DNA from: Auanema rhodensis
Lineage: Eukaryota > Animalia > Nematoda
Direction of reading: 5' to 3'
Assembly (NCBI GenBank): GCA_964057225.1
Contig: OZ059897.1
Coordinates: 4,774,001 to 4,838,000, forward strand
DNA: 64,000 nucleotides
The translations under genes were made by a program, and so were the position numbers. Below the pieces are notes generated by a model, which was given only the letters and a program-made list of their open reading frames with translations, was not told the origin of the DNA and ran no database searches. Positions 1 to 64,000 of the stretch are shown one piece after another; the stretch's first letter is position 1; each line of letters begins with the position of its first letter.

Positions 1-3000
1 AGTTCCCATGTACACTCAACATTGCTTCCAAAAACATTTTGACAAAAATTTTCCCGAAAAATTTCTAAATAATTTCACAAAAAGTAGATGTTTTTAGATT
101 CCTTTTTTCAAGGCGAAGACGATGGACAATGTTATGCAACAAAAAAATCATTTCTTCAGGGTTAAAATCGAGGATATAAGTGTGAAACTATATCAGTTGA
201 TATCTCGGTGCATTTTTAAGCTAGCTCAAATCTGATAACACAGATCGACGCAGCTTAAAAATTCGCATCGAATGCACTATACTACATTGAGAAACGCTCT
301 ATACAAAAATTAGTTATGATCGTTTGAAAAATAATGCATTAGTGTATGTTGAGTTCCCATGTACACTCAACATTGCTTCCAAAAACATTTTGACAAAAAT
401 ATTCCCGAAAAATTTCCAAATAATTTGACAAAAAGTAGATGTTTTTAGATTCCTTTTTTCAAGACGAAGACATTGGACAATGTTTTTCAACGAAAAAATC
501 ATTTCTTCAGGGTGAAAATCGAGGATATAAGTGTGAAACTATATCAGTTGATATCTCGGTGCATTTTTAAGCTAACTCAAATCTGATAACACAGATCGAC
601 GCAGCTTAAAAATTCGCATCGAATGCACTATACTACATTGAGAAACGCTCTATACAAAAATAAGTTATGATCGTTTGAAAAATAATGCATTAGTGTATGT
701 TGAGTTCCCATGTACACTCAACATTGCTTCCAAAAACATTTTGACAAAAATTTTCCCGAAACATTTCTAAATAATTTCACAAAAAGTAGATGTTTTTAGA
801 TTCCTTTTTTCAAGGCGAAGACATTGGATAATGTTTTTCAACGAAAAAATCATTTCTTCAGGGTGAAAATCGAGAATATAAGTGTGAACCTATATCAGTT
901 GATATCTCGGTGCATTTTTAAGCTAGCTCAAATCTGATAACACAGATCGACGCAGCTTAAAAATCCGCATCGAATGCACTATACTACATTGAGAAACGCT
1001 ATTTACAAAAATCAGTTATGATCGTTTGAAAAATAATGCATTAGTGTATGTTGAGTTCCCATGTACACTCAACATTGCTTCCAAAAACATTTTGACAAAA
1101 ATTTTCCCGAAAAATTTCTAAATAATTTCACAAAAAGTAGATGTTTTTAGATTCCTTTTTTCAAGACGAAGACGATGGACAATGTTTTTCAACGAAAAAA
1201 TCATTTCTTCAGAGTGAAAATCGAGGATATAAGTGTGAACATATATCAGTTGATATCTCGGTGCATTTTTAAGCTAACTCAAATCTGATAACACAGATCG
1301 ACGCAGCTTAAAAATCCGCATCGAATGCACTATACTACATTGAGAAACGCTCTATACAAAAATTAGTTATGATCGTTTGAAAAATAATGCATTAGTGTAT
1401 GTTGAGTTCCCATGTACACTCAACATTGCTTCCAAAAACATTTTGACAAAAATATTCCCGAAAAATTTCTAAATAATTTGACAAAAAGTAGATGTTTTTA
1501 GATTCCTTTTTTCAAGACGAAGACATTGGACAATGTTTTTCAACGAAAAAATCATTTCTTCAGGGTGAAAATCGAGGATATAAGTGTGAAACTATATCAG
1601 TTGATATCTCGGTGCATTTTTAAGCTAACTCAAATCTGATAACACAGATCGACGCAGCTTAAAAATTCGCATCGAATGCACTATACTACATTGAGAAACG
1701 CTCTATACAAAAATAAGTTATGATCGTTTGAAAAATAATGCATTAGTGTATGTTGAGTTCCCATGTACACTCAACATTGCTTCCAAAAACATTTTGACAA
1801 AAATTTTCCCGAAACATTTCTAAATAATTTCACAAAAAGTAGATGTTTTTAGATTCCTTTTTTCAAGGCGAAGACATTGGATAATGTTTTTCAACGAAAA
1901 AATCATTTCTTCAGGGTGAAAATCGAGAATATAAGTGTGAACCTATATCAGTTGATATCTCGGTGCATTTTTAAGCTAGCTCAAATCTGATAACACAGAT
2001 CGACGCAGCTTAAAAATCCGCATCGAATGCACTATACTACATTGAGAAACGCTATTTACAAAAATCAGTTATGATCGTTTGAAAAATAATGCATTAGTGT
2101 ATGTTGAGTTCCCATGTACACTCAACATTGCTTCCAAAAACATTTTGACAAAAATTTTCCCGAAAAATTTCTAAATAATTTCACAAAAAGTAGATGTTTT
2201 TAGATTCCTTTTTTCAAGACGAAGACGATGGACAATGTTTTTCAACGAAAAAATCATTTCTTCAGAGTGAAAATCGAGGATATAAGTGTGAACATATATC
2301 AGTTGATATCTCGGTGCATTTTTAAGCTAACTCAAATCTGATAACACAGATCGACGCAGCTTAAAAATCCGCATCGAATGCACTATACTACATTGAGAAA
2401 CGCTCTATACAAAAATTAGTTATGATCGTTTGAAAAATAATGCATTAGTGTATGTTGAGTTCCCATGTACACTCAACATTGCTTCCAAAAACATTTTGAC
2501 AAAAATTTTCCCGAAAAATTTCTAAATAATTTCACAAAAAGTACATGTTTTTAGATTCCTTTTTTCAAGACGAAGACGATGGACAATGTTTTTCAACGAA
2601 AAAATCATTTCTTCAGAGTGAAAATCGAGGATATAAGTGTGAACATATATCAGTTGATATCTCGGTGCATTTTTAAGCTAACTCAAATCTGATAACACAG
2701 ATCGACGCAGCTTAAAAATCCGCATCGAATGCACTATATTACATTGAGAAACGCTCTATACAAAAATTAGTTATGATCGTTTGAAAAATAATGCATTAGT
2801 GTATGTTGAGTTCCCATGTACACTCAACATTGCTTCCAAAAACATTTTGACAAAAATTTTCCCGAAAAATTTCTAAATAATTTCACAAAAAGTAGATGTT
2901 TTTAGATTCCTTTTTTCAAGGCGAAGACGATGGACAATGTTATGCAACAAAAAAATCATTTCTTCAGGGTTAAAATCGAGGATATAAGTGTGAAACTATA

Positions 3001-6000
3001 TCAGTTGATATCTCGGTGCATTTTTAAGCTAACTCAAATCTGATAACACAGATCGACGCAGCTTAAAAATCCGCATCGAATGCACTATATTACATTGAGA
3101 AATGCTCTATACAAAAATTAGTTATGATCGTTTGAAAAATAATGCATTAGTGTATGTTGAGTTCCCATGTACACTCAACATTGCTTCCAAAAACATTTTG
3201 ACAAAAATTTTCCCGAAAAATTTCTAAATAATTTCACAAAAAGTAGATGTTTTTAGATTCCTTTTTTCAAGGCGAAGACGATGGACAATGTTATGCAACA
3301 AAAAAATCATTTCTTCAGGGTTAAAATCGAGGATATAAGTGTGAAACTATATCAGTTGATATCTCGGTGCATTTTTAAGCTAGCTCAAATCTGATAACAC
3401 AGATCGACGCAGCTTAAAAATTCGCATCGAATGCACTATACTACATTGAGAAACGCTCTATACAAAAATTAGTTATGATCGTTTGAAAAATAATGCATTA
3501 GTGTATGTTGAGTTCCCATGTACACTCAACATTGCTTCCAAAAACATTTTGACAAAAATATTCCCGAAAAATTTCTAAATAATTTGACAAAAAGTAGATG
3601 TTTTTAGATTCCTTTTTTCAAGACGAAGACATTGGACAATGTTTTTCAACGAAAAAATCATTTCTTCAGGGTGAAAATCGAGGATATAAGTGTGAAACTA
3701 TATCAGTTGATATCTCGGTGCATTTTTAAGCTAACTCAAATCTGATAACACAGATCAACGCAGCTTAAAAATTCGCATCGAATGCACTATACTACATTGA
3801 GAAACGCTCTATACAAAAATAAGTTATGATCGTTTGAAAAATAATGCATTAGTGTATGTTGAGTTCCCATGTACACTCAACATTGCTTCCAAAAACATTT
3901 TGACAAAAATTTTCCCGAAACATTTCTAAATAATTTCACAAAAAGTAGATGTTTTTGAATTCCTTTTTTCAAGGCGAAGACATTGGACAATGTTTTTCAA
4001 CGAAAAAATCATTTCTTCAGGGTGAAAATCGAGGATATAAGTGTGAACATATATCAGTTGATATCTCGGTGCATTTTTAAGCTAACTCAAATCTGATAAC
4101 ACAGATCGACGCAGCTTAAAAATCCGCATCGAATGCACTACACTACCTTGAGAAACGCTCTTTACAAAAATTAGTTATGATCGTTTGAAAAATAATGCAT
4201 TAGTGTATGTTGAGTTCCCATGTACACTCAACATTGCTTCCAAAAACATTTTGACAAAAATATTCCCGAAAAATTTCTAAATAATTTGACAAAAAGTAGA
4301 TGTTTTTAGATTCCTTTTTTCAAGACGAAGACATTGGACAATGTTTTTCAACGAAAAAATCATTTCTTCAGGGTGAAAATCGAGGATATAAGTGTGAAAC
4401 TATATCAGTTGATATCTCGGTGCATTTTTAAGCTAACTCAAATCTGATAACACAGATCGACGCAGCTTAAAAATTCGCATCGAATGCACTATACTACATT
4501 GAGAAACGCTCTATACAAAAATAAGTTATGATCGTTTGAAAAATAATGCATTAGTGTATGTTGAGTTCCCATGTACACTCAACATTGCTTCCAAAAACAT
4601 TTTGACAAAAATTTTCCCGAAACATTTCTAAATAATTTCACAAAAAGTAGATGTTTTTGAATTCCTTTTTTCAAGGCGAAGACATTGGACAATGTTTTTC
4701 AACGAAAAAATCATTTCTTCAGGGTGAAAATCGAGGATATAAGTGTGAACATATATCAGTTGATATCTCGGTGCATTTTTCAGCTAACTCAAATCTGATA
4801 ACACAGATCGACGCAGCTTAAAAATCCGCATCGAATGCACTACACTACCTTGAGAAACGCTCTTTACAAAAATTAGTTATGATCGTTTGAAAAATAATGC
4901 ATTAGTGTATGTTGAGTTCCCATGTACACTCAACATTGCTTCCAAAAACATTTTGACAAAAATTTTCCCGAAAAATTTCTAAATAATTTCACAAAAAGTA
5001 GATGTTTTTAGATTCCTTTTATCAAGACGAAGACGATGGACAATGGTTTTCAACGAAAAAATCATTTCTTCAGGGTTAAAATCGAGGATATAAGTGTGAA
5101 ACTATATCAGTTGATATCTCGGTGCATTTTTAAGCTAACTGAAATCTGATAACACAGATCAACGCAGCTTAAAAATTCGCATCGAATGCACTATACTACA
5201 TTGAGAAACGCTCTATACAAAAATTAGTTATGATCGTTTGAAAAATAATGCATTAGTGTATGTTGAGTTCCCATGTACACTCAACATTGCTTCCAAAAAC
5301 ATTTTGACAAAAATATTCCCGAAAAATTTCTAAATAATTTGACAAAAAGTAGATGTTTTTAGATTCCTTTTTTCAAGACGAAGACATTGGACAATGTTTT
5401 TCAACGAAAAAATCATTTCTTCAGGGTGAAAATCGAGGATATAAGTGTGAAACTATATCAGTTGATATCTCGGTGCATTTTTAAGCTAACTCAAATCTGA
5501 TAACACAGATCGACGCAGCTTAAAAATTCGCATCGAATGCACTATACTACATTGAGAAACGCTCTATACAAAAATAAGTTATGATCGTTTGAAAAATAAT
5601 GCATTAGTGTATGTTGAGTTCCCATGTACACTCAACATTGCTTCCAAAAACATTTTGACAAAAATTTTCCCGAAACATTTCTAAATAATTTCACAAAAAG
5701 TAGATGTTTTTGAATTCCTTTTTTCAAGGCGAAGACATTGGACAATGTTTTTCAACGAAAAAATCATTTCTTCAGGGTGAAAATCGAGGATATAAGTGTG
5801 AACATATATCAGTTGATATCTCGGTGCATTTTTAAGCTAACTCAAATCTGATAACACAGATCGACGCAGCTTAAAAATCCGCATCGAATGCACTACACTA
5901 CCTTGAGAAACGCTCTTTACAAAAATTAGTTATGATCGTTTGAAAAATAATGCATTAGTGTATGTTGAGTTCCCATGTACACTCAACATTGCTTCCAAAA

Positions 6001-9000
6001 ACATTTTGACAAAAATATTCCCGAAAAATTTCTAAATAATTTGACAAAAAGTAGATGTTTTTAGATTCCTTTTTTCAAGACGAAGACATTGGACAATGTT
6101 TTTCAACGAAAAAATCATTTCTTCAGGGTGAAAATCGAGGATATAAGTGTGAAACTATATCAGTTGATATCTCGGTGCATTTTTAAGCTAACTCAAATCT
6201 GATAACACAGATCGACGCAGCTTAAAAATCCGCATCGAATGCACTATATTACATTGAGAAACGCTCTATACAAAAATTAGTTATGATCGTTTGAAAAATA
6301 ATGCATTAGTGTATGTTGAGTTCCCATGTACACTCAACATTGCTTCCAAAAACATTTTGACAAAAATTTTCCCGAAAAATTTCTAAATAATTTCACAAAA
6401 AGTAGATGTTTTTAGATTCCTTTTTTCAAGGCGAAGACGATGGACAATGTTATGCAACAAAAAAATCATTTCTTCAGGGTTAAAATCGAGGATATAAGTG
6501 TGAAACTATATCAGTTGATATCTCGGTGCATTTTTAAGCTAACTCAAATCTGATAACACAGATCGACGCAGCTTAAAAATCCGCATCGAATGCACTATAT
6601 TACATTGAGAAACGCTCTATACAAAAATTAGTTATGATCGTTTGAAAAATAATGCATTAGTGTATGTTGAGTTCCCATGTACACTCAACATTGCTTCCAA
6701 AAACATTTTGACAAAAATTTTCCCGAAAAATTTCTAAATAATTTCACAAAAAGTAGATGTTTTTAGATTCCTTTTTTCAAGGCGAAGACGATGGACAATG
6801 TTATGCAACAAAAAAATCATTTCTTCAGGGTTAAAATCGAGGATATAAGTGTGAAACTATATCAGTTGATATCTCGGTGCATTTTTAAGCTAGCTCAAAT
6901 CTGATAACACAGATCGACGCAGCTTAAAAATCCGCATCGAATGCACTATATTACATTGAGAAACGCTCTATACAAAAATTAGTTATGATCGTTTGAAAAA
7001 TAATGCATTAGTGTATGTTGAGTTCCCATGTACACTCAACATTGCTTCCAAAAACATTTTGACAAAAATTTTCCCGAAACATTTCTAAATAATTTCACAA
7101 AAAGTAGATGTTTTTGAATTCCTTTTTTCAAGGCGAAGACATTGGACAATGTTTTTCAACGAAAAAATCATTTCTTCAGGGTGAAAATCGAGGATATAAG
7201 TGTGAACATATATCAGTTGATATCTCGGTGCATTTTTAAGCTAACTCAAATCTGATAACACAGATCGACGCAGCTTAAAAATCCGCATCGAATGCACTAC
7301 ACTACCTTGAGAAACGCTCTTTACAAAAATTAGTTATGATCGTTTGAAAAATAATGCATTAGTGTATGTTGAGTTCCCATGTACACTCAACATTGCTTCC
7401 AAAAACATTTTGACAAAAATTTTCCCGAAACATTTCTAAATAATTTCACAAAAAGTAGATGTTTTTGAATTCCTTTTTTCAAGGCGAAGACATTGGACAA
7501 TGTTTTTCAACGAAAAAATCATTTCTTCAGGGTGAAAATCGAGGATATAAGTGTGAACATATATCAGTTGATATCTCGGTGCATTTTTCAGCTAACTCAA
7601 ATCTGATAACACAGATCGACGCAGCTTAAAAATCCGCATCGAATGCACTACACTACCTTGAGAAACGCTCTTTACAAAAATTAGTTATGATCGTTTGAAA
7701 AATAATGCATTAGTGTATGTTGAGTTCCCATGTACACTCAACATTGCTTCCAAAAACATTTTGACAAAAATTTTCCCGAAAAATTTCTAAATAATTTCAC
7801 AAAAAGTAGATGTTTTTAGATTCCTTTTATCAAGACGAAGACGATGGACAATGGTTTTCAACGAAAAAATCATTTCTTCAGGGTTAAAATCGAGGATATA
7901 AGTGTGAAACTATATCAGTTGATATCTCGGTGCATTTTTAAGCTAACTGAAATCTGATAACACAGATCAACGCAGCTTAAAAATTCGCATCGAATGCACT
8001 ATACTACATTGAGAAACGCTCTATACAAAAATTAGTTATGATCGTTTGAAAAATAATGCATTAGTGTATGTTGAGTTCCCATGTACACTCAACATTGCTT
8101 CCAAAAACATTTTGACAAAAATATTCCCGAAAAATTTCTAAATAATTTGACAAAAAGTAGATGTTTTTAGATTCCTTTTTTCAAGACGAAGACATTGGAC
8201 AATGTTTTTCAACGAAAAAATCATTTCTTCAGGGTGAAAATCGAGGATATAAGTGTGAAACTATATCAGTTGATATCTCGGTGCATTTTTAAGCTAACTC
8301 AAATCTGATAACACAGATCGACGCAGCTTAAAAATTCGCATCGAATGCACTATACTACATTGAGAAACGCTCTATACAAAAATAAGTTATGATCGTTTGA
8401 AAAATAATGCATTAGTGTATGTTGAGTTCCCATGTACACTCAACATTGCTTCCAAAAACATTTTGACAAAAATTTTCCCGAAACATTTCTAAATAATTTC
8501 ACAAAAAGTAGATGTTTTTGAATTCCTTTTTTCAAGGCGAAGACATTGGACAATGTTTTTCAACGAAAAAATCATTTCTTCAGGGTGAAAATCGAGGATA
8601 TAAGTGTGAACATATATCAGTTGATATCTCGGTGCATTTTTAAGCTAACTCAAATCTGATAACACAGATCGACGCAGCTTAAAAATCCGCATCGAATGCA
8701 CTACACTACCTTGAGAAACGCTCTTTACAAAAATTAGTTATGATCGTTTGAAAAATAATGCATTAGTGTATGTTGAGTTCCCATGTACACTCAACATTGC
8801 TTCCAAAAACATTTTGACAAAAATATTCCCGAAAAATTTCTAAATAATTTGACAAAAAGTAGATGTTTTTAGATTCCTTTTTTCAAGACGAAGACATTGG
8901 ACAATGTTTTTCAACGAAAAAATCATTTCTTCAGGGTGAAAATCGAGGATATAAGTGTGAAACTATATCAGTTGATATCTCGGTGCATTTTTAAGCTAAC

Positions 9001-12000
9001 TCAAATCTGATAACACAGATCGACGCAGCTTAAAAATTCGCATCGAATGCACTATACTACATTGAGAAACGCTCTATACAAAAATAAGTTATGATCGTTT
9101 GAAAAATAATGCATTAGTGTATGTTGAGTTCCCATGTACACTCAACATTGCTTCCAAAAACATTTTGACAAAAATTTTCCCGAAACATTTCTAAATAATT
9201 TCACAAAAAGTAGATGTTTTTGAATTCCTTTTTTCAAGGCGAAGACATTGGACAATGTTTTTCAACGAAAAAATCATTTCTTCAGGGTGAAAATCGAGGA
9301 TATAAGTGTGAACATATATCAGTTGATATCTCGGTGCATTTTTCAGCTAACTCAAATCTGATAACACAGATCGACGCAGCTTAAAAATCCGCATCGAATG
9401 CACTACACTACCTTGAGAAACGCTCTTTACAAAAATTAGTTATGATCGTTTGAAAAATAATGCATTAGTGTATGTTGAGTTCCCATGTACACTCAACATT
9501 GCTTCCAAAAACATTTTGACAAAAATTTTCCCGAAAAATTTCTAAATAATTTCACAAAAAGTAGATGTTTTTAGATTCCTTTTATCAAGACGAAGACGAT
9601 GGACAATGGTTTTCAACGAAAAAATCATTTCTTCAGGGTTAAAATCGAGGATATAAGTGTGAAACTATATCAGTTGATATCTCGGTGCATTTTTAAGCTA
9701 ACTGAAATCTGATAACACAGATCAACGCAGCTTAAAAATTCGCATCGAATGCACTATACTACATTGAGAAACGCTCTATACAAAAATTAGTTATTATCGT
9801 TTGAAAAATAATGCATTAGTGTATGCTGAGTTCCCATGTACACTCAACATTGCTTCCAAAAACATTTTGACAAAAATTTTCCCGAAAAATTTCTAGATAA
9901 TTTCACAAAAAGTAAATGTTTTTAGATTCCTTTTTTCAAGACGAAGACGATGGACAATGGTTTTCAACGAAAAAATCATTTCTTCAGGGTTAAAATCGAG
10001 GATATAAGTGTGAAACTATATCAGTTGATATCTCGGTGCATTTTTAAGCTAACTCAAATCTGATAACACAGATCAACGCAGCTTAAAAATTGGCATCGAA
10101 TGCACTATACTACATTGAGAAACGCTCTATACAAAAATTAGTTATTATCGTTTGAAAAATAATGCATTAGTGTATGCTGAGTTCCCATGTACACTCAACA
10201 TTGCTTCCAAAAACATTTTGACAAAAATTTTCCCGAAAAATTTCTAAATAATTTCACAAAAAGTAAATGTTTTTAGATTTCTTTTTTCAAGGCGAAGACA
10301 TTGGACAATATTTTTCAACGAAAAAATCATTTCTTCAGGGTGAAAATCGAGGATATAAGTGTGAACATATATCAGTTGATATCTCGGTGCATTTTTAAGC
10401 TAACTCAAATCTGATAACACAGATCAACGCAGCTTAAAAATCCGCATCGAATGCACTATACTACATTGAGAAACGCTCTATACAAAAATTAGTTATTATC
10501 GTTTGAAAAATAATGCATTAGTGTATGTTGAGTTCCCATGTACACTCAACATTGCTTCCAAAAACATTTTGACAAAAATTTTCCCGAAAAATTTCTAAAT
10601 AATTTCACAAAAAGTAGATGTTTTTAGATTTCTTTTTTCAAAGCGAAGACATTGGACAATGTTTTTCAACGAAAAAATCATTTCTTCAGGGTGAAAATCG
10701 AGGATATAAGTGTGAACATATATCAGTTGATATCTCGGTGCATTTTTAAGCTAACTCAAATCTGATAACACAGATCAACGCAGCTTAAAAATCCGCATCG
10801 AATGCACTATACTACATTGAGAAACGCTCTATACAAAAATTAGTTATTATCGTTTGAAAAATAATGCATTAGTGTATGCTGAGTTCCCATGTACACTCAA
10901 CATTGCTTCCAAAAACATTTTGACAAAAATTTTCCCGAAAAATTTCTAAATAGTTTCACAAAAAGTAGATGTTTTTAGATTCCTTTTTTCAAGGCGAAGA
11001 CATTGGATAATGTTTTTCAACGAAAAAATCATTTCTTCAGGGTGAAAATCGAGAATATAAGTGTGAACCTATATCAGTTGATATCTCGGTGCATTTTTAA
11101 GCTAGCTCAAATCTGATAACACAGATCGACGCAGCTTAAAAATCCGCATCGAATGCACTATACTACATTGAGAAACGCTATTTACAAAAATCAGTTATGA
11201 TCGTTTGAAAAATAATGCATTAGTGTATGTTGAGTTCCCATGTACACTCAACATTGCTTCCAAAAACATTTTGACAAAAATTTTCCCGAAAAATTTCTAA
11301 ATAGTTTCACAAAAAGTAGATGTTTTTAGATTCCTTTTTTCAAGGCGAAGACATTGGATAATGTTTTTCAACGAAAAAATCATTTCTTCAGGGTTAAAAT
11401 CGAGGATATAAGTGTGAAACTATATCAGTTGATATCTCGGTGCATTTTTAAGCTAACTCAAATCTGATAACACAGATCAACGCAGCTTAAAAATTCGCAT
11501 CGAATGCACTATACTACATTGAGAAACGCTCTATACAAAAATTAGTTATTATCGTTTGAAAAATAATGCATTAGTGTATGCTGAGTTCCCATGTACACTC
11601 AACATTGCTTCCAAAAACATTTTGACAAAAATTTTCCCGAAAAATTTCTAAATAATTTCACAAAAAGTAAATGTTTTTAGATTTCTTTTTTCAAGGCGAA
11701 GACATTGGACAATGTTTTTCAACGAAAAAATCATTTCTTCAGGGTGAAAATCGAGGATATAAGTGTGAACATATATCAGTTGATATCTCGGTGCATTTTT
11801 AAGCTAACTCAAATCTGATAACACAGATCAACGCAGCTTAAAAATCCGCATCGAATGCACTATACTACATTGAGAAACGCTCTATACAAAAATTAGTTAT
11901 TATCGTTTGAAAAATAATGCATTAGTGTATGTTGAGTTCCCATGTACACTCAACATTGCTTCCAAAAACATTTTGACAAAAATTTTCCCGAAAAATTTCT

Positions 12001-15000
12001 AAATAATTTCACAAAAAGTAGATGTTTTTAGATTTCTTTTTTCAAAGCGAAGACATTGGACAATGTTTTTCAACGAAAAAATCATTTCTTCAGGGTGAAA
12101 ATCGAGGATATAAGTGTGAACATATATCAGTTGATATCTCGGTGCATTTTTAATCTAACTCAAATCTGATAACACAGATCAACGCAGCTTAAAAATCCGC
12201 ATCGAATGCACTACACTACCTTGAGAAACGCTCTTTACAAAAATTAGTTATGATCGTTTGAAAAATAATGCATTAGTGTATGTTGAGTTCCCATGTACAC
12301 TCAACATTGCTTCCAAAAACATTTTGACAAAAATATTCCCGAAAAATTTCTAAATAATTTGACAAAAAGTAGATGTTTTTAGATTCCTTTTTTCAAGACG
12401 AAGACATTGGACAATGTTTTTCAACGAAAAAATCATTTCTTCAGGGTGAAAATCGAGGATATAAGTGTGAAACTATATCAGTTGATATCTCGGTGCATTT
12501 TTAAGCTAACTCAAATCTGATAACACAGATCGACGCAGCTTAAAAATTCGCATCGAATGCACTATACTACATTGAGAAACGCTCTATACAAAAATAAGTT
12601 ATGATCGTTTGAAAAATAATGCATTAGTGTATGTTGAGTTCCCATGTACACTCAACATTGCTTCCAAAAACATTTTGACAAAAATTTTCCCGAAACATTT
12701 CTAAATAATTTCACAAAAAGTAGATGTTTTTGAATTCCTTTTTTCAAGGCGAAGACATTGGACAATGTTTTTCAACGAAAAAATCATTTCTTCAGGGTGA
12801 AAATCGAGGATATAAGTGTGAACATATATCAGTTGATATCTCGGTGCATTTTTCAGCTAACTCAAATCTGATAACACAGATCGACGCAGCTTAAAAATCC
12901 GCATCGAACGCACTACACTACCTTGAGAAACGCTCTTTACAAAAATTAGTTATGATCGTTTGAAAAATAATGCATTAGTGTATGTTGAGTTCCCATGTAC
13001 ACTCAACATTGCTTCCAAAAACATTTTGACAAAAATTTTCCCGAAAAATTTCTAAATAATTTCACAAAAAGTAGATGTTTTTAGATTCCTTTTTTCAAGA
13101 CGAAGACGATGGACAATGTTTTTCAACGAAAAAATCATTTCTTCAGAGTGAAAATCGAGGATATAAGTGTGAACATATATCAGTTGATATCTCGGTGCAT
13201 TTTTAAGCTAACTCAAATCTGATAACACAGATCGACGCAGCTTAAAAATCCGCATCGAATGCACTATATTACATTGAGAAACGCTCTATACAAAAATTAG
13301 TTATGATCGTTTGAAAAATAATGCATTAGTGTATGTTGAGTTCCCATGTACACTCAACATTGCTTCCAAAAACATTTTGACAAAAATTTTCCCGAAAAAT
13401 TTCTAAATAATTTCACAAAAAGTAGATGTTTTTAGATTCCTTTTATCAAGACGAAGACGATGGACAATGGTTTTCAACGAAAAAATCATTTCTTCAGGGT
13501 TAAAATCGAGGATATAAGTGTGAAACTATATCAGTTGATATCTCGGTGCATTTTTAAGCTAACTGAAATCTGATAACACAGATCAACGCAGCTTAAAAAT
13601 TCGCATCGAATGCACTATACTACATTGAGAAACGCTCTATACAAAAATTAGTTATGATCGTTTGAAAAATAATGCATTAGTGTATGTTGAGTTCCCATGT
13701 ACACTCAACATTGCTTCCAAAAACATTTTGACAAAAATTTTCCCGAAAAATTTCTAAATAATTTCACAAAAAGTAGATGTTTTTAGATTCCTTTTATCAA
13801 GACGAAGACGATGGACAATGGTTTTCAACGAAAAAATCATTTCTTCAGGGTTAAAATCGAGGATATAAGTGTGAAACTATATCAGTTGATATCTCGGTGC
13901 ATTTTTAAGCTAACTGAAATCTGATAACACAGATCAACGCAGCTTAAAAATTCGCATCGAATGCACTATACTACATTGAGAAACGCTCTATACAAAAATT
14001 AGTTATTATCGTTTGAAAAATAATGCATTAGTGTATGCTGAGTTCCCATGTACACTCAACATTGCTTCCAAAAACATTTTGACAAAAATTTTCCCGAAAA
14101 ATTTCTAGATAATTTCACAAAAAGTAAATGTTTTTAGATTCCTTTTTTCAAGACGAAGACGATGGACAATGGTTTTCAACGAAAAAATCATTTCTTCAGG
14201 GTTAAAATCGAGGATATAAGTGTGAAACTATATCAGTTGATATCTCGGTGCATTTTTAAGCTAACTCAAATCTGATAACACAGATCAACGCAGCTTAAAA
14301 ATTGGCATCGAATGCACTATACTACATTGAGAAACGCTCTATACAAAAATTAGTTATTATCGTTTGAAAAATAATGCATTAGTGTATGCTGAGTTCCCAT
14401 GTACACTCAACATTGCTTCCAAAAACATTTTGACAAAAATTTTCCCGAAAAATTTCTAAATAATTTCACAAAAAGTAAATGTTTTTAGATTTCTTTTTTC
14501 AAGGCGAAGACATTGGACAATATTTTTCAACGAAAAAATCATTTCTTCAGGGTGAAAATCGAGGATATAAGTGTGAACATATATCAGTTGATATCTCGGT
14601 GCATTTTTAAGCTAACTCAAATCTGATAACACAGATCAACGCAGTTTAAAAATCCGCATCGAATGCACTATACTACATTGAGAAACGCTCTATACAAAAA
14701 TTAGTTATTATCGTTTGAAAAATAATGCATTAGTGTATGTTGAGTTCCCATGTACACTCAACATTGCTTCCAAAAACATTTTGACAAAAATTTTCCCGAA
14801 AAATTTCTAAATAATTTCACAAAAAGTAGATGTTTTTAGATTTCTTTTTTCAAAGCGAAGACATTGGACAATGTTTTTCAACGAAAAAATCATTTCTTCA
14901 GGGTGAAAATCGAGGATATAAGTGTGAACATATATCAGTTGATATCTCGGTGCATTTTTAAGCTAACTCAAATCTGATAACACAGATCAACGCAGCTTAA

Positions 15001-18000
15001 AAATCCGCATCGAATGCACTATACTACATTGAGAAACGCTCTATACAAAAATTAGTTATTATCGTTTGAAAAATAATGCATTAGTGTATGCTGAGTTCCC
15101 ATGTACACTCAACATTGCTTCCAAAAACATTTTGACAAAAATTTTCCCGAAAAATTTCTAAATAGTTTCACAAAAAGTAGATGTTTTTAGATTCCTTTTT
15201 TCAAGGCGAAGACATTGGATAATGTTTTTCAACGAAAAAATCATTTCTTCAGGGTGAAAATCGAGAATATAAGTGTGAACCTATATCAGTTGATATCTCG
15301 GTGCATTTTTAAGCTAGCTCAAATCTGATAACACAGATCGACGCAGCTTAAAAATCCGCATCGAATGCACTATACTACATTGAGAAACGCTATTTACAAA
15401 AATCAGTTATGATCGTTTGAAAAATAATGCATTAGTGTATGTTGAGTTCCCATGTACACTCAACATTGCTTCCAAAAACATTTTGACAAAAATTTTCCCG
15501 AAAAATTTCTAAATAGTTTCACAAAAAGTAGATGTTTTTAGATTCCTTTTTTCAAGGCGAAGACATTGGATAATGTTTTTCAACGAAAAAATCATTTCTT
15601 CAGGGTTAAAATCGAGGATATAAGTGTGAAACTATATCAGTTGATATCTCGGTGCATTTTTAAGCTAACTCAAATCTGATAACACAGATCAACGCAGCTT
15701 AAAAATTCGCATCGAATGCACTATACTACATTGAGAAACGCTCTATACAAAAATTAGTTATTATCGTTTGAAAAATAATGCATTAGTGTATGCTGAGTTC
15801 CCATGTACACTCAACATTGCTTCCAAAAACATTTTGACAAAAATTTTCCCGAAAAATTTCTAAATAATTTCACAAAAAGTAAATGTTTTTAGATTTCTTT
15901 TTTCAAGGCGAAGACATTGGACAATGTTTTTCAACGAAAAAATCATTTCTTCAGGGTGAAAATCGAGGATATAAGTGTGAACATATATCAGTTGATATCT
16001 CGGTGCATTTTTAATCTAACTCAAATCTGATAACACAGATCAACGCAGCTTAAAAATCCGCATCGAATGCACTATACTACATTGAGAAACGCTCTATACA
16101 AAAATTAGTTATTATCGTTTGAAAAATAATGCATTAGTGTATGCTGAGTTCCCATGTACACTCAACATTGCTTCCAAAAACATTTTGACAAAAATTTTCC
16201 CGAAAAATTTCTAAATAGTTTCACAAAAAGTAGATGTTTTTAGATTCCTTTTTTCAAGGCGAAGACATTGGATAATGTTTTTCAACGAAAAAATCATTTC
16301 TTCAGGGTGAAAATCGAGAATATAAGTGTGAACCTATATCAGTTGATATCTCGGTGCATTTTTAAGCTAGCTCAAATCTGATAACACAGATCGACGCAGC
16401 TTAAAAATTCGCATCGAATGCACTATACTACATTGAGAAACGCTCTATACAAAAATAAGTTATGATCGTTTGAAAAATAATGCATTAGTGTATGTTGAGT
16501 TCCCATGTACACTCAACATTGCTTCCAAAAACATTTTGACAAAAATTTTCCCGAAACATTTCTAAATAATTTCACAAAAAGTAGATGTTTTTGAATTCCT
16601 TTTTTCAAGGCGAAGACATTGGACAATGTTTTTCAACGAAAAAATCATTTCTTCAGGGTGAAAATCGAGGATATAAGTGTGAACATATATCAGTTGATAT
16701 CTCGGTGCATTTTTCAGCTAACTCAAATCTGATAACACAGATCGACGCAGCTTAAAAATCCGCATCGAATGCACTACACTACCTTGAGAAACGCTCTTTA
16801 CAAAAATTAGTTATGATCGTTTGAAAAATAATGCATTAGTGTATGTTGAGTTCCCATGTACACTCAACATTGCTTCCAAAAACATTTTGACAAAAATTTT
16901 CCCGAAAAATTTCTAAATAATTTCACAAAAAGTAGATGTTTTTAGATTCCTTTTTTCAAGACGAAGACGATGGACAATGTTTTTCAACGAAAAAATCATT
17001 TCTTCAGAGTGAAAATCGAGGATATAAGTGTGAACATATATCAGTTGATATCTCGGTGCATTTTTAAGCTAACTCAAATCTGATAACACAGATCGACGCA
17101 GCTTAAAAATCCGCATCGAATGCACTATATTACATTGAGAAACGCTCTATACAAAAATTAGTTATGATCGTTTGAAAAATAATGCATTAGTGTATGTTGA
17201 GTTCCCATGTACACTCAACATTGCTTCCAAAAACATTTTGACAAAAATTTTCCCGAAAAATTTCTAAATAATTTCACAAAAAGTAGATGTTTTTAGATTC
17301 CTTTTATCAAGACGAAGACGATGGACAATGGTTTTCAACGAAAAAATCATTTCTTCAGGGTTAAAATCGAGGATATAAGTGTGAAACTATATCAGTTGAT
17401 ATCTCGGTGCATTTTTAAGCTAACTGAAATCTGATAACACAGATCAACGCAGCTTAAAAATTTGCATCGAATGCACTATACTACATTGAGAAACGCTCTA
17501 TACAAAAATTAGTTATTATCGTTTGAAAAATAATGCATTAGTGTATGCTGAGTTCCCATGTACACTCAACATTGCTTCCAAAAACATTTTGACAAAAATT
17601 TTCCCGAAAAATTTCTAGATAATTTCACAAAAAGTAAATGTTTTTAGATTCCTTTTTTCAAGACGAAGACGATGGACAATGGTTTTCAACGAAAAAATCA
17701 TTTCTTCAGGGTTAAAATCGAGGATATAAGTGTGAAACTATATCAGTTGATATCTCGGTGCATTTTTAAGCTAACTCAAATCTGATAACACAGATCAACG
17801 CAGCTTAAAAATTGGCATCGAATGCACTATACTACATTGAGAAACGCTCTATACAAAAATTAGTTATTATCGTTTGAAAAATAATGCATTAGTGTATGCT
17901 GAGTTCCCATGTACACTCAACATTGCTTCCAAAAACATTTTGACAAAAATTTTCCCGAAAAATTTCTAAATAATTTCACAAAAAGTAAATGTTTTTAGAT

Positions 18001-21000
18001 TTCTTTTTTCAAGGCGAAGACATTGGACAATATTTTTCAACGAAAAAATCATTTCTTCAGGGTGAAAATCGAGGATATAAGTGTGAACATATATCAGTTG
18101 ATATCTCGGTGCATTTTTAAGCTAACTCAAATCTGATAACACAGATCAACGCAGCTTAAAAATCCGCATCGAATGCACTATACTACATTGAGAAACGCTC
18201 TATACAAAAATTAGTTATTATCGTTTGAAAAATAATGCATTAGTGTATGTTGAGTTCCCATGTACACTCAACATTGCTTCCAAAAACATTTTGACAAAAA
18301 TTTTCCCGAAAAATTTCTAAATAATTTCACAAAAAGTAGATGTTTTTAGATTTCTTTTTTCAAAGCGAAGACATTGGACAATGTTTTTCAACGAAAAAAT
18401 CATTTCTTCAGGGTGAAAATCGAGGATATAAGTGTGAACATATATCAGTTGATATCTCGGTGCATTTTTAAGCTAACTCAAATCTGATAACACAGATCAA
18501 CGCAGCTTAAAAATCCGCATCGAATGCACTATACTACATTGAGAAACGCTCTATACAAAAATTAGTTATTATCGTTTGAAAAATAATGCATTAGTGTATG
18601 CTGAGTTCCCATGTACACTCAACATTGCTTCCAAAAACATTTTGACAAAAATTTTCCCGAAAAATTTCTAAATAGTTTCACAAAAAGTAGATGTTTTTAG
18701 ATTCCTTTTTTCAAGGCGAAGACATTGGATAATGTTTTTCAACGAAAAAATCATTTCTTCAGGGTGAAAATCGAGAATATAAGTGTGAACCTATATCAGT
18801 TGATATCTCGGTGCATTTTTAAGCTAGCTCAAATCTGATAACACAGATCGACGCAGCTTAAAAATCCGCATCGAATGCACTATACTACATTGAGAAACGC
18901 TATTTACAAAAATCAGTTATGATCGTTTGAAAAATAATGCATTAGTGTATGTTGAGTTCCCATGTACACTCAACATTGCTTCCAAAAACATTTTGACAAA
19001 AATTTTCCCGAAAAATTTCTAAATAGTTTCACAAAAAGTAGATGTTTTTAGATTCCTTTTTTCAAGGCGAAGACATTGGATAATGTTTTTCAACGAAAAA
19101 ATCATTTCTTCAGGGTTAAAATCGAGGATATAAGTGTGAAACTATATCAGTTGATATCTCGGTGCATTTTTAAGCTAACTCAAATCTGATAACACAGATC
19201 AACGCAGCTTAAAAATTCGCATCGAATGCACTATACTACATTGAGAAACGCTCTATACAAAAATTAGTTATTATCGTTTGAAAAATAATGCATTAGTGTA
19301 TGCTGAGTTCCCATGTACACTCAACATTGCTTCCAAAAACATTTTGACAAAAATTTTCCCGAAAAATTTCTAGATAATTTCACAAAAAGTAAATGTTTTT
19401 AGATTCCTTTTTTCAAGACGAAGACGATGGACAATGGTTTTCAACGAAAAAATCATTTCTTCAGGGTTAAAATCGAGGATATAAGTGTGAAACTATATCA
19501 GTTGATATCTCGGTGCATTTTTAAGCTAACTCAAATCTGATAACACAGATCAACGCAGCTTAAAAATTGGCATCGAATGCACTATACTACATTGAGAAAC
19601 GCTCTATACAAAAATTAGTTATTATCGTTTGAAAAATAATGCATTAGTGTATGCTGAGTTCCCATGTACACTCAACATTGCTTCCAAAAACATTTTGACA
19701 AAAATTTTCCCGAAAAATTTCTAAATAATTTCACAAAAAGTAAATGTTTTTAGATTTCTTTTTTCAAGGCGAAGACATTGGACAATATTTTTCAACGAAA
19801 AAATCATTTCTTCAGGGTGAAAATCGAGGATATAAGTGTGAACATATATCAGTTGATATCTCGGTGCATTTTTAAGCTAACTCAAATCTGATAACACAGA
19901 TCAACGCAGCTTAAAAATCCGCATCGAATGCACTATACTACATTGAGAAACGCTCTATACAAAAATTAGTTATTATCGTTTGAAAAATAATGCATTAGTG
20001 TATGTTGAGTTCCCATGTACACTCAACATTGCTTCCAAAAACATTTTGACAAAAATTTTCCCGAAAAATTTCTAAATAATTTCACAAAAAGTAGATGTTT
20101 TTAGATTTCTTTTTTCAAAGCGAAGACATTGGACAATGTTTTTCAACGAAAAAATCATTTCTTCAGGGTGAAAATCGAGGATATAAGTGTGAACATATAT
20201 CAGTTGATATCTCGGTGCATTTTTAAGCTAACTCAAATCTGATAACACAGATCAACGCAGCTTAAAAATCCGCATCGAATGCACTATACTACATTGAGAA
20301 ACGCTCTATACAAAAATTAGTTATTATCGTTTGAAAAATAATGCATTAGTGTATGTTGAGTTCCCATGTACACTCAACATTGCTTCCAAAAACATTTTGA
20401 CAAAAATTTTCCCGAAAAATTTCTAAATAATTTCACAAAAAGTAGATGTTTTTAGATTTCTTTTTTCAAAGCGAAGACATTGGACAATGTTTTTCAACGA
20501 AAAAATCATTTCTTCAGGGTGAAAATCGAGGATATAAGTGTGAACATATATCAGTTGATATCTCGGTGCATTTTTAAGCTAACTCAAATCTGATAACACA
20601 GATCAACGCAGCTTAAAAATCCGCATCGAATGCACTATACTACATTGAGAAACGCTCTATACAAAAATTAGTTATTATCGTTTGAAAAATAATGCATTAG
20701 TGTATGCTGAGTTCCCATGTACACTCAACATTGCTTCCAAAAACATTTTGACAAAAATTTTCCCGAAAAATTTCTAAATAGTTTCACAAAAAGTAGATGT
20801 TTTTAGATTCCTTTTTTCAAGGCGAAGACATTGGATAATGTTTTTCAACGAAAAAATCATTTCTTCAGGGTGAAAATCGAGAATATAAGTGTGAACCTAT
20901 ATCAGTTGATATCTCGGTGCATTTTTAAGCTAGCTCAAATCTGATAACACAGATCGACGCAGCTTAAAAATCCGCATCGAATGCACTATACTACATTGAG

Positions 21001-24000
21001 AAACGCTATTTACAAAAATCAGTTATGATCGTTTGAAAAATAATGCATTAGTGTATGTTGAGTTCCCATGTACACTCAACATTGCTTCCAAAAACATTTT
21101 GACAAAAATTTTCCCGAAAAATTTCTAAATAGTTTCACAAAAAGTAGATGTTTTTAGATTCCTTTTTTCAAGGCGAAGACATTGGATAATGTTTTTCAAC
21201 GAAAAAATCATTTCTTCAGGGTTAAAATCGAGGATATAAGTGTGAAACTATATCAGTTGATATCTCGGTGCATTTTTAAGCTAACTCAAATCTGATAACA
21301 CAGATCAACGCAGCTTAAAAATTCGCATCGAATGCACTATACTACATTGAGAAACGCTCTATACAAAAATTAGTTATTATCGTTTGAAAAATAATGCATT
21401 AGTGTATGCTGAGTTCCCATGTACACTCAACATTGCTTCCAAAAACATTTTGACAAAAATTTTCCCGAAAAATTTCTAAATAATTTCACAAAAAGTAAAT
21501 GTTTTTAGATTTCTTTTTTCAAGGCGAAGACATTGGACAATGTTTTTCAACGAAAAAATCATTTCTTCAGGGTGAAAATCGAGGATATAAGTGTGAACAT
21601 ATATCAGTTGATATCTCGGTGCATTTTTAATCTAACTCAAATCTGATAACACAGATCAACGCAGCTTAAAAATCCGCATCGAATGCACTATACTACATTG
21701 AGAAACGCTCTATACAAAAATTAGTTATTATCGTTTGAAAAATAATGCATTAGTGTATGCTGAGTTCCCATGTACACTCAACATTGCTTCCAAAAACATT
21801 TTGACAAAAATTTTCCCGAAAAATTTCTAAATAGTTTCACAAAAAGTAGATGTTTTTAGATTCCTTTTTTCAAGGCGAAGACATTGGATAATGTTTTTCA
21901 ACGAAAAAATCATTTCTTCAGGGTGAAAATCGAGAATATAAGTGTGAACCTATATCAGTTGATATCTCGGTGCATTTTTAAGCTAGCTCAAATCTGATAA
22001 CACAGATCGACGCAGCTTAAAAATCCGCATCGAATGCACTATAATACATTGAGAAACGCTATTTACAAAAATCAGTTATGATCGTTTGAAAAATAATGCA
22101 TTAGTGTATGTTGAGTTCCCATGTACACTCAACATTGCTTCCAAAAACATTTTGACAAAAATTTTCCCGAAAAATTTCTAAATAGTTTCACAAAAAGTAG
22201 ATGTTTTTAGATTCCTTTTTTCAAGGCGAAGACATTGGATAATGTTTTTCAACGAAAAAATCATTTCTTCAGGGTGAAAATCGAGAATATAAGTGTGAAC
22301 CTATATCAGTTGATATCTCGGTGCATTTTTAAGCTAGCTCAAATCTGATAACACAGATCGACGCAGCTTAAAAATCCGCATCGAATGCACTATACTACAT
22401 TGAGAAACGCTATTTACAAAAATCAGTTATGATCGTTTGAAAAATAATGCATTAGTGTATGTTGAGTTCCCATGTACACTCAACATTGCTTCCAAAAACA
22501 TTTTGACAAAAATTTTCCCGAAACATTTCTAAATAATTTCACAAAAAGTAGATGTTTTTGAATTCCTTTTTTCAAGGCGAAGACATTGGACAATGTTTTT
22601 CAACGAAAAAATCATTTCTTCAGGGTGAAAATCGAGGATATAAGTGTGAACATATATCAGTTGATATCTCGGTGCATTTTTAAGCTAACTCAAATCTGAT
22701 AACACAGATCGACGCAGCTTAAAAATCCGCATCGAATGCACTACACTACCTTGAGAAACGCTCTTTACAAAAATTAGTTATGATCGTTTGAAAAATAATG
22801 CATTAGTGTATGTTGAGTTCCCATGTACACTCAACATTGCTTCCAAAAACATTTTGACAAAAATATTCCCGAAAAATTTCTAAATAATTTGACAAAAAGT
22901 AGATGTTTTTAGATTCCTTTTTTCAAGACGAAGACATTGGACAATGTTTTTCAACGAAAAAATCATTTCTTCAGGGTGAAAATCGAGGATATAAGTGTGA
23001 AACTATATCAGTTGATATCTCGGTGCATTTTTAAGCTAACTCAAATCTGATAACACAGATCGACGCAGCTTAAAAATTCGCATCGAATGCACTATACTAC
23101 ATTGAGAAACGCTCTATACAAAAATAAGTTATGATCGTTTGAAAAATAATGCATTAGTGTATGTTGAGTTCCCATGTACACTCAACATTGCTTCCAAAAA
23201 CATTTTGACAAAAATTTTCCCGAAACATTTCTAAATAATTTCACAAAAAGTAGATGTTTTTGAATTCCTTTTTTCAAGGCGAAGACATTGGACAATGTTT
23301 TTCAACGAAAAAATCATTTCTTCAGGGTGAAAATCCAGGATATAAGTGTGAACATATATCAGTTGATATCTCGGTGCATTTTTCAGCTAACTCAAATCTG
23401 ATAACACAGATCGACGCAGCTTAAAAATCCGCATCGAATGCACTACACTACCTTGAGAAACGCTCTTTACAAAAATTAGTTATGATCGTTTGAAAAATAA
23501 TGCATTAGTGTATGTTGAGTTCCCATGTACACTCAACATTGCTTCCAAAAACATTTTGACAAAAATTTTCCCGAAAAATTTCTAAATAATTTCACAAAAA
23601 GTAGATGTTTTTAGATTCCTTTTATCAAGACGAAGACGATGGACAATGGTTTTCAACGAAAAAATCATTTCTTCAGGGTTAAAATCGAGGATATAAGTGT
23701 GAAACTATATCAGTTGATATCTCGGTGCATTTTTAAGCTAACTGAAATCTGATAACACAGATCAACGCAGCTTAAAAATTCGCATCGAATGCACTATACT
23801 ACATTGAGAAACGCTCTATACAAAAATTAGTTATTATCGTTTGAAAAATAATGCATTAGTGTATGCTGAGTTCCCATGTACACTCAACATTGCTTCCAAA
23901 AACATTTTGACAAAAATTTTCCCGAAAAATTTCTAGATAATTTCACAAAAAGTAAATGTTTTTAGATTCCTTTTTTCAAGACGAAGACGATGGACAATGG

Positions 24001-27000
24001 TTTTCAACGAAAAAATCATTTCTTCAGGGTTAAAATCGAGGATATAAGTGTGAAACTATATCAGTTGATATCTCGGTGCATTTTTAAGCTAACTCAAATC
24101 TGATAACACAGATCAACGCAGCTTAAAAATTGGCATCGAATGCACTATACTACATTGAGAAACGCTCTATACAAAAATTAGTTATTATCGTTTGAAAAAT
24201 AATGCATTAGTGTATGCTGAGTTCCCATGTACACTCAACATTGCTTCCAAAAACATTTTGACAAAAATTTTCCCGAAAAATTTCTAAATAATTTCACAAA
24301 AAGTAAATGTTTTTAGATTTCTTTTTTCAAGGCGAAGACATTGGACAATATTTTTCAACGAAAAAATCATTTCTTCAGGGTGAAAATCGAGGATATAAGT
24401 GTGAACATATATCAGTTGATATCTCGGTGCATTTTTAAGCTAACTCAAATCTGATAACACAGATCAACGCAGCTTAAAAATCCGCATCGAATGCACTATA
24501 CTACATTGAGAAACGCTCTATACAAAAATTAGTTATTATCGTTTGAAAAATAATGCATTAGTGTATGTTGAGTTCCCATGTACACTCAACATTGCTTCCA
24601 AAAACATTTTGACAAAAATTTTCCCGAAAAATTTCTAAATAATTTCACAAAAAGTAGATGTTTTTAGATTTCTTTTTTCAAAGCGAAGACATTGGACAAT
24701 GTTTTTCAACGAAAAAATCATTTCTTCAGGGTGAAAATCGAGGATATAAGTGTGAACATATATCAGTTGATATCTCGGTGCATTTTTAAGCTAACTCAAA
24801 TCTGATAACACAGATCAACGCAGCTTAAAAATCCGCATCGAATGCACTATACTACATTGAGAAACGCTCTATACAAAAATTAGTTATTATCGTTTGAAAA
24901 ATAATGCATTAGTGTATGCTGAGTTCCCATGTACACTCAACATTGCTTCCAAAAACATTTTGACAAAAATTTTCCCGAAAAATTTCTAAATAGTTTCACA
25001 AAAAGTAGATGTTTTTAGATTCCTTTTTTCAAGGCGAAGACATTGGATAATGTTTTTCAACGAAAAAATCATTTCTTCAGGGTGAAAATCGAGAATATAA
25101 GTGTGAACCTATATCAGTTGATATCTCGGTGCATTTTTAAGCTAGCTCAAATCTGATAACACAGATCGACGCAGCTTAAAAATCCGCATCGAATGCACTA
25201 TAATACATTGAGAAACGCTATTTACAAAAATCAGTTATGATCGTTTGAAAAATAATGCATTAGTGTATGTTGAGTTCCCATGTACACTCAACATTGCTTC
25301 CAAAAACATTTTGACAAAAATTTTCCCGAAAAATTTCTAAATAGTTTCACAAAAAGTAGATGTTTTTAGATTCCTTTTTTCAAGGCGAAGACATTGGATA
25401 ATGTTTTTCAACGAAAAAATCATTTCTTCAGGGTGAAAATCGAGAATATAAGTGTGAACCTATATCAGTTGATATCTCGGTGCATTTTTAAGCTAGCTCA
25501 AATCTGATAACACAGATCGACGCAGCTTAAAAATCCGCATCGAATGCACTATACTACATTGAGAAACGCTATTTACAAAAATCAGTTATGATCGTTTGAA
25601 AAATAATGCATTAGTGTATGTTGAGTTCCCATGTACACTCAACATTGCTTCCAAAAACATTTTGACAAAAATTTTCCCGAAACATTTCTAAATAATTTCA
25701 CAAAAAGTAGATGTTTTTGAATTCCTTTTTTCAAGGCGAAGACATTGGACAATGTTTTTCAACGAAAAAATCATTTCTTCAGGGTGAAAATCGAGGATAT
25801 AAGTGTGAACATATATCAGTTGATATCTCGGTGCATTTTTAAGCTAACTCAAATCTGATAACACAGATCGACGCAGCTTAAAAATCCGCATCGAATGCAC
25901 TACACTACCTTGAGAAACGCTCTTTACAAAAATTAGTTATGATCGTTTGAAAAATAATGCATTAGTGTATGTTGAGTTCCCATGTACACTCAACATTGCT
26001 TCCAAAAACATTTTGACAAAAATATTCCCGAAAAATTTCTAAATAATTTGACAAAAAGTAGATGTTTTTAGATTTCTTTTTTCAAAGCGAAGACATTGGA
26101 CAATGTTTTTCAACGAAAAAATCATTTCTTCAGGGTGAAAATCGAGGATATAAGTGTGAACATATATCAGTTGATATCTCGGTGCATTTTTAAGCTAACT
26201 CAAATCTGATAACACAGATCGACGCAGCTTAAAAATCCGCATCGAATGCACTATATTACATTGAGAAACGCTCTATACAAAAATTAGTTATGATCGTTTG
26301 AAAAATAATGCATTAGTGTATGTTGAGTTCCCATGTACACTCAACATTGCTTCCAAAAACATTTTGACAAAAATTTTCCCGAAAAATTTCTAAATAATTT
26401 CACAAAAAGTAGATGTTTTTAGATTCCTTTTTTCAAGACGAAGACGATGGACAATGTTTTTCAACGAAAAAATCATTTCTTCAGAGTGAAAATCGAGGAT
26501 ATAAGTGTGAACATATATCAGTTGATATCTCGGTGCATTTTTAAGCTAACTCAAATCTGATAACACAGATCGACGCAGCTTAAAAATCCGCATCGAATGC
26601 ACTATATTACATTGAAAAACGCTCTATACAAAAATTAGTTATGATCGTTTGAAAAATAATGCATTAGTGTATGTTGAGTTCCCATGTACACTCAACATTG
26701 CTTCCAAAAACATTTTGACAAAAATTTTCCCGAAAAATTTCTAAATAATTTCACAAAAAGTAGATGTTTTTAGATTCCTTTTTTCAAGGCGAAGACGATG
26801 GACAATGTTATGCAACAAAAAAATCATTTCTTCAGGGTTAAAATCGAGGATATAAGTGTGAAACTATATCAGTTGATATCTCGGTGCATTTTTAAGCTAG
26901 CTCAAATCTGATAACACAGATCGACGCAGCTTAAAAATTCGCATCGAATGCACTATACTACATTGAGAAACGCTATCTACAAAAATTAGTTATGATCGTT

Positions 27001-30000
27001 CGAAAAATAATGCATTAGTGTATGTTGAGTTCCCATGTACACTCAACATTGCTTCCAAAAACATTTTGACAAAAATTTTCCCGAAAAATTTCTAAATAAT
27101 TTCACAAAAAGTAGATGTTTTTAGATTCCTTTTTTCAAGGCGAAGACATTGGACAATGTTTTTCAACGAAAAAATCATTTCTTCAGGGTGAAAATCGAGG
27201 ATATATGTGTGAACATATATCAGTTGATATCTCGGTGCATTTTTAAGCTAACTCAAATCTGATAACACAGATCGACGCAGCTTAAAAATCCGCATCGAAT
27301 GCACTACACTACCTTGAGAAACGCTCTTTACAAAAATTAGTTATGATCGTTTGAAAAATAATGCATTAGTGTATGTTGAGTTCCCATGTACACTCAACAT
27401 TGCTTCCAAAAACATTTTGACAAAAATTTTCCCGAAAAATTTCTAAATAATTTCACAAAAAGTAGATGTTTTTAGATTCCTTTTTTCGAGACGAAGACGA
27501 TGGACAATGTTTTTCAACGAAAAAATCATTTCTTCAGGGTTAAAATCGAGGATATAAGTGTGAAACTATATCAGTTGATATCTCGGTGCATTTTTAAGCT
27601 AGCTCAAATCTGATAACACAGATCGACGCAGCTTAAAAATTCGCATCGAATGCACTATACTACATTGAGAAACGCTATCTACAAAAATTAGTTATGATCG
27701 TTCGAAAAATAATGCATTAGTGTATGTTGAGTTCCCATGTACACTCAACATTGCTTCCAAAAACATTTTGACAAAAATTTTCCCGAAAAATTTCTAAATA
27801 ATTTCACAAAAAGTAGATGTTTTTAGATTCCTTTTTTCAAGGCGAAGACATTGGACAATGTTTTTCAACGAAAAAATCATTTCTTCAGGGTGAAAATCGA
27901 GGATATATGTGTGAACATATATCAGTTGATATCTCGGTGCATTTTTAAGCTAACTCAAATCTGATAACACAGATCGACGCAGCTTAAAAATCCGCATCGA
28001 ATGCACTACACTACCTTGAGAAACGCTCTTTACAAAAATTAGTTATGATCGTTTGAAAAATAATGCATTAGTGTATGTTGAGTTCCCATGTACACTCAAC
28101 ATTGCTTCCAAAAACATTTTGACAAAAATTTTCCCGAAAAATTTCTAAATAATTTCACAAAAAGTAGATGTTTTTAGATTCCTTTTTTCGAGACGAAGAC
28201 GATGGACAATGTTTTTCAACGAAAAAATCATTTCTTCAGGGTTAAAATCGAGGATATAAGTGTGAAACTATATCAGTTGATATCTCGGTGCATTTTTAAG
28301 CTAACTCAAATCTGATAACACAGATCGACGCAGCTTAAAAATCCGCATCGAATGCACTATATTACATTGAGAAACGCTCTATACAAAAATTAGTTATGAT
28401 CGTTTGAAAAATAATGCATTAGTGTATGTTGAGTTCCCATGTACACTCAACATTGCTTCCAAAAACATTTTGACAAAAATTTTCCCGAAAAATTTCTAAA
28501 TAATTTCACAAAAAGTAGATGTTTTTAGATTCTTTTTTTCAAGACGAAGACGATGGACAATGTTTTTCAACGAAAAAATCATTTCTTCAGAGTGAAAATC
28601 GAGGATATAAGTGTGAACATATATCAGTTGATATCTCGGTGCATTTTTAAGCTAACTCAAATCTGATAACACAGATCGACGCAGCTTAAAAATCCGCATC
28701 GAATGCACTATATTACATTGAGAAACGCTCTATACAAAAATTAGTTATGATCGTTTGAAAAATAATGCATTAGTGTATGTTGAGTTCCCATGTACACTCA
28801 ACATTGCTTCCAAAAACATTTTGACAAAAATTTTCCCGAAAAATTTCTAAATAATTTCACAAAAAGTAGATGTTTTTAGATTCCTTTTTTCAAGACGAAG
28901 ACGATGGACAATGTTTTTCAACGAAAAAATCATTTCTTCAGAGTGAAAATCGAGGATATAAGTGTGAACATATATCAGTTGATATCTCGGTGCATTTTTA
29001 AGCTAACTCAAATCTGATAACACAGATCAACGCAGCTTAAAAATCCGCATCGAATGCACTATACTACATTGAGAAACGCTCTATACAAAAATTAGTTATT
29101 ATCGTTTGAAAAATAATGCATTAGTGTATGCTGAGTTCCCATGTACACTCAACATTGCTTCCAAAAACATTTTGACAAAAATTTTCCCGAAAAATTTCTA
29201 AATAGTTTCACAAAAAGTAGATGTTTTTAGATTCCTTTTTTCAAGGCGAAGACATTGGATAATGTTTTTCAACGAAAAAATCATTTCTTCAGGGTGAAAA
29301 TCGAGAATATAAGTGTGAACCTATATCAGTTGATATCTCGGTGCATTTTTAAGCTAGCTCAAATCTGATAACACAGATCGACGCAGCTTAAAAATCCGCA
29401 TCGAATGCACTATAATACATTGAGAAACGCTATTTACAAAAATCAGTTATGATCGTTTGAAAAATAATGCATTAGTGTATGTTGAGTTCCCATGTACACT
29501 CAACATTGCTTCCAAAAACATTTTGACAAAAATTTTCCCGAAAAATTTCTAAATAGTTTCACAAAAAGTAGATGTTTTTAGATTCCTTTTTTCAAGGCGA
29601 AGACATTGGATAATGTTTTTCAACGAAAAAATCATTTCTTCAGGGTGAAAATCGAGAATATAAGTGTGAACCTATATCAGTTGATATCTCGGTGCATTTT
29701 TAAGCTAGCTCAAATCTGATAACACAGATCGACGCAGCTTAAAAATCCGCATCGAATGCACTATACTACATTGAGAAACGCTATTTACAAAAATCAGTTA
29801 TGATCGTTTGAAAAATAATGCATTAGTGTATGTTGAGTTCCCATGTACACTCAACATTGCTTCCAAAAACATTTTGACAAAAATTTTCCCGAAACATTTC
29901 TAAATAATTTCACAAAAAGTAGATGTTTTTGAATTCCTTTTTTCAAGGCGAAGACATTGGACAATGTTTTTCAACGAAAAAATCATTTCTTCAGGGTGAA

Positions 30001-33000
30001 AATCGAGGATATAAGTGTGAACATATATCAGTTGATATCTCGGTGCATTTTTAAGCTAACTCAAATCTGATAACACAGATCGACGCAGCTTAAAAATCCG
30101 CATCGAATGCACTACACTACCTTGAGAAACGCTCTTTACAAAAATTAGTTATGATCGTTTGAAAAATAATGCATTAGTGTATGTTGAGTTCCCATGTACA
30201 CTCAACATTGCTTCCAAAAACATTTTGACAAAAATATTCCCGAAAAATTTCTAAATAATTTGACAAAAAGTAGATGTTTTTAGATTTCTTTTTTCAAAGC
30301 GAAGACATTGGACAATGTTTTTCAACGAAAAAATCATTTCTTCAGGGTGAAAATCGAGGATATAAGTGTGAACATATATCAGTTGATATCTCGGTGCATT
30401 TTTAAGCTAACTCAAATCTGATAACACAGATCGACGCAGCTTAAAAATCCGCATCGAATGCACTATATTACATTGAGAAACGCTCTATACAAAAATTAGT
30501 TATGATCGTTTGAAAAATAATGCATTAGTGTATGTTGAGTTCCCATGTACACTCAACATTGCTTCCAAAAACATTTTGACAAAAATTTTCCCGAAAAATT
30601 TCTAAATAATTTCACAAAAAGTAGATGTTTTTAGATTCCTTTTTTCAAGACGAAGACGATGGACAATGTTTTTCAACGAAAAAATCATTTCTTCAGAGTG
30701 AAAATCGAGGATATAAGTGTGAACATATATCAGTTGATATCTCGGTGCATTTTTAAGCTAACTCAAATCTGATAACACAGATCGACGCAGCTTAAAAATC
30801 CGCATCGAATGCACTATATTACATTGAGAAACGCTCTATACAAAAATTAGTTATGATCGTTTGAAAAATAATGCATTAGTGTATGTTGAGTTCCCATGTA
30901 CACTCAACATTGCTTCCAAAAACATTTTGACAAAAATTTTCCCGAAAAATTTCTAAATAATTTCACAAAAAGTAGATGTTTTTAGATTCCTTTTTTCAAG
31001 GCGAAGACGATGGACAATGTTATGCAACAAAAAAATCATTTCTTCAGGGTTAAAATCGAGGATATAAGTGTGAAACTATATCAGTTGATATCTCGGTGCA
31101 TTTTTAAGCTAGCTCAAATCTGATAACACAGATCGACGCAGCTTAAAAATTCGCATCGAATGCACTATACTACATTGAGAAACGCTATCTACAAAAATTA
31201 GTTATGATCGTTCGAAAAATAATGCATTAGTGTATGTTGAGTTCCCATGTACACTCAACATTGCTTCCAAAAACATTTTGACAAAAATTTTCCCGAAAAA
31301 TTTCTAAATAATTTCACAAAAAGTAGATGTTTTTAGATTCCTTTTTTCAAGGCGAAGACATTGGACAATGTTTTTCAACGAAAAAATCATTTCTTCAGGG
31401 TGAAAATCGAGGATATATGTGTGAACATATATCAGTTGATATCTCGGTGCATTTTTAAGCTAACTCAAATCTGATAACACAGATCGACGCAGCTTAAAAA
31501 TCCGCATCGAATGCACTACACTACCTTGAGAAACGCTCTTTACAAAAATTAGTTATGATCGTTTGAAAAATAATGCATTAGTGTATGTTGAGTTCCCATG
31601 TACACTCAACATTGCTTCCAAAAACATTTTGACAAAAATTTTCCCGAAAAATTTCTAAATAATTTCACAAAAAGTAGATGTTTTTAGATTCCTTTTTTCG
31701 AGACGAAGACGATGGACAATGTTTTTCAACGAAAAAATCATTTCTTCAGGGTTAAAATCGAGGATATAAGTGTGAAACTATATCAGTTGATATCTCGGTG
31801 CATTTTTAAGCTAGCTCAAATCTGATAACACAGATCGACGCAGCTTAAAAATTCGCATCGAATGCACTATACTACATTGAGAAACGCTATCTACAAAAAT
31901 TAGTTATGATCGTTCGAAAAATAATGCATTAGTGTATGTTGAGTTCCCATGTACACTCAACATTGCTTCCAAAAACATTTTGACAAAAATTTTCCCGAAA
32001 AATTTCTAAATAATTTCACAAAAAGTAGATGTTTTTAGATTCCTTTTTTCAAGGCGAAGACATTGGACAATGTTTTTCAACGAAAAAATCATTTCTTCAG
32101 GGTGAAAATCGAGGATATATGTGTGAACATATATCAGTTGATATCTCGGTGCATTTTTAAGCTAACTCAAATCTGATAACACAGATCGACGCAGCTTAAA
32201 AATCCGCATCGAATGCACTACACTACCTTGAGAAACGCTCTTTACAAAAATTAGTTATGATCGTTTGAAAAATAATGCATTAGTGTATGTTGAGTTCCCA
32301 TGTACACTCAACATTGCTTCCAAAAACATTTTGACAAAAATTTTCCCGAAAAATTTCTAAATAATTTCACAAAAAGTAGATGTTTTTAGATTCCTTTTTT
32401 CGAGACGAAGACGATGGACAATGTTTTTCAACGAAAAAATCATTTCTTCAGGGTTAAAATCGAGGATATAAGTGTGAAACTATATCAGTTGATATCTCGG
32501 TGCATTTTTAAGCTAACTCAAATCTGATAACACAGATCGACGCAGCTTAAAAATCCGCATCGAATGCACTATATTACATTGAGAAACGCTCTATACAAAA
32601 ATTAGTTATGATCGTTTGAAAAATAATGCATTAGTGTATGTTGAGTTCCCATGTACACTCAACATTGCTTCCAAAAACATTTTGACAAAAATTTTCCCGA
32701 AAAATTTCTAAATAATTTCACAAAAAGTAGATGTTTTTAGATTCTTTTTTTCAAGACGAAGACGATGGACAATGTTTTTCAACGAAAAAATCATTTCTTC
32801 AGAGTGAAAATCGAGGATATAAGTGTGAACATATATCAGTTGATATCTCGGTGCATTTTTAAGCTAACTCAAATCTGATAACACAGATCGACGCAGCTTA
32901 AAAATCCGCATCGAATGCACTATATTACATTGAGAAACGCTCTATACAAAAATTAGTTATGATCGTTTGAAAAATAATGCATTAGTGTATGTTGAGTTCC

Positions 33001-36000
33001 CATGTACACTCAACATTGCTTCCAAAAACATTTTGACAAAAATTTTCCCGAAAAATTTCTAAATAATTTCACAAAAAGTAGATGTTTTTAGATTCCTTTT
33101 TTCAAGACGAAGACGATGGACAATGTTTTTCAACGAAAAAATCATTTCTTCAGAGTGAAAATCGAGGATATAAGTGTGAACATATATCAGTTGATATCTC
33201 GGTGCATTTTTAAGCTAACTCAAATCTGATAACACAGATCGACGCAGCTTAAAAATCCGCATCGAATGCACTATATTACATTGAGAAACGCTCTATACAA
33301 AAATTAGTTATGATCGTTTGAAAAATAATGCATTAGTGTATGTTGAGTTCCCATGTACACTCAACATTGCTTCCAAAAACATTTTGACAAAAATTTTCCC
33401 GAAAAATTTCTAAATAATTTCACAAAAAGTAGATGTTTTTAGATTCCTTTTTTCAAGACGAAGACGATGGACAATGTTTTTCAACGAAAAAATCATTTCT
33501 TCAGAGTGAAAATCGAGGATATAAGTGTGAACATATATCAGTTGATATCTCGGTGCATTTTTAAGCTAACTCAAATCTGATAACACAGATCGACGCAGCT
33601 TAAAAATCCGCATCGAATGCACTATATTACATTGAGAAACGCTCTATACAAAAATTAGTTATGATCGTTTGAAAAATAATGCATTAGTGTATGTTGAGTT
33701 CCCATGTACACTCAACATTGCTTCCAAAAACATTTTGACAAAAATTTTCCCGAAAAATTTCTAAATAATTTCACAAAAAGTAGATGTTTTTAGATTCCTT
33801 TTTTCAAGGCGAAGACGATGGACAATGTTATGCAACAAAAAAATCATTTCTTCAGGGTTAAAATCGAGGATATAAGTGTGAAACTATATCAGTTGATATC
33901 TCGGTGCATTTTTAAGCTAGCTCAAATCTGATAACACAGATCGACGCAGCTTAAAAATTCGCATCGAATGCACTATACTACATTGAGAAACGCTATCTAC
34001 AAAAATTAGTTATGATCGTTTGAAAAATAATGCATTAGTGTATGTTGAGTTCCCATGTACACTCAACATTGCTTCCAAAAACATTTTGACAAAAATTTTC
34101 CCGAAAAATTTCTAAATAATTTCACAAAAAGTAGATGTTTTTAGATTCCTTTTTTCAAGGCGAAGACATTGGACAATGTTTTTCAACGAAAAAATCATTT
34201 CTTCAGGGTGAAAATCGAGGATATATGTGTGAACATATATCAGTTGATATCTCGGTGCATTTTTAAGCTAACTCAAATCTGATAACACAGATCGACGCAG
34301 CTTAAAAATCCGCATCGAATGCACTACACTACCTTGAGAAACGCTCTTTACAAAAATTAGTTATGATCGTTTGAAAAATAATGCATTAGTGTATGTTGAG
34401 TTCCCATGTACACTCAACATTGCTTCCAAAAACATTTTGACAAAAATTTTCCCGAAAAATTTCTAAATAATTTCACAAAAAGTAGATGTTTTTAGATTCC
34501 TTTTTTCGAGACGAAGACGATGGACAATGTTTTTCAACGAAAAAATCATTTCTTCAGGGTTAAAATCGAGGATATAAGTGTGAAACTATATCAGTTGATA
34601 TCTCGGTGCATTTTTAAGCTAACTCAAATCTGATAACACAGATCAACGCAGCTTAGAAATCCGCATCGAATGCACTATACTACATTGAGAAACGCTCTAT
34701 ACAAAAATTAGTTATTATCGTTTGAAAAATAATGCATTAGTGTATGCTGAGTTCCCATGTACACTCAACATTGCTTCCAAAAACATTTTGACAAAAATTT
34801 TCCCGAAAAATTTCTAAATAATTTCACAAAAAGTAGATGTTTTTAGATTCCTTTTTTCAAGACGAAGACGATGGACAATGGTTTTCAACGAAAAAATCAT
34901 TTCTTCAGGGTTAAAATCGAGGATATAAGTGTGAACATATATCAGTTGATATCTCGGTGCATTTTTAAGCTAACTCAAATCTGATAACACAGATCAACGC
35001 AGCTTAAAAATCCGCATCGAATGCACTATACTACATTGAGAAACGCTCTATACAAAAATTAGTTATTATCGTTTGAAAAATAATGCATTAGTGTATGCTG
35101 AGTTCCCATGTACACTCAACATTGCTTCCAAAAACATTTTGACAAAAATTTTCCCGAAAAATTTCTAAATAATTTCACAAAAAGTAGATGTTTTTAGATT
35201 TCTTTTTTCAAAGCGAAGACATTGGACAATGTTTTTCAACGAAAAAATCATTTCTTCAGGGTGAAAATCGAGGATATAAGTGTGAACATATATCAGTTGA
35301 TATCTCGGTGCATTTTTAAGCTAACTCAAATCTGATAACACAGATCAACGCAGCTTAAAAATCCGCATCGAATGCACTATACTACATTGAGAAACGCTCT
35401 ATACAAAAATTACTTATTATCGTTTGAAAAATAATGCATTAGTGTATGCTGAGTTCCCATGTACACTCAACATTGCTTCCAAAAACATTTTGACAAAAAT
35501 TTTCCCGAAAAATTTCTAAATAGTTTCACAAAAAGTAGATGTTTTTAGATTCCTTTTTTCAAGGCGAAGACATTGGATAATGTTTTTCAACGAAAAAATC
35601 ATTTCTTCAGGGTGAAAATCGAGAATATAAGTGTGAACCTATATCAGTTGATATCTCGGTGCATTTTTAAGCTAGCTCAAATCTGATAACACAGATCGAC
35701 GCAGCTTAAAAATCCGCATCGAATGCACTATACTACATTGAGAAACGCTATTTACAAAAATCAGTTATGATCGTTTGAAAAATAATGCATTAGTGTATGT
35801 TGAGTTCCCATGTACACTCAACATTGCTTCCAAAAACATTTTGACAAAAATTTTCCCGAAAAATTTCTAAATAGTTTCACAAAAAGTAGATGTTTTTAGA
35901 TTCCTTTTTTCAAGACGAAGACGATGGACAATGTTTTTCAACGAAAAAATCATTTCTTCAGAGTGAAAATCGAGGATATAAGTGTGAACATATATCAGTT

Positions 36001-38797
36001 GATATCTCGGTGCATTTTTAAGCTAACTCAAATCTGATAACACAGATCGACGCAGCTTAAAAATCCGCATCGAATGCACTATATTACATTGAGAAACGCT
36101 CTATACAAAAATTAGTTATGATCGTTTGAAAAATAATGCATTAGTGTATGTTGAGTTCCCATGTACACTCAACATTGCTTCCAAAAACATTTTGACAAAA
36201 ATTTTCCCGAAAAATTTCTAAATAATTTCACAAAAAGTAGATGTTTTTAGATTCCTTTTTTCAAGGCGAAGACGATGGACAATGTTATGCAACAAAAAAA
36301 TCATTTCTTCAGGGTTAAAATCGAGGATATAAGTGTGAAACTATATCAGTTGATATCTCGGTGCATTTTTAAGCTAGCTCAAATCTGATAACACAGATCG
36401 ACGCAGCTTGAAAATCCGCATCGAATGCACTATACTACATTGAGAAACGCTCTATACAAAAATTAGTTATTATCGTTTGAAAAATAATGCATTAGTGTAT
36501 GCTGAGTTCCCATGTACACTCAACATTGCTTCCAAAAACATTTTGACAAAAATTTTCCCGAAAAATTTCTAAATAATTTCACGAAAAGTAGATGTTTTTA
36601 GATTCCTTTTTTCAAGGCAAAGACGATGGACAATGTTATGCAACAAAAAAATCATTTCTTCAGGGTTAAAATCGAGGATATAAGTGTGAAACTATATCAG
36701 TTGATATCTCGGTGCATTTTTAAGCTAGCTCAAATCTGATAACACAGATCAACGCAGCTTAAAAATCCGCATCGAATGCACTATACTACATTGAGAAACG
36801 CTCTATACAAAAATTACTTATTATCGTTTGAAAAATAATGCATTAGTGTATGCTGAGTTCCCATGTACACTCAACATTGCTTCCAAAAACATTTTGACAA
36901 AAATTTTCCCGAAAAATTTCTAAATAGTTTCACAAAAAGTAGATGTTTTTAGATTCCTTTTTTCAAGGCGAAGACATTGGATAATGTTTTTCAACGAAAA
37001 AATCATTTCTTCAGGGTGAAAATCGAGAATATAAGTGTGAACCTATATCAGTTGATATCTCGGTGCATTTTTAAGCTAGCTCAAATCTGATAACACAGAT
37101 CGACGCAGCTTAAAAATCCGCATCGAATGCACTATACTACATTGAGAAACGCTATTTACAAAAATCAGTTATGATCGTTTGAAAAATAATGCATTAGTGT
37201 ATGTTGAGTTCCCATGTACACTCAACATTGCTTCCAAAAACATTTTGACAAAAATTTTCCCGAAAAATTTCTTAATAGTTTCACAAAAAGTAGATGTTTT
37301 TAGATTCCTTTTTTCAAGACGAAGACGATGGACAATGTTTTTCAACGAAAAAATCATTTCTTCAGAGTGAAAATCGAGGATATAAGTGTGAACATATATC
37401 AGTTGATATCTCGGTGCATTTTTAAGCTAACTCAAATCTGATAACACAGATCGACGCAGCTTAAAAATCCGCATCGAATGCACTATATTACATTGAGAAA
37501 CGCTCTATACAAAAATTAGTTATGATCGTTTGAAAAATAATGCATTAGTGTATGTTGAGTTCCCATGTACACTCAACATTGCTTCCAAAAACATTTTGAC
37601 AAAAATTTTCCCGAAAAATTTCTAAATAATTTCACAAAAAGTAGATGTTTTTAGATTCCTTTTTTCAAGGCGAAGACGATGGACAATGTTATGCAACAAA
37701 AAAATCATTTCTTCAGGGTTAAAATCGAGGATATAAGTGTGAAACTATATCAGTTGATATCTCGGTGCATTTTTAAGCTAGCTCAAATCTGATAACACAG
37801 ATCGACGCAGCTTGAAAATCCGCATCGAATGCACTATACTACATTGAAAAACGCTATCTACAAAAATTAGTTATGATCGTTTGAAAAATAATGCATTAGT
37901 GTATGTTGAGTTCCCATGTACACTCAACATTGCTTCCAAAAACATTTTGACAAAAATTTTCCCGAAAAATTTCTAAATAATTTCACGAAAAGTAGATGTT
38001 TTTAGATTCCTTTTTTCAAGGCAAAGACGATGGACAATGTTATGCAACAAAAAAATCATTTCTTCAGGGTTAAAATCGAGGATATAAGTGTGAAACTATA
38101 TCAGTTGATATCTCGGTGCATTTTTAAGCTAGCTCAAATCTGATAACACAGATCGACGCAGCTTGAAAATCCGCATCGAATGCACTATACTACATTGAGA
38201 AACGCTATCTACAAAAATTAGTTATGATCGTTTGAAAAATAATGCATTAGTGTATGTTGAGTTCCCATGTACACTCAACATTGCTTCCAAAAACATTTTG
38301 ACAAAAATTTTCCCGAAAAATTTCTAAATAATTTCACGAAAAGTAGATGTTTTTAGATTCCTTTTTTCAAGGCAAAGACGATGGACAATGTTATGCAACA
38401 AAAAAATCATTTCTTCAGGGTTAAAATCGAGGATATAAGTGTGAAACTATATCAGTTGATATCTCGGTGCATTTTTAAGCTAGCTCAAATCTGATAACAC
38501 AGATCGACGCAGCTTGAAAATCCGCATCGAATGCACTATACTACATTGAGAAACGCTATCTACAAAAATTAGTTATGATCGTTTGAAAAATAATGCATTA
38601 GTGTATGTTGAGTTCCCATGTACACTCAACATTGCTTCCAAAAACATTTTGACAAAAATTTTCCCGAAAAATTTCTAAATAATTTCACAAAAAGTAGATG
38701 TTTTTAGATTCCTTTTTTCGAGACGAAGACGATGGACAATGTTTTTCAACGAAAAAATCATTTCTTCAGGGTGAAAATCGAGGATATAAGTGTGAAA
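1..38797. repeat. 351-bp tandem satellite array (SatA), about 110.5 monomers, continuing past the left window edge
   Basis: AGTTCCCATGTACACTCAAC recurs at 1, 352, 7021, 14041, 21061, 28081, 35101 and 38611, all 1+351n. Monomers differ only by a limited set of recurrent substitutions. The last partial monomer ends at ...ATAAGTGTGAAA (38797). Confidence 0.99.
24922..33345. repeat. Tandem duplication of a 12-monomer (4212-bp) higher-order unit within SatA
   Basis: Rare variants recur exactly 4212 bp apart and in the same order: TAATAC (25201/29413), GTTCGAAA, ATATGTGTG, TTCGAGAC and GATTCTTTTTTTC (about 28530/32742). Ends are approximate. Confidence 0.85.
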
Positions 38798-38817
38798 TTT
38801 TTTTTAATTTCAAAAAT
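38798..38817. other. 20-bp non-satellite linker at the SatA/SatB junction
   Basis: TTTTTTTTAATTTCAAAAAT does not continue SatA (expected CTATATC) and does not match the SatB sequence preceding TTTTGAAAACCGC (GGGGAATCTAA). Boundaries are uncertain by a few bp because of A/T runs. Confidence 0.85.
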
Positions 38818-41167
38818 TTTTGAAAACCGCATCTCTTTATCTTTCACGTGAAGTGAGTTACATACCAAGTGCACATCACGTGTACATTTAATTAGCATAA
38901 ATTAAAGTTCACGTAAATTTCAAAGTCATGGTTACCATGCACTAATATCAATAAAAATTTGTTTTTAGACTAATATGGACATGGGGAATCTAATTTTGAA
39001 AACCGCATCTCTTTATCTTTCACGTGAAGCAAGTTACATACCAAGTGCACATCACGTGTACATTTAATTAGCATAAATTAAAGTTCACGTAAATTTCAAA
39101 GTCATGGTTACCATGCACTAATATCAATAAAAATTTGTTTTTAGACTAATATGGACATGGGGAATCTAATTTTGAAAACCGCATCTCTTTATCTTTCACG
39201 TGAAGTGGGTTACATACCAAGTGCACATCACGTGTACATTTAATTAGCATAAATTAAAGTTCACGTAAATTTCAAAGTCATGGTTACCATGCACTAATAT
39301 CAATAAAAATTTGTTTTTAGACTAATATGGACATGGGGAATCTAATTTTGAAAACCGCATCTCTTTATCTTTCACGTGAAGCGAGTTACATACCAAGTGC
39401 ACATCACGTATACATTTAATTAGCATAAATTATAGTTCACGTAAATTTCAAAGTCATGGTTACCATGCACCAATATCAATAAAAATTTGTTTTTAGACTA
39501 ATATGGACATGGGGAATCTAATTTTGAAAACCGCATCTCTTTATCTTTCACGTGAAGCGAGTTACATACCAAGTGCACATCACGTGTACATTTAATTAGC
39601 ATAACTTAAAGTTCACGTAAATTTCAAAGTCATGGTTACCATGCACCAATATCAATAAAAATTTGTTTTTAGACTAATATGGACATGAGGAATATAATTT
39701 TGAAAATCGCATCTCTTTATCTTTCACGTGAAGTGAGTTACATACCAAGTGCACATCACGTGTACATTTAATTAGCATAAATTAAAGTTCACGTAAATTT
39801 CAAAGTCATGGTTACCATGCACTAATATCAATAAAAATTTGTTTTTAGACTAATATGGACATGGGGAATCTAATTTTGAAAACCGCATCTCTTTATCTTT
39901 CACGTGAAGCAAGTTACATACCAAGTGCACATCACGTGCACATTTAATTAGCATAAATTAAAGTTCACGTAAATTTCAAAGTCATGGTTACCATGCACCA
40001 ATATCAATAAAAATTTGTTTTTAGACTAATATGGACATGGGGAATCTAATTTTGAAAACCGCATCTCGTTATCTTTCACGTGAAGCAAGTTACATACCAA
40101 GTGCACATCACGTGTACATTTAATTAGCATAAATTAAAGTTCACGTAAATTTCAAAGTCATGGTTACCATGCACCAATATCAATAAAAATTTGTTTTTAG
40201 ACTAATATGGACATGGGGAATCTAATTTTGAAAACCGCATCTCTTTATCTTTCACGTGAAGCGAGTTACATACCAAGTGCACATCACGTGTACATTTAAT
40301 TAGCATAAATTAAAGTTCACGTAAATTTCAAAGTCATGGTTACCATGCACCAATATCAATAAAAATTTGTTTTTAGACTAATATGGACATGGGGAATCTA
40401 ATTTTGAAAACCGCATCTCTTTATCTTTCACGTGAAGCAAGTTACATACCAAGTGCACATCACGTGCACATTTAATTAGCATAAATTAAAGTTCACGTAA
40501 ATTTCAAAGTCATGGTTACCATGCACCAATATCAATAAAAATTTGTTTTTAGACTAATATGGACATGGGGAATCTAATTGTGAAAACCGCATCTCTTTAT
40601 CTTTCACGTGAAGCGAGTTACATACCAAGTGCACATCACGTATACATTTAATTAGCATAAATTATAGTTCACGTAAATTTCAAAGTCATGGTTACCATGC
40701 ACCAATATCAATAAAAATTTGTTTTTAGACTAATATGGACATGGGGAATCTAATTGTGAAAACCGCATCTCTTTATCTTTCACGTGAAGCGAGTTACATA
40801 CCAAGTGCACATCACGTATACATTTAATTAGCATAAATTATAGTTCACGTAAATTTCAAAGTCATGGTTACCATGCACCAATATCAATAAAAATTTGTTT
40901 TTAGACTAATATGGACATGGGGAATCTAATTTTGAAAACCGCATCTCTTTATCTTTCACGTGAAGCGAGTTACATACCAAGTGCACATCACGTGTACATT
41001 TAATTAGCATAAATTAAAGTTCACGTAAATTTCAAAGTCATGGTTACCATGCACCAATATCAATAAAAATTTGTTTTTAGACTAATATGGACATGAGGAA
41101 TATAATTTTGAAAATCGCATCTCTTTATCTTTCACGTGAAGTGAGTTACATACCAAGTGCACATCAC
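38818..41167. repeat. 176-bp tandem satellite (SatB), left block, about 13.3 monomers
   Basis: TGAAAACCGCATCTC at 38821, 38997 and onward with 176-bp period; interrupted after ...GTGCACATCAC (41167). Confidence 0.99.
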
Positions 41168-43558
41168 TTTATTATGGGTGACCTGAACTTTCCTAATATC
41201 AATTGGGATCTTCTTCAGTCCTCACTCTCATCTCCTTCTAGTAAATCAATTATTCAATTTCTCCAAAGTAGTCACTCTGATCAACTTGTCAATTTTCCTA
41301 CACGTGGTAACAACATCTTAGACTACCTTATCACAAACAATCCTTCAATCATATCTAATATATCACGCTCCCCTCCATTGGGTAACTCCGATCACTTCTC
41401 GGTTACATTCTCCATCATCATCAACACCCCTGTATCCCCTCTGGATACCCTTCCTTTCTCTTCCAATACACTCTTCAATACCTCCTCACTTTCCAACTTT
41501 TCTCAACTCAATTTCTATCGAGCCGACTTCAATGCCATCAATCGCCATCTTGTCAGCATCGACTTTTCTTTGGTATTATCTGGTCTTTCCCCTCTTGACT
41601 CTTACTCCAAATTCATCAACATCCTACAATCCATAATCTCTGTATTCGTTCCTCACAAACAACCTAGGCGTAGAAAAAAAGTTGACCGCAATATTGCGGA
41701 TCTCTACTGTTACATCAAAAGGCTCAGTTCATCTATTTGCCACCGTGACGAGCTTCTCCGCAAAAAACTAACTATAAAACTAGATAGACTTATTAAACAA
41801 AAGTCTATTTTGGAAGAAGAACACATTGCTTCAACCAATAACCCCAAACTTTTTTATCGCTTCTGTAGAACTCGTCTCGGTGGTTGCTCTTCAGATATCC
41901 CCACGATTAGACTTGGTGAAGAAATATACTCGACAGACACAGAAAAAGCTTCCATTTTTGCAAGCTCTTTTTCTGTCAAACCAAGTATTTCATCGGATTT
42001 AATCAACAGCTCCTCTCGCCCTTCTTCTATCATTGATTTTATAGACATTTCTCCCGAAAAAGTCTATAAAGTTCTTTCTCATCTTCCTCTCAGAGTTTCT
42101 ACTTCTTCTGATGGCATTCCCTACTACTTTCTTAATCAGTGCGCCTCTACTCTTTGCTACCCACTTGCCTTCATTTTTCACAATTTACTCGTTTCTTCTT
42201 CATGCCCTCCGGACTGGAAGAAAGCTTGGATCCGTCCTGTTTTCAAATCCGGAAATCGCTCTAATCCTTCAAACTATCGCCCTATATCATTAACACCAAG
42301 TCTTTCCAAAGTTTTTGAGCGACTCATTTCACCCCCGCTCCTCCACTTTGGCATTTCTACTGGATCTATATCTGCTCACCAGCACGCTTTTCTTCCTAAA
42401 CGTAATACCATATCAGCAATCATTAACAATCATATTGCCTGGAGATCATGTTTAGATAAAAACATTCCAGTCTATACTGCTTTTATAGACTTCTCTAAAG
42501 CTTTTGATCTAATTGATCACTCGGTTCTTTTCCACAAATTTAAAACCATTGGTATCTGCGGTTCTCTTCAAACTTTTCTCAAAAACTTCATCACTGGCAG
42601 ATCTTACTCAGTTCTTGTCAATGGTTCTCTTTCTACTTCTGTAAACTTATCTTGTGGTGTCCCACAAGGCACTGTTCTCGGTCCTCTTCTATTCCTTTTC
42701 TTTATTAATGACATTACGTCTTCTCTCCCTGAAGACGTTCATCCTACACTTTTTGCCGATGATCTCAAACTATACAGTACTAATCCGGTAAGTCTACAGA
42801 TTGCCTTAAACACAATCAACGCCTGGTGCAAAAATAATGGAATGATGGTCAACACCACCAAATCCAAAATTATGATTGTGTGCAATAATAGCTCAACCCT
42901 CAACCCCACCGAGCCATTTACCTTTGGTGAGTTTCCTTTAGATTTTGTACCTCATTATAAAGACCTTGGAGTCTTAACTGATAACAATCTAACATTTGAT
43001 TGTCACATAAACGCCATCTCTTGCGCCGCAGCTCTCAAATGTCGCATCCTTCTACGTTGCTTCTACTCTAGATCACCTTCATTTATGTTCAACCTTTTTT
43101 GCAGCTACGTTCGACCAATCCTTGAATATGCATCCGTGATATGGTCTCCCCAAGTATCTAAAAAAATATCTCGTATTGAGATGGTTCAAAAAAAATTCTT
43201 GCGAGCAGTCTTCTCAAGAGCAGGAATTTTTTCCGACTACAAAAGTCAGCTCACTTTTTTGAATGCTCAAGAACTATCAACCAGGAGACAGGTAACTGAT
43301 CTAGGTTTCTATTTCTCTCAAATTAAAGACGTATCAACGGACAGTATTTTAAGAATTTTTCAAATTAAACATTTCACCCACTCTCTTCGCAGACACCAAT
43401 GGAATATCGACTATCCCGAGCTTCGGAAAAAGGCGACAAGAAATGGTATTGAGTACAGAAGCATCAAAACATGGAACGATCTACCTGAAAACCTTATCAA
43501 CCTTACTAATGTTCATAATTTTAAAAAACACCTACTCTCTGCTCCAATTGATTTGTAA
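41087..43558 (+). CDS. 823-aa ORF: 27 satellite-derived codons fused to a truncated LINE ORF2 (partial APE endonuclease + reverse transcriptase)
   Basis: Endonuclease motifs GDLN (41177), NILDY and SDH (41387-41395). RT motifs NYRPISL, DFSKAFD, GVPQGTVLGPLLF, FADD (42752-42763) and YKDLG. C-terminal LEYASVIWSP and WNDLP as in CR1/Jockey-group ORF2s. No stops or frameshifts. The N-terminal half of the endonuclease and any ORF1 are missing. Confidence refers to the RT ORF identity, not to expression. Confidence 0.9.
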   Translation: MDMRNIILKIASLYLSREVSYIPSAHHFIMGDLNFPNINWDLLQSSLSSPSSKSIIQFLQSSHSDQLVNFPTRGNNILDYLITNNPSIISNISRSPPLGNSDHFSVTFSIIINTPVSPLDTLPFSSNTLFNTSSLSNFSQLNFYRADFNAINRHLVSIDFSLVLSGLSPLDSYSKFINILQSIISVFVPHKQPRRRKKVDRNIADLYCYIKRLSSSICHRDELLRKKLTIKLDRLIKQKSILEEEHIASTNNPKLFYRFCRTRLGGCSSDIPTIRLGEEIYSTDTEKASIFASSFSVKPSISSDLINSSSRPSSIIDFIDISPEKVYKVLSHLPLRVSTSSDGIPYYFLNQCASTLCYPLAFIFHNLLVSSSCPPDWKKAWIRPVFKSGNRSNPSNYRPISLTPSLSKVFERLISPPLLHFGISTGSISAHQHAFLPKRNTISAIINNHIAWRSCLDKNIPVYTAFIDFSKAFDLIDHSVLFHKFKTIGICGSLQTFLKNFITGRSYSVLVNGSLSTSVNLSCGVPQGTVLGPLLFLFFINDITSSLPEDVHPTLFADDLKLYSTNPVSLQIALNTINAWCKNNGMMVNTTKSKIMIVCNNSSTLNPTEPFTFGEFPLDFVPHYKDLGVLTDNNLTFDCHINAISCAAALKCRILLRCFYSRSPSFMFNLFCSYVRPILEYASVIWSPQVSKKISRIEMVQKKFLRAVFSRAGIFSDYKSQLTFLNAQELSTRRQVTDLGFYFSQIKDVSTDSILRIFQIKHFTHSLRRHQWNIDYPELRKKATRNGIEYRSIKTWNDLPENLINLTNVHNFKKHLLSAPIDL

Positions 43559-44047
43559 ACCATCCATTGTAATTAATGTTCTCACCTCTCGAAAAACTAT
43601 TTTTTTTCTTTTATCAGGCTCCTTTTTATTTGTAGTTCGTATTTTTTCACACTTCTCTATGACCACATGGCAACAGTCTACCATCTATTTTTCTTTGTCC
43701 CTTCTCAATAATTGTTACTTCGTCACTATTCCTATAGACATTAGTCATACGGATCGGACGCTAGTTACCTCCAAATTGCTAGAACGGGCTTGCCTCACAT
43801 CACGAGTACCACCGTACCTAACAACCACATTAGTGAGGTCAGCCATTGTGCTGAACAAACCCCAAGCATACAGCAAGAATTTTATTTGGCAGACTGTTCA
43901 CTATTGATCATAGATAAGCGAGCTCTTATCGAACTTACAATATTAAAAGTCCTTTTTTATGTTCTTATTGAATGGTTCTTGATTTTTTCACTCCATGACT
44001 TAACAGCTACTGTCTTAACCTGTGATATTGAACAATAAACATTAAAC
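41168..44047 (+). mobile_element. 5'-truncated non-LTR retrotransposon (LINE, APE-type, most likely CR1/L2/Jockey group), 2880 bp
   Basis: Unique C/T-rich sequence flanked by in-register SatB: left ...CACATCAC|, right |GTGTACATTT. The phase shift across it (5520 mod 176 = 64) fits a 2880-bp insertion. It encodes the endonuclease C-terminal part plus RT, has a 489-bp 3' UTR, and ends in AATAAAC-ATTAAAC. No LTRs. Clade assigned from motif style only. Confidence 0.95.
43559..44047 (+). other. LINE 3' UTR ending in an imperfect 7-bp tandem tail (AATAAAC ATTAAAC, 44034-44047) that includes AATAAA
   Basis: Lies between the ORF stop (43558) and resumption of SatB at 44048. No poly(A) tract; short-repeat tails are typical of CR1/L2-type elements. 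Confidence 0.8.
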
Positions 44048-47000
44048 GTGTACATTTAATTAGCATAAATTAAAGTTCACGTAAATTTCAAAGTCATGGT
44101 TACCATGCACTAATATCAATAAAAATTTGTTTTTAGACTAATATGGACATGGGGAATCTAATTTTGAAAACCGCATCTCTTTATCTTTCACGTGAAGCAA
44201 GTTACATACCAAGTGCACATCACGTGCACATTTAATTAGCATAAATTAAAGTTCACGTAAATTTCAAAGTCATGGTTACCATGCACCAATATCAATAAAA
44301 ATTTGTTTTTAGACTAATATGGACATGGGGAATCTAATTTTAAAAACCGCATCTCTTTATCTTTCACGTGAAGTGAGTTACATACCAAGTGCACAGCACG
44401 TGTACATTTAATTAGCATAAATTAAAGTTCACGTAAATTTCAAAGTCATGGTTACCATGCACCAATATTAATAAAAATTTGTTTTTAGACTAATATGGAC
44501 ATGGGGAATCTAATTTTGAAAACCGCGTCTCTTTATCTTTCACGTGAAGCAAGTTACATACCAAGTGCACATCACGTGTACATTTAATTAGCATAAATTA
44601 AAGTTCACGTAAATTTCAAAGTCATGGTTACCATGCACTAATATCAATAAGAATTTGTTTTTAGACTAATATGGACATGGGGAATCTAATTTTGAAAACC
44701 GCATCTCTTTATCTTTCACGTGAAGCAAGTTACATACCAAGTGCACATCACGTGCACATTTAATTAGCATAAATTAAAGTTCACGTAAATTTCAAAGTCA
44801 TGGTTACCATGCACTAATATCAATAAAAATTTGTTTTTAGACTAATATGGACATGGGGAATCTAATTTTAAAAACCGCATCTCTTTATCTTTCACGTAAA
44901 GTGAGTTACATACCAAGTGCACAGCACGTGTACATTTAATTAGCATAAATTAAAGTTCACGTAAATTTCAAAGTCATGGTTACCATGCACCAATATCAAT
45001 AAAAATTTGTTTTTAGACTAATATGGACATGGGGAATCTAATTTTGAAAACCGCATCTCTTTATCTTTCACGTGAAGTGAGTTACATACCAAGTGCACAG
45101 CACGTGTACATTTAATTAGCATAAATTAAAGTTCACGTAAATTTCAAAGTCATGGTTACCATGCACTAATATCAATAAAAATTTGTTTTTAGACTAATAT
45201 GGACATGGGGAATCTAATTTTGAATACCGCATCTCTTTATCTTTCACGTGAAGCAAGTTACATACCAAGTGCACATCACGTGCACATTTAATTAGCATAA
45301 ATTAAAGTTCACGTAAATTTCAAAGTCATGGTTACCATGCACCAATATCAATAAAAATTTGTTTTTAGACTAATATGGACATGGGGAATCTAATATTGAA
45401 AACCGCATCTCTTTATCTTTCACGTGAAGTGAGTTACATACCAAGTGCACAGCACGTGTACATTTAATTAGCATAAATTAAAGTTCACGTAAATTTCGAA
45501 GTCATGGTTACCATGCACCAATATCAATAAAAATTTGTTCTTAGACTAATATGGACATGGGGACTCTAATTTTAAAAACCGCATCTCTTTATCTTTCACG
45601 TGAAGTGAGTTACATACCAAGTGCACAGCACGTGTACATTTAATTAGCATAAATTAAAGTTCACGTAAATTTCAAAGTCATGGTTACCATGCACTAATAT
45701 CAATAAAAATTTGTTTTTAGACTAATATGGACATGGGGAATCTAATTGTGAAAACCGCATCTCTTTATCTTTCACGTGAAGCAAGTTACATACCAAGTGC
45801 ACATCACGTGCACATTTAATTAGCATAAATTAAAGTTCACGTAAATTTCAAAGTCATGGTTACCATGAACCAATATCAATAAAAATTTGTTTTTAGACTA
45901 ATATGGACATGGGGAATCTAATTTTGAAAACCGCGTCTCTTTATCTTTCACGTGAAGTGAGTTACATACCAAGTGCACATCACGTGTACATTTAATTAGC
46001 ATAAATTAAAGTTCACGTAAATTTCAAAGTCATGGTTACCATGCACCAATATCAATAAAAATTTGTTCTTAGACTAATATGGACATGGGGAATCTAATTT
46101 TAAAAACCGCATCTCTTTATCTTTCACGTGAAGTGAGTTACATACCAAGTGCACAGCACGTGTACATTTAATTAGCATAAATTAAAGTTCACGTAAATTT
46201 CAAAGTCATGGTTACCATGCACTAATATCAATAAAAATTTGTTTTTAGACTAATATGGACATGGGGAATCTAATTTTGAATACCGCATCTCTTTATCTTT
46301 CACGTGAAGCAAGTTACATACCAAGTGCACATCACGTGCACATTTAATTAGCATAAATTAAAGTTCACGTAAATTTCAAAGTCATGGTTACCATGCACCA
46401 ATATCAATAAAAATTTGTTTTTAGACTAATATGGACATGGGGAATCTAATTTTGAAAACCGCATCTCTTTATCTTTCACGTGAAGCGAGTTACATACCAA
46501 GTGCACATCACGTGTACATTTAATTAGCATAAATTAAAGTTCACGTAAATTTCAAAGTCATGGTTACCATGCACCAATATCAATAAAAATTTGTTTTTAG
46601 ACTAATATGGACATGGGGAATCTAATTTTGAAAACCGCATCTCTTTATCTTTCACGTGAAGCGAGTTACATACCAAGTGCACATCACGTGTACATTTAAT
46701 TAGCATAAATTAAAGTTCACGTAAATTTCAAAGTCATGGTTACCATGCACCAATATCAATAAAAATTTGTTTTTAGACTAATATGGACATGGGGAATCTA
46801 ATTTTGAAAACCGCATCTCTTTATCTTTCACGTGAAGTGAGTTACATACCAAGTGCACAGCACGTGTACATTTAATTAGCATAAATTAAAGTTCACGTAA
46901 ATTTCAAAGTCATGGTTACCATGCACCAATATCAATAAAAATTTGTTTTTAGACTAATATGGACATGGGGAATCTAATATTGAAAACCGCATCTCTTTAT

Positions 47001-50000
47001 CTTTCACGTGAAGTGAGTTACATACCAAGTGCACAGCACGTGTACATTTAATTAGCATAAATTAAAGTTCACGTAAATTTCAAAGTCATGGTTACCATGC
47101 ACCAATATCAATAAAAATTTGTTCTTAGACTAATATGGACATGGGGAATCTAATTTTAAAAACCGCATCTCTTTATCTTTCACGTGAAGTGAGTTACATA
47201 CCAAGTGCACAGCACGTGTACATTTAATTAGCATAAATTAAAGTTCACGTAAATTTCAAAGTCATGGTTACCATGCACCAATATCAATAAAAATTTGTTT
47301 TTAGACTAATATGGACATGGGGAATCTAATTTTGAAAACCGCGTCTCTTTATCTTTCACGTGAAGTGAGTTACATACCAAGTGCACATCACGTGTACATT
47401 TAATTAGCATAAATTAAAGTTCACGTAAATTTCAAAGTCATGGTTACCATGCACTAATATCAATAAAAATTTGTTTTTAGACTAATATGGACATGGGGAA
47501 TCTAATTTTGAATACCGCATCTCTTTATCTTTCACGTGAAGCAAGTTACATACCAAGTGCACATCACGTGTACATTTAATTAGCATAAATTAAAGTTCAC
47601 GTAAATTTCAAAGTCATGGTTACCATGCACCAATATCAATAAAAATTTGTTTTTAGACTAATATGGACATGGGGAATCTAATTTTGAATACCGCATCTCT
47701 TTATCTTTCACGTGAAGCAAGTTACATACCAAGTGCACATCACGTGTACATTTAATTAGCATAAATTAAAGTTCACGTAAATTTCAAAGTCATGGTTACC
47801 ATGCACCAATATCAATAAAAATTTGTTTTTAGACTAATATGGACATGGGGAATCTAATTTTGAATACCGCATCTCTTTATCTTTCACGTGAAGCAAGTTA
47901 CATACCAAGTGCACATCACGTGTACATTTAATTAGCATAAATTAAAGTTCACGTAAATTTCAAAGTCATGGTTACCATGCACTAATATCAATAAAAATTT
48001 GTTTTTAGACTAATATGGACATGGGGAATCTAATTTTGAATACCGCATCTCTTTATCTTTCACGTGAAGCAAGTTACATACCAAGTGCACATCACGTGCA
48101 CATTTAATTAGCATAAATTAAAGTTCACGTAAATTTCAAAGTCATGGTTACCATGCACCAATATCAATAAAAATTTGTTTTTAGACTAATATGGACATGG
48201 GGAATCTAATTTTAAAAACCGCATCTCTTTATCTTTCACGTGAAGCGAGTTACATACCAAGTGCACATCACGTGTACATTTAATTAGCATAAATTAAAGT
48301 TCACGTAAATTTCAAAGTCATGGTTACCATGCACCAATATCAATAAAAATTTGTTTTTAGACTAATATGGACATGGGGAATCTAATTTTGAAAACCGCAT
48401 CTCTTTATCTTTCACGTGAAGCGAGTTACATACCAAGTGCACATCACGTGTACATTTAATTAGCATAAATTAAAGTTCACGTAAATTTCAAAGTCATGGT
48501 TACCATGCACCAATATCAATAAAAATTTGTTTTTAGACTAATATGGACATGGGGAATCTAATTTTGAAAACCGCATCTCTTTATCTTTCACGTGAAGTGA
48601 GTTACATACCAAGTGTACATCACGTGCACATTTAATTAGCATAAATTAAAGTTCACGTAAATTTCAAAGTCATGGTTACCATGCACCAATATCAATAAAA
48701 ATTTGTTTTTAGACTAATATGGACATGGGGAATCTAATTTTGAATACCGCATCTCTTTATCTTTCACGTGAAGCAAGTTACATACCAAGTGCACATCACG
48801 TGTACATTTAATTAGCATAAATTAAAGTTCACGTAAATTTCAAAGTCATGGTTACCATGCACCAATATCAATAAAAATTCGTTTTTAGACTAATATGGAC
48901 ATGGGGAATCTAATTTTGAAAACCGCATCTCTTTATCTTTCACGTGAAGTGAGTTACATACCAAGTGCACAGCACGTGTACATTTAATTAGCATAAATTA
49001 AAGTTCACGTAAATTTCAAAGTCATGGTTACCATGCACTAATATCAATAAAAATTTGTTTTTAGACTAATATGGACATGGGGAATCTAATTTTGAATACC
49101 GCATCTCTTTATCTTTCACGTGAAGCAAGTTACATACCAAGTGCACATCACGTGCACATTTAATTAGCATAAATTAAAGTTCACGTAAATTTCAAAGTCA
49201 TGGTTACAATGCACCAATATCAATAAAAATTTGTTTTTAGACTAATATGGACATGGGGAATCTAATTTTAAAAACCGCATCTCTTTATCTTTCACGTGAA
49301 GCGAGTTACATACCAAGTGCACATCACGTGTACATTTAATTAGCATAAATTAAAGTTCACGTAAATTTCAAAGTCATGGTTACCATGCACCAATATCAAT
49401 AAAAATTTGTTTTTAGACTAATATGGACATGGGGAATCTAATTTTGAAAACCGCATCTCTTTATCTTTCACGTGAAGCGAGTTACATACCAAGTGCACAT
49501 CACGTGTACATTTAATTAGCATAAATTAAAGTTCACGTAAATTTCAAAGTCATGGTTACCATGCACCAATATCAATAAAAATTTGTTTTTAGACTAATAT
49601 GGACATGGGGAATCTAATTTTGAAAACCGCATCTCTTTATCTTTCACGTGAAGCGAGTTACATACCAAGTGCACATCACGTGTACATTTAATTAGCATAA
49701 ATTAAAGTTCACGTAAATTTCAAAGTCATGGTTACCATGCACCAATATCAATAAAAATTTGTTTTTAGACTAATATGGACATGGGGAATCTAATTTTGAA
49801 AACCGCATCTCTTTATCTTTCACGTGAAGTGAGTTACATACCAAGTGTACATCACGTGCACATTTAATTAGCATAAATTAAAGTTCACGTAAATTTCAAA
49901 GTCATGGTTACCATGCACCAATATCAATAAAAATTTGTTTTTAGACTAATATGGACATGGGGAATCTAATATTGAAAACCGCATCTCTTTATCTTTCACG

Positions 50001-53000
50001 TGAAGCAAGTTACATACCAAGTGCACATCACGTGTACATTTAATTAGCATAAATTAAAGTTCACGTAAATTTCAAAGTCATGGTTACCATGCACCAATAT
50101 CAATAAAAATTTGTTTTTAGACTAATATGGACATGGGGAATCTAATTTTGAAAACCGCATCTCTTTATCTTTCACGTGAAGCAAGTTACGAACCAAGTGC
50201 ACATCACGTGTACATTTAATTAGCATAAATTAAAGTTCACGTAAATTTCAAAGTCATGGTTACCATGCACCAATATGAATAAAAATTTGTTTTTAGACTA
50301 ATATGGACATGGGGAATCTAATTTTGAAAACCGCATCTCTTTATCTTTCACGTGAAGCGAGTTACATACCAAGCGCACATCACGTGTACATTTAATTAGC
50401 ATAAATTAAAGTTCACGTAAATTTCAAAGTCATGGTTACCATGAACCAATATCAATAAAAATTTGTTTTTAGACTAATATGGACATGGGGAATCTAATTT
50501 TGAAAACCGCATCTCTTTATCTTTCACGTGAAGTGAGTTACATACCAAGTGCACAGCACGTGTACATTTAATTAGCATAAATTAAAGTTCACGTAAATTT
50601 CAAAGTCATGGTTACCATGCACTAATATCAATAAAAATTTGTTTTTAGACTAATATGGACATGGGGAATCTAATTTTGAAAACCGCATCTCTTTATCTTT
50701 CACGTGAAGCAAGTTACATACCAAGTGCACATCACGTGCACATTTAATTAGCATAAATTAAAGTTCACGTAAATTTCAAAGTCATGGTTACCATGCACCA
50801 ATATCAATAAAAATTTGTTTTTAGACTAATATGGACATGGGGAATCTAATTTTGAAAACCGCATCTCTTTATCTTTCACGTGAAGTGAGTTACATACCAA
50901 GTGCACATCACGTGTACATTTAATTAGCATAAATTAAAGTTCACGTAAATTTCAAAGTCATGGTTACCATGCACTAATATCAATAAGAATTTGTTTTTAG
51001 ACTAATATGGACATGGGGAATCTAATTTTGAAAACCGCATCTCTTTATCTTTCACGTGAAGCGAGTTACATACCAAGTGCACATCACGTGCACATTTAAT
51101 TAGCATAAATTAAAGTTCACGTAAATTTCAAAGTCATGGTTACCATGCACCAATATCAATAAAAATTTGTTTTTAGACTAATATGGACATGGGGAATCTA
51201 ATTTTAAAAACCGCATCTCTTTATCTTTCACGTGAAGCAAGTTACATACCAAGTGCATAGCACGTGTACATTTAATTAGCATAAATTAAAGTTCACGTAA
51301 ATTTCAAAGTCATGGTTACCATGCACCAATATCAATAAAAATTTGTTTTTAGACTAATATGGACATGGGGAATCTAATTGTGAAAACCGCATCTCTTTAT
51401 CTTTCACGTGAAGCGAGTTACATACCAAGTGCACATCACGTGTACATTTAATTAACATAAATTAAAGTTCACGTAAATTTCAAACTCATGGTTACCATGC
51501 ACCAATATCAATAAAAATTTGTTTTTAGACTAATATGGACATGGGGAATCTAATTTTGAAAACCGCATCTCATTATCTTTCACGTGAAGTGGGTTACATA
51601 CCAAGTGCACAGCACGTGTACATTTAATTAGCATAAATTAAAGTTCACGTAAATTTCAAAGTCATGGTTACCATGCACCAATATCAATAAAAATTTGTTT
51701 TTAGACTAATATGGACATGGGGAATCTAATTGTGAAAACCGCATCTCTTTATCTTTCACGTGAAGCAAGTTACATACCAAGTGCACATCACGTGCACATT
51801 TAATTAGCATAAATTAAAGTTCACGTAAATTTCAAACTCATGGTTACCATGCACCAATATCAATAAAAATTTGTTTTTAGACTAATATGGACATGGGGAA
51901 TCTAATTTTGAAAACCGCATCTCTTTATCTTTCACGTGAAGCAAGTTACATACCAAGTGCACAGCACGTGTACATTTAATTAGCATAAATTAAAGTTCAC
52001 GTAAATTTCAAAGTCATGGTTACCATGCACCAATATCAATAAAAATTTGTTTTTAGACTAATATGGACATGAGGAATCTAATTTTGAAAACCGCATCTCT
52101 TTATCTTTCACGTGAAGCGAGTTACATACCAAGTGCACAGCACGTGTACATTTAATTAGCATAAATTAAAGTTCACGTAAATTTCAAAGTCATGGTTACC
52201 ATGCACCAATATCAATAAAAATTTGTTTTTAGACTAATATGGACATGGGGAATCTAATTTTGAAAACCGCATCTCTTTATCTTTCACGTGAAGTGAGTTA
52301 CATACCAAGTGCACATCACGTGTACATTTAATTAGCATAAATTAAAGTTCACGTAAATTTCAAAGTCATGGTTACCATGCACTAATATCAATAAGAATTT
52401 GTTTTTAGACTAATATGGACATGGGGAATCTAATTTTGAAAACCGCATCTCTTTATCTTTCACGTGAAGCGAGTTACATACCAAGTGCACATCACGTGCA
52501 CATTTAATTAGCATAAATTAAAGTTCACGTAAATTTCAAAGTCATGGTTACCATGCACTAATATCAATAAAAATTTGTTTTTAGACTAATATGGACATGG
52601 GGAATCTAATTTTAAAAACCGCATCTCTTTATCTTTCACGTGAAGCAAGTTACATACCAAGTGCATAGCACGTGTACATTTAATTAGCATAAATTAAAGT
52701 TCACGTAAATTTCAAACTCATGGTTACCATGCACCAATATCAATAAAAATTTGTTTTTAGACTAATATGGACATGGGGAATCTAATTTTGAAAACCGCAT
52801 CTCATTATCTTTCACGTGAAGCAAGTTACATACCAAGTGCACATCACGTGTACATTTAATTAGCATAAATTAAAGTTCACGTAAATTTCAAAGTCATGGT
52901 TACCATGCACCAATATCAATAAAAATTTGTTTTTAGACTAATATGGACATGGGGAATCTAATATTGAAAACCGCATCTCTTTATCTTTCACGTGAAGCAA

Positions 53001-56000
53001 GTTACATCCCAAGTGCACATCACGTGTACATTTAATTAGCATAAATTAAAGTTCACGTAAATTTCAAAGTCATGGTTACCATGCACCAATATCAATGAAA
53101 ATTTGTTTTTAGACTAATATGGATATGGGGAATCTAATTTTGAAAACCGCATCTCTTTATCTTTCACGTGAAGCGAGTTACATACCAAGTGCACATCACG
53201 TGTGCATTTAATTAGCATAAATTAAAGTTCACGTAAATTTCAAAATCATGGTTACCATGCACCAATATCAATAAAAATTTGTTTTTAGACTAATATGCAC
53301 ATGGGGAATCTAATTTTAAAAACCGCATCTCTTTATCTTTCACGTGAAGTGAGTTACATACCAAGTGCACAGCACGTGTACATTTAATTAGCATAAATTA
53401 AAGTTCACGTAAATTTCAAAGTCATGGTTACCATGCACTAATATCAATAAAAATTTGTTTTTAGACTAATATGGACATGGGGAATCTAATTTTGAAAACC
53501 GCATCTCTTTATCTTTCACGTGAAGCAAGTTACATACCAAGTGCTCATCACGTGCACATTTAATTAGCATAAATTGAAGTTCACGTAAATTTCAAAGTCA
53601 TGGTTACCATGCACCAATATCAATAAAAATTTGTTTTTAGACTAATATGGACATGGGGAATCTAATTTTGAAAACCGCATCTCTTTATCTTTCACGTGAA
53701 GCGAGTTACATACCAAGTGCACATCACGTGTACATTTAATTAGCATAAATTAAAGTTCACGTAAATTTCAAAGTCATGGTTACCATGCACCAACATCAAT
53801 AAAAATTTGTTTTTAGACTAATATGGACATGGGGAATCTAATTTTGAAAACCGCGTCTCTTTATCTTTCACGTGAAGCGAGTTACATACCAAGTGCACAT
53901 CACGTGTACATTTAATTAGCATAAATTAAAGTTCACGTAAATTTCAAAGTCATGGTTACCATGCACCAATATCAATAAAAATTTGTTTTTAGACTAATAT
54001 GGACATGGGGAATCTAATTTTAAAAACCGCATCTCTTCATCTTTCACGTGAAGCAAGTTACATACCAAGTGCACAGCACGTGTACATTTAATTAGCATAA
54101 ATTAAAGTTCACGTAAATTTCAAAGTCATGGTTACCATGCACCAATATCAATAAAAATTTGTTTTTAGACTAATATGGACATGGGGAATCTAATTTTAAA
54201 AACCGCATCTCTTTATCTTTCACGTGAAGCGAGTTACATACCAAGTGCACATCACGTGTACATTTAATTAGCATAAATTAAAGTTCACGTAAATTTCAAA
54301 GTCATGGTTACCATGCACCAATATCAATAAAAATTTGTTTTTAGACTAATATGGACATGGGGAATCTAATTTTGAAAACCGCATCTCATTATCTTTCACG
54401 TGAAGTGGGTTACATACCAAGTGCACATCACGTGTACATTTAATTAGCATAAATTAAAGTTAACGTAAATTTCAAAGTCATGGTTACCATGCACCAATAT
54501 CAATGAAAATTTGTTTTTAGACTAATATGGACATGGGGAATCTAATTTTGAAAACCGCATCTCTTTATCTTTCACGTGAAGCAAGTTACATACCAAGTGC
54601 ACATCACGTGCACATTTAATTAGCATAAATTAAAGTTCACGTAAATTTCAAAGTCATGGTTACCATGCACCAATATCAATAAAAATTTGTTTTTAGACTA
54701 ATATGGACATGGGGAATCTAATTTTGAAAACCGCATCTCTTTATCTTTCACGTGAAGTGAGTTACATACCAAGTGCACATCACGTGTACATTTAATTAGC
54801 ATAAATTAAAGTTCACGTAAATTTCAAAGTCATGGTTACCATGCACTAATATCAATAAGAATTTGTTTTTAGACTAATATGGACGTGGGGAATCTAATTT
54901 TGAAAACCGCATCTCTTTATCTTTCACGTGAAGCGAGTTACATACCAAGTGCACATCACGTGCACATTTAATTAGCATAAATTAAAGTTCACGTAAATTT
55001 CAAAGTCATGGTTACCATGCACTAATATCAATAAAAATTTGTTTTTAGACTAATATGGACATGGGGAATCTAATTTTAAAAACCGCATCTCTTTATCTTT
55101 CACGTGAAGCAAGTTACATACCAAGTGCATAGCACGTGTACATTTAATTAGCATAAATTAAAGTTCACGTAAATTTCAAACTCATGGTTACCATGCACCA
55201 ATATCAATAAAAATTTGTTTTTAGACTAATATGGACATGGGGAATCTAATTTTGAAAACCGCATCTCATTATCTTTCACGTGAAGCAAGTTACATACCAA
55301 GTGCACATCACGTGTACATTTAATTAGCATAAATTAAAGTTCACGTAAATTTCAAAGTCATGGTTACCATGCACCAATATCAATAAAAATTTGTTTTTAG
55401 ACTAATATGGACATGGGGAATCTAATATTGAAAACCGCATCTCTTTATCTTTCACGTGAAGCAAGTTACATCCCAAGTGCACATCACGTGTACATTTAAT
55501 TAGCATAAATTAAAGTTCACGTAAATTTCAAAGTCATGGTTACCATGCACCAATATCAATAAAAATTTGTTTTTAGACTAATATGGATATGGGGAATCTA
55601 ATTTTGAAAACCGCATCTCTTTATCTTTCACGTGAAGCGAGTTACATACCAAGTGCACATCACGTGTGCATTTAATTAGCATAAATTAAAGTTCACGTAA
55701 ATTTCAAAATCATGGTTACCATGCACCAATATCAATAAAAATTTGTTTTTAGACTAATATGCACATGGGGAATCTAATTTTAAAAACCGCATCTCTTTAT
55801 CTTTCACGTGAAGTGAGTTACATACCAAGTGCACAGCACGTGTACATTTAATTAGCATAAATTAAAGTTCACGTAAATTTCAAAGTCATGGTTACCATGC
55901 ACTAATATCAATAAAAATTTGTTTTTAGACTAATATGGACATGGGGAATCTAATTTTGAAAACCGCATCTCTTTATCTTTCACGTGAAGCAAGTTACATA

Positions 56001-59000
56001 CCAAGTGCTCATCACGTGCACATTTAATTAGCATAAATTGAAGTTCACGTAAATTTCAAAGTCATGGTTACCATGCACCAATATCAATAAAAATTTGTTT
56101 TTAGACTAATATGGACATGGGGAATCTAATTTTGAAAACCGCATCTCTTTATCTTTCACGTGAAGCGAGTTACATACCAAGTGCACATCACGTGTACATT
56201 TAATTAGCATAAATTAAAGTTCACGTAAATTTCAAAGTCATGGTTACCATGCACCAACATCAATAAAAATTTGTTTTTAGACTAATATGGACATGGGGAA
56301 TCTAATTTTGAAAACCGCATCTCTTCATCTTTCACGTGAAGCAAGTTACATACCAAGTGCACAGCACGTGTACATTTAAATAGCATAAATTAAAGTTCAC
56401 GTAAATTTCAAAGTCATGGTTACCATGCACCAATATCAATAAAAATTTGTTTTTAGACTAATATGGACATGGGGAATCTAATTTCGAAAACCGCATCTCT
56501 TTATCTTTCACGTGAAGCGAGTTACATACCAAGTGCACATCACGTGTACATTTAATTAGCATAAATTAAAGTTCACGTAAATTTCAAAGTCATGGTTACC
56601 ATGCACCAATATCAATAAAAATTTGTTTTTAGACTAATATGGACATGGGGAATCTAATTTTGAAAACCGCATCTCTTTATCTTTCACGTGAAGTGAGTTA
56701 CATACCAAGTGTACATCACGTGCACATTTAATTAGCATAAATTAAAGTTCACGTAAATTTCAAAGTCATGGTTACCATGCACCAATATCAATAAAAATTT
56801 GTTTTTAGACTAATATGGACATGGGGAATCTAATATTGAAAACCGCATCTCTTTATCTTTCACGTGAAGTGAGTTACATACCAAGTGCACAGCACGTGTA
56901 CATTTAATTAGCATAAATTAAAGTTCACGTAAATTTCAAAGTCATGGTTACCATGCACCAATATCAATAAAAATTTGTTTTTAGACTAATATGGACATGG
57001 GGAATCATCTAATTTTGAAAACCGCATCTCTTTATCTTTCACGTGAAGTGAGTTACATACCAAGTGTACATCACGTGTACATTTAATTAGCATAAATTAA
57101 AGTTCACGTAAATTTCAAACTCATGGTTACCATGCACCAATATCAATAAAAATTTGTTTTTAGACTAATATGGACATGGGGAATCTAATTTTGAAAACCG
57201 CATCTCTTTATCTTTCACGTGAAGTGGGTTACATACCAAGTGCACATCACGTGTACATTTAATTAGCATAAATTAAAGTTCACGTAAATTTCAAAGTCAT
57301 GGTTACCATGCACCAATATCAATAAAAATTTGTTTTTAGACTAATATGGACATGGGGAATCTAATTTTAAAAACCGCATCTCTTTATCTTTCTCGTGAAG
57401 CAAGTTACATACCAAGTGCACAGCACGTGTACATTTAATTAGCATAAATTAAAGTTCACGTAAATTTCAAAGTCATGGTTACCATGCACCAATATCAATA
57501 AAAATTTGTTTTTAGACTAATATGGACATGGGGAATCTAATTTTGAAAACCGCATCTCTTTATCTTTCACGTGAAGCGAGTTACATACCAAGTGCACAGC
57601 ACGTGTACATTTAATTAGCATAAATTAAAGTTCACGTAAATTTCAAAGTCATGGTTACCATGCACCAATATCAATAAAAATTTGTTTTTAGACTAATATG
57701 CACATGGGGAATCTAATTTTAAAAACCGCATCTCTTTATCTTTCACGTGAAGTGAGTTACATACCAAGTGCACAGCACGTGTACATTTAATTAGCATAAA
57801 TTAAAGTTCACGTAAATTTCAAAGTCATGGTTACCATGCACTAATATCAATAAAAATTTGTTTTTAGACTAATATGCACATGGGGAATCTAATTTTGAAA
57901 ACCGCATCTCTTTATCTTTCACGTGAAGCAAGTTACATACCAAGTGCACATCACGTGCACATTTAATTAGCATAAATTAAAGTTCACGTAAATTTCAAAG
58001 TCATGGTTACCATGAACCAATATCAATAAAAATTTGTTTTTAGACTAATATGGACATGGGGAATCTAATTTTAAAAACCGCATCTCTTTATCTTTCACGT
58101 GAAGCAAGTTACATACCAAGTGCATAGCACGTGTACATTTAATTAGCATAAATTAAAGTTCACGTAAATTTCAAAGTCATGGTTACCATGCACCAATATC
58201 AATAAAAATTTGTTTTTAGACTAATATGGACATGGGGAATCTAATTGTGAAAACCGCATCTCTTTATCTTTCACGTGAAGCGAGTTACATACCAAGTGCA
58301 CATCACGTGTACATTTAATTAACATAAATTAAAGTTCACGTAAATTTCAAACTCATGATTACCATGCACCAATATCAATAAAAATTTGTTTTTGGACTAA
58401 TATGGACATGGGGAATCTAATTTTGAAAACCGCATCTCTTTATCTTTCACGTGAAGTGGGTTACATACCAAGTGCACATCACGTGTACATTTAATTAGCA
58501 TAAATTAAAGTTCACGTAAATTTCAAAGTCATGGTTACCATGCACCAATATCAATAAAAATTTGTTTATAGACTAATATGGACATGGGGAATCTAATTTT
58601 AAAAACCGCATCTCTTTATCTTTCACGTGAAGCAAGTTACATACCAAGTGCACAGCACGTGTACATTTAATTAGCATAAATTAAAGTTCACGTAAATTTC
58701 AAAGTCATGGTTACCATGCACCAATATCAATAAAAATTTGTTTTTAGACTAATATGGACATGGGGAATCTAATTTTAAAAACCGCATCTCTTTATCTTTC
58801 ACGTGAAGCAAGTTACATACCAAGTGCACAGCACGTGTACATTTAATTAGCATAAATTAAAGTTCACGTAAATTTCAAAGTCATGGTTACCATGCACCAA
58901 TATCAATAAAAATTTGTTTTTAGACTAATATGGACATGGGGAATCTAATTTTGAAAACCGCATCTCTTTATCTTTCACGTGAAGCGAGTTACATACCAAG

Positions 59001-62000
59001 TGCACAGCACGTGTACATTTAATTAGCATAAATTAAAGTTCACGTAAATTTCAAAGTCATGGTTACCATGCACCAATATCAATAAAAATTTGTTTTTAGA
59101 CTAATATGGACATGGGGAATCTAATTGTGAAAACCGCATCTCTTTATCTTTCACGTGAAGCGAGTTACATACCAAGTGCACATCACGTGTACATTTAATT
59201 AACATAAATTAAAGTTCACGTAAATTTCAAACTCATGATTACCATGCACCAATATCAATAAAAATTTGTTTTTAGACTAATATGGACATGGGGAATCTAA
59301 TTTTGAAAACCGCATCTCTTTATCTTTCACGTGATGTGGGTTACATACCAAGTGCACATCACGTGTACATTTAATTAGCATAAATTAAAGTTCACGTAAA
59401 TTTCAAAGTCATGGTTACCATGCACCAATATCAATAAAAATTTGTTTTTAGACTAATATGGACATGGGGAATCTAGTTTTAAAAACCGCATCTCTTTATC
59501 TTTCACGTGAAGCAAGTTACATACCAAGTGCACAGCACGTGTACATTTAATTAGCATAAATTAAAGTTCACGTAAATTTCAAAGTCATGGTTACCATGCA
59601 CCAATATCAATAAAAATTTGTTTTTAGACTAATATGGACATGGGGAATCTAATTTTGAAAACCGCATCTCTTTATCTTTCACGTGAAGCAAGTTACATAC
59701 CAAGTGCACAGCACGTGTACATTTAATTAGCATAAATTAAAGTTCACGTAAATTTCAAAGTCATGGTTACCATGCACCAATATCAATAAAAATTTGTTTT
59801 TAGACTAATATGGACATGGGGAATCTAATTGTGAAAACCGCATCTCTTTATCTTTCACGTGAAGCGAGTTACATACCAAGTGCACATCACGTGTACATTT
59901 AATTAACATAAATTAAAGTTCACGTAAATTTCAAACTCATGATTACCATGCACCAATATCAATAAAAATTTGTTTTTAGACTAATATGGACATGGGGAAT
60001 CTAATTTTGAAAACCGCATCTCTTTATCTTTCACTTGAAGTGGGTTACATACCAAGTGCACATCACGTGTACATTTAATTAGCATAAATTAAAGTTCACG
60101 TAAATTTCAAAGTCATGGTTACCATGCACCAATATCAATAAAAATTTGTTTTTAGACTAATATGGACATGGGGAATCTAGTTTTAAAAACCGCATCTCTT
60201 TATCTTTCACGTGAAGCAAGTTACATACCAAGTGCACAGCACGTGTACATTTAATTAGCATAAATTAAAGTTCACGTAAATTTCAAAGTCATGGTTACCA
60301 TGCACCAATATCAATAAAAATTTGTTTTTAGACTAATATGGACATGGGGAATCTAGTTTTAAAAACCGCATCTCTTTATCTTTCACGTGAAGCAAGTTAC
60401 ATACCAAGTGCACAGCACGTGTACATTTAATTAGCATAAATTAAAGTTCACGTAAATTTCAAAGTCATGGTTACCATGCACCAATATCAATAAAAATTTG
60501 TTTTTAGACTAATATGGACATGGGGAATCTAATTTTGAAAATCGCATCTCTTTATCTTTCACGTGAAGCGAGTTACATACCAAGTGCACATCACGTGTAC
60601 ATTTAATTAGCATAAATTAAAGTTCACGTAAATTTCAAAGTCATGGTTACCATGCACTAATATCAATAAAAATTTGTTTTTAGACTAATATGGACATGGG
60701 GAATCTAATTTTGAAAACCGCATCTCTTTATCTTTCACGTGAAGCGAGTTACATACCAAGTGCACATCACGTGTACATTTAATTAGCATAAATTAAAGTT
60801 CACGTAAATTTCAAAGTCATGGTTACCATGCACTAATATCAATAAAAATTTGTTTTTAGACTAATATGGACATGGGGAATCTAATTTTGAAAACCGCATC
60901 TCTTTATCTTTCACGTGAAGCGAGTTACATACCAAGTGCACATCACGTGTACATTTAATTAGCATAAATTAAAGTTCACGTAAATTTCAAAGTCATGGTT
61001 ACCATGCACCAATATCAATAAAAATTTGTTTTTAGACTAATATGGACATGGGGAATCTAATTTTAAAAACCGCATCTCTTTATCTTTCACGTGAAGCAAG
61101 TTACATACCAAGTGCACAGCACGTGTACATTTAATTAGCATAAATTAAAGTTCACGTAAATTTCAAAGTCATGGTTACCATGAACCAATATCAATAAAAA
61201 TTTGTTTTTAGACTAATATGGACATGGGGAATCTAATTTTAAAAACCGCATCTCTTTATCTTTCACGTGAAGCAAGTTACATACCAAGTGCATAGCACGT
61301 GTACATTTAATTAGCATAAATTAAAGTTCACGTAAATTTCAAAGTCATGGTTACCATGCACCAATATCAATAAAAATTTGTTTTTAGACTAATATGGACA
61401 TGGGGAATCTAATTGTGAAAACCGCATCTCTTTATCTTTCACGTGAAGCGAGTTACATACCAAGTGCACATCACGTGTACATTTAATTAACATAAATTAA
61501 AGTTCACGTAAATTTCAAACTCATGATTACCATGCACCAATATCAATAAAAATTTGTTTTTAGACTAATATGGACATGGGGAATCTAATTTTGAAAACCG
61601 CATCTCTTTATCTTTCACGTGAAGTGGGTTACATACCAAGTGCACATCACGTGTACATTTAATTAGCATAAATTAAAGTTCACGTAAATTTCAAAGTCAT
61701 GGTTACCATGCACCATTATCAATAAAAATTTGTTTTTAGACTAATATGGACATGGGGAATCTAATTTTAAAAACCGCATCTCTTTATCTTTCACGTGAAG
61801 CAAGTTACATACCAAGTGCACAGCACGTGTACATTTAATTAGCATAAATTAAAGTTCACGTAAATTTCAAAGTCATGGTTACCATGCACCAATATCAATA
61901 AAAATTTGTTTTTAGACTAATATGGACATGGGGAATCTAATTTTAAAAACCGCATCTCTTTATCTTTCACGTGAAGCAAGTTACATACCAAGTGCACAGC

Positions 62001-64000
62001 ACGTGTACATTTAATTAGCATAAATTAAAGTTCACGTAAATTTCAAAGTCATGGTTACCATGCACCAATATCAATAAAAATTTGTTTTTAGACTAATATG
62101 GACATGGGGAATCTAATTTTAAAAACCGCATCTCTTTATCTTTCACGTGAAGCAAGTTACATACCAAGTGCACAGCACGTGTACATTTAATTAGCATAAA
62201 TTAAAGTTCACGTAAATTTCAAAGTCATGGTTACCATGCACCAATATCAATAAAAATTTGTTTTTAGACTAATATGGACATGGGGAATCTAATTTTGAAA
62301 ATCGCATCTCTTTATCTTTCACGTGAAGCGAGTTACATACCAAGTGCACATCACGTGTACATTTAATTAGCATAAATTAAAGTTCACGTAAATTTCAAAG
62401 TCATGGTTACCATGCACTAATATCAATAAAAATTTGTTTTTAGACTAATATGGACATGGGGAATCTAATTTTGAAAACCGCATCTCTTTATCTTTCACGT
62501 GAAGCGAGTTACATACCAAGTGCACATCACGTGTACATTTAATTAGCATAAATTAAAGTTCACGTAAATTTCAAAGTCATGGTTACCATGCACTAATATC
62601 AATAAAAATTTGTTTTTAGACTAATATGGACATGGGGAATCTAATTTTGAAAACCGCATCTCTTTATCTTTCACGTGAAGCAAGTTACATACCAAGTGCA
62701 CAGCACGTGTACATTTAATTAGCATAAATTAAAGTTCACGTAAATTTCAAAGTCATGGTTACCATGCACTAATATCAATAAAAATTTGTTTTTAGACTAA
62801 TATGGACATGGGGAATCTAATTTTGAAAACCGCATCTCTTTATCTTTCACGTGAAGCAAGTTACATACCAAGTGCACAGCACGTGTACATTTAATTAGCA
62901 TAAATTAAAGTTCACGTAAATTTCAAAGTCATGGTTACCATGCACCAATATCAATAAAAATTTGTTTTTAGACTAATATGGACATGGGGAATCTAATTTT
63001 GAAAACCGCATCTCTTTATCTTTCACGTGAAGTGGGTTACATACCAAGTGCACATCACGTGTACATTTAATTAGCATAAATTAAAGTTCACGTAAATTTC
63101 AAAGTCATGGTTACCATGCACCAATATCAATAAAAATTTGTTTTTAGACTAATATGGACATGGGGAATCTAATTTTAAAAACCGCATCTCTTTATCTTTC
63201 ACTTGAAGCAAGTTACATACCAAGTGCACAGCACGTGTACATTTAATTAGCATAAATTAAAGTTCACGTAAATTTCAAAGTCATGGTTACCATGCACCAA
63301 TATCAATAAAAATTTGTTTTTAGACTAATATGGACATGGGGAATCTAATTTTGAAAACCGCATCTCTTTATCTTTCACGTGAAGCGAGTTACATACCAAG
63401 TGCACAGCACGTGTACATTTAATTAGCATAAATTAAAGTTCACGTAAATTTCAAAGTCATGGTTACCATGCACCAATATCAATAAAAATTTGTTTTTAGA
63501 CTAATATGCACATGGGGAATCTAATTTTAAAAACCGCATCTCTTTATCTTTCACGTGAAGTGAGTTACATACCAAGTGCACAGCACGTGTACATTTAATT
63601 AGCATAAATTAAAGTTCACGTAAATTTCAAAGTCATGGTTACCATGCACTAATATCAATAAAAATTTGTTTTTAGACTAATATGGACATGGGGAATCTAA
63701 TTTTGAAAACCGCATCTCTTTATCTTTCACGTGAAGCAAGTTACATACCAAGTGCACATCACGTGCACATTTAATTAGCATAAATTAAAGTTCACGTAAA
63801 TTTCAAAGTCATGGTTACCATGAACCAATATCAATAAAAATTTGTTTTTAGACTAATATGGACATGGGGAATCTAATTTTAAAAACCGCATCTCTTTATC
63901 TTTCACGTGAAGCAAGTTACATACCAAGTGCATAGCACGTGTACATTTAATTAGCATAAATTAAAGTTCACGTAAATTTCAAAGTCATGGTTACCATGCA
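44048..64000. repeat. 176-bp tandem satellite (SatB), right block, about 113 monomers, continuing past the right window edge
   Basis: Same monomer and orientation as the left block. Phase holds at 44341, 46981, 49621, 52261 and 54901 (every 2640 = 15x176), with one +3 shift at 57004-57009. Confidence 0.99.
52100..56300. repeat. Duplicated block of about 10 SatB monomers, copies offset by 14 monomers (2464 bp)
   Basis: Private variants CATCCC (53005/55469), GGATATG, GTGTGCAT, CAAAATCATG, GTGCTCATC (53541/56005) and CAACATC (53791/56255) all recur at +2464. Ends are approximate. Confidence 0.85.

Follow-up and report, generated by a model that had tools for sequence, protein, structure and literature searches.

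The locus

Where satellite DNA of the nematode Auanema rhodense meets a truncated LINE retrotransposon, the satellite supplies the start codon and first codons of a long reading frame encoding a reverse transcriptase (RT). The question raised by this locus is whether such a fusion is an accident of insertion, a source of active RT that copies the satellite through RNA, as the original prediction suggested, or a sign that translatable fusions are favoured. The window, that is, the whole stretch of 64,000 nucleotides analysed (contig OZ059897.1 of assembly GCA_964057225.1, positions 4,774,001 to 4,838,000), is laid out in Table 1.

Table 1. Features of the window, with the basis on which each was assigned.
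Feature	Positions	Strand	Basis
351-bp satellite array, 110 units (outside the feature under study)	1-38796	+	Tandem Repeats Finder
176-bp satellite (SatB = AT-1), left array, 13 units, 8-monomer higher-order pattern	38818-41167	+	Tandem Repeats Finder
TTTTTAG, splice-acceptor-like heptamer	41074-41080	+	Present in every monomer, invariant in the monomer consensus
Chimeric ORF, 823 codons + stop	41087-43558	+	ORF translation
Codons 1-27 of the satellite's 30-codon mini-ORF (MDMRNIILKIASLYLSREVSYIPSAHH; wholly 176-bp satellite)	41087-41167	+	Insertion interrupts the mini-ORF behind codon 27
AP-endonuclease C-terminal remnant incl. SDH motif (aa 23-106)	41153-41404	+	Pfam match to positions 29-116 of the 117-position Exo_endo_phos_2 profile
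AC, left copy of the 2-bp target-site duplication (right copy 44046-44047)	41166-41167	+	Junction comparison
5'-truncated LINE copy, 2878 bp (positions 2216-5093 of the 5093-bp relative L031)	41168-44045	+	Comparison with relatives
Private ACG>ATG substitution, internal start codon (codon 30)	41174-41176	+	Comparison with sibling copies
Reverse transcriptase domain (RVT_1, aa 394-597), FADD present	42266-42877	+	Pfam
3' UTR, ending ...GAACAATAAACATTAA	43559-44045	+	Junction comparison
176-bp satellite, right array, restarting at unit position 1 (ACGTGTACATTT)	44046-64000	+	Repeat finding, junction comparison

The 351-bp satellite is probably the second autosomal terminal repeat. The 176-bp satellite is, by sequence match, AT-1 of A. 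rhodense: the published 28-nt AT-1 FISH probe matches 114 monomers of the window with at most one mismatch (bioRxiv 10.64898/2026.08.27.747507). AT-1 is confined to the germline and eliminated from somatic cells, and the eliminated DNA is reported to be mostly silent, with few genes expressed; the LINEs described here go unmentioned in that paper (bioRxiv 10.64898/2026.08.27.747507). The ATG of the mini-ORF (consensus MDMGNLILKTASLYLSREASYIPSAHHVYI plus stop) follows the heptamer after 6 nt, and 112 of 118 monomers keep the frame whole. Because the variants of the mini-ORF are mostly non-synonymous, it gives no sign of coding constraint, a comparison that is uninformative at 97% monomer identity.

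The chimeric frame opens with the ATG at 41087 (context ACTAATATGG), enters the LINE on a codon boundary at 41168, stays open there for 796 codons and closes with TAA at 43556-43558. The original statements on the heptamer, the ATG, the 27 purely satellite codons and the codon-boundary entry all hold. All RT motifs are present, and the N-terminal half of the AP-endonuclease domain, complete in ORF2 of L031, is absent. The copy begins at ORF2 codon 242; it is therefore genuinely truncated and its endonuclease crippled, and Pfam and the comparison with L031 ORF2 bear out the predicted in-frame fusion of satellite and truncated LINE with intact RT. The satellite ATG is not the sole start codon, the LINE part having an ATG of its own at codon 30.

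A LINE lineage with a single target site

Copies of the LINE were recovered by 3'-end and DNA searches of the genome. As judged from these copies, the lineage is a target-specific non-LTR retrotransposon with a predicted endonuclease and RT, comprising at least four diverged families, and its target is CATCAC/ACGTGT (the slash marks the insertion point) in the 176-bp monomer. The specificity of the LINE for this AT-1 site is the main fact that the earlier reading missed. In the 99% family, in a 92% subfamily and in three families at 58-70% protein identity, the 3' junction lies at satellite unit position 1, in the same orientation. It reads ...AA/ACGTGTACATTT in 17 of 17 loci with a readable satellite side, from at least four families (contigs C1, C3-C8, C79-C85 and C98). 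LINE and satellite share a strand in satellite-embedded loci, the exceptions being the off-target L011-14 and the rearranged L068. Departures from the target site comprise the clear off-target event L011-14 and a few other non-satellite contexts; relatives in other contexts are L064, L066 and L017. Among the recovered copies of the 99%/92% family, off-target insertion accounts for 1 of about 14 events.

Target duplications of 2, 3, about 10-12, 19, 38 and about 52 bp are found among the copies, and the 5' ends vary too; the insertions are thus independent events. Since the lineage is target-specific and always has one orientation, orientation is forced, with no 1-in-2 chance involved. In the chance of 1 in 6 originally assigned to matching frame and orientation, the orientation part has to be corrected, because every copy of the lineage found in the satellite is oriented alike.

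Full-length elements carry 18-20-nt repeats at the 5' end and two overlapping frames, ORF1 with 346 aa and ORF2 with 1037 codons. In L031, ORF2 contains Exo_endo_phos (124-317) and RVT_1 (608-811) by Pfam, with PDB sequence matches to L1 ORF2p and R2 RT. A protein search found a complete ORF2 in about 45 relatives. The mini-ORF and ORF1 stand in no fixed frame relation in full-length copies (differences 1, 0, 1, 1, 2, 0, with stops between). A search of the protein Atlas for the LINE clade returned generic endonuclease-RT clusters only, and the Pfam and PDB matches are likewise clade-neutral. The short ACATTAA repeats at the 3' terminus, like the ...WNxLP-like motif at the C-terminus, do no more than hint at the CR1 group.

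The window copy is a young, local insertion

The window copy is 99.5-99.7% identical to six longer copies. It differs from each sibling at 9-14 positions, and over its 2878 bp four substitutions are private to it (T>M, two that together change Y>F, and a synonymous one). The terminal (A)ACATTAA of its 3' UTR is repeated or varied among the siblings. It is very probably a very young 5'-truncated member of a lineage that integrates at one AT-1 position in one orientation. Its youth accounts for the open frame and intact RT, a caveat that the original prediction had itself raised. The proposed dN/dS-type check is uninformative for the same copy: with only four private substitutions it is too young, and no signal of constraint or purifying selection was detected.

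In its insertion, an endonuclease nick and target-primed reverse transcription set the 3' junction. Reverse transcription halted at ORF2 codon 242, and the cDNA end was joined at the same target with 1 nt of microhomology and the 2-bp duplication. The mini-ORF ends three codons past the target, so any truncated copy that lands in phase gains an ATG and 27 codons.

The 5' junction, CACATCAC/TTTATTATGGGT, with its 1 nt of microhomology, is single-copy in the assembly. Four variants that looked private to the junction monomer are found again at a distance of exactly 8 monomers (1408 bp) upstream. An imported satellite leader, marking a secondary RNA-mediated copy, was considered and rejected, as these variants belong to the local higher-order pattern; because they fit the 8-monomer pattern, the copy is a local primary insertion.

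The original prediction went further and proposed that an RT short of its endonuclease but still active could be expressed through read-through from the satellite, act at existing nicks and copy satellite-containing RNA, thereby spreading the satellite. An intact ORF with all RT motifs and a retained LINE 3' UTR speak for it, as do junction traces elsewhere in the lineage. In the full-length L032, 16-20 nt of upstream satellite precede the element's own 5' end, and the 3' ends of L005/6, L018 and L019 show a duplication of the ACGTGT target bases. These traces give indirect support to read-through RNA as a template and indicate that RNAs with satellite sequence serve as templates for reverse transcription over short stretches, a part of the original prediction that is thereby indirectly upheld. 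Against copying by the window RT, the window junction has no second copy, the upstream monomer is local rather than imported, and age explains the intact ORF. Furthermore, the in-frame excess described below is independent of RT retention, being found in copies with 87-164 ORF2 residues, the amplified LINE fragments are spaced like products of unequal exchange, and the roughly 45 relatives with complete ORF2 provide far more RT. No sign of satellite copying by the window copy was seen, and no insertion attributable to it was found. We therefore consider this explanation very unlikely; as a mobile element, the window copy was most likely dead on arrival. The tandem fragments in question (L011-14, L024-27 and L053/54) have array-like spacing, consistent with unequal exchange.

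An excess of in-frame junctions among truncated copies

The in-frame junction is not peculiar to the window copy. Of 10 other independent truncated-copy junctions beside the mini-ORF, eight lie in frame and stay open (L010, L015, L016, L028, L052, L053/54, L071 and L076), and two are not in frame (L055 and L070). A random spread of frame and orientation over the other SatB insertions was among the outcomes said to speak against the original prediction; the observed pattern did not look random, with eight of ten in frame and a single orientation. The census is incomplete: of 235 candidate loci from the protein search, 57 were scored, and at offsets 0-4 the search patterns capture about 56-81% of junctions, in monomers with the exact CACATCAC anchor only. 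Several candidates were rejected as truncation junctions: beyond a stop or frameshift, the LINE runs on upstream in L062/63, L067 and L069, L064 lies in the 351-bp satellite, another repeat abuts L066 and L073, inverted satellite lies upstream of L068, and L077 abuts an LTR-element-like integrase ORF.

With p = 1/3, the binomial probability of eight or more in-frame junctions is 0.0034; with p = 0.4, it is 0.012. L015 and L016 have a common breakpoint and are perhaps not fully independent; when they are merged (7/9), P is 0.008-0.025, and a conservative count of 7/10 at p = 0.43 gives 0.08. The null fraction was obtained by enumerating all ORF2 breakpoints against the target and ranges from 0.335 to 0.43 (0.335 for 0-1 nt of microhomology, 0.39 for at least 3 nt and 0.43 for at least 4 nt). 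Microhomology was rejected as a source of the excess, as real junctions have only 0-3 nt. A bias of the IUPAC search patterns was rejected likewise, the expected in-frame fraction among passing sequences being 0.335.

Chance is nevertheless a serious contender, at somewhat less than even probability. The frame match would then be random here and in the family, the truncated copies inert, and the count of eight in ten a small-sample fluctuation or the product of hidden non-independence. A low prior for any sensing of frame at integration, the small number of events (10) in an incomplete census, the shared breakpoint of L015 and L016, the rise of P under the conservative count and the single-copy state of all junctions are in its favour. 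However, P remains at 0.003-0.025 under reasonable settings, and the frame hypothesis was named before the data were inspected. Two of the in-frame junctions, L053 and L076, contain filler or an inverted piece, where microhomology cannot help, and an in-frame upstream ATG is present even at the off-target L011 and the distal junction L065. On balance, we lean slightly towards a real effect across the lineage. With the in-frame share far above 1 in 3, a filter for translatable satellite-LINE chimeras may exist.

In-frame junctions occur equally in copies with only 87-164 ORF2 residues and without RT, so whatever favours the frame is not RT function. One conceivable agent is host selection of repressors: in-frame C-terminal pieces of ORF2, with translation beginning at the satellite ATG, would bind the LINE 3' UTR, damp retrotransposition and be fixed more often. 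All in-frame copies do share at least the last 87 ORF2 residues and the natural stop, and selection on the fused product could explain frame-keeping across filler junctions. Yet the copies sit in mostly silent, soma-eliminated DNA, an advantage large enough for single insertions is doubtful, and all copies are too young for a dN/dS signal, which makes this explanation improbable. An origin of the truncated copies from spliced read-through RNAs that were copied back in the manner of spliced L1 insertions, with the GT after CATCAC as donor and a cryptic acceptor in ORF2, is hardly credible. The satellite does read CAC/GTGTAC at the target, and the parent of L010 has CAG right before the retained part. 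In contrast, the parent of the window copy has TTC instead of AG before the break, most junctions keep 1-4 satellite bases past the would-be donor, and in seven of the eight junctions with a known parent (all except L010) the acceptor is lacking.

The boldest reading is that AT-1 serves as a 5' expression cassette, with the acceptor-like TTTTTAG, an ATG and 27 codons, and that in-frame truncated LINEs are preferentially retained or re-copied; we rate it as possible, at clearly less than even odds. In our preferred, still tentative guess, the arrays would be transcribed through, for which the junction traces exist. In-frame chimeric RNAs would stop at the natural ORF2 stop and might thereby escape nonsense-mediated decay, and such RNAs may more often be reused as templates or kept. 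Re-copying of in-frame chimeras predicts several dispersed copies per junction; every junction is instead single-copy, apart from local tandem duplicates.

Comparison with known systems

The AT-1 lineage resembles R1 and R2, the insect rDNA LINEs that are co-transcribed with their target, in its one fixed target per tandem unit and one orientation, in variable 5' truncation and 5' junctions, in target traces in template RNA and in the several diverged families per target. It differs in having a non-genic target, the 176-bp satellite, in place of an RNA gene, and in that no self-cleaving ribozyme for 5' processing was found (no Rfam match in two full-length loci, E < 0.1). Its endonuclease is of the AP type, like that of R1 and unlike that of R2. 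TRAS/SART (telomere repeat) and Waldo, Mino, Kibi, Koshi and Dong (microsatellite) are likewise AP-endonuclease LINEs targeting non-coding tandem repeats, with 3'-end read-through and re-priming variants, whereas the AT-1 lineage targets a long complex monomer with one site per 176 bp. NeSL-1 and R4/Dong share the nematode host and a multicopy target, but use a restriction-like endonuclease on spliced-leader genes, rDNA or TAA repeats, in contrast to the AP endonuclease here.

With ordinary dead-on-arrival LINEs and chimeric host-L1 ORFs, the lineage has in common truncation during target-primed reverse transcription, microhomology of 0-3 nt and an occasional upstream ATG; 5' inversions, seen here in L070 and L076, are also shared with ordinary truncated LINEs. 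The difference is that, because the target is fixed, AT-1 lineage copies always meet the same upstream mini-ORF, and that 8 of 10 are in frame as opposed to about 1 in 3. The window ORF, with a predicted RT and no working endonuclease, recalls endonuclease-independent L1 retrotransposition, but the copy's own junctions are canonical endonuclease-site junctions.

Significance

The lineage has become a specialist for a single nucleotide position in a complex satellite discarded from all body cells, and an insertion there costs the soma nothing. Such satellites are absent from published target lists of specific LINEs (PMC4640811). With a fixed target and the same mini-ORF always upstream, this genome is a natural experiment on how reading frame relates to the fate of LINE fragments, and the first count, eight of ten in frame, indicates that frame may matter. 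If AT-1 does act as a cassette, it would be transcribed and translated in the germline, and translatability, for example through escape from nonsense-mediated decay, would shape which retrotransposon fragments persist in the satellite. Should a full census and RNA data confirm the count, there would be direct evidence for translation of a "junk" satellite, and RNA surveillance or selection would be shown to act as a filter on retrotransposon debris.

The insert and its host satellite

The chimeric reading frame belongs to a GC-richer insert that splits an array of 176-bp satellite monomers (see table). It is secure that a satellite-specific LINE made the insert by target-primed reverse transcription, that the insert is young and truncated, and that the start codon of the frame is a by-product of target geometry. 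The satellite, previously called SatB, is by its sequence the published AT-1, because the AT-1 probe matches 114 of the monomers in the window, none with more than one mismatch. All autosomes carry AT-1 at their ends, and somatic cells lose it from the 12-cell stage onwards; gene models bearing a reverse transcriptase (RT) occur in the eliminated DNA and are mostly silent, and LINE targeting is not described (bioRxiv 10.64898/2026.08.27.747507). The 176-bp array and the neighbouring 351-bp array meet abruptly, with a gap of about 20 bp (window 38797-38817).

Window features and independent truncated junctions beside the mini-ORF of the satellite (L, LINE loci; C, assembly contigs; offset, satellite bases kept past the target CATCAC/ACGTGT, where the slash marks the insertion point)
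Feature	Position	Junction	Frame from satellite ATG
351-bp satellite	window 1-38796		
176-bp satellite	window 38818-41167 and 44046-64000		
LINE insert, 2878 bp	window 41168-44045		
L010	C4:2636377	offset 0	in frame
L015	C80:927961	offset 4	in frame
L016	C83:675741	offset 4; breakpoint of L015, different subfamily	in frame
L028	C6:21519442	offset 4	in frame
L052	C4:23239072	offset 2	in frame
L053/54	C5:21873868	about 5 nt filler	in frame
L071	C83:11283	offset 2	in frame
L076	C4:23316366	small target deletion and 21-nt inverted piece	in frame
L055			not in frame (frame +2)
L070		5' inversion with stops	not in frame

A LINE lineage directed to the satellite

Searched at the DNA level, the genome yields six copies that are 99.5-99.7% identical across the whole insert, a subfamily at 92% and further families whose DNA identity is about 70%. 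Copies of the 99% family reach further 5' than the window copy. The longest, of 5093 bp, has terminal repeats of 18-20 nt. Its ORF1 (346 aa) overlaps an ORF2 that is 1037 codons long and contains Exo_endo_phos (124-317) and RVT_1 (608-811). A protein search, in which 57 of 235 candidate loci were scored, finds a complete ORF2 in about 45 genome copies.

With the exception of one off-target event (L011-L014), the copies are embedded in the 176-bp satellite in a single orientation. The 3' junction is constant: the satellite resumes at ACGTGTACATTT in copies of the 99% family and the 92% subfamily, and junction and orientation are likewise constant in three diverged families of 58-70% protein identity. 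The 5' ends vary among copies, as do the lengths of the duplicated target (2, 3, about 10-12, 19, 38 and about 52 bp), and the copies are therefore independent integrations rather than segmental copies. Since orientation is thus set by the integration mechanism, the odds of 1 in 6 originally given for a match of frame and orientation become at best 1 in 3.

Some copies have been multiplied secondarily. The 99% family has a single clear off-target insertion, which is 1540 bp long and sits in non-satellite DNA (C3:10703371-10714935). It is tandemly amplified fourfold, the period being about 3.26-3.5 kb: a LINE fragment turning into a new tandem repeat. A 469-bp LINE 3' fragment (L024-L027, C4:2668352-2673225) and a short one (L053/L054, C5:21873098-21877639) are amplified together with the 176-bp array at spacings of 1.35-1.7 kb or 3.8 kb, absorbed into its higher-order repeats. 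Two near-identical long copies (L005/L006, C6:21562516-21571414) lie inverted about 3 kb apart; their common odd 3' junction, AACATTAA-ACGTGT-AAACATTAA-ACGTGTAC, indicates an inverted duplication of one insertion. A related LINE of 61% protein identity (L064, C4:4570342-4570742) has a reverse-orientation 351-bp satellite upstream, and is either off target or a member of a family aimed at a different satellite.

The chimeric reading frame of the window copy

The predicted chimeric ORF (41087-43558) is real. It comprises 823 codons, the first 27 of which, from the ATG at 41087, are satellite, and the LINE begins on a codon boundary. Upstream, TTTTTAG (41074-41080) is followed by the ATG context ACTAATATGG, as described. 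The RT is retained (Pfam RVT_1, aa 394-597) and the endonuclease is crippled, its AP-endonuclease fold being reduced to the C-terminal end (aa 23-106). The copy corresponds to positions 2216-5093 of its longest relative, and its first ORF2 codon is 242. Two more ORFs in the LINE 3' UTR, at window 43443-43907 (154 codons) and 43790-44038 (82 codons), have no family match and are probably spurious.

The satellite carries its own mini-ORF of 30 codons, MDMGNLILKTASLYLSREASYIPSAHHVYI and a stop, present in 112 of 118 monomers. The insertion point coincides exactly with the end of mini-ORF codon 27, so any truncated copy in phase acquires the satellite ATG. Over its 2878 bp the window copy has four substitutions of its own, comprising ACG>ATG at codon 30, TAC>TTT and one synonymous change, and on sequence comparison it is very young; selection is therefore not required for the open frame, in agreement with the caveat attached to the original prediction.

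The window junction, CACATCAC/TTTATTATGGGT, occurs once in the assembly. The possibility that the upstream monomer arrived as a leader with an RNA-mediated copy was considered and rejected. Over window 39682-41167 the left array has an eight-monomer higher-order period, and four seemingly private variants of the junction monomer recur exactly eight monomers upstream (variants at 41090/41097/41109 and, upstream, at 39682/39689/39701), which identifies it as local array sequence.

A partial census of reading frames

Other 5' junctions were collected from DNA searches, from small fetches and with seven IUPAC patterns anchored on ...GCACATCAC, which demanded non-satellite bases after offsets 0-4. 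The census is partial, 57 of the 235 candidate loci having been scored. To be counted, an event had to be independent, to begin its LINE part within ORF2 and to join the satellite beside the mini-ORF; the window copy was left out. In eight of ten such events an open frame runs from the satellite ATG into the LINE, so that within this partial census the frames, whose check had been proposed originally, do not look random.

The binomial probability of this outcome is 0.0034 against an expectation of 1/3 and 0.012 against 0.4. L016 belongs to a different subfamily from L015 (99.6% identity to L008 versus 99.2% to the window's family); merging the two gives 7/9 and P = 0.008-0.025. Enumeration of all possible breakpoints yields an in-frame fraction of 0.335 at 0-1 nt of microhomology and 0.43 at 4 nt or more, and truncated copies compared with their parents have 0-3 nt. 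Bias of the search patterns was rejected as a source of the excess, the fraction expected through them being 0.335. Of the two distal junctions, which lie some 52 bp inside the monomer, L065 gains an in-frame satellite ATG and L009 does not; an in-frame ATG also lies upstream in the off-target L011. In full-length copies, the mini-ORF and ORF1 stand in no fixed frame relation.

Interpretation of the frame excess

The excess is unexpected and without a mechanical explanation. LINE phase and satellite offset are both variable, and two junctions contain filler. What is kept is the fused frame as such, a pattern that suggests either a filter acting on translatability or chance. The likelihood ratio for a frame effect is roughly 14-58; set against a low prior, it leaves the balance tilted slightly towards a real effect. 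The in-frame copies keep 87 to 796 ORF2 residues, so frame does not track retention of a working RT.

In the preferred mechanism, in-frame chimeric RNAs would end at the natural ORF2 stop and so be spared nonsense-mediated decay. That would leave more of them to serve as templates, possibly via template switching, which may also account for the common breakpoint of L015 and L016. Against reuse of these RNAs as templates, however, every junction is single-copy. Host selection for a repressor fragment is a weaker alternative to this mechanism.

Structures at 5' ends and read-through templates

Full-length elements open with a variable number of 18-20-nt units, for example about 25 of CCGCGCCGTGACCTCATT; such arrays are present in L031 (C4:22994000-23003999, reverse strand), L032, L033, L037, L040 and L075. 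In the ORF1-truncated L074 (C95:185130-185640), the truncated end GAAATTATCTTCCTTTT is reiterated about 10 times. Short inverted copies of the adjacent LINE occupy the 5' junctions of L070 (43 nt, C6:21496800-21497200) and L076 (21 nt, C4:23316240-23316520), which resembles the outcome of twin priming or snap-back synthesis. Two full-length loci gave no Rfam match to a ribozyme at E < 0.1.

Satellite monomers with internal deletions that have one end close to, or exactly at, the LINE target CATCAC occur in the L016 flank and at L041-44, L050/51 and L060/61; in the upstream flank of L016 (C83, about 300 bp 5' of the junction) the other end is near +52. These deletions may be scars of abortive nicking; as the search patterns were anchored on the same site, no enrichment is claimed. 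A different repeat, of roughly 30-nt units containing CAGCTGACGCC...AAAAGTATG, adjoins the satellite at CACGTG/ in L073 (C83:184800-185290) and a LINE in L066 (C4:11455284-11455684), and may be a further mobile element that uses or disrupts this region.

In the full-length L032, 16-20 nt of satellite from directly upstream of the target separate the duplicated target from the 5' end of the element, and several copies finish at their 3' end with an extra ACGTGT and a tail repeat. The satellite leader and the extra 3' sequence are expected if the element RNA comes from transcription through the target array, as in other target-specific LINEs. They render the original premise, that satellite-containing RNA is reverse transcribed, plausible for short stretches.
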